Shown here: positions 1 to 64,000 of the stretch, piece after piece
Layout of the letters: the number at the start of each line of letters is the position of its first letter
How positions within the stretch are numbered: the stretch's first letter is position 1
The notes under the pieces: model-generated
What the model was told of the DNA's origin: nothing
What the model saw: the letters and a program-made list of their open reading frames with translations, nothing else
Databases searched by the model: none
NCBI GenBank assembly: GCA_964431555.1
Contig: CAYSJW010000005.1
Span: 15,215 to 79,214 of the forward strand
Length of the DNA stretch: 64,000 nucleotides
Source: an uncultured Gammaproteobacteria bacterium
GTDB lineage: Bacteria > Patescibacteriota > Microgenomatia > UBA8517
Direction: 5' to 3'
Program-made: the position numbers and the translations under genes

Positions 1-747
1 GATTATTACTCCCAGGGTGATAATAATTAGTGCAAGATATTTAGTAAAACGACTAAAAAACCCACCTTCCTCTAATCCAAAAACACCGCTAAAAATATGA
101 TTCAAAGTTATAAATAAAAGGGGAACAGAAAACATCAAAGCTAAATAATTACCTGAATAAATTAAATAAAAGGAAAAAATAATAAAAACAAAAACATTTA
201 ACACATGCGTCGAAAGTCGAAATTTCTCAAGTTTTTCTTCATAAAAAACAGTCAAAAGAGAAATTATTCCAGACAAAATTAAGACAAAAGGTAAAATTGG
301 TAAAATCACCCCATCAATTTCTTTGCCTAAAAAACTTGTGCTTAAAATTTTCAGAGGCTCTATTGTCAAATAAATAAATCCAACACCCAAGCAGCAAAAA
401 AATTTATAAAGTCTAAAAAAAACAATATCTTTCCAGTTCTGTAAATATCCTGCCTCCTCTATACTAGATTTATAACTTAAATCATTTATTTTATCTAAAT
501 TAATTCCTAAATTACCTTGCTTAGAAAGACTAGCTCTCCCTTTATTTACTACAGGATTATCTTCCGTAACAATTTCTTTTTCATTACTTACCGAAATAAA
601 CGGGGCTAAAGAAAGAAAAGGAATTTTAAACCTTCCTCTACCAAACCGGCGAGCATAAAGTTTATTTTCCTTAAGATATGTATAAACAGTATTTGTTGAA
701 ACATTAAGAAGCTCTGCAGCTTCTTTAACTGAATAAAATTTTTTCAT
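1..747 (-). CDS. Membrane protein with an N-terminal excisionase/MerR-type HTH DNA-binding domain. Partial: the C-terminus lies beyond the window start.
   Basis: The reverse strand reads ATG at 747..745 then MKKFYSVKEAAELLNVSTNTVYTYLKENKLYARRFGRGRF (HTH_17-like). An uninterrupted reading frame continues to position 1 and has several hydrophobic TM stretches. It is absent from the ORF track only because it runs off the edge. Confidence 0.7.
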   Translation of the reverse strand, partial: MKKFYSVKEAAELLNVSTNTVYTYLKENKLYARRFGRGRFKIPFLSLAPFISVSNEKEIVTEDNPVVNKGRASLSKQGNLGINLDKINDLSYKSSIEEAGYLQNWKDIVFFRLYKFFCCLGVGFIYLTIEPLKILSTSFLGKEIDGVILPILPFVLILSGIISLLTVFYEEKLEKFRLSTHVLNVFVFIIFSFYLIYSGNYLALMFSVPLLFITLNHIFSGVFGLEEGGFFSRFTKYLALIIITLGVII

Positions 748-1043
748 CTGGGCAGGATTTACAAAATTCTTAAACTTTTTTTATCTCAATTTTACAAACT
801 TTTAACTGTATTAATATAAATTAAATAAAAAATTGAAAATAAAGTCAACAATCAAAAATTAAAAATATGTTGTTATTTATTACTCATTAAACTAGCTTCA
901 AAATTTAGCACAGATGAACTTATATACATAATTTTATTACTAATAACTATTATCTAAAGAACAAAATACTAGAGGCTATACTTTTGAATCTCTTTGTAAT
1001 AAAATTAAACTTGCCAATAAAAGTTTGTTTACTATAGGTTCTT

Positions 1044-1736
1044 ATGTTAAAACAAAAAGGACTCTTGAGTATAGGCGAAGCGTCAGAGTATTTAGGTGTC
1101 TCCATAGACACCCTAAGAAGGTGGGAAAAGAGAGGCAAAATTGAGTCTCTGCGCTCTCCGGGAAACCATAGATACTTTTCAGTAGAAAGTTTGGATAAAC
1201 TTTTCGGCAAAAAATATCAGCACGATATAAAAAAAACCGACAAAGAAAAGGCATTTCTCAAAAATAAAATAACTCAAATTCCAGCGGTACCCCTTGAAAG
1301 ACCTCCTTCTGATTCTTCACCCACAAATAAAAATTTTTTTCTATCTGAAGAAAAAATTATCGATAGACCGGTAAGAGAGGTTAGAATACCTCAATTAAGA
1401 CTTTTAAGAGTCATTCAGGAAAAGGAAAATATAAAAGAAGAGACCAAAGTTTTTCAAGACGAAATAAAAAGAACACAAGAAATAAAAGGCGAAAGGATAT
1501 CAACCAGCATTTTAACTCCAGAAAATCTACCATTAAATCTTCCAAGGAAAATTATCGACGATACAAGGATTGCCTCCGCAGGCTTAAACAATGAAATGAA
1601 ATTATCCGCAAAAAACACAATAAAGAAGAACCTCTTTATATACGCTGTAATAACGATAACAATTCTTATTGTTATAGCTACAATTTTCTTTATCATCGGA
1701 GCTTCATCAAGAGGTCTTTTGTCTCCAATTCCCTAA
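1044..1736 (+). CDS. Membrane-anchored MerR/excisionase-family HTH transcriptional regulator.
   Basis: N-terminus LLSIGEASEYLGVSIDTLRRWEKRGKIESLRSPGNHRYF is a MerR-type HTH motif. The C-terminus has a hydrophobic anchor LFIYAVITITILIVIATIFFIIGA. The gene is transcribed divergently from the 1..747 HTH-membrane gene. Confidence 0.7.
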   Translation: MLKQKGLLSIGEASEYLGVSIDTLRRWEKRGKIESLRSPGNHRYFSVESLDKLFGKKYQHDIKKTDKEKAFLKNKITQIPAVPLERPPSDSSPTNKNFFLSEEKIIDRPVREVRIPQLRLLRVIQEKENIKEETKVFQDEIKRTQEIKGERISTSILTPENLPLNLPRKIIDDTRIASAGLNNEMKLSAKNTIKKNLFIYAVITITILIVIATIFFIIGASSRGLLSPIP

Positions 1737-1770
1737 ATTTCTTTTAACGCCAATTTTTACACTTTATTTG

Positions 1771-1841
1771 TGGACTCAGCCAGAATCGAACTGGCGACTG
1801 GTCGATGCGAACGACCCGGTATACCACTTACCTATGAGCCC
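1771..1841 (-). tRNA. tRNA-Ala (anticodon CGC).
   Basis: Reverse complement GGGCTCATAGGTAAGTGGTATACCGGGTCGTTCGCATCGACCAGTCGCCAGTTCGATTCTGGCTGAGTCCA folds as a cloverleaf. The anticodon loop is TTCGCAT, and the acceptor stem has a G3:U70 wobble with an A discriminator, the alanine identity element. CCA is not encoded. Confidence 0.85.
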
Positions 1842-2023
1842 TTAAAAACTTTTAGCTCTTTCACCCCATTAAAAATAATATTAAACTATAACACTTTGAT
1901 TCCACTCCTATTCGAGGTTCTATCCAAGATCTCACAATAAACAAATTAGATTACAAAAAAACTTTTTTTTCTAAATTTAAGCTCAATTTTTAAGTTAAAG
2001 TTTTAGACTCAAATTATAATAAT

Positions 2024-3298
2024 TTATTTAAGAACATTTAAAGGATTTAAATAAGTACCATCTTTGATAATTTCGAAGTGCAAATGTGTACCTGTTGACC
2101 TTCCTGTCGAACCCATCTTCCCTATAGCTGAACCTCTGGTAACAGTTTGCCCTGCAACAACATAAATACTAGAAAGATGAGCATACAATGTTTTATATCC
2201 ATTCCCATGATCAATAACCACCCTATTTCCATAACCATAGTTATCAGGCCATCCTGCCACAATTACCTTTCCCGAGTCAGCGGCAAGAACATTAGGAGCT
2301 GATTTATTAGCTATATCAACACCCTTATGATACCAAGCAAAGTACTGTGAAATTGATCCGCTAGCCGGCCAAACAAAAGTACCGGAAGCAACAACCGTAC
2401 CAGCATCCGGAGTAATTTGTCTTACTCTCGGAGCAGTCTTTTGACTGGGTTTAACTCCATCAGGAACAATTATTGTTTGACCTATTGCCAACTCAAACGT
2501 CTCGTCATTAACAAAGGTATTGAAGGGAAAGTCAACAATTGACTGGGGAGAGGTATCATATTTTTTGGCAATAGAATAAACAGTATCCCCTTTTACGACT
2601 CTATGAGAAATACCAGAAACAGGTAAAATCTCCAAAATTTGTCCGGGTTTAATTTTATCCTTTTCATTTAGGTTATTCTGCCAAAGAATTGTGTTTGCTG
2701 AAACACCAAATTTATTAGCAATAGATGATATTGTATCTCCCTCCTGAACTTTATATTCAATGATTTTATCTCTAGTTTTTTCTGAAATATCAGTAGATAT
2801 CCCCGAATTTTCAACCGAAGCTGATACAACAGTAAAAGATGGAGCAACATTCCAAGGGTCTATTTTTTCGCTGGGAAATTCATTGGCAACAACCGGAGCT
2901 ATCATTACACCGAAGGCAGCTAAAAATGCCATACTCGAATGCACAAAACGTTTTGCATACTTTCCCCTCTGACGGTACAAAAGTGCTGCCAGAATACTTT
3001 TTCCGTTTTCAAACCTTATAAAAGTAAGGTGAAGAATTTTCAAAAGATAATCTGTGAGCTCAGATAAAAAAAGATTTAGATAATCAAAAAATAAAGCTAT
3101 TATTTTTGAAAACTTAGAAAGTTTAGCCAAAAGCTCGTAATCAGAAGCAAGCCCATTTAAATTTAAGGTCTTCTTTTTATCAACCAAAAAATTTCTATTT
3201 GAAAATAGTTGAGCCTTAGCTTTCTCACCCGAATTTAACTTAACCATAAAAGCCAATTTACAGCTTTTGACAATAGCACATATTGAGTCAGAGGTCAA
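2024..3298 (-). CDS. Peptidase M23 family metalloendopeptidase with two LysM domains. A later start near 2932 (MAFLAAFGVMIAPVVA signal/anchor) is plausible.
   Basis: The C-terminus GYGNRVVIDHGNGYKTLYAHL...GSTGRSTGTHLHFEI is the M23 (LytM) catalytic core. LysM-like segments are YKVQEGDTISSIANKFGVS and HRVVKGDTVYSIAKKYDTS. The first ~120 codons are low-complexity and may be non-coding. Confidence 0.85.
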   Translation of the reverse strand: MTSDSICAIVKSCKLAFMVKLNSGEKAKAQLFSNRNFLVDKKKTLNLNGLASDYELLAKLSKFSKIIALFFDYLNLFLSELTDYLLKILHLTFIRFENGKSILAALLYRQRGKYAKRFVHSSMAFLAAFGVMIAPVVANEFPSEKIDPWNVAPSFTVVSASVENSGISTDISEKTRDKIIEYKVQEGDTISSIANKFGVSANTILWQNNLNEKDKIKPGQILEILPVSGISHRVVKGDTVYSIAKKYDTSPQSIVDFPFNTFVNDETFELAIGQTIIVPDGVKPSQKTAPRVRQITPDAGTVVASGTFVWPASGSISQYFAWYHKGVDIANKSAPNVLAADSGKVIVAGWPDNYGYGNRVVIDHGNGYKTLYAHLSSIYVVAGQTVTRGSAIGKMGSTGRSTGTHLHFEIIKDGTYLNPLNVLK

Positions 3299-3348
3299 AT
3301 TTCTTTGAGGATAAAATTATTTACTCAATTACATTCAGCAAGTCTAGT

Positions 3349-4731
3349 TCAGATAACCTTCAAACTTTCAAGAAACTCTTTATTGTTTTCAGTTTTTGAA
3401 AGCCTCCCAAGCAAAGTTTCTGTTCTTTCATCCTCTGGTACCATATCAAGCATCCTCCTTAAGGTATATATATTTTGTAAAATATCCTTACCATATAAAA
3501 GCTCTTCCTGACGAGTACTACTTCTTGTTACATCAATGGCAGGAAATATTCTCCTCTCTGCAAGTCTTCGTATTAAGTGAAGTTCCATATTGCCTGTACC
3601 TTTGAATTCCTCATAAATTAGATCATCCATTCTACTTCCTGTATCTACAAGGCATGTACCAATAATCGTTAAGGAACCGCCGTTTTCAATTTTTCTAGCA
3701 GCACCAAAAAATTTCTTGGCGGGATATAAAGCTGCCGGATCGAAACCACCCGTCAATGTTCTCCCGGAAGTCGGAAGAGCAAGATTATATGCTCTTGCCA
3801 TACGGGTGATCGAATCAAGAACTATTACCACATCAAAACCATTTTCTACCAACCTCTTTGCTCTTTCCAAAGCTACTTCTCCTACAGCTGTTTGAGCTTC
3901 GGGAGGTTCATCAAAATTACTGGCTGCAACCTCGCCCTTTCCACCCGTAACGCTCCTCATGTGCATATTTATATCGGTTACTTCCTCCGGTCTCTCACCA
4001 ATAAGCACTGCCATTAAATGAACAGATCTTTCCTCCTTTCTTTTAATCCTACCTTCAATATAATTTTTAGCTATACCTGCAATAATATCCTTAATAAGCC
4101 ATGTTTTCCCAGCTTTAGGTGCCGAAACAATAAGCCCTCTTTGTCCAAACCCAATTGGTGATATAAGATCAATTACTCTGGTTGTCAAAGTTTCTTTATC
4201 AGTTGACAAAACAATATGCTCATTCGGATAAATTGCAACCAGATCGTCAAAAAAAGGTCTATCCCCGATCTCTTCAATAGGAACGCCATTGACTTTTTCG
4301 ACTTTTAAAAGCCCCCAGTAACGTTCATTTTCCTTTGGGCGACGGGCTTGACCTCCAACCCAATCACCCACCCTCAAACTAAATCTCCTTATCTGACTAC
4401 CAGAAATATATATATCCTTATCCGAAGAATGAAATTTAGGTCTCAACAAACCTGAACCCTCATTTGCTATATCCAAAACACCCTCCACATATTCAGTTGG
4501 AAGTCCAGAATCAGGCAAAACTCTGTCGTCCACCACTAAAGAACCTTTGTTTGAAGAGCTATACACCAAAGGTTTTTGTTCTATCTGAGACAAACTGTTA
4601 TCAGGTTGAGACAAAGAAACAGTCTTCTCCTCATTATTATCTTGGCTTTTCTCGACAAGTTCGCTATCTTCTTTACTAGCCTTAATATCCTTTATCCTGC
4701 GAGAAACCCTTTTGCTAGTTCTTATCGGCAT
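3349..4731 (-). CDS. rho: Transcription termination factor Rho.
   Basis: Motifs RFSLRVGDWVGGQARRPKENERY (RNA-binding CSD-like), GQRGLIVSAPKAGKT (Walker A) and DSITRMARAYN; 460 aa. Confidence 0.95.
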   Translation of the reverse strand: MPIRTSKRVSRRIKDIKASKEDSELVEKSQDNNEEKTVSLSQPDNSLSQIEQKPLVYSSSNKGSLVVDDRVLPDSGLPTEYVEGVLDIANEGSGLLRPKFHSSDKDIYISGSQIRRFSLRVGDWVGGQARRPKENERYWGLLKVEKVNGVPIEEIGDRPFFDDLVAIYPNEHIVLSTDKETLTTRVIDLISPIGFGQRGLIVSAPKAGKTWLIKDIIAGIAKNYIEGRIKRKEERSVHLMAVLIGERPEEVTDINMHMRSVTGGKGEVAASNFDEPPEAQTAVGEVALERAKRLVENGFDVVIVLDSITRMARAYNLALPTSGRTLTGGFDPAALYPAKKFFGAARKIENGGSLTIIGTCLVDTGSRMDDLIYEEFKGTGNMELHLIRRLAERRIFPAIDVTRSSTRQEELLYGKDILQNIYTLRRMLDMVPEDERTETLLGRLSKTENNKEFLESLKVI

Positions 4732-4998
4732 AATCTAATACACATAAACAAAAAAAAGAAGCAGATTAAACTCTTGATAAAATTTTAATTAAAAATAAAC
4801 TTGAACATTTAAAATCCTGCAAGGAAACCTTTCTTAAGAAGGGAACAAGTGTATTTTATATACCTTTCATCCCTTTTGTCAACAAGATTATTGTCTAAAG
4901 TATATTTTTTGAAAAAATCCAAGAAAAATAACGGCATTTTTTTGCTTTTATAAGTAAATTTTTTAAATAACCTTTTTCAAAAATAAAGACAAAAAATA

Positions 4999-5724
4999 TC
5001 AAACAGGTTTAGCAAATACAAGTAATCTATTCCAATTTGTACCAGGCGGATCGCAAGTCATTAAAATCAATCTTTCCTGATTACTTCCGGTTTGAAGCCA
5101 AGAGGTGTCTGAAGGCTTGGCGATTAATTTTTCCACCACCTTATATTCATATTTATTGTCGGCGAAAAAAATAATAATTTCATCCCCACTCTCAAGTTTG
5201 TTAAGGAGATAAAAAATAGCATTAAAACGAGCAAAATTTAAGGGAGAATTGGTAGAATGAGAAAATAAAAAAATATCAGCTCCTTGGCCGGGAAAATAAG
5301 AACCTTTGGCATGAGCTACTCCCTTTTTTAAGGCGTCAAGATACTCTTTCTCATTTGCCGTATCAACATTGGCAATTATATTAGATACTGCCCCAATTTT
5401 GGGCACAACAATGGAAAAATAGGAGGAAACTCCATATGATAATGCCTCCTTTTGGATTTTAGCTCTTCTTTCTTCGTCTGCATCCACAGAGACAGGCAAC
5501 GAGTTACTATCCTTTAAAGTGTTTTTACCCAGTTTATATTCCAATTCTTCTTTAATAAGAGGTCCAAAGGACAAAATCATTAAAATTAAAACAAAAGACA
5601 ATATTACCACTCCCAATAACCTCACAAGATGATAAAAAAGCCTAATTAACGCAGGAAGAGTTAAGATTAAATCACCGTGCTGTTTGAATCTTTTTTTACT
5701 GTATATTGTCCCTTTGGGTCGCAT
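4999..5724 (-). CDS. Sortase family transpeptidase.
   Basis: N-terminal TM anchor, His-region LFSHSTN, catalytic LILMTCDP (TLxTC motif) and C-terminal conserved Arg (NRLLVFA). It lies immediately downstream of an LPXTG-bearing gene on the same strand. Confidence 0.7.
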   Translation of the reverse strand: MRPKGTIYSKKRFKQHGDLILTLPALIRLFYHLVRLLGVVILSFVLILMILSFGPLIKEELEYKLGKNTLKDSNSLPVSVDADEERRAKIQKEALSYGVSSYFSIVVPKIGAVSNIIANVDTANEKEYLDALKKGVAHAKGSYFPGQGADIFLFSHSTNSPLNFARFNAIFYLLNKLESGDEIIIFFADNKYEYKVVEKLIAKPSDTSWLQTGSNQERLILMTCDPPGTNWNRLLVFAKPV

Positions 5725-5780
5725 TTTAAAAAATATTAATCTAACAACACAAAAACCTAAACCCGGTTATTTCTAGGTTT

Positions 5781-6659
5781 TCAAACCAACCTGAAGCGTT
5801 TATAAAGATAATATCCCAAAGGTAAAAGACCAACAATCAAAAATAAAACACTTCCTGTCGAGGGTAGTTTACTTGTAGCTCCGAGTACCGCTGGTACAGA
5901 ATTACCACAAACAGCATCTCCACAATCTCCAATACTACAAACTTTAAAATAAATATTACCCTTGGGAACAAAATTAATTACCACTTCAGTAGTATCATGT
6001 CCATACACCTCTGTGTACCATAGCAAATTATCAGGACTTGTGCCATAGTGAATACCATATTTTTGCGAATGGCCATCTGTGACAATCCAGGTAATCTTAA
6101 TCGAATCATCATCAATTCTCGTTAGATTTCCGGCAGAATACAAAGGAGCTAAAGAAACAGAAGGAGAATTACAAACAGGAGCCGATGGTGGAGTAAGACC
6201 TCTAGTTGGCGTGGGAGTTGGAATTAAAGTTGGAGTTGGATTAGCGCAAACAGATTCACTATTTTTAGCCAGATACATGTGATCACCCAAATTCCAGACA
6301 AGACCATTCTCATAAAACCAACCCTTTGAAATATAATATTCAATATCAGATTGATTCAAACCATCAGCCAACCACCAATTAGTCTGAATTCCCGAAACAC
6401 CCTCAACCGGACAATAACATTGGATATAATTTCCGCCCACCTGAGAATATACGTTATCCGAACCCTCCAAAAGACCATCTCCCAATATTTGATGAGTACC
6501 AAATTCATAACTTGCAACATCACCTGGAGTTCCATATAAAGACTGACAAGTTGCAAATGAAGGAGGATAAACTGTTTGCGCTAAAACCAATCTTGGAAAC
6601 AAATAAAAAAACAACTGAAAAACTAAAGCTACAAAAAGGGATGATCTCTTAATATTCAT
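5781..6659 (-). CDS. Secreted cell-surface protein with a C-terminal LPXTG sorting signal (putative sortase substrate).
   Basis: N-terminal signal peptide (MNIKRSSLFVALVFQLFFYLFPRLVLAQT) and a PTPTLIPTPTPT linker. The C-terminus is KLPSTGSVLFLIVGLLPLGYYLYKRFRLV: LPSTG, a hydrophobic stretch and a basic tail. Confidence 0.7.
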   Translation of the reverse strand: MNIKRSSLFVALVFQLFFYLFPRLVLAQTVYPPSFATCQSLYGTPGDVASYEFGTHQILGDGLLEGSDNVYSQVGGNYIQCYCPVEGVSGIQTNWWLADGLNQSDIEYYISKGWFYENGLVWNLGDHMYLAKNSESVCANPTPTLIPTPTPTRGLTPPSAPVCNSPSVSLAPLYSAGNLTRIDDDSIKITWIVTDGHSQKYGIHYGTSPDNLLWYTEVYGHDTTEVVINFVPKGNIYFKVCSIGDCGDAVCGNSVPAVLGATSKLPSTGSVLFLIVGLLPLGYYLYKRFRLV

Positions 6660-6831
6660 TATTAATGGGGCAGATCCAAATAACTTTGAAGCGATTATAT
6701 ATCACATGCTATAAGTTGTCAATTATTCATAATTTAATTTCATTTTTGAAAATTATAGGAGATATTTATAAGAAAAAATCCGATATGCTATTACAAAATT
6801 TCTAACTATTAAGATTACAAATTTATCTAAT

Positions 6832-6899
6832 CCTTAACAAACAAAAAATCGGCTTCAAAAGGAACGGGTAGAGCGCCTGCCCTACACTCCACCCGTCCC
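6832..6899 (-). terminator. Long hairpin followed by a T-run on the minus strand; intrinsic-terminator-like, or the 3' end of a small RNA.
   Basis: Plus-strand caaaaaatc-GGCTTCAAAAGGAACGGGT-(21 nt loop)-ACCCGTCCCTTTCAAAGCC. On the minus strand the ~19-bp stem is followed by GATTTTTTG. It lies 330 nt downstream of radA in a 570-bp AT-rich intergenic region. Confidence 0.4.
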
Positions 6900-7229
6900 T
6901 TTCAAAGCCGAAATAAACTCTTGACAAAACGGGTTAAAAAGTTCTAGTCTTTAAAAGTACTGTTTGTCTTATCTTTAGCCTGCTCTTAAGACAAGCCTCT
7001 GCCTTTAATTCTTCAAAAGAAAATTTTTTCTTTTTAACAGTTCACCTAAAGTTTATCATTGTTTGTCAATCATGTCAAATCCCATAATATTAAAATAATA
7101 AAATTATCATAGACCTATAGTATAAATGAGATAAAATTATGCCTATAATTCGGGATTAATTAATATCATTAAAAATGAAAAAATAAATGTGGATAAAATG
7201 TTATCAATAAAAATACGCCGCCTCTTTAA

Positions 7230-8627
7230 CTACTTTAATCGAAAATATTTTCTTATTGCATCCTGGAGGTACTTTATATTATTACTCGAAATTACATTAT
7301 TATAACCCAACCTTTTTGCCTCCCTTATTCTCTTTTCCTGAGCAATAACTTCTCTTACATCACCCAAAAGTCCCAACTCTCCCAAAGCGAGTAATCTTGA
7401 AGGTAACGGTCTATCAAAAAATGAGGAAGCACAAGAAAGAGCGATAGCCAAATCAATGGACGGGTCATTCTTTACCGTTATACCGCCTGCCAGATTTACA
7501 AACACATCCTGTTCATAAAATGGAATACCACATCTTTTCGTCAAAACTGCCAAAATAAGTTCAAGTCTTTTTAAATCAAATCCCTGAGAAATCCTTTTAG
7601 GAAATGCCATTTTTGTTGAAACAATCAAGGATTGAACTTCTATTAAAATCGGTCTTGTCCCCTGGATGATACAGGATGTTATATTTCCTGCGAAGTTCCC
7701 TTTTTGACTGCCAATAAATATTTTTTCAGGATCAACTACCGAAATAAGTCCCTTGTCCTCCATATAAAACACCCCAACTTCATCTGTTGGACCGAAACGA
7801 TTTTTGACAGCTCTAAGTAGCCTAAAAGTTAAACTTTTGTCACCCTCAAACCACAAGACTGTATCAACGATATGCATCAAAACAGATGGACCTGCAACGG
7901 TACCTTCTTTGGTAACATGACCAACAATAAAAACAGGTACATTCTTTTCCTTAGCCAATCTAACCAATCTGTAAGCGCATTCTCTCACCTGCCCGACCGA
8001 TCCCGCCATTCCTGATAGATCATCCGTTGTCATTGTTTGAATAGAATCTATAATAACTGCCTCTAGCTTCCTATCATTTGAAGAGAGATTATTGGCAGTC
8101 TCTATTATCAAATCTATATCTGTCCCCTCGAGAAGTTTTAAATTGCTATTTTCAATACCCAACCTATCGGCTCTAATCTTTACCTGAGTAACAGATTCCT
8201 CCCCAGAAACATACAAAACCTGAGAAAATGAACTTATAGACTTTTTTTTAGATCTAGCAGTTAAACTTTTTGTATGACTACTTAACTTATCGGCTACCTG
8301 AAGCAAAAGCGTAGACTTTCCTATACCGGGCTCACCTGCTATTAAAATCACCTGACCAGACACCAAACCTCCTCCCAAAACTCTGTCAAGTTCCGGAATT
8401 TTCGTTGAAATTCTCAAAGTAGATTTAGTAGCAATAGACGATAAAGAGACTAATTTAATTTCCCCTTTTGATATACTTGATTTTTCACTTTTTATTTTTG
8501 ATTTTTCTGAAACAATACTTTCAACTGCCGTATTCCACTTGTTACAGGAAGGGCATCTTCCAAACCAACGAAGCTGTTCGTAACCACACTGCTGGCACAC
8601 ATAGTTGGAAACAACTTTAGCCATCAA
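7230..8627 (-). CDS. radA: DNA repair protein RadA/Sms.
   Basis: N-terminal C4 zinc finger CQQCGYEQLRWFGRCPSCNKWNT, Walker A GEPGIGKSTLLLQ, KNRFG motif and a Lon-like C-terminal domain. It contains an in-frame low-complexity insert KSKIKSEKSS encoded by (ATCAAAA)-type repeats near 8466..8505. Confidence 0.95.
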   Translation of the reverse strand: MMAKVVSNYVCQQCGYEQLRWFGRCPSCNKWNTAVESIVSEKSKIKSEKSSISKGEIKLVSLSSIATKSTLRISTKIPELDRVLGGGLVSGQVILIAGEPGIGKSTLLLQVADKLSSHTKSLTARSKKKSISSFSQVLYVSGEESVTQVKIRADRLGIENSNLKLLEGTDIDLIIETANNLSSNDRKLEAVIIDSIQTMTTDDLSGMAGSVGQVRECAYRLVRLAKEKNVPVFIVGHVTKEGTVAGPSVLMHIVDTVLWFEGDKSLTFRLLRAVKNRFGPTDEVGVFYMEDKGLISVVDPEKIFIGSQKGNFAGNITSCIIQGTRPILIEVQSLIVSTKMAFPKRISQGFDLKRLELILAVLTKRCGIPFYEQDVFVNLAGGITVKNDPSIDLAIALSCASSFFDRPLPSRLLALGELGLLGDVREVIAQEKRIREAKRLGYNNVISSNNIKYLQDAIRKYFRLK

Positions 8628-8668
8628 CTAGGATTTTAGACAGAAAAACAAAAATTGTAAACTGAAGG

Positions 8669-9880
8669 TTATTTATAACCTACCGGCTTTGCGGTCAAAA
8701 CAAGTCCTAATGAAAGTTTTTTAGTTTTATCATCTATATCCTCCACATAAACTCTAATTTCCTCACCTTTCTGCAACTTTCTATCGGGAGGAATTTTGGT
8801 AATATGAACCAAACCTTCAACACCAGGCTCAAGTGCAACAAAAACTCCAAAATCAGAAACCTTTACCACCCTCCCCTGATATTCTTTCTCTTTTTCATAC
8901 TTTTCCTTTATTTTATCCCAAGGATCTTCTTGAGTCTGTTTTATAGAAAAAGCAAGCTTACCATCCCTTTTTCCAATTAATCTTACCTTTACCTTATCAC
9001 CGACATTCATAACATTTGAAACTTTTTCAATCTTAGACCAACCAAGCTCAGAAACATGCACTAACCCCTCAATAGGTACTTTCTTCTCTCCTTTGCCGAC
9101 CTGAATTTTTACAAAACAACCAAAATCATAAATCGTCGTGACTTCCCCTTCAAAAATATCACCTACCTTCAAATCCTTAATTACATTTCTTATCCTATCA
9201 AGTTCCTGCTTTTCAGAAACTTCTTTCTCTGAAAAAACTACCTTCTTAAACTCTCTGTCAAAATCAATAACCGCCACCATTATTTTTTTCCCAATAAGTC
9301 CTTGAGGATTTTTTGCGGCTTCTTTACCTAATTGAGTCAGCGGTACAAACCCCATTAGTCCCAAAAAAGTTACAGTCAAACCCGATCCAACAACTCCCTT
9401 AACTTCAACTTCCAGAGGTGTCAAATCCTCTTTAGCTTTTTCAATCTTTTTCCATAGGGCGTCTTCAGCTGAATGTCTTAAAGATAAGATTGTATAACCA
9501 TCGGGAGTTTCTGGAACAAGAACAGTTCCCTCAACCTCATCCCCTAAAGAGAGAGTTTTTATATAATCTTCAGCTTCTTTATATGCTCTTTCGGCAACCA
9601 AACCTTCGGTTTTAGCTCCAATATCCAAAATGAGCTTGCCTTTTGACTTTTCTTTGACTATTCCTTTGATTTTATTTCCAACACCAATACTCGTGAACTT
9701 CGCTCCGTAAAGAGAAAGAAGCTCTTCCATTGTCTGAGGTTCTTTCTTGGAAGATTTAGAAACTTTTAACTTTTTGTTATCTTCTTTAGCTTTTTTTACT
9801 ATTTTTGGCTTCCTTTCCGCCACCTTGCATAACCACCTTTCTAAATTAACTATAACTATTATACCTCTCAAACATATCAC
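8669..9880 (-). CDS. rpsA: 30S ribosomal protein S1, a short form with ~4 S1 domains. The true start may be the internal MEELLSLYGAKF.
   Basis: Repeated S1 RNA-binding domains (e.g. GDKVKVRLIGKRDGKLAFSIKQTQEDPW; GEEIRVYVEDIDDKTKKLSLG). It lies directly downstream of 5S rRNA on the same strand. Confidence 0.85.
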   Translation of the reverse strand: MICLRGIIVIVNLERWLCKVAERKPKIVKKAKEDNKKLKVSKSSKKEPQTMEELLSLYGAKFTSIGVGNKIKGIVKEKSKGKLILDIGAKTEGLVAERAYKEAEDYIKTLSLGDEVEGTVLVPETPDGYTILSLRHSAEDALWKKIEKAKEDLTPLEVEVKGVVGSGLTVTFLGLMGFVPLTQLGKEAAKNPQGLIGKKIMVAVIDFDREFKKVVFSEKEVSEKQELDRIRNVIKDLKVGDIFEGEVTTIYDFGCFVKIQVGKGEKKVPIEGLVHVSELGWSKIEKVSNVMNVGDKVKVRLIGKRDGKLAFSIKQTQEDPWDKIKEKYEKEKEYQGRVVKVSDFGVFVALEPGVEGLVHITKIPPDRKLQKGEEIRVYVEDIDDKTKKLSLGLVLTAKPVGYK

Positions 9881-10004
9881 TCACAACAGGCATTATTTTA
9901 TTCAGAAAACATAAAAGATTTGTAAAATTTAAATTAAAAAATTAAAACCAGCACGCTGAATCAAGTAAATATTATTCATAAAACTTTCTGGGAGTTAAAT
10001 TTAT

Positions 10005-10140
10005 GCTTACGATTCCGGCCTTGACCTATTTTCGCATAGGGTTGCCCCTACACTATCGTCGGCGCTGGAGCGTTTTACAGATCTTGTTCGAAATGGAAAA
10101 GTGTAGTCCCACTCCGCTCACAAGACCGGAATCCTAAGCA
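10005..10140 (-). rRNA. rrf: 5S ribosomal RNA.
   Basis: Reverse complement contains CGAACAAGATCTGTAAAACGCTCCAGCGCCGACGATAGTGTAGGGG...CCCTATGCGAAAATAGG (compare E. coli CCGAACTCAGAAGTGAAACGCCGTAGCGCCGATGGTAGTGTGGGG...CCCATGCGAGAGTAGG). Helix I pairs TGCTTAGGATTCCGG with CCGGAATCGTAAGCA. Ends are approximate. Confidence 0.85.
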
Positions 10141-10297
10141 CAAACAACTTGCTCCCTGACAACTAAAGAGGAGGTCGTAAAAGAATTTTTTCGACCTATT
10201 CGTAGAAGGTAAGCTTAACATCTTACGATGCTTCCACTTCCTTTCGAACAATCTGGTATTCTGCCAGAGGTCTATGACGAGTTCTAATCTTGGGGTG

Positions 10298-10330
<33 letters not shown>

Positions 10331-10535
10331 CTTAGGAATGTAGCTACCCGGCGATGCCGCTGACGCGACAACCGGCACACCAGGGATTCCTCCAGCCTGG
10401 TCCTCTCGTACTGAGGCCAGCTCCCCTCAAAACTCATAACGCTTCCACCGGATAGAGTCCGACATAATTGTTACAAAGGCCGGGTTTTTATACCGGCTCC
10501 CTATGTCGCCATAGGGGTCCGACTATATCTTCTCT

Positions 10536-11304
10536 ACACAAAGTATAGAGTCTGGCGTATAGTCTGTGAGGATTCCAAACTAGAATGATTTTAACATCTG
10601 TCGCTTAGAGTACTTTCTCTTCCGAGTATTCATTGAATAAGAAATATCTAAGATATTCTTCATTCCTTCCCTAGTAAGATGCTTTCCTGACTCAACTAAC
10701 TTTAAAACTTGTTTAAATTTATAAAAAGCATCTCTTTTAATAAAAAGTCTTTTATCAAAGAAAGGAATAATTTTATGCAACAGACTAGATAAATCCCTTA
10801 CTACAAAAGCAAGTGATTTATCGTTTTTATCTGATGAACTATTTTGTCTTATGTAACCACATTGTAATCTATCCTTAAGAGATTCCAAAACCTTTCTGCC
10901 GGAAGGGTTCTGTGAAACCTTAAAAAAATAGATTACCTGCCAGCCATATTTTGTTTCAGAAGAAGGGACAACTCCTATATAAAACATTCCCTCTCCTTCA
11001 ACAAAACCAATAAAATAGTCGTCAGAAAAATACATATCTAGCTTGGTCTTTCCTGCTGGTTGACTCAGAGTTAAGATTTTCACCAGTACATAGATTATAT
11101 ACTAGTACTTAACTATTTAACGAGTGTTTCCAGCATACAGTGGCAAACTAAAATAAATTCAGTTCACCATCCCGTACTTAATAGTACTAGGACCAGATTT
11201 ATCTCAAACTGGGGGTTTGAGCCTGTAGAATACAACAGAGTCCTCAAGATCCAGAACCTCTACAGGAAAGACAGCTCGGTCATCTTGATATGTCTAACAA
11301 GATC
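10536..11304 (-). mobile_element. Group I intron in 23S rRNA domain V carrying a LAGLIDADG homing-endonuclease ORF.
   Basis: 23S collinearity breaks immediately after ...CGTCGCGAGACAGTT (plus coordinate ~11305). It resumes at ~10535 with the GTCGGACCCCTATGGCGACATAGGG region (compare E. coli GTTCGGTCCCTATCTGCCGTGGGCG). The intervening ~770 nt contains ORF 10580..11083. Confidence 0.85.
10580..11083 (-). CDS. LAGLIDADG-family homing endonuclease (intron-encoded).
   Basis: [39 protein letters not shown] carries the LAGLIDADG-type motif [10 protein letters not shown]. 167 aa, embedded in the 23S intron. Confidence 0.9.
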
Positions 11305-11362
11305 AACTGTCTCGCGACGTTCTGAACCCAGCTCACGTACCGCTTTAATGGGCGAACAGACC

Positions 11363-11393
<31 letters not shown>

Positions 11394-11968
11394 CGGTGAG
11401 CCGACATCGAGGTAGCGAACCGCACCGTCGATATGGACTCTCGGGTGCGACTACTCTGTTATCCCCGGGGTAGCTTTTATCCGTTAAGCTCCGCCCACAC
11501 CCATTGTGGATCGGAGGATCACTAAGACCTGCTTTCGCACCTCAAGGCACCATTCAGTGCCCTGCCAGATACCAAATGGCATCTGGGCTCCTGCCGTCAC
11601 AGTCGCAGTCAAGCTGGCTTATGCCTTTGTACATAAAGCACGATGTCCATCCGTGCTAAGCCAACCTTTGTACCCTTGCGTTACTCTTTGGCAAGGTACC
11701 GCCCCAGTAAAACTGCCCATCTAGCACTTTCCCCTGATTCGTTTGCAGAACCATAAGGTAAGTCTTGCCACGCTCCAAAGGGAGGTGTTTCACTTTCCCA
11801 GATACCATAGAGTACCTGGTCCCTCCTACTCTAAACAATTGGTTCGCACAAAACAATGCCAAACTGCAGTAAAGCTCCACGGGGTCTTTTTGTCCGGGTG
11901 GAAGTAGGCCGCGTCTTCACAGCCATCGCAATTTCGCCGAGTAGAGGCTCGAGACAGTTGCTAACTCG

Positions 11969-12002
<34 letters not shown>

Positions 12003-12933
12003 GAGGGACTTCGCTACCGTAGAACAGTTATAGTTACTGCTGCCGTTTACCGGAGCTTGAGTTCGGTGCACATAGCACACAACCATCAACTTCCACACCA
12101 GCCTTATTAGTCGTTAGCTGATTGTCGGTTGTTGAAAGTTGTGCGCTATGCACACCTCCCCTTAACTTACCGGCACTGGGCAGGCGTCAGCCCATATACC
12201 TTACCTTTCGGTTTTGCATGGACCTGTGTTTTTGTTAAACAGTCGGTTAGCAATCGTTAGCTGCGCCCTGAAGCCAGCTTGCGCATGCTTCAGGGAGGAC
12301 ATATCCCTAAGTTACGTCCAGCTTTTTTGCCGAGTTCCTTGAACCTCTTTCTCTCGCTCGCCTTAGTATTCTCTACCAGCCCACCTGTGTCGGTTTGTGG
12401 TACGGCTTGCTTTGAATCTCACTGCGAGCCTTTTTTGAAAGACTGAATAGGATGAAATTGCCCCGCTTTCGCAAGACTTTGCATAACTGCTTGATTAATC
12501 GTTTCAGCGGATTTCCCAACTGCCACTATCTCACAGCTTACACCGGACTTCACGTACCGGCTTCAACTATCCAACCTTGTCAGCCCCCAGCTAGTGTGCG
12601 TTGCACACTTGGGCGATTCAAAACAAATACAGGAATTTTAACCTGTCATCCATCAGCTACCCCCGCAATGCAGGGCTCACCTTAGGTGCCGACTAACCCG
12701 TCGCGGACGAACCTCCCGACGGAAACCTTGGGCATTCGGCGGAGGGGATTCTCACCCCTCTAGTTCGCTACTCATACCGGCATTCTCACTTCCAAACGCT
12801 CCACCACACCTTACGGTATGACTTCACCGCATTTGGAACGCTCCCCTACCGGGGATACCAAACGGTACCCCCCTCTGGCTTCGGTATCATTTTTAATCCT
12901 CGATAAATCTTCGGCGCCGTAAACCATCAACCA

Positions 12934-12992
<59 letters not shown>

Positions 12993-13505
12993 ATGATTTT
13001 CGACTTCCTTTCAAACTTAAAATGAATTTAGAGACCTTAGCCGAGAGTCTGGGTTGTTTCCCTCTCGTCTTATCAGCTTAGCCCGATAAGACTGTCTAGC
13101 AAGTTTTCGCACATCATTATTCGGAGTTTGGTTGGAATAACTCGGTTGCCCTCGCTATCCCATCCAGTAGCTCTACCACTAATGTACCTACCTTGCCACG
13201 GTGCCTATACACCTTTCGGGGAGAACCAGCTATCTCCAGGCTCGATTGGCATATTACCCCTATCCACAAGTCATCCGAGCTTATTGCAACAAACACCGGT
13301 TCGGGCCTCCCCCTAGATTTCTCTAGGGTTCACCCTGCTCATGGATAGATCGCTCTGGTTTCGGGTCTCGCCACACTTTCTAGGGCACTATTCGTACCCA
13401 TCCAAAATGGAATTCGCTTTCGCTACGCCTCCGTTCTTTAAAGAACTTAGACTTGTGAAAATGAGGCGAACTCGCCGGTTCATTCTTCAATAGGCACGCT
13501 ATCAC

Positions 13506-13640
13506 ACCTCGCTTCACTCGGTGTTCAAAAAATCAAAATGAAAAAGAATAAATATTAAAGAATTAATAAACTTTTATCTCTTAAATACTCATCTTACACT
13601 TTTCATTTTGAAGTATGAATTTGAGCGTCGAGTGAAACGA
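13506..13640 (-). other. AT-rich hairpin insertion (intervening-sequence-like expansion) inside the 23S rRNA 5' half.
   Basis: ~130 nt of ~20% GC inside otherwise ~50% GC rRNA, with an inverted repeat CAAAATGAAAAAG...CTTTTCATTTTG. It is flanked by conserved 23S sequence. Confidence 0.5.
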
Positions 13641-13709
13641 GATGCTCTAGCGGTTTGTCCGCAAACAGTTTCAGGTTCTATTTCACTGGGCGTCCCGCCC
13701 TTCTTTTCG

Positions 13710-13741
<32 letters not shown>

Positions 13742-14650
13742 TTTCAAGCATATTTAGCCTTGGAGGATGGTTCCCCCAGATTCCCACAGATTTTAGACCG
13801 TGGTACTTAGGATACTTCTAGAGGTTGGTTTAGTTTCACATACGAGGCTTTCACTCTCTATGGCCTTCTATTCCAAGACGTTCTGCTACCAAACCAACTC
13901 CCACAATGAAGTCCTGCAACCCTCTTTCGTTCCCGAAGAAACAAAAGAGTTTAGGCTATTGCCGTTTCGCTCTCCACTACTAAGGCAATCACTATTGTTT
14001 TCTTTTCCTCACCCTACTAAGATGTTTCAGTTCGGATGGTTCCCTCCTCGCACCTTATAGGTACTCACAACAATCAACAATCAACCAACAGATATTGTAA
14101 GTTCCGCGGAGCGGAACACGTCGACTGTTAACTGTAGAGAGTACCTCTTAGGGTACGGGTAGTCGCTTTTGAAAGCAACTGGGTTTCCCCATTCGGACAC
14201 CGCCGGATCACTGGATCGTGGCTCCTACCCGGCGATTATCGGAAGCCTTGCCCGTCCTTCTTCGGTGCTTGAAACCAAGGCATCCACTGTCTGCGTTAGT
14301 AAAAGACTTTTACGACCTTGTCCGTAATAGCTTGTACAAAGTACACGCATACGGACCTACTTCCCCAAATTAAAAGATCAATATTGGGGATATCTTTCCT
14401 CTTTAGTTGTTAAGGAGCAAATCAATTTTAGATATAAGATCTAAGATACAGGATACAAGATTTAAGATTTCAGTTCAAAAAATCTTACTTCCTACTTCCT
14501 TCATCTTACATCCTAATTCCAACAACTAACCACTCACAACCCACAACTCACCACTTATTTCCCACTACCCATATATTCTTGATTCTTGGTAAACGGAGAC
14601 TCGTGATCAAAAAGCCAAATCACCAATCTCCGATTAGCAAAAATCAAATG

Positions 14651-14724
14651 TGGACCCGGAGGGAATCGAACCCTCTACCTCCTCATTGCAAATGAGGTGT
14701 TCAAACCTTGTAAACTTCGGGCCC
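14651..14724 (-). tRNA. tRNA-Ala (anticodon UGC).
   Basis: Reverse complement GGGCCCGAAGTTTACAAGGTTTGAACACCTCATTTGCAATGAGGAGGTAGAGGGTTCGATTCCCTCCGGGTCCA. The anticodon loop is TTTGCAA, with G3:U70 and an A discriminator. It lies upstream of 23S as expected for a spacer tRNA. Confidence 0.88.
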
Positions 14725-14954
14725 TAACCCCCACGGATCTTTTAATTTTTTTAATCTGCAAAACAAAAAAACCCGCTCATTAAGGCGGGTTGACTAAACA
14801 AAAGGAAACCTCTTTCACCCACAAAAGGGGGTATTAAGATTGGTTTCTTTGTGAATTTTCATTATTTTCATCAAGCAACTCGCCTTAAGGCAAGGACAAT
14901 TATATTACACTCTGTCAAGACAAGTCAACCACAATTTTTTTCAAAATATCTCCC

Positions 14955-15839
14955 CTAATTGATTGATTCTTGAATAATTTCTCTGGCTTGATTAATAGGT
15001 AATTTTTCGTTTTTTACATTAACCTCATCAGGCAAATTCTTTCCCCAAATTTCCAAAATTCTTTGTCTATCATTTTCATCCGTAACTAACTGCTTAAATC
15101 TCTCCCTTACAAAATTAACGAAAAAGTATGGATTAACTTCTGCAAAAGGATTTTCAATCCCATTTTCATATATCAATCCTAAAAGTCTCCTCTCATTTTG
15201 ACTAAATAAATCATTACCAATCTGATCCATGACTCTCATAAAAACACTAAATGGAGATTTTTGGTCTTCAGGCATGTATTTCGTTTCGTTTATAAGATGT
15301 TTGACAAATTGATTATACCTTTGCTTTTTTTCCTCGCCCAAATTGGAATTATTAATTAAAAATTCAGCAATAGCTTGACTCCTTTCTTCCGCAACTTTGC
15401 CTGTAAAAACATCTTTACCAGCAGTATAGTTGGGAAGGAAAGAAGGTTTAATATTGCCACTTCTTACCGAGAGAAAACTTATTATATTACCAGTATCGTG
15501 GGTATAGATTGCAAACATTATAGCTTCAGACAATTCATCTTCCGGAATAATTAAGTCTGGATGAGAATTATTCCACAAATCCAACGACTTATACAATTCT
15601 AACGGATCATCATCTCTAGAACATCCATCCATATACTTTTTTACAGCACCCACTACTGCTTCAATGTGGCGTCTATTATGAAAGGAGTCTTTATTATTCC
15701 ATACCTCGCTATCAAAAGTATCATGCCACGTAAGACATTTTTCCCAAATTTCCTGGGGCGATAATTGCTCCTTTAATCTACTAGTCTCATTCTCAACAAT
15801 TACAGTTTGAATTTCCTGATTTTCAAGAACATCTGTCAT
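14955..15839 (-). CDS. HD-domain (metal-dependent phosphohydrolase superfamily) protein encoded between tRNA-Ile and tRNA-Ala of the rRNA operon.
   Basis: A 294-aa ORF with H...HD motifs (FHNRRHIEAVV; AIYTHDTGNI) and later acidic residues. It is on the same strand as, and between, the two spacer tRNAs. Confidence 0.55.
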   Translation of the reverse strand: MTDVLENQEIQTVIVENETSRLKEQLSPQEIWEKCLTWHDTFDSEVWNNKDSFHNRRHIEAVVGAVKKYMDGCSRDDDPLELYKSLDLWNNSHPDLIIPEDELSEAIMFAIYTHDTGNIISFLSVRSGNIKPSFLPNYTAGKDVFTGKVAEERSQAIAEFLINNSNLGEEKKQRYNQFVKHLINETKYMPEDQKSPFSVFMRVMDQIGNDLFSQNERRLLGLIYENGIENPFAEVNPYFFVNFVRERFKQLVTDENDRQRILEIWGKNLPDEVNVKNEKLPINQAREIIQESIN

Positions 15840-15939
15840 TTAATAACCCTTGATATATATGATATATACTTCATTTTACCAACCTGGAAAATAAAATTAA
15901 AACAAATCTCCTTTATTTATAAAAATAGTTCAGTTTTTG

Positions 15940-16012
15940 TGGGCGGCCATGGAATCGAACCATGCACCTCTTACTTATCAGGTAAGCGTTCTAACCGATG
16001 AACTAGCCGCCC
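15940..16012 (-). tRNA. tRNA-Ile (anticodon GAU).
   Basis: Reverse complement GGGCGGCTAGTTCATCGGTTAGAACGCTTACCTGATAAGTAAGAGGTGCATGGTTCGATTCCATGGCCGCCCA. The anticodon loop is CTGATAA and the cloverleaf is canonical. Confidence 0.9.
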
Positions 16013-16181
16013 GAAAATATACTAAACTGTTTACTACAAATAAAATTTTACATTTATTTTTTTCCAAAAACAACCCACCACCCACTACTCACAACCCACA
16101 ACTCACTACCCACCACTCACAACCCACAACTCATATCTCACCCCCCCTTCTTTTACTCTGACTTAAATGTATAATTAGATT

Positions 16182-16880
16182 ATGGAAAAACTAACCACAC
16201 TTGCCCTCAAGCTTCCCAGAAACACTCAGGTTACGCCGGAAGCGGCAAAAACCTTCCTTTCTGCACTCATCCAAATTAACTTTATCTCTACCTTTAAAAA
16301 ACTTTTCGGCACTAAAAGAAAACCTTTAGCTTTAGAGATTGCTCTTATTAATCAACAAATCTACTTTTTGATAACTACGGATAACGAACTTATTCCCTTT
16401 ATAGAAACACAGATTACCTCAAATTACCCCTTGGCGATAATCGAAAAGACAAAAGACCCTCTTGAAGTAATTTCTTACAATTTAGTCAACATTTTCCTTC
16501 AAAAAGGAAACTATTATCCAATTGCCACATTTGAAAATTTTCAAGAGGTTGACCTACTCTCTTCAATACTTTCTGTTCTTGCGAAATCCGATCCAGACGA
16601 AGTCACAGTCATTCAATATGCACTTGAATCAACAAATAATTCTTGGCAAACAAAAGGAGCGGGCTTTGCAAAAAAAGGAACAAAAAACCCCGATGGTACT
16701 TATTCCCCAAGATTTGATTTAAATATCATAAACGAAAAAATTTCTTACCCAGGTTTCAGATGTAGCATCCGAATTATTAGTAATGCAAATAAAACCCTAA
16801 ATGAATTGTCAAGTGCCTTTGGTGTCTTTAATAGATCCGACGGAAATTACTTTATTTCTCAAAGACCTAATTTTTTTTAA
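16182..16880 (+). CDS. Hypothetical protein.
   Basis: A 232-aa ORF with ordinary composition for this genome; no recognisable motifs. Confidence 0.45.
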   Translation: MEKLTTLALKLPRNTQVTPEAAKTFLSALIQINFISTFKKLFGTKRKPLALEIALINQQIYFLITTDNELIPFIETQITSNYPLAIIEKTKDPLEVISYNLVNIFLQKGNYYPIATFENFQEVDLLSSILSVLAKSDPDEVTVIQYALESTNNSWQTKGAGFAKKGTKNPDGTYSPRFDLNIINEKISYPGFRCSIRIISNANKTLNELSSAFGVFNRSDGNYFISQRPNFF

Positions 16881-17027
16881 TAATAGGAGTATAAAAACTA
16901 AACCAACCGGAAAGTAAAATATACTCAGAACCTTCATCTATTACCAGCTTTTATCAGAGGTAATAATATAACACAAGGCAACTTCATCCCAAAAGGAAAA
17001 TGTTAACAAATTTTACCTTCTTATCCT

Positions 17028-18317
17028 TTATTTCCCACCCCTACCTTTTCCTCGCTCGGAACGAGGGGGATGGTTTCCTGGAGTCTGTCCACGCTCATCG
17101 TTCGAGGGGTTTCTATTATTACTATTTCCTGGATCGCACCCTTCAGGACCATTACCAATACCTTGATTACATTTTCGCTTATTTTCCCCAGGAGTTTCCG
17201 GTGTTGGCTCTAATGTTGGCTCCGGTGTTGGCTTAGGAGTAGACTCGGTAGTTGGAATGCCCTGTTGCGGACCATATTCCTCGCCTCTAGGGACCTCTCG
17301 CACAACACCACCTACAGGGACAAATCTCCCACCATCAACACCACAAGGACTCCCATTTGAATCCCCACTATCTTGATCTCCAATAACTTTTTCTAGCCCT
17401 CGGTTATAAAGGTCTGGAGTATTGGCAAGAGAGAAGACCTCAACCCTTAGACCTTGACCGTCAGTAACCGCCGCTAATAAAACGGGGTTTCCGGAATCTT
17501 TTCCACGAAAAATTTCTTCTTCCCTTCCGTTACCCGGTTTTTCCACACCTCCTCGAAAACTAACTCTTGCCACATTCTCAAGCTGAGGACCAAAAAGAGG
17601 ATAGCCCAGATATGTTTCATTGGTATCAAAGTCAGGACCAATAGTCCACCATTTCCCATCAACATTCTGGGGTTGAATAGCAAGATCGTCATAGGCTATC
17701 CTTTCAAATAATCTCCTTCTTTCTTCCTGAACAGCAGGATGAAAAGGATCTTTACCTTGTAAACTCAAGAAACCATCAACATAAGCAAGAAGCGCTTTAT
17801 CAATCTCTTTTGCTTCTACAATTGCCCAGCCTCTACTGTAACCGTCATTACCTTTTCTTAGCAAGTCACCTCTACCTAGCAAATCCGAAGTTCTCAAATT
17901 CGCCAAATCGTTAGGAGTAAAGCCAAGACCCTGCCCATCATTTTTAAGATCAAAATCCAAACCTCTTTCCCACAAAGCGCCCTTAACTCCCTTAGGACCT
18001 CCAACAGGAGCGGTTAATTGGTGAAACATTCTATCATGCATATTAATCCTAGCATCCACGGCTTCCCTCAGAGGATTCTCTCGGAGTTCCCCATTAAGAT
18101 CTTCTAGTCTTCCCCTAAGATATTTTCCAAACGTTTCAGGAGTTACAATATTTATACCACCATTTTCTACTGCTGCAAAATTAACACCCGCTGGATGGCT
18201 TGAAATCGGATATTCGCGAGACGCTTCTGGACCTTCAACGAATAGAGCACCACCAGCCACAGCTGCTAGTCTTAAAAAATCTCTTCGTGATAATCGTGGT
18301 AATCTGTCGACTGCCAT
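17028..18317 (-). CDS. Tat-signal (twin-arginine) exported hypothetical protein with a Pro/Thr-rich C-terminus, compositionally atypical (~48-50% GC).
   Basis: N-terminus MAVDRLPRLSRRDFLRLAAVAGGALF (S-R-R-x-F-L motif plus h-region). The C-terminal tail is TPKPTPEPTLEPTPETPG-rich. Local GC is clearly higher than the flanking ~33%. Confidence 0.6.
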   Translation of the reverse strand: MAVDRLPRLSRRDFLRLAAVAGGALFVEGPEASREYPISSHPAGVNFAAVENGGINIVTPETFGKYLRGRLEDLNGELRENPLREAVDARINMHDRMFHQLTAPVGGPKGVKGALWERGLDFDLKNDGQGLGFTPNDLANLRTSDLLGRGDLLRKGNDGYSRGWAIVEAKEIDKALLAYVDGFLSLQGKDPFHPAVQEERRRLFERIAYDDLAIQPQNVDGKWWTIGPDFDTNETYLGYPLFGPQLENVARVSFRGGVEKPGNGREEEIFRGKDSGNPVLLAAVTDGQGLRVEVFSLANTPDLYNRGLEKVIGDQDSGDSNGSPCGVDGGRFVPVGGVVREVPRGEEYGPQQGIPTTESTPKPTPEPTLEPTPETPGENKRKCNQGIGNGPEGCDPGNSNNRNPSNDERGQTPGNHPPRSERGKGRGGK

Positions 18318-18567
18318 ACCTTCCTTTTAATTGTCTTTACTATACCAAAAAGGAGGCTTCTTGTCAACTACAGGATGTTTTTTACTCAAAACAAGTATAA
18401 CTCACAACATGATATCTCTTAGGCATTTGCACAAGAGGTAGTACAAACTGCTCTTACCTCCTTGTCTTGCTGTTAAATCTTTACCCACCCTCCCCCAAGC
18501 TGTTTTTTATTTTCTTCCGAGAGGCTAGGCTATTTTCAGGCAAAAGTGTTATCATAAATAAAGCCCA

Positions 18568-19332
18568 ATGAATAACCACAAAAAGTTATTTATCTACACA
18601 ATTCTAATAACTACAGCCTTCTTTCTAACTCGACTAATAAATCTGACCTTACAACCTATTTTTTGCGATGAAGCTATTTACATAAACTGGGCCCAAAAAA
18701 CAGAGAACAATTTTAAGCTAAACGCTTTTTTGCCTTTAACAGATGGTAAAACTCCACTTTTTATGTGGGCAACTTCATTAAGCCTTAAAATTTTCAAAGA
18801 TCCTCTTTTTGCTGGAAGAATAGTCTCAGTTCTTGCCGGTTTTTCTTCTCTCATCGCCGCTTTTTTTCTCGGAAAAGAAATTTTCAAAACAAAAACAGGA
18901 ATTATCTCTGCTATTCTGCTAACTTTTCTGCCGTTTACTCTGTTTTTTGACAGAATGGCCCTAGTTGATTCAATGCTTGCCACTTTTTATCTTTGGTCCT
19001 TAGCGCTTGCCTTAAAAATATCTCAAAAGCCCAAGGTCAAAACAGCCGTTCTTTTAGGCTTAAGTTTGGGAGGAGGGATATTAACCAAAACCCCGGGAAT
19101 TTTTGCTTTTATCTCTTTACCCTTCATACTCATTGCAACCAACTTAAAAGATCTTAAAAAGGTAGCACTTAATCTTGGTCTTTCCGCTTTTATTGGTTTC
19201 TTTATTTTTAACCTGCTTAGAATTAGCCCCTATTTTGAAAACTTGTCAAAAAGAGACTCTGGGTATTACTTTCCCATAAGACATATCCTAGAAAACCCCA
19301 CAAATCCACTAACTGGAAATACAATAGGGTAA
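18568..19332 (+). pseudogene. N-terminal fragment of a GT-C fold (GT39/GT83, ArnT/PMT-like) membrane glycosyltransferase, truncated by IS insertion.
   Basis: Polytopic membrane N-terminus with FCDEAIYINWAQ (DE..Y loop motif of PMT/ArnT-type transferases). The ORF ends after 254 aa with a TAA lying inside the IS inverted repeat (GGGTAAAGT), whereas family members are ~450-550 aa. Confidence 0.5.
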
Positions 19333-20184
19333 AGTCTAATTATTCGGACCTTAAATGTTGATTTAATAACATAAATAAGCGTTTTTCTTGCTCTTTGAAA
19401 TTTTAATTTCTGTGATTGTATCGCCAGATGTATTCTCCAAGATATAAAGGCAGTCTTTGTTGACAAATTCCACCTCTAGCCGCTAGTTTCCTTTTCAAAT
19501 ATCCCCAAAATCCTTCAAGGCCATTGATGTGATTTCCTTTTTTATTAGAATACTCTTTTTTACTATGATCAACAAGTCGATGGACATAACCTTTGGATGC
19601 TAATCCAGTGTATCCTCGCCAAGTATCAGAACAGATGGTTGAACCTTTGCTAACTTGTTTTTCAATTAAGGGTTGTAAATCTCTGGCTTCTGTATCAGGA
19701 ACAATCTCAGCGAATATCTTTCCTTCCCGGCACAAAATACCAAAGACTGGTTGTTTAATAGTCCCAAAACCCCTGCGATTTTTACCATATTTTATGCAGT
19801 CTTTTTGCTTTCTATTCTTCATTTGACCACCCAAGTAAGTCTCATCTACTTCTACTATTCCCGAAAAGATGTCTGGCACATCTTTAGTCATTACTATTCT
19901 TAACAGAATTAATAATTTCAGAAGTTTGTATTTGGAAATGTTAACCCTTTCAAGGATAGTGTTGGTTGAATGTTCTAACACAAACTCAGAAATTACTTTT
20001 TTAACAACCCTTTTATTAAGTCTTAGAAGCTTCTTTTTCAGAGTAAATGACTTTCGACAAACTAAACAACGAAGACGTCCATCTTTTAATCTCCAGAACC
20101 TTTTGGTATTACTACATTGTAAACATTTCGTCATATTCCTAATGTGATTTTATCCCATTAGGTCTGAAATATTGAACTTTACCC
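19327..20184 (-). mobile_element. IS1595-family insertion sequence (~858 bp) with ~24-bp terminal inverted repeats.
   Basis: Left end GGGTAAAGTCTAATTATTCGGACC (19327..19350). The right end reverse complement is GGGTAAAGTTCAATATTTCAGACC (20161..20184). It encloses transposase ORF 19403..20134. Confidence 0.8.
19403..20134 (-). CDS. IS1595-family (ISXO2-like) DDE transposase.
   Basis: N-terminal zinc ribbon CLQCSNTKRFWRLKDGRLRCLVCRK and a C-terminal region ...HINGLEGFWGYLKRKL...YLGEYIWRYNHRN typical of DDE_Tnp_IS1595. Confidence 0.85.
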   Translation of the reverse strand: MTKCLQCSNTKRFWRLKDGRLRCLVCRKSFTLKKKLLRLNKRVVKKVISEFVLEHSTNTILERVNISKYKLLKLLILLRIVMTKDVPDIFSGIVEVDETYLGGQMKNRKQKDCIKYGKNRRGFGTIKQPVFGILCREGKIFAEIVPDTEARDLQPLIEKQVSKGSTICSDTWRGYTGLASKGYVHRLVDHSKKEYSNKKGNHINGLEGFWGYLKRKLAARGGICQQRLPLYLGEYIWRYNHRN

Positions 20185-20446
20185 TATATTATGAAAGCTT
20201 TCTAGTCAATGATAACTAAAATATTCAAAACATATCTTCAAAGCACCCCTTGTTAGAAGAGAAAAAAATTTCAAGCGGGATCGTGGGACAAAAAACCTCC
20301 TTGTAAAACTCTTGGTGGAGGGTACAGAGATGGTAAAAAATAGCAGTTAGCAATTAGCAGTTAGTTGTTAGTTGTTAGTAGTTAGTAGTTAGCAATTAGC
20401 AGTTGGCGGTTGGTAATTAGCAGTTGGTTTTTAGTAAAATGCAAAT

Positions 20447-20719
20447 ATGAGCGGTTTTGAGGATTTGAGGATTTATAGACTTTCTTTGGAGGGCTGCAAG
20501 ATAATTTACAAGATTATTTTAAAAGACCCTATTAAAAAAGATTACTCTTTAGTTGATCAAATAAAAAGGGCAGTTATGTCGATTGTCGCTAATATTGCTG
20601 AAGGTTATGGACGCTACACTAAAAAAGACCGCTCTCAGTTTTTAACATATTCAATTGGATCTTGTAATGAAGTACTAGCCTTTTTGGATATAATCAATAC
20701 TATTTGTAATATTGAATAA
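20447..20719 (+). CDS. Four-helix-bundle protein (TIGR02436, '23S rRNA intervening-sequence protein' family), short form.
   Basis: LRIYRLSLEGCKIIYKI...AVMSIVANIAEGYGRYTKKDRSQFLTYSIGSCNEVLAFLDI has the NIAEG signature. It is a paralog of the ORF inside the 16S IVS. It is flanked by inverted heptamer arrays at 20341..20427 and 20811..20880. Confidence 0.75.
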   Translation: MSGFEDLRIYRLSLEGCKIIYKIILKDPIKKDYSLVDQIKRAVMSIVANIAEGYGRYTKKDRSQFLTYSIGSCNEVLAFLDIINTICNIE

Positions 20720-21109
20720 TATTGATGTATCAAAAGAAAAGAAAGTTTTTCTTTCTCTAGGAAAACAAATCTATTCATTCCGTAAAGCCCTTCAGAATTC
20801 ATAGTATTAACTCACTGCTTACAACCAACTGCCTACTACCTACTACCAACTACTTTACTGCTATCTGCCCACTGCCTAACGTATTACCGTTTCTCTACCC
20901 TCTATCAAGGGAAAATTACGCCAAGGTATTGGCGAATCAATCCAACAAAGCCCTACGGCGGAGTTGGAAAATACCCGGAGCTGGCCGAACCAGTTTTAAA
21001 TCCTCTTTCTGTTTGCCAAGAGCTGGCACCAAGGTCGCTAAGCGATCGCGCAGCTCCCCACTAGTAAAGTGGCAATTGAAAGAAGAAAACCAAGCAATAG
21101 GAGGTTTGA

Positions 21110-21531
21110 TAATGAACACCAAACGGATGTTTTTACTGGGTATAGTTGCCCTGTTGGTGGTCGCATTCGCGACCGGTACGGCATTGTCAAGCGGAGCCGC
21201 CGACATTACCGTTGTTTATGAGGACGACTATATGGTCGTCTATCAAGACGGTGATTTCGGTAACCGTATTGCGCTGAATAAAGCGGGAGGCGTGGATGCC
21301 TACTGTCCGTGCGAGGACGTCTGTCCTTTAACCGCACAGGGTGCTCCGGCAACCGCAACGCAACCGCCGCAGACAACGGCAACCAGCCAACCCCCATATA
21401 ACGGGGTGTGGATTCATCACGAATCCCAGGGCGTTGGCGACCAAAGCTGGACGCGCTGCATGCCACCGAGTGCCTGGAATGGACACAGTCCCCACGAAGG
21501 GGACTGGCTCGGTGGAGGTTGCTACCGCTAA
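21110..21531 (+). CDS. Secreted Cys-rich hypothetical protein in a GC-rich islet.
   Basis: MNTKRMFLLGIVALLVVAFATGTALSSGAAD signal peptide, then PATATQPPQTTATSQPP and several Cys/Trp. The region 20880..22080 is ~52% GC, and the tracked ORF begins further upstream at 20929. Confidence 0.5.
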
Positions 21532-22185
21532 TCGTCATTCGGGGTAACCCCAACACTAAGTCAGTTGGAAACTGACGACAAGGGTTACCCCACCCCCTCT
21601 CCCTTGTACCAAGTTTTACTTGGTGAGAGGCTCATCGATCGATCGAAAGATGGGTAAAACAAGGAAAGCGGGGCTCGCGAAATGGTAATTTTGCCCTCAA
21701 GACGCTTGCGTCTTTCGTCTTACGCAGACGATTAATGAGTGGCGATTTAGCCAATTTGCGAGTATGCGGACTGTTTATGAGTTGTGTTTTGATTTTAGGA
21801 CGAAACGATAACCGTAAGGTTATCAAATCAAGTAGCCAAAAAGCTACAAATCCAAAAAATCAAATCCAACCCCCAAAATAGTCCCCCCGCAATAGTTAGT
21901 TTTCGACCAACAGTCGAACTGAAGAGATCTTGTCCGATAATTATCGGAATGCGATCGAAACTATTAAACAAATTAATTAGTGTGTCGTAACTGATCCCAG
22001 CACAGAACTTACTTGCTCCCGAGTACTACGTGCTCGCGTCACAAGAGCGTTTATGCGGGACAAGTGAGACCGAAAGGTTGAAACTAAAAAAATAGTTTAG
22101 TATTTAGTTATTAGTGGTTAGTATTTAGTTTAAATTACACCTTAACAATTTATTCATTGACCAAAAATCACGGAAGTGGTTTAAT

Positions 22186-22671
22186 GTGGATATGGGAAAA
22201 GGCAAAGTGTTGACCAAAAAAGATGCTGAATTTTTAAAACAGGAATTCAAAAGTGTCTTTGCAACCAAAGAAAACCTTAAGATTTTAAAAAAAGAAATCG
22301 CCAACAGGGTGACAAGGTCTGTTGTTCCTCAAGTTACAAGGTCAGTGGTTCCTGAAGTTACAAGATCTGTCGTCCCTGAAGTAGCTAAGGCTGTCGTTCC
22401 TGAAATAGCGAAGGCTGTTGTTCCTGAAGTAACTCAAGCAGTTATCCCTCAAATTAAATCCGTCGTAAAGCTTGTAATTTCTGGGGAGTTAACAGAACAA
22501 GAAGAAAAGTACGAAAAGAAACTTGAAGAATTTAAGAGCGAGTTCTTTGACAAGGTTGACCTGATTTTAAAAGAAATAACAACGGTACAGGAAGAAAGAC
22601 CTTTGATTGAAAGTCGACTTGAAGCCCTTGAAAAAATTCATCCGCAAGGTAAACACGTTCTTTCATCCTAA
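22186..22671 (+). CDS. Tandem-repeat / coiled-coil hypothetical protein.
   Basis: Seven tandem 27-bp (9-aa) repeats VTRSVVPQ/VTRSVVPE/VAKAVVPE..., followed by a charged predicted coiled-coil C-terminus. Confidence 0.55.
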   Translation: MDMGKGKVLTKKDAEFLKQEFKSVFATKENLKILKKEIANRVTRSVVPQVTRSVVPEVTRSVVPEVAKAVVPEIAKAVVPEVTQAVIPQIKSVVKLVISGELTEQEEKYEKKLEEFKSEFFDKVDLILKEITTVQEERPLIESRLEALEKIHPQGKHVLSS

Positions 22672-23028
22672 TCACCCTTTAAAACCAAATCCCGTGTGTT
22701 TTCCTACCCGCAATGCCTGAAGCATAGCCAATGAAAACTGTCTGTGCAGGATTTGAAAAACGATTTTAATGGACCTGCACTAATTATTCAACTTGCTACA
22801 AATAAAAAAATTATTTAAATTTGATTGAGTAGGTTTATAATTAAAACATAGCTACCCAAAAGCGTGGGGGTAACCAAAGGTAAAAAACATAACCTAAAAA
22901 ATTATGTTACCTCTAAAGCAAAGTCCTGTACCGAATGGTATGGGACACTCCGCCGTCCTTGGGTAAAATCAAGGAAAGCGGAGAAACCAAAGGTTGCCTC
23001 CACACTTTTGGGGATCCAAGATTAGGAT

Positions 23029-23679
23029 TTAGTTTTGCGAAGATAAAATTGACTCAATTTTATTTCTGTTTTTTTCATTATCATCAGCATTAACTACTAA
23101 AATTACTTTTTCTATTTTTGAATCAGGTCTATCTTTAAAATAGTCTTTGATACCTCCAATAATTGATAATAATCGCGGCCTAAAAGTTTCCGGAGTAATC
23201 TCTCCAAATAAAGGAACTGCCACCGTCTTCACTTCAGCAGTACTTTCAGCCACCTCCAAAGAATTTCCAACTGCCAACCTCACTGGATCTTGACTTTTAC
23301 TTTCTCCAGTATTTGATATATTTGTATGAATTATTTTCTTAACCGAAGATCCTTCTAATCCCACCCCAGTTGCCACCGAATATCCCGGAGGAATATGAAC
23401 TTCACCTTTTAAGCCTATTTCTCTTAAACTTCCTTTAAAATGACTTTCTGCCTCTTTCGCCTTTCTAAATGGATCATCCCCAAATTTGATAATCAGTAAT
23501 TCTCCTTCCAAAGAAGTACTAAAAAAACTCCCATCATACGGGCAAACTAAAGCATCAGCTGTAACTTCATCTATTCTTCCAAAACTAATACTAACCTTAT
23601 CCCTCCAAATAGGAGCCTCTAAACGAATTGAACCATCTCCCGTCTCTCCGTTTCCCATACTATATTCTCTCACATTCAC
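23029..23679 (-). CDS. Hypothetical protein.
   Basis: 216-aa ORF with coding-like composition and no secure family assignment. Confidence 0.4.
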   Translation of the reverse strand: MNVREYSMGNGETGDGSIRLEAPIWRDKVSISFGRIDEVTADALVCPYDGSFFSTSLEGELLIIKFGDDPFRKAKEAESHFKGSLREIGLKGEVHIPPGYSVATGVGLEGSSVKKIIHTNISNTGESKSQDPVRLAVGNSLEVAESTAEVKTVAVPLFGEITPETFRPRLLSIIGGIKDYFKDRPDSKIEKVILVVNADDNEKNRNKIESILSSQN

Positions 23680-24222
23680 CTAAATTCACAAAATCACCAA
23701 TTCCTCAACACCGGGAGTTGATCAGCTTCCAACAATGGGTCTTTTAGATAAAGTGAGTTGTTGGTTGTTAGTTGTTAGTTGTTAGTTGTTAGTGGTTAGT
23801 GGTTAGTTATTAGTTGTAAGAGGTATGGAATGAGGAGTGAGTGGTGGGTAGTGGGTAGTGGGTTGTGGGTTGTGAGTAGTGGGTGGTGAGTTGTGATAAA
23901 TAGATATAGGAAGTTAGAAGTTAGTAGTTAGTATCTGGGAGTTGAGGAAAATAAACCCAAAACACAAAATTCAAAATTGTAATAAAAATTTAAAAATTAT
24001 AATTATTAATATAAAGTAGAATCATTAACTATTAACCATAAATTAATAATAATTTACAGGTTTTGAAGTTTAGTATAAAGCTTTCAAGATTTAGCTTTTG
24101 AGACACAAATATTCTCCATAATAAAAGACCAACGCCATATAAAGATTCTGAATAGCAATTTTATTCACTACAAAGTATTTTGACTGGAAAAATAGTTCAA
24201 TACTATAATATCAAATTACAGC

Positions 24223-24792
24223 ATGAATCCGGAAAGAAAAAGGCAAACAACCTTAATTTCCACAGAGCTTGGGTTCACAGTATTATGGTTATATCTCGCA
24301 TGTTTAAGTGGTTGTGAGGAAAATCGACAACAACTCTCAACATTAACTCCTCCTCAACCACCAGGTGAATCATCCAAGGGTCGAGACCTTCTTCCAACTC
24401 TCCCATCAGTAAAGCCAGAAACAAGAATGGAAGAACTAGTCAACCAAATTGAGGAAGAAGGCTATAATTGTGAGCCGATTCCAAAAGGTAGTTGGCTAAC
24501 CCAAGAACTAAGAAAAAGAGGAGCTCCAGGGATCGATGAGGGACCATACAAAATTATCCGAAGAGGTGGTAAAGTAGAAACCTTTGAAACTTATGATCAG
24601 CTTCCTAACCTAGTTTATCCAGGTGAGCAATTTTGCATCAAAGAAAATGGCAGTTCCTCGATTATCCCCGGAAAAAATCATGGAGTTATTTTTGAATGGA
24701 ATAATATGCCTTTTGTAAGAACACAAAATAGGGCTTTCCAACAAAAAAGTCAAGAAATAACATCTAGGCTCCGCGCAAAACAAAGGTTCTAA
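24223..24792 (+). CDS. Putative lipoprotein.
   Basis: N-terminal h-region followed by the lipobox LACLSGC. 189 aa. Confidence 0.5.
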   Translation: MNPERKRQTTLISTELGFTVLWLYLACLSGCEENRQQLSTLTPPQPPGESSKGRDLLPTLPSVKPETRMEELVNQIEEEGYNCEPIPKGSWLTQELRKRGAPGIDEGPYKIIRRGGKVETFETYDQLPNLVYPGEQFCIKENGSSSIIPGKNHGVIFEWNNMPFVRTQNRAFQQKSQEITSRLRAKQRF

Positions 24793-25079
24793 AATCTCAA
24801 AAAATCCCCTAGTCAAATTTATATTTTGACATCCAAAATATGACTGGAAGCGGTCCCCGTTTTATCACAGTCAAAACGGCGAACTTAAAAACTGGGTGCT
24901 ATCACCCCTCTTTCGCAAAAAAGCAAAAAGAGGGTTCCCGTGAGAACTCCTTAGAAAGGAGGTGATCCATCCGCTCCTTCCAGAACGGATACCTTGTTAC
25001 GACTTAATCCTCATCGCTGGTTTCACCTTCCCCTCCGACTCGGAGGGTTCGGGTGCCCCCAACTTTGCTGACTTGACGG

Positions 25080-25951
25080 ATTGCACTTCATCGAAGTTAT
25101 CGTGCGTTCCCACTAAGCGAGCGGCTTTCCCGCACTTAGCGAGCCGTAATGCTTATTCATCTCCAGCTTCAATTTCCTAATAAAAGAGAGTTCTTTTTCA
25201 GAGAGCTTACGCACATCCTGCCTTCCCTTAACTATCTCGGCTATTTGGCAAAAAGCATTAAAACTTTCCGCTTTATAGCCCAAGAGTTTATGTCGTTTGA
25301 AAAAGGGTATTATGACATTGTAAATATCATCCCTTTTTGTAAATTCAAAGACCCAAGCAGGAAGACGACCCACGCGCCTAGCACTCTTTTGATAAACAGT
25401 CCCTACGTTGAAAAATTGCTGGACCTTTAAAAGCAATGGTTTATTTCCTTCAGCTTGAGTAATGAAAAATCGTAAATCGATTCTGTTATCAGCTCGAATA
25501 GATACAAGGAAACATCCCTCACCTTCTGTCAATCCAACAACATATGAAGCTGGAAGCATTACGTATTTCCCTTCGATAATGCCAGTATACGAATGTTTTC
25601 AATATACTGTCAATTATCTACTATGGAAATGCTGACTTCCTAAAAGGCAATTACTTCGTTCCTTTTAGGATCTCCGTGGGTCATCATATATTCTATTCCC
25701 GGCATGAACAAATTGCTTTTACAAACTGGCTTCCTTCTGACCGCCCAGCAGAAGTCGCCAAGCATTTTCATTTTGTCCCTGCCGTTTGCCTCAGGCCCTC
25801 CGTTCTATCGGTTACCCGTAAAAGCAAAGTTTATACTTTGCAATAGAACTGCCAATTTTTTGGCTACATTTCAAGTTGGTAAAGGTTAACCATCAAGAAA
25901 TGGTAAGATTTTAACTTACTAGAATATATGACTGCCACGCGCGCATTTATT
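25080..25951 (-). mobile_element. Group I intron in the 16S rRNA 3' domain, inserted after GTACACACCGCC, carrying a LAGLIDADG ORF.
   Basis: 16S collinearity stops after ...GGGTCTTGTACACACCGCC (plus 25952) and resumes at CGTCAAGTCAGCAAAGTTGGGGG (plus ~25079). The ~870-nt insert contains ORF 25113..25559. Confidence 0.85.
25113..25559 (-). CDS. LAGLIDADG-family homing endonuclease (intron-encoded, in 16S).
   Basis: MLPASYVVGLTEGEGCFLVSIRADN carries the LAGLIDADG-type motif VVGLTEGEGCF. 148 aa. Confidence 0.9.
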   Translation of the reverse strand: MLPASYVVGLTEGEGCFLVSIRADNRIDLRFFITQAEGNKPLLLKVQQFFNVGTVYQKSARRVGRLPAWVFEFTKRDDIYNVIIPFFKRHKLLGYKAESFNAFCQIAEIVKGRQDVRKLSEKELSFIRKLKLEMNKHYGSLSAGKPLA

Positions 25952-26414
25952 GGCGGTGTGTACAAGACCCGAGAACGTATTCACCGCGACTTTGCTGATT
26001 CGCGATTACTACCAATTCCGCGTTCATGAGGGCGAGTTGCAGCCCTCAATCCCCACTGAGAAGCCGTTTGATGGGATTAGCTCCGCGTTACCGCTTGGCA
26101 ACCCATTGTCGGCTCCATTGTAGCATGCGTGTAGCCCTGGACATAAGGGCCATGCTGACTTAACGTCATCCCCGCCTTCCTCCAAGTTTAACTTGGCAGT
26201 CCCGTATGAACAATCTAACATACGGCAGGGGTTTCGTTCGTTACCCCACTGAAGGGAACACCCCACGGCACGAACTTACGATAGCCATGCAACACCTGTC
26301 CTACCATCCAACTTTCGAAGGATCTGCTACTATTTCTAGTAACATAAACGGTAGGATGTCAAGTCCAGGTAAGGTTCTTCGGTCCGTCTCGAATTAAACC
26401 ACATGCTCCACTGG

Positions 26415-26446
<32 letters not shown>

Positions 26447-27359
26447 TAAACTTGCGTTCGTACTCCCCAGGCGGCTCGCTTAACGCGTTAGCTTGCGCCC
26501 CACGCCCAAAGGCGTAGGGCTAGCGAGCATAGTTTACGGCTAGGACTACAGGGGTCTCTAATCCCTTTCGCTCCCCTAGCTTTCGTTCCTCAGCGTCAAA
26601 CAGTTCATAGTTACCTGCCTTCGCCCTCGGTGTTCCTTGCGATATCAACGGATTTCACCCCTACACCGCAAGTTCCGGTAACCCCTAAATGTTTCGATTT
26701 CTTCAGTATTACCTCCCTTTCCGAGGTTAAGCCCCGGTCTTTGAAAGATAACTTAAAGAAACGCCTACGAACTCTTTACGCCCAATAAATCCGGACAACG
26801 CTTGCACCCTCTGTATTACCGCTGCTGCTGGCACAGAGTTAGCCGGTGCTTATTCTCCGTTCGGTCTCCCTCACGGCAAAAGTGGTTTACAACCCGAAGG
26901 CCTTCATCCCACACGCGGCGTCGCGGCGTCAGACTTTCGTCCATTGCGCACGATTCCCAGTTGCTGCCACCCGTAGGTGTATGGGCCGTGTCTCAGTCCC
27001 ATTCTGGGGGGTCACGCTCTCACGTCCCCTACCCGTCGTAGCCTTGGTAGGCCATTACCCTACCAACTAGCTGATAGGCCGCAGGCTCCTCCTTCGGCGG
27101 ACAGTTACATCCTTTGCTGCGTAGCAGCCAACCATCAACTAACAACAATCAACTCACAACTCTTATATTAGTTGTCTTTTAATTGTTGAAGCTCACAAGA
27201 TGAGCGTGTTGAAAGCTCGCTGCTGCGCAGCGTATGCGGTATTAGCCCCGCTTTCGCGGGGGTATTCCCCACCAAAGGGTAGATTCCTACGTGTTACTCA
27301 GCCGTTCGCGACTATCCGCAGGACAGAACATTCAACAATAAACAAGTAACTGGTTACAA

Positions 27360-27722
27360 CTAACTCTTCTTAAGATACTTCGAAAAACCTCCAAGTTGAT
27401 CAGCAATCTGCTTAGTTTCCTTTATCAACTCATTTTTTAAAGTAGAACTTATAAGTTTAGATTCAAATGCTATATCAATTCCAGCAGTAGTTTCATTTAT
27501 AGAACCTAATGAGTTGTTTAAATACATATTCAATTCTTTATCAGAGTCTTTGCCAGATCCTTCTGCGATATTAAGAACTACAGAGAGACTACTCCTTCTT
27601 ATCTGATCCGCTAATTCCCTATGTTCTCTCGGGAAAGTTTTACTTATCTCAACAACTGACAAATAAAATCTTTTTGCATCTTTATAAACTTTAAACCTCA
27701 TAAATCGAAATGTTTTATCCAT
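27360..27722 (-). CDS. Four-helix-bundle protein (TIGR02436, rRNA intervening-sequence protein) encoded inside an IVS in the 16S rRNA V1 region.
   Basis: MDKTFRFMRFKVYKDAKRFYLSVVEISKTFPREHRELADQIRRSSLSVVLNIAEGSGKDSDKE has the family-defining NIAEG motif. The ORF sits ~70 nt into the 16S, between inverted flanks GGTCCGCAGGAC / GTCCTGCGGA that form the IVS stem. Confidence 0.85.
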   Translation of the reverse strand: MDKTFRFMRFKVYKDAKRFYLSVVEISKTFPREHRELADQIRRSSLSVVLNIAEGSGKDSDKELNMYLNNSLGSINETTAGIDIAFESKLISSTLKNELIKETKQIADQLGGFSKYLKKS

Positions 27723-28157
27723 ATTCTTTGTTAATAATTAATAGTTACCAGTCGCAAGTTACAAGTTGATCTGTTCGGTCCTGCGGACCGTCCCACTTGC
27801 ATGCTTAAGGCACGCCGCTAGCGTTCGTCCTGGGCCAGGATCAAACCCTCAAATAAGTGACGAGTTTATACCCTAGTTGCGTATAAACAGCAACCAAAGT
27901 GTAGTTCGTCTATACGCCGGGTGTCAAATGACACCCGATCAGGTACCGAATGGCACCTGACTTCCAGTCATATTTTGAATGTCAAAGAGCAAAAATCAAA
28001 AAACCCACCAGATGGTGGGTTAATTTTAAGTTCCCGAATTAACGGAAAACCATCTGGCTCTTATTTCTTCATAAACTAAACTCAAATCAACTAAATGTAT
28101 TGAGCATATATAGTATATCAAAAAAATCAAACGAGTCAATTATAAATTTTTAGAATT

Positions 28158-29225
28158 TTAAATATCACCACTTCCAAAAAGTTTCTCAATGACACCAGCT
28201 CTCCAAAGCTGATGCCTAAGCGTTGTTGTTATACTCTGACCTATACTATTAACTGAATCATCACAATTACCTATCGAGGATGTTTTTGCCTTCAAAACAC
28301 TTGTAGAATGACACAAAATTTCGGCAAAATTAGTTACAAACAAAGGTAACCCTCCAGTTAAAGCCAAAAATTCATATTCACCTTTTATTCTCTTAATAAC
28401 TTCCCGAGGAGAACAACTTTGCTTTTCTGCAATATGCAAAGCATATCCCCAAAGATTTGGAATGCCCAATTTTTTATCCAAAGGGTACCCAACTACATCA
28501 TCCCGAACTTTTAAATTCATCTCCGAAAAATGAAGAGTTGCAATTCTTGAGAAAGTTAGTACCGAACTATAACTTTCCATCATGGGACAAACAACACTTC
28601 CACCACTTATTGTAAAAAGTGAGTACTTCCTTTCAATATCTTCAGTACCTTCACACACCTTTAAAAAATCCATTCCTACCTTATCCAGCACAGAGGGCAC
28701 AACCAAAGATAAACAACCCGCAACATATATGGCACTATCTAATTCGACAAATTTTCTCCACTCATCAGAAGAAAAATCCCCTCTTTTTTGGGAAAGAATT
28801 AAGAAATCACCAATCAAAGCTTGAACTACTTTTGCTTCTCTAGAATCATCCCCATATTTCTCATTAAAATTCCTAATTTCCTTTTCCAACCAACTAGAAG
28901 TTTTTTTCTCAAGACTCAATAAACCCTCCTCTTGATTTGGCAAACAACCATTTTCTCTCCTTAATTTTGCCGACACTCCAATATCCGCATATTCATTCGC
29001 CGAAATTAAAACAGGGGCAAGATTCCCAAGCAGTTCAAGTCCCCTATTTTTCCCTTCTTTTTTTACTTCCTCCGGAAAGACCATGTTTATAGCATTAAAT
29101 ATTGCAAGCGCAGTTCTAGGTATCTCAACCTTTTTACCTTCCAAAATTAGTCTTAAATAAATTCCAATTGATTCAAACGAAGAGTTTATGGCAGATCGAG
29201 GCGAAATTTGTATTTTTCTTTCCAT
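28158..29225 (-). CDS. Hypothetical protein (355 aa) immediately upstream of the 16S leader.
   Basis: Long ORF with coding-like composition and no recognised motifs. Confidence 0.5.
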   Translation of the reverse strand: MERKIQISPRSAINSSFESIGIYLRLILEGKKVEIPRTALAIFNAINMVFPEEVKKEGKNRGLELLGNLAPVLISANEYADIGVSAKLRRENGCLPNQEEGLLSLEKKTSSWLEKEIRNFNEKYGDDSREAKVVQALIGDFLILSQKRGDFSSDEWRKFVELDSAIYVAGCLSLVVPSVLDKVGMDFLKVCEGTEDIERKYSLFTISGGSVVCPMMESYSSVLTFSRIATLHFSEMNLKVRDDVVGYPLDKKLGIPNLWGYALHIAEKQSCSPREVIKRIKGEYEFLALTGGLPLFVTNFAEILCHSTSVLKAKTSSIGNCDDSVNSIGQSITTTLRHQLWRAGVIEKLFGSGDI

Positions 29226-29321
29226 TTAAGGAAGAGGTATGTTTCATCCTCTAAAGTTCAAAATTAACTTCTCAGCCACCAATCCATCATAACTTTTTAT
29301 TAAATTAAAATAAGAAAATAA

Positions 29322-29966
29322 CTAAACAGAACTTTTCTTAAACCACCTTTTTTTAATATAACCATAAAACATCGGAATAATTGAAATCAAAATTATTACC
29401 ATAATCACAAGCGAGAAATTGTGCTTGACTTGAGGAATATTACCAAAAAAATAGCCTGAAATCGTAAAAATAAAAATCCAAGAAATACCGCCAATGACAT
29501 TATAAGAAATAAATCTGCTATAGTGCATCTTACCTATTCCGGCAACAAAAGGAGCAAAGGTTCTAACTATCGGTACAAAACGAGCAAGAATAATCGTTTT
29601 TCCGCCGTGTCTTTCAAAAAAATCCTCTGTTTCTTTAACATGCTCTTTTCTTATGGGAATTTTGGGATTTTCAATAATCTTTCTTCCAAAAAAATGTCCT
29701 ATCCAATAATTAACCGTATCTCCTAATATCGCAGCCAAACAAAGAAGAAAGACTAAAAAATAAATATTCAAAGAACCTAAAGCAGCAAAAGCACCCGCGG
29801 CAAAAAGCAAACTGTCTCCCGGTAAAAAAGGTGTAAATACCAAGCCGGTTTCAACGAAAATAATCACAAAAATTATAATATAAGTTGCCAGTCCATACTG
29901 AGAAATTAGTTCTCCAAGATGAGTATCAATGTGCAAAATAAAATCAATTATCGAAAAAATAAACAT
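29322..29966 (-). CDS. DedA-family membrane protein.
   Basis: [24 protein letters not shown] and [24 protein letters not shown] match the DedA/SNARE-associated signature. Confidence 0.8.
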
Positions 29967-30044
29967 AAACGAAATTTTATTACATTAATTGAAAAGATAA
30001 CAAGGGCAAATTTTTAATTCTAAGATCTATCTTCACATAATAAG

Positions 30045-30722
30045 TTAGACAAAAAGCTTAATAAAATAAATCGCAAGGAAATGCAAAGGATAAAAAACAT
30101 AAAACAAATATTTCGCCTTAAGACCAACTTTATGGTTGTATGACAAAATAAAAGCCAAAGAAAATAAACCAAAAATGTAACCCAGATCAACTTTAGAAAA
30201 ATTCAATCTATCACCTTCTATTCCTGAAAAAAACGATGCTAAAAATGCAAGGATAAAAAAAGACAGAATCATCTTTTTTTTGTCATTAAAGGTAAGATAA
30301 AAAAGTAAAGGAAGAATAACTCCGTAAAACCTATAATCAATGTTTAAAATACAAGAAAAAAATAAAACCGCCAGAAGCACAAATATAAACAAAGTATTTT
30401 TTTTCGCCTCTCTTACTGCAAAAATTAATAAAAGGGAAAGAAAAAAGGTAAAAAGAATGTTTAAACCAACATTTTCAAGGTTGATAGAATTATGCGCAAG
30501 ATTATAGGGAACCTGCGATAAAAAGGCAAAAATTAAAATACGGATAATATAATTTTTAATATTTTTGGTGTAGTGTGCACCGTTAGCAATCAAAAAAGAA
30601 AATAAAGGAAATGAAACACGGCCTATTATTCTCAAGAAAGTGTAATTAGGTAAGAAAAACAAACCAATGTGATCAACAACCATTGCCAAAATCGCCAAAA
30701 GCTTTATCTGAAAAAAACTCAT
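30045..30722 (-). CDS. TraX-family membrane protein.
   Basis: The N-terminus KLLAILAMVVDHIGLFFLP resembles the TraX (l.MliDHig) motif; polytopic. Confidence 0.55.
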   Translation of the reverse strand: MSFFQIKLLAILAMVVDHIGLFFLPNYTFLRIIGRVSFPLFSFLIANGAHYTKNIKNYIIRILIFAFLSQVPYNLAHNSINLENVGLNILFTFFLSLLLIFAVREAKKNTLFIFVLLAVLFFSCILNIDYRFYGVILPLLFYLTFNDKKKMILSFFILAFLASFFSGIEGDRLNFSKVDLGYIFGLFSLAFILSYNHKVGLKAKYLFYVFYPLHFLAIYFIKLFV

Positions 30723-30751
30723 CAGATAATTTTACATCAGAAAAAGAAGAA

Positions 30752-30890
30752 AAAGATAATTCCCCAGATCTTTATCGATAAAATTAAATATCCCAATTAA
30801 ATAATTAAATACCCGAAAGGTTTGAACCTATTCAACCCGTCGGGTTTGAACCTATTTTTTCATTAACTCTACGTTTAAATTCAAGAGATT
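30752..30890 (+). repeat. Direct repeat copy 1 (~140 bp) of a hairpin-containing element. It overlaps the 3' end of gene 30832..32118.
   Basis: AAAGATAATTCCCCAGATCTTTATCGATAAAATTAAATATCCCAATTAAATAATTAAATACCCGAAAGGTTTGAACCTATTCAACCCGTCGGGTTTGAACCTATTTTTTCATTAACTCTACGTTTAAATTCAAGAGATT. It is nearly identical to 32391..32539. Confidence 0.9.
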
Positions 30891-32118
30891 TTAAATATAA
30901 TGATCGTAAAAAAAGCCCAAATAACACTCTTTCTTCATCGTTAGGATCCTGTAGTACATCTGCATATGAAAGTGAAAAATCTAAATTACCTATAAAACAA
31001 ATCAAATGTAAACATTCTTCTAACCTTGCCCTATCTTCATAGTCAATATTTCTTTTTCGAAATAAATCTCTAGTATTAGCCATAATTACATTAAATAACT
31101 TTCTTCCAATACGAATATTAGTCGGTAATTTTTCAAATGCTTCTCTTAAAAATTTCTCAGCCTGAGATAATCTTTCAGCTTTTGATTTACTTCCCCACCT
31201 AGGATCTATTAACGTTGTAGCAAGCAACTCTTTGAACCTAGGATTATCTGGATCTCTATTAATTAAACTTTCTAATATTCCTCTAGCCATATTTAATCTA
31301 TTAATTGCTGATCTTTTTCCTTCCCACCTAGGATCTATTAACGTTGTAGCAAGCAACTCTTTGAACCTAGGATTATCATCTGGATCACTATTAGCTACTC
31401 CATCTAATAATATCTGTTGTGCTGTTTGAAACAAATTTGGATTATAAGACGATTGGAAAACGTGGCTTTTAGTTGTAAGTAAAAGTGCTAACACCTCTCT
31501 AACACCTTCAATTCTTACCCCTTCTATCCCCGATAATAATCTTTCTACTTGCTCTCTATGTTTTTCATTATAATAACGAACAAAATGTAAGTTTTCCATA
31601 CAAATTAGACATTCAGCCATTTCTATTACTTTTCCAGTCTCATTCCCTCTATCTCTGTTAGATCTCAAACCTTCATAAATAATATCAAATTTTCTTTTGT
31701 AATATCCTAATAACAACTGATCCAACACTAATTCAGCTGCCACTAGAAGATGAGCTTTTGCTTTTTCTTCCTCCCAAACGTCTGTCAAATATCTTATCGA
31801 AGAAAAGTTGTCTTTAATTCTTTCCAAGAATGATTCAGGATAAAATATTCTTAGATCAGAAGATAACTCTTCCAAACTAATTACTGCTACATCCTCAAAA
31901 ATAATTTCTGCCATATTTCTCCATAAGTTTTCTTCTAATGAATTTCTAGATAAAATTTCTCTCAATCTTCTTTTAGCATCTTCTGGAGGAATTTGATATA
32001 AATCTCCTATCAAATATCCTCTTTTTGAAACTAGACTATCTTCATCTCTCTCAAACTTAACAATACGAGGGGGTTCTTCTAGTCCACTTTCAACTGCTAG
32101 AGTTTCATTATCTTTCAT
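30832..32118 (-). CDS. Hypothetical protein (428 aa) with an internal ~40-aa tandem duplication, flanked by ~140-bp direct repeats.
   Basis: Long ORF with an internal repeat DPD(D)NPRFKELLATTLIDPRW(E/G)(G/S)K.S (DNA 31187..31262 vs 31307..31382). No family is recognised. Confidence 0.6.
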   Translation of the reverse strand: MKDNETLAVESGLEEPPRIVKFERDEDSLVSKRGYLIGDLYQIPPEDAKRRLREILSRNSLEENLWRNMAEIIFEDVAVISLEELSSDLRIFYPESFLERIKDNFSSIRYLTDVWEEEKAKAHLLVAAELVLDQLLLGYYKRKFDIIYEGLRSNRDRGNETGKVIEMAECLICMENLHFVRYYNEKHREQVERLLSGIEGVRIEGVREVLALLLTTKSHVFQSSYNPNLFQTAQQILLDGVANSDPDDNPRFKELLATTLIDPRWEGKRSAINRLNMARGILESLINRDPDNPRFKELLATTLIDPRWGSKSKAERLSQAEKFLREAFEKLPTNIRIGRKLFNVIMANTRDLFRKRNIDYEDRARLEECLHLICFIGNLDFSLSYADVLQDPNDEERVLFGLFLRSLYLKSLEFKRRVNEKIGSNPTG

Positions 32119-32348
32119 CTTAGTTTAAAGCCATAAAAAATCTTATAGTTTTATATTATATATCATATTTTTCTGAAAATGTCCATTCTTTGTTCTGGCT
32201 AACCACATCGGTAATACTTTGAAAAAGTTTTGAATCACACCTTAGAGGTGAAATGCCTTCACACCTTGGGTTTTTACTTTCATTTCTCTTTCTTTCATTG
32301 AATATTTTTCTTTTTAGAAGGTGAGTATGAAGTTAAACTTCGTTAACA

Positions 32349-32572
32349 CCCGAAAGGTTTGAACCTATTCAACCCGTCGGGTTTGAACCTAAAGATAATT
32401 CCCCGGATCTTTATCGATAAAATTAAATACCCCAATTAAATAATTAAATACCCGAAAGGTTTGAACCTATTCAACCCGTCGGGTTTGAACCTATTTGAAC
32501 CTATTTTTTCATTAACTCTACGTTTAAATTCAAGAGATTGAACCTATTCAACCCGTCGGGTTTGAACCTATT
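32349..32572 (+). repeat. Direct repeat copy 2 (32391..32539) plus extra partial core copies (32349..32390, 32540..32572) of the CCCGAAAGGTTTGAACCTATTCAACCCGTCGGGTTTGAACC hairpin element.
   Basis: Near-identical to 30752..30890. The core contains a small palindrome AACCCGTCGGGTT. A diverged copy is at 56738..56790. Confidence 0.9.
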
Positions 32573-32763
32573 TAAATTTGTGAGATAAATCAAATCTAAT
32601 CAACCAGTGAGGTTGGAGCTTAATTAGAGAGATATCCCATAATCTTAAAACAAGAGCCACAGCTATTTTTGTTGCCTCAGCAAAGAGCAAAACCGCTTCT
32701 TGGTTTTAAAACAATACCTACACTGAACCTGCCAAAGTGTTCACACTGAGCTTGCCGAAGTGC

Positions 32764-32832
32764 TGCGGGGCAGGGATTCGAACCCCGATAACAGCTTCCA
32801 AAGAGCTGTGTCCTACCGTTAGACGACCCCGC
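32764..32832 (-). tRNA. tRNA-Gln (anticodon UUG). Ends are approximate.
   Basis: Reverse complement GCGGGGTCGTCTAACGGTAGGACACAGCTCTTTGGAAGCTGTTATCGGGGTTCGAATCCCTGCCCCGCA has anticodon stem CAGCT/AGCTG and loop CTTTGGA. Confidence 0.75.
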
Positions 32833-33195
32833 AATGTAATTTCAATTAAGTTAAATAAGCAGGTAAATTATAACAAAAGACCAGTCCTTTTAAAACTCGG
32901 ATAACAAAAATATATTTTGTTCAAAAAGATTTCGTATAAAACATAGTTTTCCAGCAAATTTCCTAAGTCAAAGGGCTTCTAAGCTAAAACATTTGAATTC
33001 AAGTCCTCCCGAGCTTATAAATCTAGCAGGTTCAAAAAAACCAAAAATTACCCACTGTTGGAAGCTAATCAACACCCGGTGTTGAGAAATACTCACTACT
33101 CACAACTAACAACTCACTACCAACTTCTTACATCCTACATCCAATTTCCTATTGCCTTAACACTTAATAATTTGTCCTAATCTTCAATACCTAAG

Positions 33196-33267
33196 TGAGC
33201 CCAGAGGGATTCGAACCCCCAACCAACTCCTTAAAAGGGAGCTGCTCTACCATTGAGCTATGGGCCC
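33196..33267 (-). tRNA. tRNA-Lys (anticodon UUU).
   Basis: Reverse complement GGGCCCATAGCTCAATGGTAGAGCAGCTCCCTTTTAAGGAGTTGGTTGGGGGTTCGAATCCCTCTGGGCTCA has anticodon loop CTTTTAA. Confidence 0.85.
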
Positions 33268-33268
33268 G

Positions 33269-33340
33269 TGACCCCACCGGGAGTCGAACCCGGGTTTGCA
33301 CCTTGAAAGGGTGCCGTCCTAACCATTAGACGATAGGGCC
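33269..33340 (-). tRNA. tRNA-Glu (anticodon UUC).
   Basis: Reverse complement GGCCCTATCGTCTAATGGTTAGGACGGCACCCTTTCAAGGTGCAAACCCGGGTTCGACTCCCGGTGGGGTCA has anticodon loop CTTTCAA. It is directly adjacent to tRNA-Lys. Confidence 0.85.
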
Positions 33341-33401
33341 TCAAAATAATCAAGGTGTGTATATTTTATCATTTGATATCATTTAATGCTACAATTAACA
33401 G

Positions 33402-33935
33402 ATGAATAAACTAAACGCCAAACAACTAAGAGTATCCAAGCCCAATCCAGAGGAATTGAAAAAAATAAAAAGAAATCCAATCTACCTTGTCCTAGATAAG
33501 GTGGTCGACACCTACAATATTGGCTCGCTTTTTAGATTAGCCGATGCCGTTGCAGTAGAAAAAATCTACCTTTGCGGTGAAATGGAGTATCCCCCATCGT
33601 CAAGAATTCACAAAGCCGCAGTTGGTACAGAAAATTGGGTACCCTGGGAAAAGGAAGATTCAACTATCGAACTAATCAAAAAATTAAAAAGTCAAAACAT
33701 TCAAATCATCGCCATCGAACAAGATCCGCGATCTATAGCCTACTCCCAATTAAATAATTTCCTAAATTTTCCCTGCGCACTCATCGTCGGCAATGAAACC
33801 AAAGGTATAGAAAAAGAAGTTCTTGAAGAAGCAGATATTATAGTTGAACTTCCAATGCTTGGCATAAACAAATCTTTTAATACTTGGGGATCAGCCGCGG
33901 TAATTGTTTATAAAGCATTAGAAAGATTACTTTAG
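33402..33935 (+). CDS. SpoU/TrmH-family RNA 2'-O-methyltransferase.
   Basis: LVLDKVVDTYNIGSLFRLADAVAV (motif I), LIVGNETKGI (motif II) and VELPMLGINKSFNTWGSAAVIVYKA (motif III). Confidence 0.85.
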   Translation: MNKLNAKQLRVSKPNPEELKKIKRNPIYLVLDKVVDTYNIGSLFRLADAVAVEKIYLCGEMEYPPSSRIHKAAVGTENWVPWEKEDSTIELIKKLKSQNIQIIAIEQDPRSIAYSQLNNFLNFPCALIVGNETKGIEKEVLEEADIIVELPMLGINKSFNTWGSAAVIVYKALERLL

Positions 33936-34007
33936 CAGTTTTCAAAACAAATTCTTTTTTAAGTCAAATAGAAGATTCACTAAATACCAACTGCTAAATA
34001 CTAAATT

Positions 34008-34895
34008 CTACTTAAGAGCTTCATCCACTATTGGTTTCATTTGATCCCAACTATAAGCTCCAGCAAAATTAGTGGCGTTAACAAAAAAACCCGGAGTTCC
34101 TCTAACCCCTAAACTCGCAGCCAGCGCCATATCACTAGTCAATCTTTCATCATACTTACCGCTGTCCAAACACTTCTTTAACTTATCAGAATCAATTGCT
34201 GACTTTAAAAAATTAGCCAATTCCTGCGATTTAGTTTTGTCGTTTTTTACAGTGTTATTAATAAAATCATACCCAGCACTGGTCATCAAAAGATCGTGAA
34301 CCTGCCAAAACTTACCCATATCATAAGCGCAATACAACGCTTTCTGCGCCACTTCCCCTGCACCATGACCGTTTTGATAAATATAGACATACCCAGCTTT
34401 ACCGCTCTCAATCAATTTCCTCATTTCCTCAACCGGCGAAACATAGGTTCCTCCATCAGCCACCAATGTGAACCTTTGCCACTGTTCCTTATTTTCTTCT
34501 GCTTTCTTATCAGGAAAACTTTCCTGCCATCTTTTTTTGTAACTTTCATCAACTTGCTTATTAAGTTCAGAATTTTTTCCCGAAGCAATATGACAGAAAG
34601 GACAAGAAGGATCGGAGATTTCCACAAAAAGAACCTTCTTTTTTGCATCACCAAATTTGATTAAATCTTTGCTAAACAAATCCTTAATTTGCTCGATGGT
34701 GACATTACCTCCACCTTCCTGATCCTGACTTCCAGCAACCTTTGTATTAGAGCCAGTTTGTGTACCGGCTACATTCTTAGATTCTAAATTACTGACCTTT
34801 TGCCAAAGCACACCTACTAAAAAAGCTAAAACTATTGTTGCCAGAAGCAAAACCGGAACAAACTTTTCAAGAAGACCCTGCGATTTTACAGACAT
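34008..34895 (-). CDS. Membrane-anchored DsbA-like thiol:disulfide oxidoreductase.
   Basis: N-terminal TM; thioredoxin-fold active site KVLFVEISDPSCPFCHIASG (CPFC); C-terminal DsbA-like helical region. Confidence 0.75.
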   Translation of the reverse strand: MSVKSQGLLEKFVPVLLLATIVLAFLVGVLWQKVSNLESKNVAGTQTGSNTKVAGSQDQEGGGNVTIEQIKDLFSKDLIKFGDAKKKVLFVEISDPSCPFCHIASGKNSELNKQVDESYKKRWQESFPDKKAEENKEQWQRFTLVADGGTYVSPVEEMRKLIESGKAGYVYIYQNGHGAGEVAQKALYCAYDMGKFWQVHDLLMTSAGYDFINNTVKNDKTKSQELANFLKSAIDSDKLKKCLDSGKYDERLTSDMALAASLGVRGTPGFFVNATNFAGAYSWDQMKPIVDEALK

Positions 34896-35124
34896 ATTTT
34901 CTAACTATTTAAAAATCAGCTTTTTATTAGATCAAAAATCAAAGCTGCAATATCGTTTATTAAACACAAAAAAATAAATTTAGTCAACCACCAATATTTG
35001 CCTTCCCAAAAGAATAAAACAGATTTTCTTAATCCACTTAAACTTCTACACTTACTTGCCAAAGACCGCGGCTTACATTTAAATATCCAGCAAAAATACT
35101 AACTATCACTTTCAGAGTTTATAA

Positions 35125-36120
35125 TTACCAAGATGGAGTTGACTTATCAAGATATTTTAAAACATCCATACCTGCCTGACAACCAAAACCAGAGGCTGTA
35201 ATTGCCTGGCGGTATAAAAAGTCATGCACATCCCCGGCAACAAAAACACCATCAATATTGGTTGCGGTTGTAAAACCCAATTTTGGGATAGTCTTAATAT
35301 AACCTTTTTCATCCAAAGTAAGCTTATCCATGAAAATACTTGTTGCAGGCGTATGCCCAATTGCAACAAAAACTCCATCCAATAAAATCTCGCTTAATTT
35401 TCCAGTTTTCGTGTCTCTCAGCTTAACTTTTTCTAATTTATTCTTACCTATAAAACTAACTACCTCTTTATTCCAAATTATCTTTATCTTGCCTTCTTTC
35501 TCCAAAGAAAAGACTTTTTCTTGCATAGCAAAAGATGCTCTAAATTGGTCTCTTCTATGAATAATGAATACTTTATTTGCATATTTTGTTAATATTAGTG
35601 ATTCCTCCATTGCCGCATCCCCTCCCCCAACAACAGCAACTTTTTTCCCTTTGAAAAAAGGTGCATCACAGGGAGCGCATGATGAAATTCCCCTCCCTCT
35701 TAACCTTTCCTCTCCAGGAACTCCAAGCCATTTAGTTTGAGCACCCGTTGCTATAATAACAGCCTTGGCTAAATACTCCTCATCACCTACATAAATTTTT
35801 TTCGGAGTAACAGAAAAATCCACCCGGCTAACATCTTTTTCTATAAACAAAGCTCCAAATTTTTCAGCTTGCTTCCTCATCCTCTGCATTAGTTCAGGCC
35901 CCTGTATCCCTTCGGGAAAACCCGGAAAATTGTCAACTTGAGTAGTAAGCATTAGTTGACCTCCCCAACTGCTCCCCGCAAAAATAATAGTCGAAGCAGC
36001 TCCCCTAGTTGTATATATCGAAGCAGTCAACGATGCAGGTCCTGAACCGATTATTGCAACATCCCAAGGCTCACCACTTTTAGGTTTTGGAGCAGAAAAC
36101 AGTTTTTTATCAACAGACAT
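35125..36120 (-). CDS. trxB: Thioredoxin-disulfide reductase.
   Basis: FAD motif VAIIGSGPASL, redox-active SCAPCDA and NADPH motif VAVVGGGDAAMEE. Confidence 0.9.
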   Translation of the reverse strand: MSVDKKLFSAPKPKSGEPWDVAIIGSGPASLTASIYTTRGAASTIIFAGSSWGGQLMLTTQVDNFPGFPEGIQGPELMQRMRKQAEKFGALFIEKDVSRVDFSVTPKKIYVGDEEYLAKAVIIATGAQTKWLGVPGEERLRGRGISSCAPCDAPFFKGKKVAVVGGGDAAMEESLILTKYANKVFIIHRRDQFRASFAMQEKVFSLEKEGKIKIIWNKEVVSFIGKNKLEKVKLRDTKTGKLSEILLDGVFVAIGHTPATSIFMDKLTLDEKGYIKTIPKLGFTTATNIDGVFVAGDVHDFLYRQAITASGFGCQAGMDVLKYLDKSTPSW

Positions 36121-36169
36121 AACAACAATAAATATCCTTTGTTAAAGATTTCTACTGAGGAAATCAAAA

Positions 36170-36688
36170 TTATCCCGACAATCCCGAACCTACCGATCCA
36201 CCTTCACTTGCATCTTCATCATTACTAGTATCCGACACAGACGATTGTTTTCCAAATGACGGTGTTACCGACGCTTCAGGAGCTTGAGTTTCTTCATCTA
36301 AGGAAAAACTTGAGCTTCCACCCGGCGAATTATCTTCCATACTTCCCCCAAATGGACTTACTGGTTCAGTAACAGACAAAGTTGGAGACTCATCAACTTT
36401 AGGTGAAACTGTTTTCTCCTCTTCCACCTCTGGCACTTGAGATATACTTGCTTTAGAATAATCATCTGTCAAATTACTCCCTCCAACATTTGGGGTACTC
36501 CCCAAAGGCTGTGTCACCACCGGCTTTTGAGAAACCGTACTAACTAAAGATGGATCAACTGATTCTTCAGCAACCGGCTTCCCTGTTACATCATCACCTA
36601 CCGCAGTAACTGTAGTATCCGTAACAACTCCACCAGTAGCATCAGCTTGTGTAGGTTGTTTTTTATCAAAAAGACCCAAAAAACTCAC
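36170..36688 (-). CDS. Acidic Ser/Thr/Pro-rich low-complexity hypothetical protein.
   Basis: 172-aa ORF dominated by S, T, V, D, E and P, with no TM segment. Confidence 0.4.
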   Translation of the reverse strand: MSFLGLFDKKQPTQADATGGVVTDTTVTAVGDDVTGKPVAEESVDPSLVSTVSQKPVVTQPLGSTPNVGGSNLTDDYSKASISQVPEVEEEKTVSPKVDESPTLSVTEPVSPFGGSMEDNSPGGSSSFSLDEETQAPEASVTPSFGKQSSVSDTSNDEDASEGGSVGSGLSG

Positions 36689-36711
36689 CCCCTCCCAAAA
36701 ATTTAACTAAC

Positions 36712-37032
36712 CTATAAAGCTTTTTTGATCAAATTCTCAAAATTATCCCTTCCAGCAAAACCTATTTGTCTACCTATTTCCTCTCCATTTTTGAAAAGAA
36801 TTGTTGTTGGAATAGACATCACCCCATACTTCGGTGCAGTTGATTGATTTTCATCAATATTTATCTTTACCACAACAACCTTTCCTTCATACTCATTAGA
36901 AAGTTCTTCTAAAACTGGTTCTGCCATCTTACAAGGACCACACCAAGGAGCCCAGAAATCAACCAGAACAGGAGTTTTTGACTTTAACACCTTTTCTTCA
37001 AAATCCGAGTCTGTTATATCAATTGTTGCCAT
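36712..37032 (-). CDS. trxA: Thioredoxin. The tracked ORF extends to 37101, but the likely start is MATIDITDS at 37032.
   Basis: VLVDFWAPWCGPCKMAEPVLEEL is the canonical WCGPC active site; ~107 aa from the internal Met. Confidence 0.9.
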   Translation of the reverse strand: MATIDITDSDFEEKVLKSKTPVLVDFWAPWCGPCKMAEPVLEELSNEYEGKVVVVKINIDENQSTAPKYGVMSIPTTILFKNGEEIGRQIGFAGRDNFENLIKKAL

Positions 37033-37249
37033 AATAATAATTAAAACTTCTATTCGATAATATTTGATAATCTTTCGCTTCAAACTATAACCCTTTTTCA
37101 ATTAGATAGTCAATAAGCAAAGTAACAATTGATAAATCTTTTACAGGTTTTACATATAAAAAAATGAAATTTAAATTTATTCTCAAAAACTTTTCAGTCC
37201 GAGAATTGTCAAAAACAAAATGTTAATGAAGTCACCAAAAAATTATAGA

Positions 37250-37471
37250 CTACTTAGCCCTAAAAAAAATTGAAATTAAAAACGAGAGAATAATACTAAT
37301 TATTATTGAAGTCGCCAAAGGAGCATAAAAAGTAAAATTATCCTTCTTTATCAAAATATCTCCAGGCAGCTTTCCCAAAAAAGGAACTTTTTCGGAAAAA
37401 AGAAAAAACAAACCAATTAAAATTAGAAAAAAACCCAGCAAAATTGCAAATTTGCCAAAATCTTGAATCAT
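37250..37471 (-). CDS. Small two-TM membrane protein (DUF2905-like).
   Basis: 73 aa, two hydrophobic helices and a KLPGDI motif. Confidence 0.4.
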   Translation of the reverse strand: MIQDFGKFAILLGFFLILIGLFFLFSEKVPFLGKLPGDILIKKDNFTFYAPLATSIIISIILSFLISIFFRAK

Positions 37472-37638
37472 AAATCAAAAGGTTTCCTTAAACTTTAGAT
37501 ATTTTAGCAAAAGCTATAATTTTAAACTAGATCTTATTATACGGATTATCGCTAAATAAACTTCATGAATTTAAACTTGCCGAATATTCATTTTCTGTTA
37601 AAATAAAACTTCAATAATAGTATAATTAAAAACCTAAC

Positions 37639-38013
37639 ATGACAAAAAGTTCTCTCTTTTTCCTTACCGCAACATTTACTATCATAATACTGGGAACTTT
37701 TTTCTTAAGTAAAAAAGGCAATCAATCAAACACCAATGTTTCTCCAACCTCCTACGAATATTTTTGGAGTGACACATGTCCTCACTGCAGCAACGTAGCA
37801 AAGTTTATAGAAACATGGGAGAAAAAAGACACTTTTAAAATGGAAAAAATTGAAATTAACAAATCATCAGAAAACACACAACTTTTCCTAGAAAGGGGTA
37901 CACAAATCTGCAAAATATCCAGAAATAAACTAGGGGTTCCTCTTTTGGTTACTCCCGAAGGTAAATGTTTCTTCGGAGACCAGCCGATAATAGAATTTCT
38001 CAAAAGTATTTGA
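37639..38013 (+). CDS. Exported thioredoxin-fold protein with a CPHC active site.
   Basis: N-terminal TM/signal then YEYFWSDTCPHCSNVAKFIETWEK (CxxC in thioredoxin context). 124 aa. Confidence 0.6.
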   Translation: MTKSSLFFLTATFTIIILGTFFLSKKGNQSNTNVSPTSYEYFWSDTCPHCSNVAKFIETWEKKDTFKMEKIEINKSSENTQLFLERGTQICKISRNKLGVPLLVTPEGKCFFGDQPIIEFLKSI

Positions 38014-38017
38014 CACC

Positions 38018-38569
38018 ATGAGCCATAAATTAAATTTAACTAAAATTTCCGTATTATCTCTCACCTTCCTATCAATACTAATTTTTAGTCTTTTCCTGAT
38101 TGTCCCGACAGCTTTTGCCGTCTGTCCGATATGTACCGTTGCAGTCGGAGCCGGTCTTGGACTTTCCCGATACCTTGGAATAGATGATACCATAACCTCA
38201 ATTTGGATTGGAGGTCTTTTAATCTCGTCCTATTTTTGGCTTTTGGACATTTTACAAAGGAAAAAAACAAAATTTCCCATCCACAAGTATCGATACCTTA
38301 TTTTTTCAATTCTTTACGGTTTAGTCTTAATACCACTTTGGCTAGGAGGTTTTATAGGACATCCTTTCAACACAATCTTGGGTATAGATAAAATAATCTT
38401 TGGTACCTTCCTGGGAACAGTTACATTTCTAACAGGAGTTTGGTTAGACAAAAAAGTCCGTCAAATTAAAGGTAAACAACTTTTTCTATACCAGAAAGTA
38501 GTCTTTCCACTTTCAACTCTTGTATTAACTAGCCTTATTATTTATTATTACGGAGGATATTTGTACTAA
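38018..38569 (+). CDS. Polytopic membrane protein with a CPIC motif at a membrane boundary (candidate redox partner of the CPHC protein).
   Basis: IVPTAFAVCPICTVAVGAGL followed by 4-5 hydrophobic helices. It starts 5 nt after the stop of the CPHC gene. Confidence 0.4.
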   Translation: MSHKLNLTKISVLSLTFLSILIFSLFLIVPTAFAVCPICTVAVGAGLGLSRYLGIDDTITSIWIGGLLISSYFWLLDILQRKKTKFPIHKYRYLIFSILYGLVLIPLWLGGFIGHPFNTILGIDKIIFGTFLGTVTFLTGVWLDKKVRQIKGKQLFLYQKVVFPLSTLVLTSLIIYYYGGYLY

Positions 38570-38590
38570 TTCAAGATCGTTTAATAACCC

Positions 38591-39169
38591 TTGAAGAAAA
38601 TCACTTTTCTAAATATGAAAAACAAAAATGAAATCAAATTGCTTTTAGAAAAAGTAGAAAAAGTGGTTTCCAAAAAGGAACTTGATCTCTCTTCTGGCGA
38701 AGACCTATCCATAGGTATTATGAATCTTATTTCGATTGAAGAGCATCTTTTCTTCACTTCTCAAAAAACCAAAGGCAAAAAATATCTAAACTTGCTTAAT
38801 GAAGTACGCAAAATGCGCACAGAACTACTAAAAGAAATAATAAAAGATTATGAAGGTGAAGTATGGTGCATAAGTAAACATCTTCTTGCCGCTTGCATGA
38901 GAATAATGGAGGTGGGAACAAAAGAACTCAAGAAAGGCAATAAGCAAAAGGCTTGGAATCTTTTTGAAAAATCTTACAAACTTTACTCCCTCTTTTGGGG
39001 ATTAAACCTAAAAGTTGTCAAAATACCAGATACTAAACTACCAAAAACTGATGAGGAAATGATAAATTTTATTAGTGATAAAGACGACAAGATCATAAAA
39101 AACAAGGAATCCGTTTTTTCAAAAATCGAAAGACTGATCCAAAAGGCAGTTGACTGCTGCAAAGAATAA
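38591..39169 (+). CDS. Hypothetical protein.
   Basis: 192-aa ORF, charged and helical, with no motifs. Confidence 0.4.
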   Translation: MKKITFLNMKNKNEIKLLLEKVEKVVSKKELDLSSGEDLSIGIMNLISIEEHLFFTSQKTKGKKYLNLLNEVRKMRTELLKEIIKDYEGEVWCISKHLLAACMRIMEVGTKELKKGNKQKAWNLFEKSYKLYSLFWGLNLKVVKIPDTKLPKTDEEMINFISDKDDKIIKNKESVFSKIERLIQKAVDCCKE

Positions 39170-39232
39170 GTATTTCTTAAGTCTTATACTTTTATTTAAA
39201 ATAATTTTTTAAGCTGCCACCTTTTTAAAGTC

Positions 39233-39769
39233 ATGAATTTCTATATCTTTCGTCACGGTGAAACTTTCTTTACAAAACACGATCTTCCCTACTATGAAAA
39301 TTTAGCCAAAACCGCAGATATTCTTCCTGAAGCAAGGGCTCCCATTACAAAAATGGCCAAATATCTAAAAAAAATCCCAACTGACGCAAATTTTACATCA
39401 CCCTACCGAAGATGTATTCAAACAACCAAGATCATTGAAAAAATAACCGGTAAAAGATTCAAAAGGGAGAAAAATTTACGCGACTTTTATTCGGAGTCTT
39501 TTAACAAAATGCTAAAAAGAATCTCCAACTTTTTAAAAAAAATAAACAACCAAAAATACCAAAGCGTAGCAATTTGTTCTCACGGATTTCCCATCGCCAT
39601 CTTGACTAGCCTGATTACCAAAGGAAAATTCACTCTCAAGGAACTCAATTCATACCCTAAACCGGGAGTATTAATATGCATAGAAAACGGAAAAATAAGA
39701 AAAATTAACTTCAATCTAGAAGAAAAACCCAAAATAGGAAAACACCAAAAAATTAAAAACCAAAAATAA
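39233..39769 (+). CDS. Histidine phosphatase family protein (phosphoglycerate-mutase-like).
   Basis: The N-terminus MNFYIFRHGETFF (RHGE catalytic motif) and a later CSHGFPI (His) fit the family. Confidence 0.7.
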   Translation: MNFYIFRHGETFFTKHDLPYYENLAKTADILPEARAPITKMAKYLKKIPTDANFTSPYRRCIQTTKIIEKITGKRFKREKNLRDFYSESFNKMLKRISNFLKKINNQKYQSVAICSHGFPIAILTSLITKGKFTLKELNSYPKPGVLICIENGKIRKINFNLEEKPKIGKHQKIKNQK

Positions 39770-40246
39770 AATCTTTTGCTGCCGATCTAAATCTAAGGGA
39801 AACCCTTCGTACCAACCGTCAATTGATCTTTTTTCCGCTAAATCAATTGCCTGATCCAAAATCAGGTGAAGCATAAATGCCAAAACCAAACCCATAGCCA
39901 GCAGAGTACCTGATGTAACCATCCACAAAGCAAAAACTAAAAGAAGAGTCTGAAATAGTGCGGAGTGAATCAAAAGCCCCCTTTTGCCAGAAAAGTATTG
40001 AAGAAGGTTTTCATAAGCTTTCAAAATCTTTTTCTGCGAAATTAAAGACTTGATATCCAGCGAAATTTTCTCTTGGGGTTTTAATAAATAAACATAAATT
40101 AGATAGTCAGAGAAAGGAAGAAGAAATCCTATCAAACCACCCACCCAAAAAGGAATAAACGACAAATTTAACCACCTTCTATAAACCGTAAACAAAATAA
40201 AAAAGGCAAAAAAGAAAACGATTTGGCTTGCCAATATCTTTTTCAT
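39716..40246 (-). CDS. Hypothetical polytopic membrane protein.
   Basis: 176-aa ORF with 4-5 hydrophobic helices. It overlaps the 3' end of the preceding plus-strand gene by ~50 nt. Confidence 0.4.
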   Translation of the reverse strand: MKKILASQIVFFFAFFILFTVYRRWLNLSFIPFWVGGLIGFLLPFSDYLIYVYLLKPQEKISLDIKSLISQKKILKAYENLLQYFSGKRGLLIHSALFQTLLLVFALWMVTSGTLLAMGLVLAFMLHLILDQAIDLAEKRSIDGWYEGFPLDLDRQQKILFLVFNFLVFSYFGFFF

Positions 40247-40450
40247 CCTACATTAATTATTCTTGCATCTTTTTCCCCTCATTAGCAAGCCCCTTGTAAA
40301 AAAATGCCCTTTTTAAAATCCTCTTAAAAAGTAATTCAATATCAACCTTTCCTTTCTATTAATTAAATCATCGGCAAGTAATTTATAAGTCTTGATCTTT
40401 TATTTTTTCATTCTTAAGCCCCATGTAAAACTACATCAACAAACTTCCAG

Positions 40451-41425
40451 TCAATCCGTGAATATTTGCACAAACATTTTTCCATATACCCCGTTATCTA
40501 TTGCCCCAACTCCAACTTTTTTGAATTCTGGATCTAAAATATTTCTTCTGTGACCCTCGGAGTTCATTAAACCAGCATGAGCTATTTCAACGCTTGGAGC
40601 CAGAGCAAGGTTTTCACCTACTACATTAAACAGAATATTTGCCTTATTTAATCTAGCGGCGACATCTTCACCTTCCGGCGAAAAGTGCCCAAAATAACCC
40701 CTCTCCCACATATCTTTTGCATACTCTCTCGCCACAAAAACCAGTTCCTCCCTCAACGAAAATTCGCTCAAATTTCTTTTTTTTCTTTCTTCATTAATAC
40801 GCATAAACATTAACTCCTCTGAATTTTTATCTTCTGAAAGGTCAAAATCAATAATTTGCAAACTTATACTCTCCCGACTCCCCGGTTGTATAGTCAAATG
40901 GGTAAGAGAATTACTAATTAGCTCTCCGAAAATATCATCTACTCTTGCCTCCAACTGGGCAGTGTTCTTTAGAATTAATGTGCCAAATCTACTTTCATTT
41001 ACATCCTTTTTTACCTTCGGAAAAACTGGAAAACATACAACCAAAACTAAAAGAAAGGTTGAAATTATAATCCCTTGACCTAAAGCTGGAATTATAGCCA
41101 AGATATTATTCCAAGGCTTTTTCCAAAATTTAAAGGGAATCTTGTTGGCTATATCGTAAAATATATAATTTAAGATAAATTCCGAAAATCCGGCAAGAAA
41201 AAGAAAACCTAACGCATTCGACAAAGGCCGGGACAAAGAAAAATTATCTTGTAAAAGAAAGGAAATAGATGAATAACCCAAAAAAGCAACAGTCAAACTT
41301 AAAAGAAAACTAAAAAAATTTGCCAAAACTAGCCAAAAACCAAACCTTAGTGCATCGGTTAAAAAATAAATAAATATCAAAATAATAACCAAATCGACCC
41401 AATTACCCTTTAGCGATAAATTCAT
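40451..41425 (-). CDS. Membrane protein with a C-terminal CAP/SCP (PR-1-like, YkwD-type) domain.
   Basis: N-terminal multi-TM region. C-terminal YFGHFSPEGEDVAARL...GENLA...GHRRNILDPEFKKVGVGA matches CAP domain motifs. Confidence 0.7.
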   Translation of the reverse strand: MNLSLKGNWVDLVIILIFIYFLTDALRFGFWLVLANFFSFLLSLTVAFLGYSSISFLLQDNFSLSRPLSNALGFLFLAGFSEFILNYIFYDIANKIPFKFWKKPWNNILAIIPALGQGIIISTFLLVLVVCFPVFPKVKKDVNESRFGTLILKNTAQLEARVDDIFGELISNSLTHLTIQPGSRESISLQIIDFDLSEDKNSEELMFMRINEERKKRNLSEFSLREELVFVAREYAKDMWERGYFGHFSPEGEDVAARLNKANILFNVVGENLALAPSVEIAHAGLMNSEGHRRNILDPEFKKVGVGAIDNGVYGKMFVQIFTD

Positions 41426-41472
41426 AAATCTAACCTCAAAACATACGTTTTATTATTCAAGACTGAAAAATC

Positions 41473-41772
41473 TCACTTTCCAAATTTTGTTTTAAGTTTT
41501 AATTTTTTAGTTTTAAGCTCTTTTAACTTCCACATAAAAAGCTTCGGCTTTGATTTAACGTTATAAGCTTCCTTGACAAAATTCCTCGCTTCTTCCAATA
41601 AAATTCTAGGTGTTTCCTTAGCCAGCTTGATATAAAGAGATTTATGATTAAGGTCACCCAATTCTTGGGCTAAATCGTAGCCATATTTTTGAAACTCGCG
41701 AGAAATATACTTATCCTTGCCTTTCTCAAACTTTTCCAAGATATCAGAAATTTTGGTAAAATCCTTAGGCAT
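41473..41772 (-). CDS. Hypothetical protein (99 aa, basic).
   Basis: ORF with coding-like composition and no motifs. Confidence 0.35.
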   Translation of the reverse strand: MPKDFTKISDILEKFEKGKDKYISREFQKYGYDLAQELGDLNHKSLYIKLAKETPRILLEEARNFVKEAYNVKSKPKLFMWKLKELKTKKLKLKTKFGK

Positions 41773-42311
41773 ACCAATTTATTTCTTAAACACATACAAC
41801 TAACAACTATTTCCTACATCCTACATCTTACTTGCTACTTCCTAACCCCAACTTCCAATCACCTACAACTAACCCCCTACCACTCACAACTAACTTCTCA
41901 CAACCCACCACTCATTTCCCATTACCTACAACCAATATCCATAACCCACTACTTACATCATCAACTTATTTATATTTAAATTTTTTATCCACTTTGATGA
42001 TTCGAATCATAGATACAGACTATCCTCATACACTTCACTAACAACAACCTATTACCTACTTCTCACTGCTCACTACCATCTGCTAATAACTACCAACCAC
42101 CTACTTCCTACTTCCTATATTCTACATCCTACATCTTACTTGCTACTTCCTAACCCCAACTTCCAATCACCTACAACTAACCCCCTACCACTCACAACTA
42201 ACTTCTCACAACCCACCACTCACTACTCACTACCCACTACTCACTATCCACCACTCACTACCAACAACCAACTACTCACAACTCCCTACCCTCTCAAATA
42301 AATCAGGGATA
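41770..42311 (+). repeat. A 540-nt tract almost devoid of G on the plus strand, built from degenerate heptamer repeats (CYCACWA / CCACTAM). It contains a 100-bp perfect internal direct repeat.
   Basis: Only ~7 G in 540 nt. Heptamer periodicity is visible, e.g. CCACTCA CAACTAA CTTCTCA CAACCCA CCACTCA. 41814..41914 is identical to 42123..42223. A 14-bp perfect palindrome ATGATTCGAATCAT lies at 41997..42010, preceded by the DnaA-box-like TTATCCACT. Confidence 0.9.
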
Positions 42312-42853
42312 ACTTTTTCAATTACCTCTTTGAGTTTTACTTTCTCATCTTCCCTAAAATCCTGCAAAACATATTTTTCTCCCGGAATCCTTTCAACAAA
42401 ACTTCGATTATCCACCCCAATTCTTACTCTCCAAAAATCCTTTGTCTTCAGTTCCTTCTCGATAGACAAAATCCCATTATGAAGCTTCGGACCAACACCA
42501 AATTGGATTTTATAATCTCCAAGCCGTAAATCCAAATCATCATGAATAACCCAAAGATCTGGCAATATTACTTTAAAATGATTTATCAATTTATACAATG
42601 CAATTCCGGATAAATTCATAGACGTTTGGGGTTTTGCAAAAACAGTTTTTTGATTAGAATTTTCAGAATTTCTGCAAATACAAATCAAGGACTGAAGTTT
42701 ACTATTATTTTTAAATTTCAAGTCACAATTTTTATTTTTCAATTTTAAATTTTGAATCTGAAAGACCAAGGCATCCAAAATCATAAACCCAATATTATGT
42801 CTTGTACCTTCAAATTTTTTCCCCGGATTTCCCAAACCGGCAATTAATTTCAT
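42272..42853 (-). CDS. pth: Peptidyl-tRNA hydrolase.
   Basis: MKLIAGLGNPGKKFEGTRHNIGFMILDAL is the Pth signature N-terminus. 193 aa. Confidence 0.9.
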   Translation of the reverse strand: MKLIAGLGNPGKKFEGTRHNIGFMILDALVFQIQNLKLKNKNCDLKFKNNSKLQSLICICRNSENSNQKTVFAKPQTSMNLSGIALYKLINHFKVILPDLWVIHDDLDLRLGDYKIQFGVGPKLHNGILSIEKELKTKDFWRVRIGVDNRSFVERIPGEKYVLQDFREDEKVKLKEVIEKVIPDLFERVGSCE

Positions 42854-42913
42854 TGCAATAATTTTATCACGCCAAGTTTGACAAAGAAGAAGAAGAAGAA
42901 GTAATCTTTAAAT

Positions 42914-43609
42914 ATGAGTGAAGAGAATCCCAACCAAAATAACTCACCCCAATCTAACGAAAGTGGAATGAGAATACTTGAAAGAATGAGTGGTATTAAC
43001 CCTGAAATTAAAGATATGGTTGATGATCTTATAGGCTTGGGGTTAGGAAGACCAATTGCTCGTAGGATAACTCAAGAAGTTATAGCCAAAGAACTAAACG
43101 AAGGACAAGTTATTGCTAAAACCTTAGCTAGAACAGAAGGATTAGAATACACACCAAAAAATGTTAAGGAAAGTTTAGAATATCTAGGAATTATCTTACC
43201 CTGCGATCCCAATAATAATGAGCATCTTGTAATTCTTGTAGATGGAAGTATATTTATCATTCAACCAAACGAAGAAAGCGAATATTTTAAAGATTTATAC
43301 AAAAAATTCACAAGCCCAGGCGAATTTCCTCTTAAAGTCCTTAGTGAAAATACCCTACCAAAATTAAGACATGAATTATTATCAAGAAATTCATTTCCAC
43401 ACATTGAAAATAATATTTATTTCCAATTAATTGCATCCTCGGACAATCCTCAACAAAAAGATCTCATAACCTCAAAAATAAAAGATGCTCTTCAATTAGC
43501 TGTCCAAATAAAAGAAGAAAAAGAAAGAGCTCGTCAAGAGGTGGCAGATCAAACAATCAAATTATTTAGAGAATTCTTCCGTTCTTCAGAACCAGAGAAG
43601 GGCGAATAA
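42914..43609 (+). CDS. Hypothetical protein.
   Basis: 231-aa ORF with no motifs. Confidence 0.4.
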   Translation: MSEENPNQNNSPQSNESGMRILERMSGINPEIKDMVDDLIGLGLGRPIARRITQEVIAKELNEGQVIAKTLARTEGLEYTPKNVKESLEYLGIILPCDPNNNEHLVILVDGSIFIIQPNEESEYFKDLYKKFTSPGEFPLKVLSENTLPKLRHELLSRNSFPHIENNIYFQLIASSDNPQQKDLITSKIKDALQLAVQIKEEKERARQEVADQTIKLFREFFRSSEPEKGE

Positions 43610-43624
43610 CTTAAATATGAGTAA

Positions 43625-44278
43625 TTAAGAGTTTCCTTCCCTGATAAATGGCACAAAGTGAAAGTTCCCAAATTTCTCCTTCTTAAATCTTTTAATTCCT
43701 CGCTTTTTTAGTTTTACATACCTTACCATAGTCTTATCAATACCACTCCCCACCGGAGCAACCAAGACTCCGCCTACCTTTAATTGCTCAAATAAATCTT
43801 TAGGAACTTTCTCAACCCCAGCTGTTATCATAATCGCATCAAACGGAGCCATTTCCCCCCATCCCCATTCTCCACTCCCTGTCTTAACAAAAACATTTCT
43901 AAATCCTAAATCTGCAAGTACAGTTCTCGCGCGTTCTGCCAATTCTGGAATGATTTCTATCGTATAAACTTTCTTAAAAAACTTTGAAAGTATCGCAGCC
44001 TGATATCCACTCCCTGTTCCAATTTCAAGCACTTTTTGGTTTTTTAATTTTGATTTTTGATTCACCAAAAGGTGTGTCATAAAAGCCACCGTATAAGGCT
44101 GGCTCATCGTCTGACCGAAACCAATTGGCACTGGAGCATCTCTGTAAGCCTGACTCCAACTCTCTCTAGAAAGAAATTTATGCCTCGGCACCTTAAGCAT
44201 AACGGAAAGAACCTTCGGTGAATTAAGACCATATCTTTCTTTTATCAAAATAACCATCTGCCTTCTTTTTTCTTTCAT
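43625..44278 (-). CDS. pcm: Protein-L-isoaspartate O-methyltransferase.
   Basis: VLEIGTGSGYQAAILSKF (SAM motif I) and the N-terminal ...VPRHKFL... characteristic of PIMT. Confidence 0.85.
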   Translation of the reverse strand: MKEKRRQMVILIKERYGLNSPKVLSVMLKVPRHKFLSRESWSQAYRDAPVPIGFGQTMSQPYTVAFMTHLLVNQKSKLKNQKVLEIGTGSGYQAAILSKFFKKVYTIEIIPELAERARTVLADLGFRNVFVKTGSGEWGWGEMAPFDAIMITAGVEKVPKDLFEQLKVGGVLVAPVGSGIDKTMVRYVKLKKRGIKRFKKEKFGNFHFVPFIREGNS

Positions 44279-44392
44279 TAAAAATAGGGGCAGAAAACCA
44301 AAAGAGTTTAGAAATTAGAAAAAGTTATTAGTCTCCAAATACTACTAAACAAATCACAACAAAAATCCAACTTATAAACCCTGACAAAAAAA

Positions 44393-44734
44393 CTATGCTT
44401 TCTTTTCTAAATTCCTGACAAACTTCCTGGCATATGAACCCAATATGGGAACTTCCCATTCTTCTCCTTGCCAGGCTTTATAAATTAAAACCAACCACAA
44501 AACAAAACTTAGAATCGAAATTAAAGGCACAACTGGTAGTAAAATTATCGTAAGTCCAACAACCCACTGCAAAACAAAAAGTACCACAAAAACCACTATC
44601 GACTGCATTGCATGGAACCTTACAAAGGGATCTTTCTCAAGAACCAAAAAAATAAATCCTGTTATAAAAAATAGAACGTAGGAAAGTGCTCCTGCAGTAT
44701 TTTTCGGTAAACCGGTTCCTAATTTTTCTGTCAT
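44393..44734 (-). CDS. DUF4870-like small membrane protein.
   Basis: Three TM helices and a conserved-looking FHAMQS segment. Confidence 0.45.
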   Translation of the reverse strand: MTEKLGTGLPKNTAGALSYVLFFITGFIFLVLEKDPFVRFHAMQSIVVFVVLFVLQWVVGLTIILLPVVPLISILSFVLWLVLIYKAWQGEEWEVPILGSYARKFVRNLEKKA

Positions 44735-44903
44735 AATTTACTCACCTCTTTTCTCTGCTAGAAACTTTCCCAAAATCAACTTGCCAACTCCAAAGCTTCC
44801 AGCAAAACACTCATTATCATATTAACTAAAAAATCAAATTAAAAAAAGGGGTTTAATCATCTTTAAGCTTGATATAAGTAATCTTTACTCTTAAGATTAG
44901 ACT

Positions 44904-45851
44904 ATGCCAATAGGGATAAACTTTCTGATTCTAATTGCCAGTCTAATCGTTTTGGCTAAATCCGCTAGCCTAGTTGTTAATAATTTAATCAAAACCGCAA
45001 ATATCCTTCGCTTAAGTACTTTTATTGTCTCCTTCGTAATACTTGGTGTTGCCACCTCAACCCCGGAAATATTTGTGGGCATTAATTCTATTCTCGAAAA
45101 CTCGCCACAACTTTCCTTTGGAAATTTAATTGGCGCAACCATTGTTCTTTTATCTTTAATTTCAGGTTTGACAGCGCTTATCACAGGCAAAGTCATAGTT
45201 GACGCGACATTTACTAAAAAAGATCTTTTCATAATGAATTTAATAATATTAATGCCAATTCTTCTCCTTTATGACGGCAAATTAACAAAAATTGACTCAC
45301 TGACAATACTTACAACCTACCTAATTTATGTTGTCAGAATGTATCAGGAAAGACATAAACTTGCTCATCCTATAACACACCAGAATCATAATAATCTCCT
45401 TTTTAAATACTTACTTCTAATAGCCCTAGGTTTTACGGGTTTATTTATATCTTCTCATTATGCCGTTCATTCTGCCGTAAGCATAGCCAAGACCTTAAAA
45501 ATACCAGTGCTTCTTCTGGGTATTCTTCTTTTCTCGATAGGGACAAACTTTCCTGAACTGTCCATCGCCTTTTCTGCAATCAAAAAAAAGCAAAAAACAA
45601 TCGTATTGGGTAATGTTATGGGAAGCGCCACAACAAACTCTCTGATAATTGCAACAATCTCTTTCTTAAAACCCTTTGAAATACAAGATCTTAACACTTT
45701 TGTTGTAAGTGTCTTTTTTCTCGCAACTTCAGTTACATCTTTTTCCCTTTTTGTTAAGAGCAAAAATGAAATATCAAGACTCGAAGGGTTATTCCTACTT
45801 TCAATCTATTCTTTCTTTTTCATCTTTGAGATATTGAGTAAAATCCCTTAA
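44904..45851 (+). CDS. CaCA-family cation/Ca2+ exchanger (YrbG-like).
   Basis: Two alpha-repeat signatures, GVATSTPEIFVGI and GTNFPELSIAFSA (G.S.PE motifs), in a polytopic membrane protein. Confidence 0.8.
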   Translation: MPIGINFLILIASLIVLAKSASLVVNNLIKTANILRLSTFIVSFVILGVATSTPEIFVGINSILENSPQLSFGNLIGATIVLLSLISGLTALITGKVIVDATFTKKDLFIMNLIILMPILLLYDGKLTKIDSLTILTTYLIYVVRMYQERHKLAHPITHQNHNNLLFKYLLLIALGFTGLFISSHYAVHSAVSIAKTLKIPVLLLGILLFSIGTNFPELSIAFSAIKKKQKTIVLGNVMGSATTNSLIIATISFLKPFEIQDLNTFVVSVFFLATSVTSFSLFVKSKNEISRLEGLFLLSIYSFFFIFEILSKIP

Positions 45852-45853
45852 AC

Positions 45854-48319
45854 TCACAAATTATTATACGCCCTGATTAATCTTTTTTTAAGGATTTCAA
45901 AAATCAAAAAAACAAAAACACCTAGTAGTATAACCATCAACCAATACCTCAATTCCAAAATTTCAAGATTTAAAAATTCTCTTGTTTTATTAAACAAAAA
46001 TGGGAAAATCTGAAGTACAAAGCCAGAAAAAACCGCAATATTTAACCACTTATTATCAAATAATCTTAAAAACCTAGACGAACCCCTTAAGTATCTAATA
46101 GAAAAAACATAGAATAACGAAATTGTCCCTAACATCGCAAAGGCAATTGATCTTGCTAAATTTTCATTTTTCGTAAAAGTCAAAACAACCACAAATATTA
46201 AAAGTGCAAAAAACCCGCTAATTAAGGAAATAGTCAACATTAACTTCTTCATCCAAGGAGCAATTATTTTTTCGTTTGGATTTCTTGGAGGTAAGTTCAT
46301 CAAATTCTCGTCTTTCGGATCAACAGTCAAAGCCAAATGCGGAAAACTATCAGAAACCAAATTAATCCAGAGGATCTGCCCGGCAGATAAAGGTAATGGC
46401 AAATTAAAAATTAAAGCTCCAACAACCGCAGTTATTTCGGAAAAGCAGTTACTCATTAGGTAAAGTACAATTTTTCTAATATTGTCAAATATTCCTCTTC
46501 CCTCCTCAATTGCCGAAACAATCGTTGCAAAGGATGAATCAAGAAGTATCAAATCAGCAGATTCTTTGGCAACATCCGTTGCATCCCCCACCACAATCCC
46601 TATATCAGCATGTTTTAAGGCCGGCGCATCATTAACCCCATCACCCATCATCGCGACAACTTCATTATTTTTCTTCAAAGCTTTGACAATTTTGAGTTTC
46701 TGCGATGGAGTAGTTCTTGCAAAAAGCAAACTTTCATTTTTCTTCAACTTCTCTCTTAAAGAATCTAAAGAAAGTTTTTCCAGATCATCTCCTAACACAA
46801 TCTGACTCTCCTTAACTTCCAATCCGATATTTTTCAAAACAGACCGGGCTGTTTGAGCATAATCTCCGGTTATCACAATTAGCTTTACCTTGGCTTTCTT
46901 AACTTTTTCAAATGCTTCTTTAACTCCAGATCTTATCGGATCTGAAAAAGCAACCATCCCAACCCAAACCAAATCTTTCTTTACATCATTTTTTGAAATA
47001 GTCTTTTTGCCTTCATCTACTTCCTTTTTTGCCATACCCAAAATACGCTTTCCCTCGGTTGTAAGCCTGTCTATTTCAGCTTTTACTTTTAACTTTTCTT
47101 CTTTGGACAAATTACACCACTCAAGTAAAAATTCTGGCGCTCCATTAACAAAAAGGATCTTTCTTCCCAAACTTGCAAAATTGAGGCTGGCAAAATATCT
47201 TTCTACCGACGAGAAGGGAATTGAATCTATTCTCCCATGCTTTTTAAGATAATCATCAACGCTTGCTCCATTTAAATCCTTATTAGTCAATTTTTTATTC
47301 GCCCAACTCCAAAGAGTTGTCAATAAAGGATCATCTAAATCATTGGCAATTAGGGATTGTTTAGCAATCATAATCTCATCACCTAAAACATCTGTAACCT
47401 GCATCTGGCCTTGAGTCAAAGTTCCAGTCTTATCAATACAAATTGTGGTTACACCCCCAAGAGTTTCCGCTGAAACCAGATTTTTAACCAAACCTTTTTC
47501 CTTTAATATTTTTTGCATTCCTATTGCCAAAACCACCGTCAAACCAACCAGAAGTCCCTCGGGGATTGAAGAAACCGCCAAAGCAACGCTGATGGTAAAA
47601 ATTTCTAAAAGCTCTTTTCCCACAATCAATCCGATAACAAAAACAAATGTAATCAAAAAAAATACTAAAATAGTTAATTGACGGCTAAAATAGACAAGTT
47701 GTCTTCTTAAGGGAGTATCCTCTTGAAACTCCTGAACCTGCAAGGCTATTTTCCCCAGTTCAGTATTTTTACCTGTTGAATCAACCAAAAAAATTCCCCT
47801 TCCACTGGTTACAACCGTCCCCATATAAACCTTATCCCCAACTTCTTTTCCTAAAGGTAAAGATTCCCCTGTCAAAACCGCTTCAGAAATAAAAATTCGA
47901 CTAACATCTAATAAAGTTCCATCAGCGGGAACTTTGTCGCCGGTATTCAAAATACAGACATCTCCAGGAACTAATTCTTCCGCCAATATTTTTATTCTTT
48001 TACCATCTCTCACCACTTCTGCCTGAGGTTGAATAAGTCTTTTCAAAGCGTAAAGAGCTTTACTTGCTCTTCTTTCCTGAAAAAAACCGAGTATGGTATT
48101 AAGAAAGACTGCAATGAAAATTATTAACGAATCAGAGAAATCACGCAAAAGTAAAGTTACCAAACCTGCGGCAAGCAAAACATAAACAAGAGGGCTTTTA
48201 AGTTGGTTAATAAAAACTACCAAAGCAGAAGGGAGTGGTTTTTCAGGCAGTTTATTTAATCCATATTGAGCCAATCTATCCTTAACTTCAGACGCACTAA
48301 GTCCTTCTTTTTTTGGCAT
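45854..48319 (-). CDS. P-type ATPase, type IIA-like Ca2+-transporting.
   Basis: Phosphorylation motif ICIDKTGTLTQG, hinge MMGDGVNDAPALKHADIGI and a TGES-region (VLTGESLP). 821 aa. Confidence 0.9.
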   Translation of the reverse strand: MPKKEGLSASEVKDRLAQYGLNKLPEKPLPSALVVFINQLKSPLVYVLLAAGLVTLLLRDFSDSLIIFIAVFLNTILGFFQERRASKALYALKRLIQPQAEVVRDGKRIKILAEELVPGDVCILNTGDKVPADGTLLDVSRIFISEAVLTGESLPLGKEVGDKVYMGTVVTSGRGIFLVDSTGKNTELGKIALQVQEFQEDTPLRRQLVYFSRQLTILVFFLITFVFVIGLIVGKELLEIFTISVALAVSSIPEGLLVGLTVVLAIGMQKILKEKGLVKNLVSAETLGGVTTICIDKTGTLTQGQMQVTDVLGDEIMIAKQSLIANDLDDPLLTTLWSWANKKLTNKDLNGASVDDYLKKHGRIDSIPFSSVERYFASLNFASLGRKILFVNGAPEFLLEWCNLSKEEKLKVKAEIDRLTTEGKRILGMAKKEVDEGKKTISKNDVKKDLVWVGMVAFSDPIRSGVKEAFEKVKKAKVKLIVITGDYAQTARSVLKNIGLEVKESQIVLGDDLEKLSLDSLREKLKKNESLLFARTTPSQKLKIVKALKKNNEVVAMMGDGVNDAPALKHADIGIVVGDATDVAKESADLILLDSSFATIVSAIEEGRGIFDNIRKIVLYLMSNCFSEITAVVGALIFNLPLPLSAGQILWINLVSDSFPHLALTVDPKDENLMNLPPRNPNEKIIAPWMKKLMLTISLISGFFALLIFVVVLTFTKNENLARSIAFAMLGTISLFYVFSIRYLRGSSRFLRLFDNKWLNIAVFSGFVLQIFPFLFNKTREFLNLEILELRYWLMVILLGVFVFLIFEILKKRLIRAYNNL

Positions 48320-48343
48320 AAATTAATCCTATCATAAAACTAC

Positions 48344-50110
48344 CTAGTTTTTTTGCAATTTATAAAGCCTTTTCAATTCAGTTATTGTTGTTGCTTCCTT
48401 TGGAGATTTATCCTCCCTAAATCTAACCAGCCTCGGAAATCTCAAGGCAAATCCACTGGAGTGAGTCGGACTCACGGTTATTTCATCAGCAGCAATTTCA
48501 ACCACCAACGAAGGTTCAACCCAAAAATCAGGCTCTAGCAACTTATCAACCAAATAACTTTTTGGTTTTTCTTTAGCCTCTAATCCTGTTAATCTTTTTT
48601 TTAATTCATGAAATTGCTCATCCGTCAAACCTGTTCCAACCTTTGTAACAGTTTTTACTATCTCCCCATCTAAAATTCCAACCAAAAATTGACCTACTCC
48701 AAAAGAGACTCTTTTTCCACGACCTAAAGAATATCCCATTACAATACAATCGACAGTATCAGCTAATTTTGCCTTTGCTCCTTCTTCTTCCTTCATCTTA
48801 ACCCATCTCCATCCCGTTCTACCTGCAACGTATTTACTGTCATATTTTTTGACAATTATTCCTTCCATTCCTTGTTTTAACCTCTCTCTCATAAGCCGGC
48901 TAATCACTTCAGGATCTTGGGTCACTTCATAATCAACAACTTCAAGCAAACTATTTTTCTTTATCACCTCTGATAATATTTTTCTTCTTTCTTCATAAGG
49001 TAAATTCACCAAACTTTCTCCGTCCTTATACATCAGGTCAAAAACACAAAATTTTATTGAAACTTTTGAAGCAATTTTTTCTATGTCGTGCTTTCTTCTC
49101 CTAGTCATAGTTGTCTGAAAATTAGCCAATGATTTTCTCTCCTCATCCACCCCAATGCCCTCACTATCAAAAATCGCCTCCTGACAATTAATATATCTTT
49201 CGACACCCTTCAGTTCCGGAAACATCCATGAAGTCTCATTCAAATTTCTGGTAAAAGCTTTAACTTTAGTCCCATCAGAAAAACCAGACCTTTTATAATG
49301 AATTTGTATTCTAAGACCATCAAATTTAGGCTCAACAAAAACCTTTTTCATCTTCTCTATCATTTCTTTGGGACTTTTCAATCTCTGTGCCAGCATGGGT
49401 AAAATCGGCACACCGACTTCGGGCTTGATTCTTTTTACCGACTCATCTATTCCAAACTTCTTAACCTCTCTGGCCAAAAGCCCGACATCCGGATAAAGAT
49501 TATAAGCTGTTTCAATTTTTCCTCTTTTTTCCTTGCTTCCAGTTTCCATCCAAGACAAGGCATCAATAACCGTCTTATCAGAAAAACCTAATCTCAACTT
49601 ACCCAAAGGAATTCTGACAACAAAACGACATGACAAAGGATCCAAAAACGAGATAAGCTTGGACATTTTTTCTATCTTTCTTTCCTGACTTCCTTCTCCC
49701 TCATCTGAAGCTATTTCCAAAAGCTTTTCATGAACTTCCCTAACACTGAGTTCGTAAGAATTACCTTTCCTTTTACGCTCATTTGCCAGTCTAAAAGCAA
49801 CCTCCCCCAAATCTCCTTCCTTTTTATACATTTCAACTACCAAGGCAACCTCAATTGAATAAGCCCCTGCCAAAGCCCTAACTAGCATTTTTTCAGCCAA
49901 ATTAAAAACCACACCTGAATAAATAGGTGCTAAATTCCCCAAAATCAAATAGACCACTTTATCTATTTCGCTTTCATTTGATTTTGCAAAAAGTTCGGCA
50001 AGTATTTTTGTAATTTCTATTCTGGATGAAGTTTTTTCCAGTCTTTCTAAATATCTTGCGAGATTTCTAAATGTCATAAGTTTAATCAAACAAACCTTAT
50101 ATAGACCCAA
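48344..50110 (-). CDS. ATP-dependent DNA ligase. The probable start is the internal MTFRNLARYLERLE (~50077).
   Basis: Adenylation motif I KFDGLRIQIHY (KxDG), plus N-terminal DNA-binding and C-terminal OB-fold regions typical of archaeal/eukaryal-type ligases. Confidence 0.85.
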   Translation of the reverse strand: MGLYKVCLIKLMTFRNLARYLERLEKTSSRIEITKILAELFAKSNESEIDKVVYLILGNLAPIYSGVVFNLAEKMLVRALAGAYSIEVALVVEMYKKEGDLGEVAFRLANERKRKGNSYELSVREVHEKLLEIASDEGEGSQERKIEKMSKLISFLDPLSCRFVVRIPLGKLRLGFSDKTVIDALSWMETGSKEKRGKIETAYNLYPDVGLLAREVKKFGIDESVKRIKPEVGVPILPMLAQRLKSPKEMIEKMKKVFVEPKFDGLRIQIHYKRSGFSDGTKVKAFTRNLNETSWMFPELKGVERYINCQEAIFDSEGIGVDEERKSLANFQTTMTRRRKHDIEKIASKVSIKFCVFDLMYKDGESLVNLPYEERRKILSEVIKKNSLLEVVDYEVTQDPEVISRLMRERLKQGMEGIIVKKYDSKYVAGRTGWRWVKMKEEEGAKAKLADTVDCIVMGYSLGRGKRVSFGVGQFLVGILDGEIVKTVTKVGTGLTDEQFHELKKRLTGLEAKEKPKSYLVDKLLEPDFWVEPSLVVEIAADEITVSPTHSSGFALRFPRLVRFREDKSPKEATTITELKRLYKLQKN

Positions 50111-50297
50111 AGTACGACGAGAAGAATAAATAAGCGAAAATCACCACCCCTATAAAGACAATACCAAAAACAACACTTATCATACCGCCAGATTCTTCAT
50201 GGATCATCTTATTAAGACCATCCCCTATTAATGTCAAACCAAAAAGGCTTGGAAGAATCAAAATCATATATAAAAACTGAGGATCGGTTGCCGACAT
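50097..50297 (-). CDS. Small membrane protein (66 aa).
   Basis: Two hydrophobic helices; compact spacing between the ligase and Fic genes. Confidence 0.3.
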   Translation of the reverse strand: MSATDPQFLYMILILPSLFGLTLIGDGLNKMIHEESGGMISVVFGIVFIGVVIFAYLFFSSYFGSI

Positions 50298-50326
50298 ATC
50301 TTATAAGATTTTAAAACTAATTTAAA

Positions 50327-51397
50327 TTAATTACTACTTGAGATTATATACCTTGCCGCTTTTGTTTTTCCTTCCTTTTTTATTATATTCTTTTCCAGAA
50401 GATAGTTAATATCCCGTAAAATTGTATCTTCCGAAACCATAGGCAAAACATTTCTCAATTCATACATACCGGCCGAATTGTTTTCCGAAAGATATTCAAT
50501 AAGTTTCATCTGCCTCTCGCTCAAAGCAATCTGTTGGCCAAGCTTACCTTTTAATTTGGAATCAATTGAAAGTTTTCTAACCTTTTCCTTGACCTTCCCC
50601 AATTCAACAGCCACCACTTGAGTGAAATACTCCAGCCAAGGAGTCAAATCTCTTAAGGCTAAATTAGGAGACTGTTTATCAACTTGAGCAAATGCCTCAT
50701 AGTAAGAGACTAAATCCTCATCGAAATGTTCTTCAATTGAGAAGAATCTCTTCATATTGTATCCTTCCTTCATCAAAATAAGATTAGAAAAAGCGCGAAC
50801 TGTCCTCCCATTACCCTCAACAAAAGGGTGAATTGCAACCAAAATGTAATGAGCAATACCAGCCCTTAATATAGGGTGAATTTCCTTGGACTCATCTGAA
50901 TTAAGCCACTCAAAAAAGTCCTGAATCAAATAGGTAACCTCTATAGCAGGAGGGGGAGTTAAAATAATCCGTCCGCTTCCTTCTTCCTTGATAACAACCT
51001 GAGTTTTTCTAAAAACCCCAATTTTATCTTGAGGAACAATTTTATTCACAGTTTCTTTATGTATCTCTTTTAAGTCTTCTTCCGAATAACCTCCTCTTTT
51101 AGCCGATAAATCATCCAAAAGTTCCATCACATTTCTATAATTGATAACCTCCTGAATATCCCTGTCATGAGCGATTACCTCCTCCCCCTCCAAAAGTTTT
51201 TTCACCTGATCCAAATTATCTAAACCCACTCCCTCGATATGAGTTCCGTGGTGAATTGTGCGAGCCAAGGCGTCCGAAGCAAATTGTTTTTCGTAATAAG
51301 GTACAAGAGGGGCGTTTTCAATAACTTCACGCGATGCTTCTATTGAAGCTATATTTTTAAGAATTTTATTGGTAATTGTAAATTTTGGGATATACAC
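50327..51397 (-). CDS. Fic-family protein (putative AMPylase).
   Basis: Canonical Fic motif HPFVEGNGRTVR (HPFx[DE]GNGR). 356 aa. Confidence 0.85.
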   Translation of the reverse strand: MYIPKFTITNKILKNIASIEASREVIENAPLVPYYEKQFASDALARTIHHGTHIEGVGLDNLDQVKKLLEGEEVIAHDRDIQEVINYRNVMELLDDLSAKRGGYSEEDLKEIHKETVNKIVPQDKIGVFRKTQVVIKEEGSGRIILTPPPAIEVTYLIQDFFEWLNSDESKEIHPILRAGIAHYILVAIHPFVEGNGRTVRAFSNLILMKEGYNMKRFFSIEEHFDEDLVSYYEAFAQVDKQSPNLALRDLTPWLEYFTQVVAVELGKVKEKVRKLSIDSKLKGKLGQQIALSERQMKLIEYLSENNSAGMYELRNVLPMVSEDTILRDINYLLEKNIIKKEGKTKAARYIISSSN

Positions 51398-51437
51398 TTT
51401 AGCTTAATATTACGGATATTCTGCGGTAAATACAAGA

Positions 51438-53021
51438 CTAAATTTTAATTAGAATGTGGTTTGAATCATTATATAGAAAGGTATCGTAATATTTTTCAAC
51501 CTTATCTAACCTTTCCTCATCAATCAATCCCTTCCAAATAAGAAGATAATCAACTCCCGTATTTTTAATACGATCATCAAACTCTTTACTTGGAAAGTTT
51601 TGCCAATATAAACTTCTAAGTTCATTAATACTCTCCGGCTCAAACCCGCTGACTCCGCCTAACAAATACTTCCCATGATAAAGAGAATAAACCATTCTGT
51701 GTGTTTCCAAAACCGCAACTTCACCAAACGCCCAAGAGAAAATCGGAAGTTCCAAAAGCACACCTTGAGGTAAACCCTTTATATAGGTATAAACTTTTGG
51801 ATACTCACTAACTTTGCCAAATACAAAATAATTAGCCCTTTGGGTCAAAGGAAAAAATACAATCGCTAAAATGATAAAAAACAAATAAATTTTATCTAAT
51901 TTTTTACCCTTAATTACCTTTGCCAACCCCAAAGAAAGCAAAAAAGCCGATGAAAAAAGCGCCAGCCAAATCCACCTTCCCGGCGCCCTAAAAGCCGAAA
52001 AACCGGGAAGTAAATAATATAAAATCCCGTATGGAAGAGGAAGAAAAAATTTATTAAATAACTTTAAAGTAAAATCTCCAATCTTTAAAACAGGACCTAA
52101 ACTTAAAATTAACCCCGATAAAAAAAGAAGTAAAAGCCACCTTTCTCCTTTATGACTTAATTTTATCTTTTTGAAAAACACCAAAAGCAACATCGCCAAA
52201 AACACTCCATCGGAAAATACACTTTTTAAAAGCTCATCAATCCCAGGCGAAAAGTTAGCCGCATCACGAATTGACCTTGCCAAATGATACTCTTTCGCAA
52301 CCAGCCAATAAATCCTTGCGGGTATAAACACAATTGAGACTGAAACCAGAAAAAAAATTAAAAAGTAAACTCTTTTCTCCCAAAATGCTTTGAAGTTATC
52401 AATAATCAAAAAAAGTATTATCAATCCCGCAAAATAAACCCCTAAAGGACTTTCCCACATTTGAGCTCCAAAAAATATGGCTGAAGTAATTAAATACCAG
52501 AAAACTTTTTTTCTAAAATACTTCCAGATTAAATACACTGAAAAAAGCCACCACTGATGATTCCACATCTGAAGGTGTGCAATAAAACCCATTCTCGTTA
52601 CCGATATTCCCAAAGCCAAAGAAGAGATAAGGGCTGCGGTTTTACTTTTGCTTGCCTCCCAAAACCACAGATAACAAATTATAATTGTCGTTATTTGTCC
52701 GAAAAGCAAAGAGGTACTTATTGCAACAAGAGGCTCCTTGGTTAGTAAAACCGGAATATAGGAAATAATTGCCGAGGGGATATGCATATCCGAAAACGCC
52801 ATAACATTTTTATAAGAATAAAAAATATTCGCCTGAAATAAATTAGAAAGATCGAAGGGAATCTTTTTAATAGTCTGGTTTAAATACCAAACCATCAAAA
52901 CACCATCCCATTTTTCCGCAACGCGCTTTTCCGGATCCTGAATTATCGGCCAAAGGCTAAAAATCGAAATCAAAAATATCACTGCAAAAGGCAGAAGATG
53001 GCTTTTTAAAAAAGCTTTCAT
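51438..53021 (-). CDS. Large polytopic membrane protein, possibly a GT-C-type glycosyltransferase.
   Basis: 527 aa with more than 12 predicted TM helices. Family assignment is uncertain. Confidence 0.45.
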   Translation of the reverse strand: MKAFLKSHLLPFAVIFLISIFSLWPIIQDPEKRVAEKWDGVLMVWYLNQTIKKIPFDLSNLFQANIFYSYKNVMAFSDMHIPSAIISYIPVLLTKEPLVAISTSLLFGQITTIIICYLWFWEASKSKTAALISSLALGISVTRMGFIAHLQMWNHQWWLFSVYLIWKYFRKKVFWYLITSAIFFGAQMWESPLGVYFAGLIILFLIIDNFKAFWEKRVYFLIFFLVSVSIVFIPARIYWLVAKEYHLARSIRDAANFSPGIDELLKSVFSDGVFLAMLLLVFFKKIKLSHKGERWLLLLFLSGLILSLGPVLKIGDFTLKLFNKFFLPLPYGILYYLLPGFSAFRAPGRWIWLALFSSAFLLSLGLAKVIKGKKLDKIYLFFIILAIVFFPLTQRANYFVFGKVSEYPKVYTYIKGLPQGVLLELPIFSWAFGEVAVLETHRMVYSLYHGKYLLGGVSGFEPESINELRSLYWQNFPSKEFDDRIKNTGVDYLLIWKGLIDEERLDKVEKYYDTFLYNDSNHILIKI

Positions 53022-53025
53022 TTTA

Positions 53026-53931
53026 CTAACCCAAGAGGTTTTTCAAAGTTTCCGGTATTTTGTCAGCCAAATCATCCGAATTAAAATTAACTCCCACCTT
53101 CTCATATAGTTCATCAGCTGCCTTTTTAATAATAAATGAAGCGCTCGCGGCAGCCAGAAATGGCTCATTTTTGGCCAAAAGAGCAACCGTTAATCCCGCC
53201 AAAATGTCACCGGTTCCTCCCTTTGTCAATCCTGCATTACCGCCTTTTACCAATGCACAATCATTTGGTGAGGCAACAATTGTTTCCGGACCCTTCAGAA
53301 CTATCGTACAACCATATCTCTTAACCATCTCCCCTACAATTTTTGAGTTTTGATCTGTCATTTTGATATTTGATTTTTGAATTTTGACTTTGAACAACAT
53401 CTCAAATTCCTTAGTATTTGGTGTCAGAATCGCTTTTTCCGGTATCCATTCTACATCCATCACCTGCAAACTTCCCGCGTCAATTACCCAACGCTTTTCT
53501 GGAAATTGCTTTAATAACCTTTGAGTTATATTCCTTGTCTTTCTCCCCTCAGAATCATAACTTCTTATTTCAGAACTTCCATTTTGATTTTTGATTTCTG
53601 ATTTTTGATTTTCCCTCCTGTATCGCATAAATCCCGGTCCTATCAAAACAGCGTCGGATTTTTTAATATATGCATCAACATCCTCCCAAGGTACCCAGAT
53701 AAAAGACATTAACTCTGACTTAATCCGATTTGTAACTTCTCGAAAGCTTTCTTCAGGTGATGCAAAAAAAACCATATCCACAATACGCGAGGCTACTTTT
53801 AACGACAAAATCGGCGCTCCATGGAAAAGTTTCGACCCACCAATAATTGTTACCTGTCCATTTTGTTCACCAGATGATAAAGGATGAGGTTGATATAATT
53901 TTTTTAATTCATTTGGATCAAAGGTTCTCAT
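53026..53931 (-). CDS. nnrD: ADP-dependent NAD(P)H-hydrate dehydratase (YjeF C-terminal domain).
   Basis: GGSKLFHGAP...VIDAGSL...KGGNAGLTKGGTGDILAGL matches the YjeF_C carbohydrate-kinase motifs. It contains two in-frame low-complexity inserts encoded by TTTTGAT repeats (53341..53392, 53582..53612). Confidence 0.8.
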   Translation of the reverse strand: MRTFDPNELKKLYQPHPLSSGEQNGQVTIIGGSKLFHGAPILSLKVASRIVDMVFFASPEESFREVTNRIKSELMSFIWVPWEDVDAYIKKSDAVLIGPGFMRYRRENQKSEIKNQNGSSEIRSYDSEGRKTRNITQRLLKQFPEKRWVIDAGSLQVMDVEWIPEKAILTPNTKEFEMLFKVKIQKSNIKMTDQNSKIVGEMVKRYGCTIVLKGPETIVASPNDCALVKGGNAGLTKGGTGDILAGLTVALLAKNEPFLAAASASFIIKKAADELYEKVGVNFNSDDLADKIPETLKNLLG

Positions 53932-54003
53932 AAATAAAATACTAAACTATTTTCAATTTTCACTCTTTATCTTATACTATAACCTAACATAACAATTAAA
54001 AAG

Positions 54004-54321
54004 ATGGCAAAAAATCAAAAAATTTTCACCAAAAAGAAAAAGAATGAAATTCTAAAACATACCTTGCTTAAAGAAGCCAACCAATTCAAAAAAGAGTTTG
54101 CCGACAGACTCCTGAAACTTGTAACAAGTGGTTTCGGGTTGGTTTCTGCCCTTGCTTGGAATGAGTTGATAAAAGAAATCATTAAAAAATATATTGAACC
54201 TCTCTTTGGAAAAGATTCAGGATTAGTATCCTTGCTAATCTATGCTCTTGCCGTAACCTTCTTGGCAGTCTTTGTAACCTATCAATTAAGCAAATTCACT
54301 GAGAAAGAAAAGGAGGATTAA
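54004..54321 (+). CDS. Small hypothetical membrane protein.
   Basis: 105 aa with a basic N-terminus and one or two TM helices. Confidence 0.35.
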   Translation: MAKNQKIFTKKKKNEILKHTLLKEANQFKKEFADRLLKLVTSGFGLVSALAWNELIKEIIKKYIEPLFGKDSGLVSLLIYALAVTFLAVFVTYQLSKFTEKEKED

Positions 54322-54607
54322 TTAGTGATCTTCGTTGTCCTTATCATGTCTGGTCTGACTCATCTCAATAAAAGTTGGAAACCACCTCTCGCGCCTACCA
54401 CCAATAGGAAATTCTTGTCCCCCAACTTGACCTTTAGATGGTTTTTCTCTAGTTAAACAAACCCCCCTCTAGTCCCGGAGGAGGCAATTCATCTATTGAT
54501 GGAGGTTGCCCATCCACCGCATTTCCCACTTCTTCAAACTTAAAATACCTTTTTCCCGTATAAGGGTTCCTACCTTTAAAGACACATTTTTTTTGGCATA
54601 TTTTATT

Positions 54608-55738
54608 TTAAACTTTCAATTTAATTTTTTCCACTTTCTCAAATCTTTCTACATAATGCGGGTCAGCTGTTGTGATTATCGTTTGTTGCCCCTTTGTAGC
54701 TTCAAAAACAATATCTCTGTGCTCATGGTCAAGTTCAGAAAAGATATCATCAAGCAGAAGCGTTGGCTTTTCTTTGGTTACCGACTCAATGTAAGATAAT
54801 TCCGCCAGTTTCAGCCACAAAACTCCCATTCTTTGCTCTCCCCTACTTCCGTATCGCGCAAGCTCTCTTTCTTTCTTTCCCGCACTTGTTTTCTGATTTT
54901 TGATTTTGAAAATCATATCATCTCTGTGCGGCCCAACCAAAGTTGAAGCAGCGGCTACTTCTTCTTCAGCGTACTGATTTAAGCGAGCTTCAGAAATTGC
55001 ACTTGGATCGTATTCCAAACTAAACCTCCCGTTTATATCGGATTTTAAAATTGGAATTTCTGACTTATTCGCAAATTCTATAAACTCACGCCGTTTCCCG
55101 CTTAAATAATCGCCATTCTTAATAAGAAGCTGATTCCAAAAAAGAAGTTGCGTACGGGATATTCCCTCTTCTCTTATTCTCCAAAGAAGTCTATTTCTTT
55201 GACGCAAACCTTTCTCATAAGAAAGCAAAGCACGCCTATATTCCCTATCCACCTGCGATAAAACAGTATCCAAAAATTTTCTTCTTTTAGAAGGCTCCTC
55301 GGTAACCAGTTCCAAATCCCACGGTCCAAAAAGAACTACCTTTAAATTTCCGGTGAAATCAAAAAGTTTTTTGCTAACCCCGTTTAACAATAATTTTTTT
55401 CGTGTAACTTTGGAAATTTTTCTCGGATTAGCTCCAACCGTAATCTCCCCTCTTGTTATAATAACTTCTAAATTAGTGCCAACTCGTTTTCCCCCTTCTT
55501 CTTTAACAATGCTTCCCTTAATTCTTGTTATCTCTTCATAATAATTGATCATTTCCTCTTCAATTCTTGCCCGAAAACTTTTTCCTGTTGAAAGGACAAA
55601 TAAACTTTCCAATATGTTTGATTTACCTGATGCATTCGGTCCAACAATAAAGTTCACATATGGTGAAAACTTGAGAAGTTTATCTTTAAAGTTCCTGAAA
55701 TTTTTTAGTTCCAACTTTGTAACAATCATTAGTTTCAA
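54608..55738 (-). CDS. recF: DNA replication and repair protein RecF.
   Basis: N-terminus KLELKNFRNFKDKLLKFSPYVNFIVGPNASGKSNILESL (Walker A) and C-terminus LLLDDIFSELD (Walker B / signature). Confidence 0.9.
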   Translation of the reverse strand: MKLMIVTKLELKNFRNFKDKLLKFSPYVNFIVGPNASGKSNILESLFVLSTGKSFRARIEEEMINYYEEITRIKGSIVKEEGGKRVGTNLEVIITRGEITVGANPRKISKVTRKKLLLNGVSKKLFDFTGNLKVVLFGPWDLELVTEEPSKRRKFLDTVLSQVDREYRRALLSYEKGLRQRNRLLWRIREEGISRTQLLFWNQLLIKNGDYLSGKRREFIEFANKSEIPILKSDINGRFSLEYDPSAISEARLNQYAEEEVAAASTLVGPHRDDMIFKIKNQKTSAGKKERELARYGSRGEQRMGVLWLKLAELSYIESVTKEKPTLLLDDIFSELDHEHRDIVFEATKGQQTIITTADPHYVERFEKVEKIKLKV

Positions 55739-55772
55739 ATAATAAATCTAATTTACCAGAAATAATTTCACA

Positions 55773-56645
55773 TTAACTTTGACAATTGGGGCAAAAATAG
55801 GTTCCTCTTCCTCCAATTTTTATTTTTCTAATCGCAGTTTTGCAATTTTTGCAGGATTCTCCTTCCCGACCGTAAACTAAAGTGAAATCCTGATACTTTC
55901 CTTCGCTCCCGTCAGGAGTAACAAAAGCTAATTCGCTCGCTCCTCCTCTTTTAATCCCCTCCTTTAAGACGTCAATTATCGATTTAAAAAGTTTTTTGAC
56001 CTCATCTTCCCTCAAATCTTTTGCTTTTCTAACCGGTTTTATTCCAGCCAACCATAAGGCATCATTAGCATAAATATTTCCCACTCCGCTGATTTTTTCC
56101 TGATCCATCAAAACAATCTTAATAGCCTGACTACTTTTGGATAAAATTTCCCGGAATTTGTCTAAAGTCAAGGGATTTTCAGGAGGGTCATTTGCATTTA
56201 TTAAAGGTTCTGGCCCTAATTTTCCTATAAATTCAGTTTGATTCTTAAGTTTGGATTTTTGAATCACTTTCATCCAACCAAATTTTCTGACATCGTTAAA
56301 ATAAAGTTTTCCCCCTTTATCCAGATGAAAGATAATATGAGTATGTTTTCCACCCAAACCGCCAATAACTTTTTTGGAAAGTTGATGTCCTTTTTTAAGA
56401 TTCGGCCCTTCGTAGATAAGCTGGCCAGTCAACTTTACATGGATAACGATTGAGTAAGAATTAGACAAATCAATAACCAAAGCTTTTGCAAATCTTCTGA
56501 CATCTTGTATTTTTGCACCTTCCACTTTACCCTTTTCCCCCTCAAACTTTTTACCATAACGGATTTCAATATTTAAGATTTTATGTCCGACGATAAACTT
56601 TTTTAATTGTAATTTAATACTTTCAACCTCCGGAAGCTCTGGCAT
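55773..56645 (-). CDS. mutM: Formamidopyrimidine-DNA glycosylase (Fpg/MutM). The start is at MPELPEVE; the tracked ORF extends to 56708.
   Basis: N-terminal PELPEVE catalytic Pro, H2TH region and C-terminal zinc finger CKNCKTAIRKIKIGGRGTYFCPNC. Confidence 0.9.
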   Translation of the reverse strand: MPELPEVESIKLQLKKFIVGHKILNIEIRYGKKFEGEKGKVEGAKIQDVRRFAKALVIDLSNSYSIVIHVKLTGQLIYEGPNLKKGHQLSKKVIGGLGGKHTHIIFHLDKGGKLYFNDVRKFGWMKVIQKSKLKNQTEFIGKLGPEPLINANDPPENPLTLDKFREILSKSSQAIKIVLMDQEKISGVGNIYANDALWLAGIKPVRKAKDLREDEVKKLFKSIIDVLKEGIKRGGASELAFVTPDGSEGKYQDFTLVYGREGESCKNCKTAIRKIKIGGRGTYFCPNCQS

Positions 56646-56737
56646 AGGGATATTATAAAGCAGAAAGTTGAATGTAGAAAGTAGAAAGGAGGTTTTCTGG
56701 TCGACCAAATTGTTAATTGTTAAATCTTGGAATCAAA

Positions 56738-56790
56738 CACCCGAAAGGTTCAAACCTATTCAACCCGTCGGGTTGGAACTTATTAGAACT
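56738..56790 (+). repeat. Diverged copy of the CCCGAAAGGTT..AACCCGTCGGGTT hairpin repeat.
   Basis: CACCCGAAAGGTTCAAACCTATTCAACCCGTCGGGTTGGAACTTATT matches the core of the repeats at 30811..30852 and 32350..32490. Confidence 0.8.
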
Positions 56791-57143
56791 TACTATTTTC
56801 CGACACATCGAGGACAACTATCAATCCATTTCACTGCTTCTTCTCTATTATTAGTTTCCCTCACATCAGAACCAAACTCATCTTTTACCCATGTTCTATC
56901 TGTTTCCAGTTCATCTGGGTCAGTTATTCCCTGTTCATTAAAATCAGGGCTAGGAAAGGCAAATCTATGTCCAGACGTATCCGTATACAAGAAATATGTT
57001 TCCTTAACTCCTTTATTCATGAAAAAAACATTTTATATCAACACTGTCTTTCGCAATCACACTGTACTTATCCAGTTTAAATGCATACTTTCTTCCCTTT
57101 TTCCCTTAATTTCTCAAAAACATCAACGAACAAAGCAAACTTG

Positions 57144-58280
57144 TCAATCCAATAGCTTTCCATTCCCCGAAACTTTCTTTACTAACCTTTTGATACTCTC
57201 TACGAATCTTTCTTTAGAAAATTTTAATGCATTTTTTTGGAGAGTTGCTTTACTCCATTTTTTAGTTTCAACTCTTTTAATTGCATCACGAACTGCTTTC
57301 TCACTTACCTCATTAATCAAAACACCCGTCACTCCGTCAATAACTGACTCTCTAAATCCCCCTCCGTTAAAGGCAATAACTGGTGTTCCCGCGGCTTGAG
57401 CTTCAACCACAGTCATACCAAAATCTTCATCTTGTGCTAAAGCAATAAACCCCTTTGCCTTTGCGTAAAGCTCATATAACTTGTCATCAGATACTCTTCC
57501 AATCAATTCGATATTTTTTGATCCTTGATCTTTAATTTTTGATAAAACATCCGAGTATCCTGCCGCTTCACCAACTATTTTAAGTCTGTAATTACAACCC
57601 AATTTTGAAAACACTTTCACTGCCTCCTCCAAACCCTTAGCACCCACTAATCTGGAAACTATTAAAAAGTAGTCCTCTTTACTTTTGATTTTTGATATTT
57701 GATTTTTGATTTTATTTACGTCCACCGGCGGATAGATTACAACTGAATCTCTTCTATAAAATTTCTCAATTCTTGATGCTACGTTTTTGGAATTAGCGAT
57801 CCAGAAATCAACACTTTGAGCAGTTTTGAAATCATAAAGCCTCATAAAATGCCCAACAATTGCAGCATAAACCTTGACAGGTAAATATTTGGTAAAGCCA
57901 ATCGAAGTTTTATAACCATAAAGCCACCTTGGAGGTGTATGACAATAGGCAATCACTTTAGTTCTAGAACCTATCTTAAAACCTCGGGTTATATACCAAC
58001 TACAAGAAGTTATAATCAAGTCATACTTTGAAAGATCAAAACTTCTCCAAATTAATGGAGTTAGAAAACGCAAGGGAGAATAAAGTTTACCAATCTTTAA
58101 AAGGGGCGCCAAAAAACTTTCGTGAATTCTCCTACCCCTAAACACCTTTTCAGCTGTACTTCCTTTTACCGAAAATGCCGTATAAATTGGAGCTTTTGGG
58201 TAAATTTCTGATAACACTTTAAGCACCCTTTCTGCACCGCCAAACTCCCTCAAATAATCGTGTAACAACGCAACTTTCAC
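57144..58280 (-). CDS. Glycosyltransferase family 4 (GT-B).
   Basis: The C-terminal domain with EDFGMTVVEAQAAGTPVIAFNGGGFRESV is a GT4 signature. It contains the in-frame insert NKIKNQISKIKSK from (TTTTGAT)4 at 57683..57713. Confidence 0.85.
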   Translation of the reverse strand: MKVALLHDYLREFGGAERVLKVLSEIYPKAPIYTAFSVKGSTAEKVFRGRRIHESFLAPLLKIGKLYSPLRFLTPLIWRSFDLSKYDLIITSCSWYITRGFKIGSRTKVIAYCHTPPRWLYGYKTSIGFTKYLPVKVYAAIVGHFMRLYDFKTAQSVDFWIANSKNVASRIEKFYRRDSVVIYPPVDVNKIKNQISKIKSKEDYFLIVSRLVGAKGLEEAVKVFSKLGCNYRLKIVGEAAGYSDVLSKIKDQGSKNIELIGRVSDDKLYELYAKAKGFIALAQDEDFGMTVVEAQAAGTPVIAFNGGGFRESVIDGVTGVLINEVSEKAVRDAIKRVETKKWSKATLQKNALKFSKERFVESIKRLVKKVSGNGKLLD

Positions 58281-58629
58281 AATAGTATATAGGTTATAAT
58301 AGATAGCATATGAGTTACTTGTTTCTCAAAATTTTTATTAATGCATTTAGCATTTTATGAACTGTTACACTCTGGTTCCTAAACCAAATTATACTTCTTC
58401 TTTTCTAAATACCCCACATCTTTACAAATAAGCAACTGATTCTGAAGTTTACTTAATGATACTTTTGTCATTGTATAAAACTGAATTTTCTTTATTTGGT
58501 AAGTTTTTCTATTATTGCATAAACAAAAAGAACAAGCCTATGTCCTTCTCTCCAAACATTCAAATTATAAAAATGGGCAATCTTTCTTTCTGACACATAT
58601 CCTATTCCCCACCCACTATCTACTAACTA

Positions 58630-59586
58630 CTAAAACAAACTTCCTTGGTTTTCCGAAACAATAGATCTACCAACCTCTTTCACTCTTTTTGCCAAGGACT
58701 TAAAACCATATTCGGAAAATAAATCTAGCACCTTTTGACTATCCACTCTCCAATTCTTCAATTTTCCCAAATCCACCTTAAATTCCATATCTTTTACAAT
58801 TCTGGCAAGTTTTTGAAACCTAAAAGCATTTTCTTTATCCTTTTCTAGTTTTTTTCTTGTTGATTCATCTAAATCCTTGAGGTGTTTATAAATACTCTCT
58901 AAACTCTCATATTTAGCCAAAAGTTTAACTGCAGTTTTTGGACCAATTCCAGAAACTCCCGGATAATTATCCGATGGGTCTCCCACTAAAGCTTTAAAAT
59001 CGGGAATCTGCTTTGGTTTTACCCCAAGTTTTTCAACTACATCCTCTTCCTTCATTAACTTAGCAGCCGATAAGCCTTTCACAGGCATATAAACACTGAT
59101 ATTTTTTCCATCATCAACGAGCTGCAGGATATCTCTATCTCCCGTAACAACAACAACCTCATCAATTCTTGACTGATTGAGCTGTTTAGAAGTCCCCGCC
59201 AATTGTAAGGCAAGCGTACCGATGATATCATCCGCCTCATATCCGGGAGCTTCAAAAATAGGTATATCCATTGCCGAAAAAACATCTTTAGTTTTCTCAA
59301 TTTGAACCTGCAAATCATTTTCCAAAGGAGGTCTTTGCGCTTGATAATCAGGAAACTCTTTTCGTCTGAAAGTAGGTTCTGGCCGATCAAAAGCAACAGC
59401 CAAGTGTGTTGGTTTTAGGTCTTGAATCACCCTTAAAAGCATTGAAACCAAACCATAAACGGCATTTATCGGTTCTCCTTTCCTTGTAGTTAAAGGAGGA
59501 AGAGCATGATAAGCGCGGTGCAAAATTGCGTGGCCGTCAATCAAGATAAGTTTGCGATTTGCTGATTTGGATAAAGATTCATTCAT
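58630..59586 (-). CDS. Stand-alone 5'-3' exonuclease / flap endonuclease (Pol I N-terminal-domain-like).
   Basis: KLILIDGHAILHRAYHALPP...AVAFDRPEPTFRRKEFPDYQAQR...GDRDILQL...IPGVSGIGPKTA (H3TH). 318 aa. Confidence 0.85.
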   Translation of the reverse strand: MNESLSKSANRKLILIDGHAILHRAYHALPPLTTRKGEPINAVYGLVSMLLRVIQDLKPTHLAVAFDRPEPTFRRKEFPDYQAQRPPLENDLQVQIEKTKDVFSAMDIPIFEAPGYEADDIIGTLALQLAGTSKQLNQSRIDEVVVVTGDRDILQLVDDGKNISVYMPVKGLSAAKLMKEEDVVEKLGVKPKQIPDFKALVGDPSDNYPGVSGIGPKTAVKLLAKYESLESIYKHLKDLDESTRKKLEKDKENAFRFQKLARIVKDMEFKVDLGKLKNWRVDSQKVLDLFSEYGFKSLAKRVKEVGRSIVSENQGSLF

Positions 59587-59880
59587 AGGAGAAATTCTTT
59601 AGTATTTAGTATTTAGTATTTAGTAGTTAGTGGTTAGTGGTCAGTGGTTAGTAGTTTATAGTTGATCATTAGCAATAAATTTTCCTTCCACCTTTCAACC
59701 AACCACCAACAACTTATAACTTATAACTTATAACTTACTTCTCACTACCCCCCTCTTACTTATCATCACTCACAGCTCACAATCCACTACTTATTTCTCA
59801 CTTCTCACAACCCACTACTCATAACTCACTACACGCTATCCACTTCTCACTATCTACACAATCTACGACTAACCTACCTT
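59587..59880 (+). repeat. Back-to-back inverted heptamer arrays: (TTAGTRG)n at 59590..59680 (C-free) switching to (CYCACWA)n at 59690..59880 (G-free).
   Basis: AGTATTTAGTATTTAGTATTTAGTAGTTAGTGGTTAGTGG... is followed by ...CTCACTTCTCACAACCCACTACTCATAACTCACTAC. The two halves are imperfect reverse complements. An 18-bp near-palindrome CGATAATTCGAATCATCG follows at 59899..59916. Confidence 0.85.
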
Positions 59881-60061
59881 TTAATGACTTATCCACTTCG
59901 ATAATTCGAATCATCGATGTAATTTAAGATTTACTAATTGTCAAGAACAATCCGATAATAATTTAAAATTAGCTACAATATTAATCGTATATATAAAGAA
60001 AATTTTTCCTGTATTAACTATTAACTAAAGTTTACTCCATACAGGCTAATACATAATTCTG

Positions 60062-60304
60062 AACTTTTATTCTATTTCAAATTCTCTTTACCTAACTACT
60101 CACAACTCACCACCCACCACTCACTTCCTACTCCCTAATCCCTACATCTTACTTCTTACATCCTATTCTTACTTCCTATAACCAACTACAAACAACCAAT
60201 AACTAACAACTTACCACTCACTACTCACCACCCACTACCCACCACTCACTTCTTACTTTATATTTCCTTTCTTTCCAACTATTTTTTCAAAATCATCTCT
60301 ATCT
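60062..60304 (+). repeat. 243-nt G-free heptamer-repeat tract spanning the ftsH stop and 3' flank.
   Basis: No G between 60062 and 60304. Repeats are of the form CTACTCA CAACTCA CCACCCA CCACTCA. Confidence 0.85.
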
Positions 60305-62130
60305 AGTGTTTCCTTCTCCAAAAGTGCATCCACAACTTTATCAACCAATTTCCTTTTTTCCGTAATCAATAATTTAGCTTTTTTATAACAACCATCAACT
60401 ATTCTAGATACTTCCGAATCGATTTTCTCCTGCATTGCTGGAGAAACTTGAGCTGGTTCATACCATTGTGCTTTTCCCATTTCGTCATAATCATATTGTG
60501 GTCCCAAATTTACCGGCCCCAAAGAACTCATTCCAAAATCAACCACCATTGCTCTCGCTAAACGCGTTGCATTCTCTATATCATTTGATGCACCAGAGGT
60601 CATTTCATTAAAAACAATTTCCTCCGTTGCTCGTCCCCCCAGAAGTGCCGTTATTTGCTGAAGAATTCTACTCTTAGTTTCATGCGTCCTGTCAGCCGCA
60701 GGAGGTATTAATGTATGACCTAAACTCATTCCCCTTGCAACTATTGATATTCTATGAACAGGATCCATCTTAGAGAGAAAGTGAGTTACAATTGCATGTC
60801 CGGCTTCATGATAAGCAGTAAGCTTTTTATCCTCCTCGCTTTGAAGTTTTTTCTTTGCCGGACCCAATTTAACCTTTGTAGCAGCTTCTTCTATATCACC
60901 TTCATCTATTAAGGTCTTATTCATACGAGCTGCCAAAATAGCCGCCTCGTTGAGCATATTTTCAATATCAGCTCCCGAAAATCCAACCGTCCTATCAGCA
61001 ACTCTTCCCCAGTTTATCTTTTTTGTAAATTTTTTACCCCTCGCATGTATTTTAAGAATCGCCAATCTTCCCTCCTTATCAGGCATATCCAAAACAACAC
61101 GTCGGTCAAAACGTCCAGGCCTTAAGAGAGCCGGATCTAAAAGATCTCCCCTATTGGTCGCCGCCAAAACGATTACATTGTCATTGGGTGTAAATCCATC
61201 CATCTCAACAAGTATTTGATTTAGTGTTTGTTCTCTTTCATCGTGTCCACCAATAAAACCTCTGCCTCTTTGTCTGCCAATTGCATCTATTTCATCAATA
61301 AAAATAATAGAAGGGGATGAAGCTTTCGCCTGCGCAAATAAATCTCTTACTCTTGACGCGCCAACACCAACGAGCATCTCCATAAATTCACTTCCCGCCA
61401 TTGAAAAAAACGGAACGCCAGCCTCACCTGCCACAGCTTTAGCCAGCAAGGTCTTTCCAACACCAGACGGCCCAAAAAGTAAAACCCCCTTGGGAGTTCT
61501 TGCTCCAATTTTTCTATATTTCCCTGGGTTTTTCAAAAAATCTACAACCTCTTCCAATTCCTTCTTAGCATCATCTACCCCTGCTACATCATCAAAAGTT
61601 ACACTCTGTTTACCTTTGGCAAAAAGCTTTGCCCTACTTCTCCCAAAAGAAAAAATATCTTGGGCTCCTCTTGTTTGGGCACGAATTATAAAGAAAAAGA
61701 AAATTGCCATTAAAACAATAGGCAATAAAACACCAATTATATCTCCAATAGATTTTGCTAATGTCTGATCTACAACTTTGTATTTAACATCCACTGGACT
61801 AATTCCAGCTTTGTCCAAAAGATCCGCCAAACTATCACCTGGTTCCTTTATTGCAGTTTTAACATCTCCGTTTTCGTAATTGATTATCAATCTCTCATTT
61901 TGAACAATTATTTCTTTTACCTTTCTTTCCTTTATATCCGAAAGAAGTTTGGATATCTCTACTTTACTTTCCGTTGACTGAAGCTGAAAAAGAGAAACAA
62001 TAAAAGGAGCAAAAAACATTATAATAAAAATAGTGACCAAAGCCTTCCAAAGATTAATTTTGAGTCTGAACTCAAATCTCTTTTCCTTTTTAACTGGATT
62101 TATTTTTCTAATTTCTTTCAAAGGATCCAT
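60253..62130 (-). CDS. ftsH: ATP-dependent zinc metalloprotease FtsH.
   Basis: Walker A GPSGVGKTLLAKAVAGEAGVPFF, SRH region and zinc site HEAGHAIV. N-terminal TM pair. Confidence 0.95.
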   Translation of the reverse strand: MDPLKEIRKINPVKKEKRFEFRLKINLWKALVTIFIIMFFAPFIVSLFQLQSTESKVEISKLLSDIKERKVKEIIVQNERLIINYENGDVKTAIKEPGDSLADLLDKAGISPVDVKYKVVDQTLAKSIGDIIGVLLPIVLMAIFFFFIIRAQTRGAQDIFSFGRSRAKLFAKGKQSVTFDDVAGVDDAKKELEEVVDFLKNPGKYRKIGARTPKGVLLFGPSGVGKTLLAKAVAGEAGVPFFSMAGSEFMEMLVGVGASRVRDLFAQAKASSPSIIFIDEIDAIGRQRGRGFIGGHDEREQTLNQILVEMDGFTPNDNVIVLAATNRGDLLDPALLRPGRFDRRVVLDMPDKEGRLAILKIHARGKKFTKKINWGRVADRTVGFSGADIENMLNEAAILAARMNKTLIDEGDIEEAATKVKLGPAKKKLQSEEDKKLTAYHEAGHAIVTHFLSKMDPVHRISIVARGMSLGHTLIPPAADRTHETKSRILQQITALLGGRATEEIVFNEMTSGASNDIENATRLARAMVVDFGMSSLGPVNLGPQYDYDEMGKAQWYEPAQVSPAMQEKIDSEVSRIVDGCYKKAKLLITEKRKLVDKVVDALLEKETLDRDDFEKIVGKKGNIK

Positions 62131-62300
62131 AATTAAATTAATATTTTTCTAAAAAATAATTTACAAACGTATTTTATATCAAAGCTATATTATCAGAAAA
62201 TTAGGATAAATAGTAGTATGCAGAATATAAATTGTAAAAAAAGAAATTTACTTTAGATAATCTTCGCTCCTTCTTCTCCAAATTCGCTTTTTACTAACCT

Positions 62301-62696
62301 TTATCTTACTTTAGCTCCATTGGGCAGACTCTCCGAAAGATGAAATAAAACCGGATATTCATCTATTTCCTCCCCACCAATTTTTAAAGGTTCAAGACCC
62401 TTTTCTTTCCTACTTCCCACCGCTGCCAATAACATACCTTCACTGAAATCACCTTCAGGTCCCATCTTTTTCCTCTCAATATTTATAACAAAGGGGAATT
62501 GTTTGCCTTCCAGATCTTGTGATTTATAAAAGTGCATTATTCCCGCAAATATAGTCCGCTTACCAATTTCCGTACCAAAGTCAACCGTAAGTTTCATCAC
62601 CCAATGGCTCCACTCGGGAACTTCAGCTTTTATAACTGTTCCTATCCGAATATCCAACTTCTGGAAATCTTGAATTGTTACTTTGTCTATACTCAT
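62301..62696 (-). CDS. tRNA-binding domain protein (CsaA/Trbp111/EMAP-like).
   Basis: FQKLDIRIGTVIKAEVPEWSHWVMKLTVDFG resembles the OB-fold tRNA-binding domain found at the MetRS C-terminus. Confidence 0.7.
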   Translation of the reverse strand: MSIDKVTIQDFQKLDIRIGTVIKAEVPEWSHWVMKLTVDFGTEIGKRTIFAGIMHFYKSQDLEGKQFPFVINIERKKMGPEGDFSEGMLLAAVGSRKEKGLEPLKIGGEEIDEYPVLFHLSESLPNGAKVR

Positions 62697-62733
62697 AATA
62701 AATTTTTACTTCTTACTAAGACCCATCTGGGGA

Positions 62734-63771
62734 TTAAACTCCAATACTTAATTTGTTAGTAATCCCTATCACTTCATAAACCTCTTTCATTGTTTTTTGC
62801 GCAACTACCCTTGCTTTCTCTGCACCAATCTTTAATATTTTTTTTGCCAAATTAATATCATTCTCAAGTTCTTTTCTTCTCCTCCGAGCTTCAGCAAATT
62901 TCCTCTTATGTGCTTCAAACAGCCTTTGTTTAACTTCTACATCGCCAACCTTTCCTTCTCTATATCTTCTTTTTAGATCTTCAACTTCACTTTTATCATC
63001 ATTCACTATATCGTGATAAATAAAAATAGGGTTACCTTCTACCCTTCCCGGATCATCCGCATGTTTCCTGTTAGGATCGGTGTAACTTCCCATAATCTGT
63101 TTTCTTATAATCTCCTCATCATCAAAGATACTAATAATATTACCCAGACTTTTACTCATCTTACGTTGACCATCAGTTCCAATAACTCTTCCAAAATCTC
63201 CCTTTTGAACTAAAACCTGCGGTACAGGAAAAGTTTTGCCATGAACCTTGTTAAAATTCCTCGCTGTCTCACGCGCAAATTCAACATGTTGTCTTTGATC
63301 CTCCCCCACCGGTACTCCATCCGGCTTATAAAGTAAAATATCGGCAGCCATAAGTATTGGATAGTTGAAAAGTCCCATATTAATATTTTCTTTTGCAACT
63401 CCTTTTGCCAATTTATCTTTAAAAGCATGCATTCTGTTAGCCAAACCAAATGGTATATAATTTGCCAAAACAATTGCCAACATACTATGCTCCGGCACAT
63501 CCGACTGCCTAAAATAAATCCCCTTGTCCGGATCAAGACCCAGCGCAATGTAATCAAAAACGTTATTCATAATATATTTTTCAAGAAGATCCCTATTTTG
63601 GATCGTGGTTAAGGCGTGAAGATCAGCAACAAAATAGTAAGACTCGACACCTTTCTCCAACAAATCAAACTGCGGCTTAACCGCTCCCGCATAGTTTCCA
63701 AGATGAAGTGTTTCTCCACTTGGTGTTATTCCTGATAAAACTCTTTTAATCTTCTCATTAGATTTTCTCAT
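62734..63771 (-). CDS. trpS: Tryptophan--tRNA ligase.
   Basis: HIGH-class motif SGITPSGETLHLGNY and KMSKS motif RKMSKSLGN. 345 aa, a typical TrpS size. Confidence 0.88.
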   Translation of the reverse strand: MRKSNEKIKRVLSGITPSGETLHLGNYAGAVKPQFDLLEKGVESYYFVADLHALTTIQNRDLLEKYIMNNVFDYIALGLDPDKGIYFRQSDVPEHSMLAIVLANYIPFGLANRMHAFKDKLAKGVAKENINMGLFNYPILMAADILLYKPDGVPVGEDQRQHVEFARETARNFNKVHGKTFPVPQVLVQKGDFGRVIGTDGQRKMSKSLGNIISIFDDEEIIRKQIMGSYTDPNRKHADDPGRVEGNPIFIYHDIVNDDKSEVEDLKRRYREGKVGDVEVKQRLFEAHKRKFAEARRRRKELENDINLAKKILKIGAEKARVVAQKTMKEVYEVIGITNKLSIGV

Positions 63772-63881
63772 TTTTTAAGTTTAAATAATATTTTAACAAA
63801 TTACCGAAGAAATCACATAAGTAGGTTATAAGATTTATTAAATCTTTTTTGAAAAATTAATAATTTATACAATATACTAAC

Positions 63882-64000
63882 CTACATTCTAGATCGAATC
63901 GCAACCTTTTGATTATTTAACTTAGCAAAGAATACCTCATTAGGAGTGGAATATCCAAGACATTTTCTGGGACGGTTATTTATTTCGTTAACACAATCGT
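63882..64000 (-). CDS. C-terminal fragment of an IS30/IS481-like DDE transposase. Partial: the gene continues beyond the window end.
   Basis: The reverse frame reads ...DCVNEINNRPRKCLGYSTPNEVFFAKLNNQKVAIRSRM*, matching the N.RPRK.LG(Y/F).TP.E.F C-terminal hallmark of these transposases. Confidence 0.6.
   Translation of the reverse strand, partial: DCVNEINNRPRKCLGYSTPNEVFFAKLNNQKVAIRSRM

Follow-up and report, generated by a model that had tools for sequence, protein, structure and literature searches.

At positions 41770-42311 of the 64-kb stretch of DNA analysed here (the window), an almost G-free sequence with a period of seven nucleotides surrounds a palindromic motif, which raises the question of what such a sequence is and whether its two parts belong together. 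The host is a Woesebacteria-like CPR bacterium, and the segment is its spacer between pth and ORF99. We conclude that two unrelated things are superposed in it, a heptamer tract and a palindrome, the latter being the central 30-mer. As a joint reading we favour, with some reserve, a lineage-specific expansion of the spacer for the tract, and for the central 30-mer a decayed palindrome that is most likely an operator of the TrpR/YerC family.

Table 1. Features of the window discussed in the text
Feature	Position	Strand	Evidence or remark
ORF99, downstream gene; conserved 99-aa Microgenomates protein	41473..41772	-	homologues, synteny
ORF99-proximal heptamer tract; + strand units TCCTACA, ACCACTCACAACCA and similar	41773..41960	-	
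Repeat copy A, exact 101-nt direct repeat	41814..41914		
Motif copy 1, 30 nt, TTATCCACTTTGATGATTCGAATCATAGAT; decayed Microgenomates 24-28-bp palindrome	41985..42014		
pth-proximal heptamer tract; about 1% G on + strand	42030..42305	-	
Repeat copy B, exact 101-nt direct repeat	42122..42222		
pth (peptidyl-tRNA hydrolase), upstream gene	42272..42853	-	PF01195, ORF, sequence
G-poor heptamer tract, common vocabulary, between tRNA-Pro and 23S rRNA gene	14467..14587	-	
G-poor heptamer tract between tRNA-Ile and divergent + strand gene	16014..16168		
Reverse-oriented tract of same family, C-free on + strand, divergent intergenic region	23734..23955		
G-poor heptamer tract between tRNA-Lys and tRNA-Gln	33087..33173	-	
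Hairpin of inverted heptamer arrays just upstream of exonuclease start	59590..59720	-	MFE -29.8 kcal/mol, z = -2.6
G-poor heptamer tract, spacer from ftsH to 5'-3'-exonuclease, exonuclease side of motif copy 2	59665..59885	-	
Motif copy 2; 24-bp palindrome CTTCGATAATTCGAATCATCGATG at 59896-59919, 2 mismatched pairs	59889..59918		
G-poor heptamer tract directly after and overlapping ftsH stop; holds 244-nt G-free run	60046..60307	-	

A first-pass annotation of this DNA had described a strongly G-depleted heptamer tract overlapping the 3' end of pth, and both points are borne out. TRF finds period-7 arrays of TCCTACA, CCTACTT and ACTCACT in the segment, at 41812-41844, 42100-42152 and 42190-42289 (14.3 copies in the last), and the lag-7 identity of the tract is 0.63-0.65 against a background of about 0.3. 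The tract extends approximately 34 nt into pth, whose stop codon lies at 42272-42274, with tract-like heptamers forming the last 11 or so codons and the stop codon of the gene. On the sense (-) strand, its pth-proximal part reads T-N-R-G-N-N-G for 30 consecutive units in a single register (42271 down to 42062); unit positions 1, 4 and 7 (T1, G4, G7) are conserved and positions 2, 5 and 6 vary freely (position heterogeneity chi2 = 31, p = 2e-5). One run of units reads TAGGAAG TAGCAAG TAAGATG TAGGATG TAGAATA TAGGAAG. Since these units are without C on the sense strand, the + strand is without G. Neither TAG nor TGA can occur on it, and for this reason alone it holds open reading frames of 96, 69 and 53 aa, which were rejected as protein-coding (TTG starts, low complexity, absent from relatives). 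As for the neighbouring genes, ORF99 has 2456 homologues and no Pfam match, and in relatives it stands directly after pth within the conserved order pth, ORF99, CvpA/CAP. A known RNA family was rejected on the Rfam outcome, which gave no match at E up to 1 over 41700-42350 and a chance miRNA (E = 0.96) as sole match over 59550-60300, and so was a mobile element with inverted ends, no inverted repeats being found within 41600-42500. A lookup of the 428-aa protein at 30832-32118 gave no record.

Within the segment, the exact duplication of 41814..41914 reported earlier is real; its second copy had been placed at 42123..42223, one position too far, and lies at 42122-42222, each copy being 101 nt long. 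The offset between the copies, 308 bp or 44x7, fits in-register slippage or unequal exchange. The segment is not an assembly artefact, and independent assemblies agree: an ENA contig is identical across 20.6 kb, and the contig breaks of an independent JGI assembly coincide exactly with the outer edges of the two repeat copies (contig L002 ends at window position 42122, L023 starts at 41914), which is the behaviour expected of a true repeat. Two samples compared over 20.9 kb, a stretch that includes the ftsH-exonuclease spacer, differ by 0 indels, suggesting that slippage at this second locus is not currently fast.

Genomes of CPR bacteria (Patescibacteria) are regarded as streamlined, and the two junctions that carry large tracts here can be followed through relatives. 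The pth-ORF99 spacer measures 3 nt in L021, 25 nt in L020, 320 nt in L018 (the closest, with ORF99 86% identical) and 499 nt in the window; the ftsH-exonuclease spacer measures 15 nt in L025, 129 nt in L024 (80% identical) and 666 nt in the window. The spacer of L018 holds a different heptamer tract, with a lag-7 identity of 0.65 and 5% C on the sense strand, and the hairpin upstream of the exonuclease start is conserved in L024, the closest relative there. Both spacers have thereby kept tracts in two organisms with a protein divergence of 14-20%, and where a spacer is shared, the tract of the window shows no sequence conservation with that of the closest relative.

The tendency towards heptamers extends well beyond these junctions. 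The window contains 38 period-7 arrays against 3.6 per shuffle, and 11, 5 and 3 arrays with periods of 14, 21 and 28 against 0.2, 0 and 0 expected. True intergenic DNA, which makes up about 17% of the window, holds 25 of the 38, two lie in rRNA genes and 11 in coding sequence; arrays amount to approximately 13% of the intergenic DNA. About ten are large, intergenic and have 1.3% G or C on one strand, and the tract at 16014..16168 is 90% identical over 61 nt to 42208-42268. Inside genes, arrays have put 7-residue low-complexity stretches into enzymes, as with the (ATCAAAA)n inserts that encode KIKNQISKIKSK in two unrelated ones. By our tally, about 1,419 nt of tract are C-poor on the strand that is sense for the gene downstream and 97 nt on the opposite one, orientation relative to transcription and relative to replication being confounded within a single 64-kb window.

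The depletion of G was recounted. The segment of 542 nt contains 12 G (five in the motif core, three in the coding end of pth and four in the tract proper), not seven in 540 nt as stated before, and the 226-nt G-free run that had been quoted is not there: the longest runs are 161 nt (41835-41995) and 163 nt (42143-42305), and a run of 244 nt sits in the other locus, at 60062-60305. A 161-nt run anywhere in 64 kb has a probability of about 1e-6 at the G content of the window and of about 0.016 at that of neutral sites on the same strand. Four-fold sites reveal a replication-strand bias, in that the + strand is G-poor irrespective of gene strand. A purely mutational origin was nevertheless rejected, as neutral G on this strand is still 8-13% compared with 1.3% in the tracts and four arrays have the opposite polarity; over approximately 1,450 nt, the tracts contain 19 G (1.3%) as against 13% in other intergenic DNA. 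Only 26 of 483 lag-7 differences involve G, and all differing heptamer variants avoid it. A first test on this basis gave P = 2e-8 for continuing selection against G, a strong claim that we downgraded because the tract borders had been chosen by low G and each substitution was counted twice; when events are counted as independent, our arithmetic on the same counts gives a P of only about 0.03 to 2e-4. The first-pass annotation had named two outcomes that together would undo its case, a motif occurring only twice in the genome with no positional pattern and a G-depletion explained by tandem duplication of a short seed. Half of this holds. The motif is indeed low-copy, and amplification of heptamers lacking G accounts for most of the depletion, though probably not for all of it. 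Position-specific conservation, avoidance of G in all variants and persistence at two spacers go beyond what pure neutral slippage predicts.

Based on these observations, we propose a scenario for the growth of the spacers in which (i) the genome has a general tendency to form 7-nt arrays, in intergenic DNA as well as in frame within genes; (ii) where spacers are unconstrained, slippage in register or unequal exchange would have lengthened the arrays, the latest growth event being presumably the 101-nt exact repeat with its offset of 44 heptamers; (iii) polarity, which for most arrays matches the replication-strand bias and for nearly the whole array length matches the direction of the gene downstream, would reflect a filter on the arrays that the genome can tolerate, since sense RNA that is long, untranslated and devoid of C would be unable to load Rho and hence cause no polarity; and (iv) motif copy 1 probably entered the pth spacer secondarily, for instance by exchange between similar tract sequences. 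We do not take the polarity to prove that the arrays have an adaptive role.

Calothrix PCC7601 has heptanucleotide repeats known as STRR. The arrays of the 64-kb window share with such repeats the head-to-tail tandem copies of 7 nt, the many loci, an excess over chance and the intergenic bias. An excess of heptameric SSRs is general in bacterial intergenic DNA, and these, like the Calothrix repeats, resemble the present arrays in unit length and head-to-tail arrangement, in occupying many loci per genome with a strong intergenic bias, in having several units per genome and in being lineage-specific (PMC4692102). The present arrays differ in being degenerate, with TRF matches of 63-89% in the large ones, which falls short of the perfect or near-perfect copies of an SSR (as quoted in PMC4692102); they are also composite, up to about 270 nt long and almost free of one base on one strand, and they inflate operon junctions of a streamlined CPR genome. 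No report of such arrays in Woesebacteria or Patescibacteria was found in the literature searched. The GGGAATC repeats of Xanthomonas and GGGGAYT repeats of Nostoc are likewise G-rich heptamers that favour positions between co-oriented genes, near stop codons and on a defined strand, but they prefer four near-perfect units and form G4 (PMC4692102). The present tract lacks any G4 motif, and 3-4 of the 7 positions vary among its units. The TAACTGA direct repeats of marine Beggiatoaceae, cyanobacteria and Bacteroidetes share the orientation bias relative to the downstream gene and a rarity of Shine-Dalgarno sites, which the present host mostly lacks, and in both systems the heptamers carry stop codons, so that all three frames are closed (PMC4679880). 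However, TAACTGA repeats are short (2-6 copies), perfect, of a single heptamer and directly upstream of start codons (PMC4679880), in contrast to the long degenerate arrays of many heptamers described here, which start at the stop of the upstream gene.

The central 30-mer has a distribution of its own. At up to 3 mismatches it has only two matches in the window, where 0 are expected; the second copy, formerly placed at 59887..59916, exists and occupies 59889-59918. Copy 1 retains a core that is a perfect 14-bp palindrome, ATGATTCGAATCAT (41997-42010), with outer arms that are no longer complementary, and copy 2 shares 33 of 37 positions, as counted by eye, with an intergenic site of Roizmanbacteria, those of the flank GTAATTTAA among them. 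Across Microgenomates the consensus is CACTTCGAT(N)ATTCGAAT(N)ATCGAAGTG, a low-copy palindrome of 24-28 bp that occurs twice in the window and twice in the one related genome scanned whole; ATTCGAAT by itself is not enriched in the window (2 found, 1.85 expected). In scans of sequence collections the palindrome appeared only in Microgenomates-type loci, none with G-poor tracts, and the closest relatives have tracts at the same two spacers without the motif. Palindromes without tracts and tracts without palindromes mark the two as separate things, and the earlier idea of a motif common to a repeat family is not upheld. Matches in a Sphingobacteriaceae sequence (L003) and in L010, L011 and L014 cover half of the palindrome only, inside unrelated ORFs, and were treated as chance; a phage origin was rejected, with 0 matches in viral contigs.

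A dimeric protein-binding site had been suggested before, and the TTCGAA-centred palindrome behaves as one, the candidate binder being a TrpR/YerC-family regulator (PF01371). The palindrome brackets the gene of such a regulator in two organisms. In L008/L009, one site lies between the -35 (TTGACT) and -10 (TAGAGT) of the PF01371 gene, and the other, a perfect 28-bp palindrome, comes right after its stop; in L008, TTGACT is followed by 17 nt that include TTGATTCGAATCAA and then by TAGAGT, 6 nt before the ATG. Locus L026 is an independent test, because it was fetched by protein identity alone: its 8.4 kb contain exactly two GATTCGAATC (0.0095 expected), at -28 to -8 of the ATG of the homologue and about 75 nt after its stop. 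In L027, a homologue that is 46-47% identical and has a different helix-turn-helix sequence is bracketed, in the same layout, by a different palindrome. Given that it brackets the regulator gene in two organisms, the palindrome is most likely the operator of that regulator, with binding predicted from the layout of the sites.

Autoregulation is frequent among HisR (YerC) regulators of the TrpR family, whose binding sites are 20-bp palindromes of the type cacTTTAnnnnnnTAAAgtg (PMC9413887). The present palindrome is similar to the operators of this family (E. coli TrpR, HisR) in having a size of around 20 bp (in copy 1, copy 2 and L008), a lineage-specific sequence, a low copy number per genome and, in related genomes, a site in the regulator's own promoter, and its outer bases cacTT...AAgtg resemble the HisR consensus (PMC9413887). 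It differs in that the full palindrome spans 24-28 bp instead of 20, the Microgenomates proteins have about 148 aa as opposed to fewer than 100, and a second site lies downstream of the regulator gene; one class of sites is even found inside alaS, which is unusual for an operator. Within the 64-kb window, PF01371 is absent from the annotated genes, and a consensus promoter scan gave no promoter overlapping either site and no recognisable -35/-10 pair around them. By eye, TTGACA occurs 23 nt upstream of copy 2 (- strand) and TAATTT just downstream (+ strand), neither with a convincing partner hexamer.

The palindrome might instead represent a small element that is mobile or resembles REP sequences, or it might fold in RNA into a hairpin, with a stem of 12-14 bp, that serves mRNA processing or stability. 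Such a reading would account for the non-orthologous contexts (alaS, an ABC-ATPase promoter region, the end of a regulator gene, two recently grown spacers), for the match between distantly related organisms noted above, for the flank GTGGA on the downstream side (sense) at the alaS site and both window sites, and for a symmetric T..A to G..C change in alaS that preserves pairing at the cost of an Ile-to-Met change. We consider it unlikely all the same: there are only about two copies per genome, no RAYT-like or other partner gene is annotated, the motif ends carry no GTAG, no T-run follows the palindrome, viral contigs gave 0 matches, in two organisms the site falls precisely between the -35 and -10 boxes of the gene that encodes a DNA-binding regulator, and palindrome and helix-turn-helix change together in L027. 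Far less probable, and rejected as far as a 64-kb window allows, is a role of the motif at the origin or terminus of replication, whether as a cluster of DnaA boxes or as a dif-like site; the first-pass annotation had noted a DnaA-box-like sequence and proposed a skew test for proximity to the origin or terminus. Both window copies do begin with TTATCCAC, which agrees with the DnaA-box consensus at 8 of 9 positions, but relatives lack the TTAT part and read TTTTCCAC, GTTTCCAC or TAGTCCAC there, and TTATCCACW, with 3 occurrences against 1.24 expected (12 of 100 shuffles reach 3), is neither enriched nor clustered. Cumulative GC skew falls monotonically over the 64 kb, from -0.23 to -14.55, without a change of sign; no DnaA or DnaN domain is found among the annotated genes of the window, and a single dif site would not explain two copies 18 kb apart plus one that relatives carry within alaS. 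We regard the likeness to a DnaA box as incidental. GTGGATA belongs to the ordinary vocabulary of the tracts.

For the tracts, the reading as lineage-specific spacer expansion has to be weighed against several possible functions. Rut sites are C-rich, G-poor, unstructured RNAs of about 80 nt, with a C spacing usually quoted as approximately 11-13 nt. If the tracts were selected as strand-specific transcription insulators, + strand RNA would serve as a rut site at which antisense or read-in transcription stops before the 3' ends of pth and ftsH, whereas the transcript in the sense direction cannot load Rho. Sequence properties of this kind, at least about 80 nt of C-rich, G-poor and unstructured RNA, are present on the + strand only, where the 499-nt spacer has 186 C and 9 G (37% and 2%) and has practically no fold (MFE -6.7 kcal/mol). 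A gene for Rho, with PF07497 and PF00006, lies at 3349-4731 of the window. The large tracts begin right at the stop codons of the upstream genes, the strand tally and the persistence at two spacers in the closest relative point the same way, and no intrinsic-terminator-like sites follow pth or ftsH on the gene strand, a weak hairpin with a T-run near 59998-60035 folding no better than shuffles. Among rut sites, the + strand transcript would be an extreme case. It is, however, hypothetical and antisense to the local genes, and its 7-nt period does not match the usual C spacing. Tracts also occur in promoter regions between divergent genes (16014-16168, 23734-23955), which have no 3' end of a gene to protect, and most relatives make do with spacers of 3-25 bp. 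The tracts may load Rho onto antisense RNA, or may serve in the sense direction as spacers immune to Rho; selection as insulators seems to us rather unlikely. HutP reads UAG-N4 repeats. By analogy, the arrays could be bound as RNA by an oligomer reading UAG/UGG/GAG triplets 7 nt apart, or, as DNA, could act as decoy half-sites of the TrpR-like regulator discussed above, the end of its site being ...GAAGTGGA. The conservation of T1, G4 and G7, with runs such as TAGGAAG TAGCAAG, and the recurrence of GAAGTGGATA (arm plus flank of motif copy 2) about 50 nt away within the tract would suit a binding array, as would the protein-binding sites of this kind proposed for the Beggiatoaceae TAACTGA repeats (PMC4679880). 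Still, tract sequence is not conserved at the same spacer in the closest relative, units differ widely between arrays, and both the binding protein and the resemblance to HutP are hypothetical; we judge protein-binding arrays quite improbable. G-quadruplexes of the G-rich sense strand, for which the Xanthomonas and Nostoc repeats are a published precedent (PMC4692102), are very improbable: four-run G3 motifs (loops up to 12 nt) occur only in two other tracts, at 23846-23883 (with loops of no more than 7 nt over 23846-23869) and at 16074-16125, and neither 41770-42311 nor the ftsH-exonuclease spacer (59587-60252) holds one, the G runs there being 21-29 nt apart. For this tract a quadruplex was rejected at the sequence level.

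A more far-reaching combination, which we regard as distinctly unlikely, would make the tracts a selected, strand-polar insulator of a CPR bacterium that depends on leaderless mRNAs. In antisense they would form very strong Rho-loading pads that shield gene 3' ends from read-in transcription, in sense they would be invisible to Rho with all three frames closed, and the TrpR-like operator that two of them contain would control a promoter firing into the pad; if true, the whole would amount to an undescribed type of non-coding transcription unit, gated by a repressor.

In summary, returning to the preferred reading of an expanded spacer that carries a decayed operator, two operon junctions that measure 3-25 bp in relatives are swollen here to 500-670 bp of heptamers G-free on one strand, which indicates a strong lineage-specific process, be it mutational or selective. 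As such arrays break short-read assemblies, they could fragment MAGs of the group. Their polarity offers a clean test of the constraint that Rho imposes on untranslated RNA in an organism mostly without Shine-Dalgarno sites. The literature searched contained no reports on transcriptional regulation in uncultivated Microgenomates, and for their widespread TrpR/YerC-like regulators the palindrome may be the first tangible lead to an operator and a regulon.

Heptamer arrays occur genome-wide in the source organism, two of its spacers have grown, a long duplication lies in heptamer register, and the palindrome found within the tract is tied to a regulator gene. The tract fills the gap from the stop of pth (42272) to the start of a 99-aa ORF (ORF99; 41772), both on the minus strand. 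On the plus strand, 41770-42311 is G-poor with a 7-nt period: lag-7 identity is 0.63 and drops to about 0.25 at adjacent lags; lags 3 and 4 show side peaks. The G-depleted heptamer tract of the first-pass annotation is thus borne out by sequence, TRF and lag-7 identity, with corrected counts: 12 G in 542 nt instead of seven (5 in the central motif, 3 at the pth end and 4 in the tract proper), and longest G-free runs of 161 and 163 nt instead of 226 nt. A 244-nt G-free run at 60062-60305 belongs to another locus. The probability of a 161-nt G-free run in 64 kb is ~1e-6 at the window's G content and ~0.016 at the neutral-site G content of the tract's strand. The sense-strand unit is T-N-R-G-N-N-G, with one register held across 30 units; conservation falls on positions 1, 4 and 7, with 2, 5 and 6 free to be A, G or T (heterogeneity p = 2e-5).

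The perfect direct repeat described previously exists, although its length is 101 nt and its second copy lies at 42122-42222, exactly matching 41814-41914. The copies are offset by 308 = 44 x 7 bp, so the duplication keeps the heptamer register, which is what misalignment inside a periodic array should produce. Between the two copies lie 207 nt that are single-copy and contain the motif. The tract is genuine and no assembly artefact, because an ENA contig matches the window region without difference across 20.6 kb, and a JGI assembly from another sample breaks precisely at the outer edge of each 101-nt copy, which is how short-k assemblers respond to genuine repeats.

Period-7 arrays number 38 in the window, whereas composition-matched shuffles give 3.6; periods 14, 21 and 28 are likewise in excess. 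About ten large intergenic arrays use one vocabulary (ACYCACW, CCTACWT, AACTAAC; 42208-42268 is 90% identical to 16070-16130) and total ~1,450 nt, or ~13% of the window's intergenic DNA. Eleven of the 38 arrays lie within genes and add 7-residue low-complexity inserts: a glycosyltransferase carries KIKNQISKIKSK, for example, and a carbohydrate kinase NQKSEIKNQ. As far as this 64-kb window shows, such arrays characterise the genome as a whole. Intragenic arrays such as (ATCAAAA)n give lysine-rich inserts in unrelated enzymes, pth and the ORF99 C-terminus, and the unit TTTTGAT is common to the kinase and glycosyltransferase arrays. A 12-copy TAGCAGT array lies directly upstream of a gene of PF05635 ('23S rRNA intervening sequence protein'), the four-helix-bundle family to which the Avd proteins of diversity-generating retroelements belong; next to it lies a transposase gene of the IS1595 family.

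Coordinates and spacer lengths of features in the window and in related loci
Feature	Locus	Position or length	Remark
Array TCCTACA	window	41812-41844	TRF, period 7
Array CCTACTT	window	42100-42152	TRF, period 7
Array ACTCACT	window	42190-42289	TRF, period 7, 14.3 copies
Arrays in coding sequence	window	53582-53612, 57683-57713, 53339-53391, 42707-42757, 41489-41517	
TAGCAGT array	window	20341-20437	
PF05635 gene	window	20447-20719	
IS1595-family transposase gene	window	19403-20134	
ORF99	window	41473-41772	
pth-ORF99 gap	L021 (relative)	3 nt	
pth-ORF99 gap	L020 (relative)	25 nt	
pth-ORF99 gap	L018 (closest relative)	320 nt	ORF99 86% identical
pth-ORF99 gap	window	499 nt	
ftsH-exonuclease gap	L025 (Woesebacteria relative)	15 nt	
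ftsH-exonuclease gap	L024 (closest relative)	129 nt	
ftsH-exonuclease gap	window	666 nt	
Hairpin	window	59590-59720	minus strand
Palindrome inside alaS	L004/L013	about 4018-4043	at least 2 Roizmanbacteria-like species (all alaS rows)
Palindrome inside alaS	L006	1393-1415	
Palindrome inside alaS	L012	2545-2567	
AT-only palindrome	L027 (Woesebacteria)	3960-3995, 4445-4475	
23S + 5S rRNA	window	10013-14310	region at 10.0-14.3 kb
16S rRNA	window	25113-27399	region; gene at 25.9-27.4 kb
LAGLIDADG ORF (23S)	window	~10580-11035	
LAGLIDADG ORF (16S)	window	25113-25559	
ATP-dependent DNA ligase gene	window	48344-50110	
Fic-domain protein gene	window	50327-51397	

ORF99 is a real, small and highly conserved Microgenomates protein (2456 homologues, 70-86% identity) that matches no Pfam family. 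In the three relatives' loci (L018, L020 and L021) the order pth, ORF99, CvpA/CAP is conserved, with ORF99 always directly after pth; the gene that it precedes encodes a CvpA/CAP-domain membrane protein. Judged by the gap lengths (table), the pth-ORF99 spacer is a recent expansion, and the ftsH-exonuclease spacer, which holds the second motif copy, behaves alike. The pth-ORF99 gap of L018 is a heptamer tract too (lag-7 identity 0.65, 5% C on the sense strand), with different units (GAAAATA and others) that cannot be aligned with the window tract past the first few. Homology of the ftsH-exonuclease spacer with its closest relative is confined to the proximal 130 nt; this conserved part is a hairpin that immediately precedes the start of the 5'-3' exonuclease gene and in which a G-rich heptamer array faces an inverted C-rich counterpart (MFE -29.8 kcal/mol, z = -2.6).

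Across their ~1,450 nt the large arrays contain 19 G (1.3%), compared with 13% in other intergenic DNA. At four-fold degenerate sites the plus strand is G-poor regardless of which strand bears the gene (sense-strand GC skew +0.26 for minus-strand and -0.45 for plus-strand genes); replication-strand bias therefore acts in the arrays' direction, although neutral sites on the tract's strand nevertheless keep 8-13% G. In eight arrays the G-poor strand is the plus strand and in four the polarity is reversed, and the rule that the C-poor strand is the downstream gene's sense strand holds for ~1,419 nt of array versus 97 nt. Transcription and replication as causes of this polarity cannot be separated within a single window. 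G is involved in 26 of 483 lag-7 differences (P ~0.03 to 2e-4 by hand arithmetic, counted as independent events), an avoidance that we treat as no more than suggestive, low G having served to define where the tracts end.

We propose that 7-nt units multiply by slippage or unequal exchange, through which arrays would arise and grow, and that arrays at operon junctions would be tolerated only with a sense RNA devoid of C, onto which Rho, encoded within the window, cannot load. Read antisense, the tract would give an extreme case of a rut-like RNA: 37% C, 2% G and, over 499 nt, an MFE of -6.7 kcal/mol. Array polarity may simply be tolerated or may serve to stop antisense transcription; the presence of tracts in divergent promoter regions speaks against a purely transcript-level role. 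Against pure neutrality stand the retention of tracts at both spacers in a diverged relative and the conservation of particular positions within the heptamer.

The window's two motif copies share 26 of 30 nt, non-palindromic flank included; copy 1 has lost its outer arms, and copy 2 lies at 59889-59918, not 59887-59916 as first given. When relaxed motif forms were scanned in one genome per species and in JGI metagenomes, matches fell in Microgenomates-type loci only. Candidatus Roizmanbacteria RIFCSPHIGHO2_02_FULL_40_13b has two sites, one intergenic by an ABC ATPase gene and one inside alaS, and a second species likewise carries the palindrome within alaS. None of the palindrome-bearing loci from the scan has a G-poor tract, and the relatives' tracts at both spacers lack the palindrome. 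The palindrome is thus separate from the tract, contrary to the initial view of a motif shared by a repeat family. Copy 1 probably reached the pth-ORF99 spacer secondarily, since the ancestral gap was too small for it.

In the Microgenomates-type loci L008/L009 the palindrome is a perfect 28-mer, CACTTCGATGATTCGAATCATCGAAGTG, which in L008 directly follows the stop of a 149-aa Trp_repressor-family gene (PF01371, E = 8e-11); a second copy, TTGATTCGAATCAA, lies between TTGACT and TAGAGT just before that gene's ATG. The 8.4-kb locus of a homologue chosen by protein identity alone (L026, 62-63% identical) contains exactly two GATTCGAATC versus 0.0095 expected, one at -28 to -8 of the ATG and the other ~75 nt past the stop. 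In a Woesebacteria homologue (L027, 46-47% identical; helix-turn-helix TPNTIAK versus TTGTIAK), an AT-only palindrome, ACTATAATAATATATATTAATATAGT, flanks the TrpR-like gene on both sides, in the two-site layout of the TTCGAA type, which looks as if regulator and operator specificity had changed together. TrpR-family regulators, including HisR (= YerC), bind 20-bp palindromes of lineage-specific sequence with the common consensus cacTTTAnnnnnnTAAAgtg, and frequently control their own gene (PMC9413887). The simplest reading of the window's motif is a candidate operator of the TrpR/YerC family, alike in architecture and autoregulatory placement; the palindrome is longer and its membership of this class putative. 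The earlier proposal of a dimeric protein-binding site gains from the tie to a regulator gene in L008 and L026. The operator reading is weakened on three counts: a promoter scan found no clear promoter overlapping the window's two sites, no PF01371 gene is among the genes of the 64-kb window, and the outer arms of copy 1 are gone.

Within alaS, the palindrome encodes S-(I/M)-I-R-I-I-E-V-E. It uses the CG-containing codons TCG and CGA, expected to be rare in a low-GC genome, and a symmetric T..A to G..C change preserves the dyad even though it replaces Ile with Met; this argues for selection on DNA or RNA, not protein. An intragenic regulatory or roadblock site is possible.

A replication origin was considered and, within the reach of the 64-kb window, rejected. 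Cumulative GC skew, proposed as a check for origin or terminus, is monotonic in the window without a sign switch, neither TTATCCACW nor ATTCGAAT is enriched there, and no DnaA or DnaN domain occurs among its annotated genes. The supposed DnaA-box-like element dissolves likewise: its TTAT part is not conserved in relatives, and GTGGATA is ordinary tract vocabulary (e.g. 42245 and 59838).

The window derives from a low-GC (37%) CPR bacterium, its proteins' best-named homologues being from Candidatus Woesebacteria, and encodes Rho as well as six tRNAs. A Shine-Dalgarno sequence is present at few genes and absent from most; in many, a -10-like box (TATAAT or TAAAAT, frequently preceded or accompanied by TG) ends 5-9 nt ahead of the ATG, so leaderless mRNAs are probably widespread. 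The rRNA genes are unlinked, and a LAGLIDADG endonuclease ORF adjoins both the 23S and the 16S gene, just beyond the 3' end of each and outside the Rfam-matched rRNA. One gene encodes a DNA ligase of the ATP-dependent (archaeal/eukaryotic) type, comprising the DNA_ligase_A N, M and C domains; just downstream on the gene strand lies a Fic-domain protein gene.

The tract belongs with the intergenic heptanucleotide repeats described in cyanobacteria, Xanthomonas and Beggiatoaceae (PMC4692102, PMC4679880). It differs from them in its degenerate copies and composite arrays, in being nearly devoid of one base on one strand, and in its CPR host; our literature searches found no report of such heptamer arrays in the CPR group. 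The main value of these findings is a testable candidate operator for an unstudied CPR regulator, and the tract also lets the expansion of strand-polar repeats be studied as a clean experiment of nature.

Follow-up and report, generated by a model that had tools for sequence, protein, structure and literature searches.

The ftsH–exonuclease spacer

The DNA analyzed here, a stretch of 64 kb referred to as the window, belongs to a Woesebacteria-like bacterium of the candidate phyla radiation (CPR), whose members have small, compact genomes. On its minus strand, ftsH and the gene of a 5′–3′ exonuclease are separated by a gap of 666 bp, most of which consists of degenerate tandem repeats of 7 bases (Table 1). 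The segment 58630–62130, which covers both genes and the gap, is 100% identical in five assemblies from at least four samples, with SNPs present outside this segment; the strain-level polymorphism that a preliminary description of the locus had proposed to look for is therefore absent, and no array length variants exist among these near-identical strains. Since the window is matched exactly over the spacer region by four further assemblies, the spacer is neither an assembly artefact nor hypervariable. Note that the matching assemblies all stop within ~250 nt of the right end of the window.

Table 1. Features of the spacer, its flanking genes and related loci in the window
Feature	Position	Strand	Basis or remark
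5′–3′ exonuclease gene, 318 aa	58630..59586	-	Pfam 5_3_exonuc_N, 5_3_exonuc; downstream limit of spacer
Last 32 nt before exonuclease ATG	59587..59618	-	Only part with evidence of constraint
Proximal array (3′ arm), sense strand G-free	59598..59660	-	TRF 59598–59656; lag-7 z = 8.7
Putative hairpin loop, sense strand TTTATTGCTAATGAT	59661..59689	-	By alignment, homologous to L005 loop TTATTGCTGAAGGAT
G-rich 5′ arm of putative ancestral hairpin	59690..59761	-	Homologous to L005 spacer (alignment columns 498–580)
Middle array, 14/28-nt higher-order periods	59762..59880	-	TRF 59763–59854; unaligned to L005
30-nt element TTATCCACTTCGATAATTCGAATCATCGAT	59889..59918	.	Near-perfect 20-nt palindrome centred on TTCGAA
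Unique AT-rich, non-repetitive core	59919..60081	.	Lag-7 z = 1.0
Distal array, directly after ftsH stop	60082..60252	-	TRF 60098–60250; unaligned to L005
ftsH stop codon	60253–60255	-	Upstream limit of spacer
ftsH CDS, 625 aa	60253..62130	-	ORF list; Pfam Peptidase_M41, AAA, FtsH_ext
Sister locus: array, 30-mer copy, array	41773..42305	-	Between pth and a 99-aa gene
Intact PF05635 reference module	20321..20900	+	Pfam E = 5e-23; arm test z = -7.1; fold z = -5.1

In all three arrays of the spacer, lag-7 identity lies between 0.57 and 0.76 (z = 7.1–8.7) while other lags stay at background, and TRF finds periods of 7, 14, 21 and 28 nt. The proximal array reads (CTAACCA)(CTGACCA)(CTAACTA)(CTAAATA)×3 on the sense strand and (TTTAGTA/TTAGTGG)n on the plus strand, with a period of 7, 86–96% matches and a lag-7 identity of 0.76 (z-score relative to shuffles). 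The G-rich 5′ arm contains a perfect (AAGTTAT)×3.9 block (TRF 59711–59737, 100%), and the segment 59690–59880 as a whole is made of degenerate heptamers of the CTCACTA/CCCACTA type (lag-7 z = 7.1). The middle array forms the proximal end of a lineage-specific block of ~490 nt; the distal array, whose sense strand is C-free and G/T-rich (units AGTGAGT, GGTGGGT and AGTAAGA), is part of the same block, which is absent from the sister species (L005, see below). On the plus strand, the distal region carries a G-free run of 244 nt (60062–60305, lag-7 z = 7.8), a length impossible by chance given that G makes up 14% of that strand. The preliminary description, which counted 243 nt and took the tract to cover the 3′ end of ftsH, was right about the run itself, only 52 nt of which lie inside the ftsH coding sequence, where they are ordinary conserved coding sequence and not repeat. 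The tracts that it called C-free (59590–59680) and G-free (59690–59880) are likewise real but not strict, with four C and three G present. Finally, perfect or near-perfect sub-blocks, i.e. (TTTAGTA)×4.9 at 96% and (AACTTAT)×3.9 at 100%, and the higher-order periods are signatures of recent slippage.

Between the middle and distal arrays lies an AT-rich stretch without periodicity (59881–60061, z = 1.0). Its core matches nothing else in the window and nothing in relatives, contains no ORF of 20 aa or more and gives no Rfam hit; a search of Rfam at a permissive E-value with 59400–60500 and 41600–42450 returned no known RNA family either. Matches to promoter and terminator consensus sequences in the core occur at chance level, and a perfect TTGACA (59938–59933) is without a usable −10 element at 16–18 nt. 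A replication origin was rejected as well, the cumulative GC skew being monotonic across the window and TTATCCAC boxes numbering 4 versus 2.4 expected, as was a tRNA-like reading of GATTCGAATC, at which ARAGORN finds nothing.

The palindromic TTCGAA element singled out in the preliminary description is genuine: TTATCCACTTCGATAATTCGAATCATCGAT has a second copy at 41985–42014 (27 of 30 positions), two matches were reached in 0 of 100 shuffles, and the homology around the two copies extends over ~45 nt. Neither the GTDB species genomes nor the JGI metagenome contigs contained an exact match to the degenerate pattern of the element. The palindrome has been kept at the two loci although their flanks have diverged, a retention which suggests that it may serve some function. 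A 31-aa ORF (MIRIIEVDK...) that starts from the palindrome was considered as a small gene; at the other copy the corresponding ORF reaches just 14 aa, neither has a ribosome-binding site, and the ORF was judged coincidental.

Comparison with relatives

The ftsH–exonuclease adjacency is found in four relatives, with spacers of 15, 86, 47 and 85 nt, all without arrays; relatives with 67–68% exonuclease identity have adjacent genes and spacers of 15–86 nt. In another lineage (L054), an unrelated gene is inserted at the junction. The closest relative, L005 (80% amino acid identity), has a spacer of 129 nt that is a miniature of the same hairpin and aligns to positions 59587–59775 of the window only. 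The ~490-nt block, made of arrays, the unique AT-rich core and the palindrome shared with 41985–42014, is specific to the window, as are two arm gaps, one of 28 nt (four units) and the other of 12 nt: the spacer has grown in place, in a single lineage. Of the two outcomes that the preliminary description had named as speaking against its reading, a lack of self-complementarity beyond composition was indeed found (next section), but between species the tract varies greatly instead of being fixed.

In the leader 59587–59618, 28 of 32 positions are the same as in L005, whereas the third positions of codons in the neighbouring gene, taken as neutral sites, are 54% identical (P = 6e-5), and only these last 32 nt before the ATG look constrained in the alignment. 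The (CTAAATA)×3 stretch, which ends 14 nt before the ATG, is kept in L005; other arrays have the opposite polarity. Searching for further relatives with the conserved leader gave five metagenome hits, all chance matches in AT-rich DNA of unrelated organisms. For the locus 41773–42305, a comparison based on Pth was uninformative, as the nearest homologue is only 59% identical.

Complementarity and folding of the arrays

The abutting arrays had been described as a hairpin-capable inverted pair, a relationship that proved to be compositional only. The 5-mer spectrum of 59590–59672 is no closer to the reverse complement of 59690–59880 (similarity 0.19) than shuffles are (0.23 ± 0.05), and the energy of the abutting-arm hairpin, compared with within-arm shuffles, corresponds to z = -0.18 on the minus strand and +0.43 on the plus strand. 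The fold prediction put forward in the preliminary description, carried out on the whole region, gives z = +0.35 and -1.34. Complementarity to more distant tracts (59800–59882 and 60080–60160) is marginal, with z = -1.7 to -3.8, or -0.6 to -2.2 versus heptamer-unit permutation. The outer arrays 59625–59656 and 60094–60125 are 81% complementary over 32 nt (z = -2.2 to -3.8), and reach only z = -2.2 when compared with unit permutation. The arms of the L005 hairpin also pair no better than composition (z = -0.46). By comparison, intact stems of the same window stand out clearly, with z = -7.1 for the PF05635 module 20321–20900 and z = -7.4 and -6.0 for rRNA hairpins. Values near 0 for the spacer arms and near -0.5 for L005 are as expected for a relic that is no longer selected to pair. 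Note that the predicted fold is a single long hairpin in both species (z = -1.8 and -1.5), with its base 2–5 nt before the exonuclease ATG.

Related loci in the window and beyond

Heptamer arrays are not confined to this spacer: the window contains 13 strand-asymmetric tracts, ~1.8 kb in total or ~3% of its length, nearly all of which lie outside protein-coding DNA, i.e. in intergenic spacers, in rRNA-operon spacers or in the 16S gene. Comparing 59690–59880 and 60062–60252 with the arrays of 41773–42305 gives 5-mer spectrum similarities of 0.49–0.77, versus 0.44–0.51 ± 0.05 for shuffles; the match is clear in three of the four pairings, the fourth (59690–59880 versus 41773–41984) being within ~1 sd. 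The same spectra are common also to 14474–14580 and 33087–33153. The locus 41773–42305 itself contains a 126-nt segment duplicated 308 bp apart (41807–41932 and 42115–42240, 94% identical). The claim that the spacer belongs to one modular repeat family with two other loci is thus upheld by the spectra and the 30-mer for 41770–42311, whereas for the cargo-bearing locus 20341–20880 a link is only plausible.

This latter link would rest on shared polarity and on a match in the L005 loop. The module 20321–20900 consists of a gene for a PF05635 four-helix-bundle protein (20447–20719) within heptamer arms that are inverted and truly complementary, and in the module as in the spacer the sense strand presents a G-rich arm, then the loop or cargo, then a C-rich arm. 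More generally, array polarity tracks transcription, with a G-rich sense strand at the majority of loci, among them those of the inverted gene block at 20–25 kb, which could reflect a role at the RNA level. The L005 loop carries TATTGCTGAAGGATAAG, which matches positions 20593–20609 of the PF05635 gene at 15 of 17 positions, with an exact 12-mer (p ~0.003), and the 11-mer ATTGCTGAAGG otherwise occurs solely inside PF05635 genes in all DNA compared; this argument for a relic stems from a single match of 12–17 nt, noticed after the fact, and requires two deletions. No PF05635 remnant was detected by tblastn or blastn in the spacer or in the locus 41773–42305. The 16S rRNA gene of this genome contains a PF05635 module in helix 6 (27360–27722) and a gene-less heptamer hairpin in V2. 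PF05635 genes lying between inverted, genome-specific heptamer arrays occur in this genome and at loci from at least eight other phylum-level groups. Gene-less hairpins of the same build, such as that of the spacer, may be remnants of PF05635 modules.

Discussion

The reading that we favour, with moderate confidence, is that the spacer is heptamer simple-sequence DNA which grew in place around the remnant hairpin of a PF05635 module, and that its bulk has no sequence-specific function. The common ancestor shared with L005 would have had a spacer of ~130 nt in which a G-rich heptamer arm was followed by a small loop and then by a second, C-rich arm of heptamers, an ancestral state read from one sister-species contig of 3 kb. 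That spacer was most likely the gene-less remnant of a stem module of the PF05635 type, the kind that also forms intervening sequences in the 16S rRNA of this genome. In the window lineage, it would have reached 666 nt: both arms would have been lengthened as strand slippage added 7-nt units and their 14- and 28-nt multiples, and the ~490-nt block (array, AT-rich core, 30-nt palindrome, array) would have been gained probably via recombination between arrays. Transcription probably runs through ftsH, the whole spacer and the exonuclease gene, the spacer forming a C-poor, stop-rich leader or trailer; specific pairing of the stem would have decayed, leaving selection on the last ~32 nt before the exonuclease start codon alone. 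Some 666 nt of functionless DNA, together with ~3% of arrays, is unexpected in a compact CPR genome, and the fact that such a genome tolerates them is a hint of some function, or of a process that actively generates such DNA.

Among functional readings, one supposes that the spacer acts as an RNA stem similar to that of an intervening sequence (IVS): the sense arrays would pair in many registers and be cut by RNase III, so that the two mRNAs would be separated and keep stems that protect their ends. RNase III is known to cleave IVS stems (PMC11270868), the architecture and polarity of the spacer match those of the intact PF05635 modules and of the 16S rRNA gene hairpins of this genome, arrays follow the direction of transcription, and a single long hairpin is predicted in both species. 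However, the arms of either species pair no better than their composition dictates, far from the z-scores of -6 to -7 of functional stems, internal loops break the stems about every heptamer, and the ~490-nt extra block would be superfluous to such a role, so that we regard this model as rather unlikely. It is less likely still that the heptamers are binding sites for a repeat-recognizing regulator of exonuclease translation or transcription, possibly an RNA- or ssDNA-binding protein, with the 20-nt palindrome as an operator. The palindrome, kept at two loci, has a size and symmetry that fit a dimeric operator, and L005 shares more of the (ACTAAAT)n units and of the ATG-proximal leader than neutral divergence would leave. 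For other bacteria, a regulatory role has been put forward for heptamers adjoining start codons (PMC4679880; bioRxiv 10.1101/2022.06.06.494920), although these published claims are themselves speculative. Against it, most arrays in the window do not lie beside start codons in a consistent orientation, their units are highly degenerate (63–86% matches) and no candidate binding protein was identified. Nor do the repeats seem to replace a ribosome-binding site, because the missing Shine-Dalgarno sequence is the norm in this genome, where only 5 of 38 genes have one. A phase-variable contingency locus, in which repeat number would switch exonuclease expression on and off, is highly improbable: the five assemblies are identical over the region despite SNPs elsewhere, degenerate units suppress slippage, and the downstream gene encodes a housekeeping nuclease.

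The preliminary description had called the spacer MITE-like, and a non-autonomous element of this kind, either the spacer or its ~490-nt block, might have inserted between ftsH and the exonuclease gene. As MITEs are, the spacer is short, non-coding, restricted to one lineage and bounded by loosely 'inverted' ends: the block is missing from the sister species, it is bracketed by the octamer AAGTAAGA (60258–60251 and 59761–59754), the outer arrays are partly complementary, the 30-mer is common to a second array-flanked locus, and the junction holds an unrelated inserted gene in L054. Yet every test that could be applied speaks against an element of this class. No terminal inverted repeats exceed composition, and the ends of the block are direct arrays, not inverted ones; AAGTAAGA is no credible target-site duplication, as it is itself a repeat unit that occurs four times in the region; the two 'copies' in the window have only 30–45 nt in common, do not form an alignable family, and their 30-mer was found in neither the genome nor the metagenome collections that were searched; in the sister species the site is not empty but holds a miniature array of 129 nt; and no transposase or integrase, related or otherwise, lies nearby. 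A MITE-like insertion is thus very unlikely. The spacer is simple-sequence DNA of an ordinary type, found in a host that is unusual, and not a demonstrated mobile element.

The spacer belongs with the heptamer arrays of the STRR and LSSR type, a known kind. In heterocystous cyanobacteria, STRRs are occasionally found within structured RNA helices such as RNase P RNA. Like STRRs and the 'long simple sequence repeats' with 7-nt units (Mrazek et al. 2007, as summarized in PMC4679880), the spacer is made of intergenic tandem heptamers that come in several unit sub-families and at many loci per genome, and for which slippage is presumed. It differs from them in that its units are strongly degenerate (63–96% matches) and not near-perfect, its arrays are long (170–290 nt) and strictly strand-asymmetric, with one strand G-free, and it occurs in the small genome of a CPR bacterium; we found no description of such arrays in a CPR bacterium in the literature. 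A streamlined CPR genome can therefore carry heptamer arrays over ~3% of a 64-kb stretch, and arrays can inflate a spacer of 15–130 nt to 666 nt within one lineage. In practice, heptamer tracts break assemblies, create spurious ORFs (e.g. one of 96 aa at 41689–41979) and mislead rRNA boundary calls.

A second known system is that of the TAACTGA direct repeats of Beggiatoaceae, Cyanobacteria and Bacteroidetes (MacGregor 2015, PMC4679880), for which, upstream of Beggiatoaceae start codons, as for the Nostoc heptamers, a repeat-recognizing regulator was proposed. In Bacteroidetes too, close relatives that share the gene neighbourhood of a heptamer array have a short spacer there, without repeats (PMC4679880). 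Similar to the spacer, TAACTGA repeats are intergenic and some end a few nucleotides before a start codon without a Shine-Dalgarno sequence, a feature which says nothing specific here because it is genome-wide, and the sense units next to the exonuclease ATG begin with TAAC or TAAA. The unit is different, however, there are far more units per array, and their orientation to start codons is inconsistent.

The third system is that of rRNA intervening sequences encoding the PF05635/TIGR02436 four-helix-bundle protein, known from Leptospira, Coxiella and CPR rRNA insertions (PMC11270868). The spacer resembles them by its stem-like layout, in which inverted flanks enclose a small cargo or none, and by the L005 loop fragment that resembles the PF05635 core; it differs from them in lying between protein-coding genes and not in rRNA, in being gene-less, in lacking specific arm complementarity, and in that later repeat growth and an unrelated core account for ~75% of its length. 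A broader and, for now, doubtful proposal is that stem modules with heptamer arms belong to one family, whether or not they carry a PF05635 (Avd-like four-helix-bundle) gene, that this family colonizes helices of rRNA, spacers of rRNA operons and spacers of mRNAs in many bacterial phyla, that gene loss can seed runaway arrays, and that the 7-nt repeats are made or kept by a process tied to the module, possibly by the PF05635 protein, and not by generic slippage. If so, the ftsH–exonuclease spacer would be a decayed, over-grown member of the family, and the heptamers of cyanobacteria, Bacteroidetes and Beggiatoaceae would share their origin with rRNA intervening sequences. Should the link between PF05635 and heptamers be general, it would offer a hypothesis, open to testing, on how bacterial heptamer repeats arose; their function has gone unexplained since 1990. 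Thus, while the spacer alone is ordinary repeat DNA, the occurrence in many phyla of PF05635 genes between inverted heptamer arrays is a wider pattern that deserves follow-up.

Organization of the ftsH–exonuclease spacer

The best homologues of the window proteins belong to Candidatus Woesebacteria and Microgenomates genomes, which identifies the host as a CPR (Patescibacteria) bacterium. The window has a G+C content of about 35%, and nearly all its genes lie on the minus strand. Only 5 of 38 genes carry a Shine–Dalgarno-like motif in the 20 nt preceding their start codon, and this organism seems to initiate translation largely without Shine–Dalgarno pairing. The spacer between ftsH and the 5'–3' exonuclease gene is 666 nt long.

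Features of the spacer and of related loci in the window (spacer parts in the direction of transcription)
Feature	Coordinates	Strand	Remarks
ftsH	60253–62130	-	upstream border of the spacer
C-free, G/T-rich heptamer array	60252 to 60082		first part of the spacer
AT-rich core	60081 to 59919		second part; non-repetitive
30-nt palindromic element (30-mer)	59918 to 59889		third part
Second G/T-rich array	59880 to 59690		followed by a short loop
G-free array	59660 to 59598		stops 14 nt short of the exonuclease ATG
5'–3' exonuclease gene	58630–59586	-	downstream border of the spacer
PF05635 locus	20321–20900	+	true stem module; fold z = -5.1
Second complete PF05635 gene	27360–27722	-	Pfam E = 2e-25; in the intervening sequence at the tip of 16S helix 6 (V1)
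Gene-less V2 hairpin, ~100 nt	27115–27230	-	in the 16S rRNA gene; built of heptamers
Array, 30-mer, array	41773–42305		same layout as in the spacer

The heptamer repeats reported in the preliminary description are real: TRF detects arrays of period 7, 14, 21 and 28 across the whole spacer, and lag-7 identity in the spacer arrays is 0.57–0.76 (z = 7.1–8.7 relative to shuffles), the AT-rich core showing no 7-nt periodicity (z = 1.0). The long G-free run is also borne out (60062–60305, 244 nt, G making up 14% of this strand); it does reach the 3' end of ftsH, but over just 52 nt of ordinary conserved coding sequence. The abutting tracts called C-free and G-free are nearly so, with four C in the former and three G in the latter. 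The 30-mer has a second copy at 41985–42014 (27/30 identical), two matches being reached in 0 of 100 shuffles. Altogether, the repeats of the spacer are genuine and statistically solid, but its structure had been over-interpreted.

The over-interpretation concerns the idea that the abutting arrays are approximate reverse complements forming a hairpin. When each arm was shuffled separately, keeping its G/T/A or C/A/T composition (arm test), the pairing energy of the arms was unexceptional (z = -0.18 and +0.43); the predicted fold of the region was no better than those of dinucleotide shuffles (z = +0.35 and -1.34), and the 5-mer spectra of the two arrays showed no excess complementarity (0.19 versus 0.23 in shuffles). 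Complementarity to tracts farther away is marginal (z = -1.7 to -3.8, or -0.6 to -2.2 relative to heptamer-unit permutation). The arm test is able to detect real stems in this genome, since it gave z = -7.1 for the arms flanking the PF05635 gene at 20447–20719, and two 16S rRNA hairpins scored z = -6.0 and -7.4.

Conservation among strains and relatives

Four additional assemblies, derived from three or more other samples, encode the same FtsH; they are 100% identical to the window over 58630–62130 and display a few SNPs elsewhere. The spacer is therefore neither an assembly artefact nor hypervariable at the strain level, and the polymorphism envisaged in the preliminary description is absent from this interval in the four assemblies. 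Note that the window differs from one assembly (L002) at only three positions, clustered within 11 nt (54883–54893), in or next to a (TTGATTT)n tract of period 7 (54886–54907) inside a coding gene. Three of the four compared assemblies (ENA, two JGI) start within ~25 nt beyond the right end of the window (~64000), suggesting another assembly-breaking repeat just outside it.

In more distant relatives (67–68% exonuclease identity), the tRNA-binding gene, ftsH and the exonuclease gene still follow one another in this order, with heptamer-free ftsH–exonuclease spacers of 15, 86, 47 and 85 nt; arrays are rare in their 20-kb loci, versus 13 tracts (~1.8 kb) in the window. The closest relative, a sister species represented by contig L005 (80% amino acid identity, 54% identity at third codon positions), has a 129-nt spacer in which a loop separates a G-rich heptamer arm from a C-rich one. 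Since this spacer can be aligned to 59587–59775 only, the window carries ~490 nt that L005 lacks between this segment and the ftsH stop, plus 12-nt and 28-nt arm insertions. The sole evidence of constraint in the spacer comes from the 32 nt immediately preceding the exonuclease ATG, 28 of which are identical in L005 (P = 6e-5 relative to the neutral rate). In another Woesebacteria lineage (L054), the junction carries an unrelated, oppositely oriented 96-aa gene without Pfam match (261–551), so the junction has been altered more than once.

PF05635 modules in the window and beyond

PF05635 (TIGR02436) is the rRNA intervening-sequence protein, a four-helix bundle, and PF05635 ORFs have been reported in CPR rRNA insertions (PMC11270868). 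The 20447–20719 gene is enclosed by a ~110-nt stem that reaches past the heptamers into unique sequence (GGAGGGTACAGAGATGGTAA / TTACCGTTTCTCTACCCTC), so the module looks like an intervening sequence inserted in something other than an annotated rRNA. The intervening sequence in 16S helix 6 is ~470 nt long and has inverted heptamer-like arms (27300–27860, minus strand; arm test z = -6.0); the true 16S 5' end lies near 27853 (TTTGATCCTGGCCCAGGACGAACGC...), versus 27399 in the Rfam match. The V2 hairpin, in which CAACAAT... units pair with GAGTTGT GAGTTGA TTGTTGT TAGTTGA, has a very well-defined fold (z = -6.8, MFE frequency 0.54). The rRNA operon as a whole is stretched (11235–27853), with ~11.5 kb between 16S and 23S, in which protein-coding genes occur in both orientations. 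The 23S gene probably has insertions too, being ~150 nt longer than the Rfam model. Heptamer arrays flank tRNA-Ile (16030–16159) and lie between 23S and the next tRNA (14474–14580). Heptamer arrays at 20808–20869 and 22087–22145 bracket a G+C-rich island (20900–22080, ~50% versus 35% for the genome), which probably represents foreign DNA or else a structured RNA as yet undescribed; its 139-aa ORF (21112–21531), starting with a hydrophobic signal-like segment, has no Pfam match, and the island no Rfam match.

Among PF05635/TIGR02436 loci from diverse phyla (L009–L050), flank pairing reached z <= -4 relative to within-arm shuffles in 15 of the 39 testable cases. In at least eight loci (e.g. L031 2757–3433, L044 1596–2365, L021, L039, L040, L012, L013, L017), inverted arrays of genome-specific heptamers (GCCAGTC, GGCAGGA, AGTGACA, ACTGAGT, GGGGTTC and others) directly abut the gene, as in the pairs (GCCAGTC)n...(GACTGGC)n, (GGCAGGA)n...(CTGCCTA)n, (ACTGAGT)n...(ACTCAGT)n and (GGGGTTC)n...(GAACCCC)n. 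Acidobacteriota, Chloroflexota, Bacteroidota, Omnitrophota, Gemmatimonadota and CPR are among the phyla represented. The L012 module is located in an rRNA operon spacer, between tRNA-Ile and tRNA-Ala (tRNA identities assigned by eye from the flanks).

Origin of the spacer

The loop of the L005 spacer, TATTGCTGAAGGATAAG, matches 20593–20609, which encodes the conserved NIAEGY core of PF05635, at 15 of 17 positions. The match includes an exact 12-mer; a 12-mer common to the PF05635 gene occurred in only 676 of 200,000 shuffled spacers, and in all DNA examined an 11-mer of this loop is otherwise found only inside PF05635 genes. The polarity of the L005 spacer is also that of the PF05635 module, with the G-rich arm upstream and the C-rich arm downstream. 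We take the loop match and the shared polarity as moderate evidence for an ancestral spacer that would have been a module deprived of its gene.

The preliminary description had assigned the spacer to the repeat family of 41770–42311. The kinship holds for layout, 30-mer and k-mer spectra: arrays 59690–59880 and 60062–60252 share spectra with 41773–42305 (0.49–0.77 versus 0.44–0.51 +/- 0.05, clear in three of four pairings), as well as with 14474–14580 and 33087–33153. It does not extend to alignment, which is impossible beyond a 30–45-nt element. The proximal array resembles other loci (22085–22137, 23742–23934 and the upstream arm of the PF05635 gene), hence two array sub-families exist. At 41773–42305, a 126-nt array segment is duplicated on either side of the 30-mer copy (41807–41932 and 42115–42240, 308 bp apart, 94% identical), which gives rise to spurious ORFs, identical ones of 27 aa and one of 96 aa (41689–41979).

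In the best-supported account, a gene-less stem module would have stood ancestrally between ftsH and the exonuclease gene and would have lost specific arm pairing once selection for pairing was absent. Heptamer units would then have been gained through slippage, as suggested by perfect (AAGTTAT)x3.9 and (TTTAGTA)x4.9 blocks, 14/28-nt super-periods and the 28-nt arm gap. Finally, the 490-nt block would have been acquired, probably when homeologous arrays recombined; a comparable unit, with a palindrome between two arrays, is present at 41773–42305. We infer that ftsH and the exonuclease gene are co-transcribed and that the bulk of the spacer is neutral.

Other readings fit less well. An RNase III stem is attractive in view of the parallels with rRNA, but the lack of specific pairing contradicts it. 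Nor is the spacer MITE-like, as had been proposed: it has no terminal inverted repeats, no copy family in the window, no empty site and no target-site duplication, the bracketing AAGTAAGA being a repeat unit that occurs four times. Binding of a regulator to the heptamers has just the conserved proximal 32 nt and the palindrome in its favour; the lack of Shine–Dalgarno motifs is a trait of the genome at large (5/38 genes have one). The identity of the assemblies contradicts a phase-variation locus.

Comparison with known systems

The spacer behaves as heptanucleotide tandem-repeat arrays of the STRR/LSSR kind (short tandemly repeated repetitive/long simple sequence repeats) and displays two properties tested for this class, a 7-nt period well above chance and an intergenic location with many related loci. 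It has a parallel in the heptamer cases of Bacteroidetes, in which the same gene neighbourhood contains a short spacer devoid of repeats in close relatives (PMC4679880); degeneracy, length, strict strand asymmetry and the phylum of the host set it apart from these cases. In the literature searched, we found no description of such arrays in CPR, or of PF05635 genes flanked by inverted heptamer arrays. The spacer does not belong to the MITEs, and to PF05635 intervening-sequence modules it is a decayed relative at most. While it is itself of modest interest, the arrays flanking PF05635 genes are a more interesting lead, linking rRNA intervening-sequence proteins with bacterial heptamer repeats.
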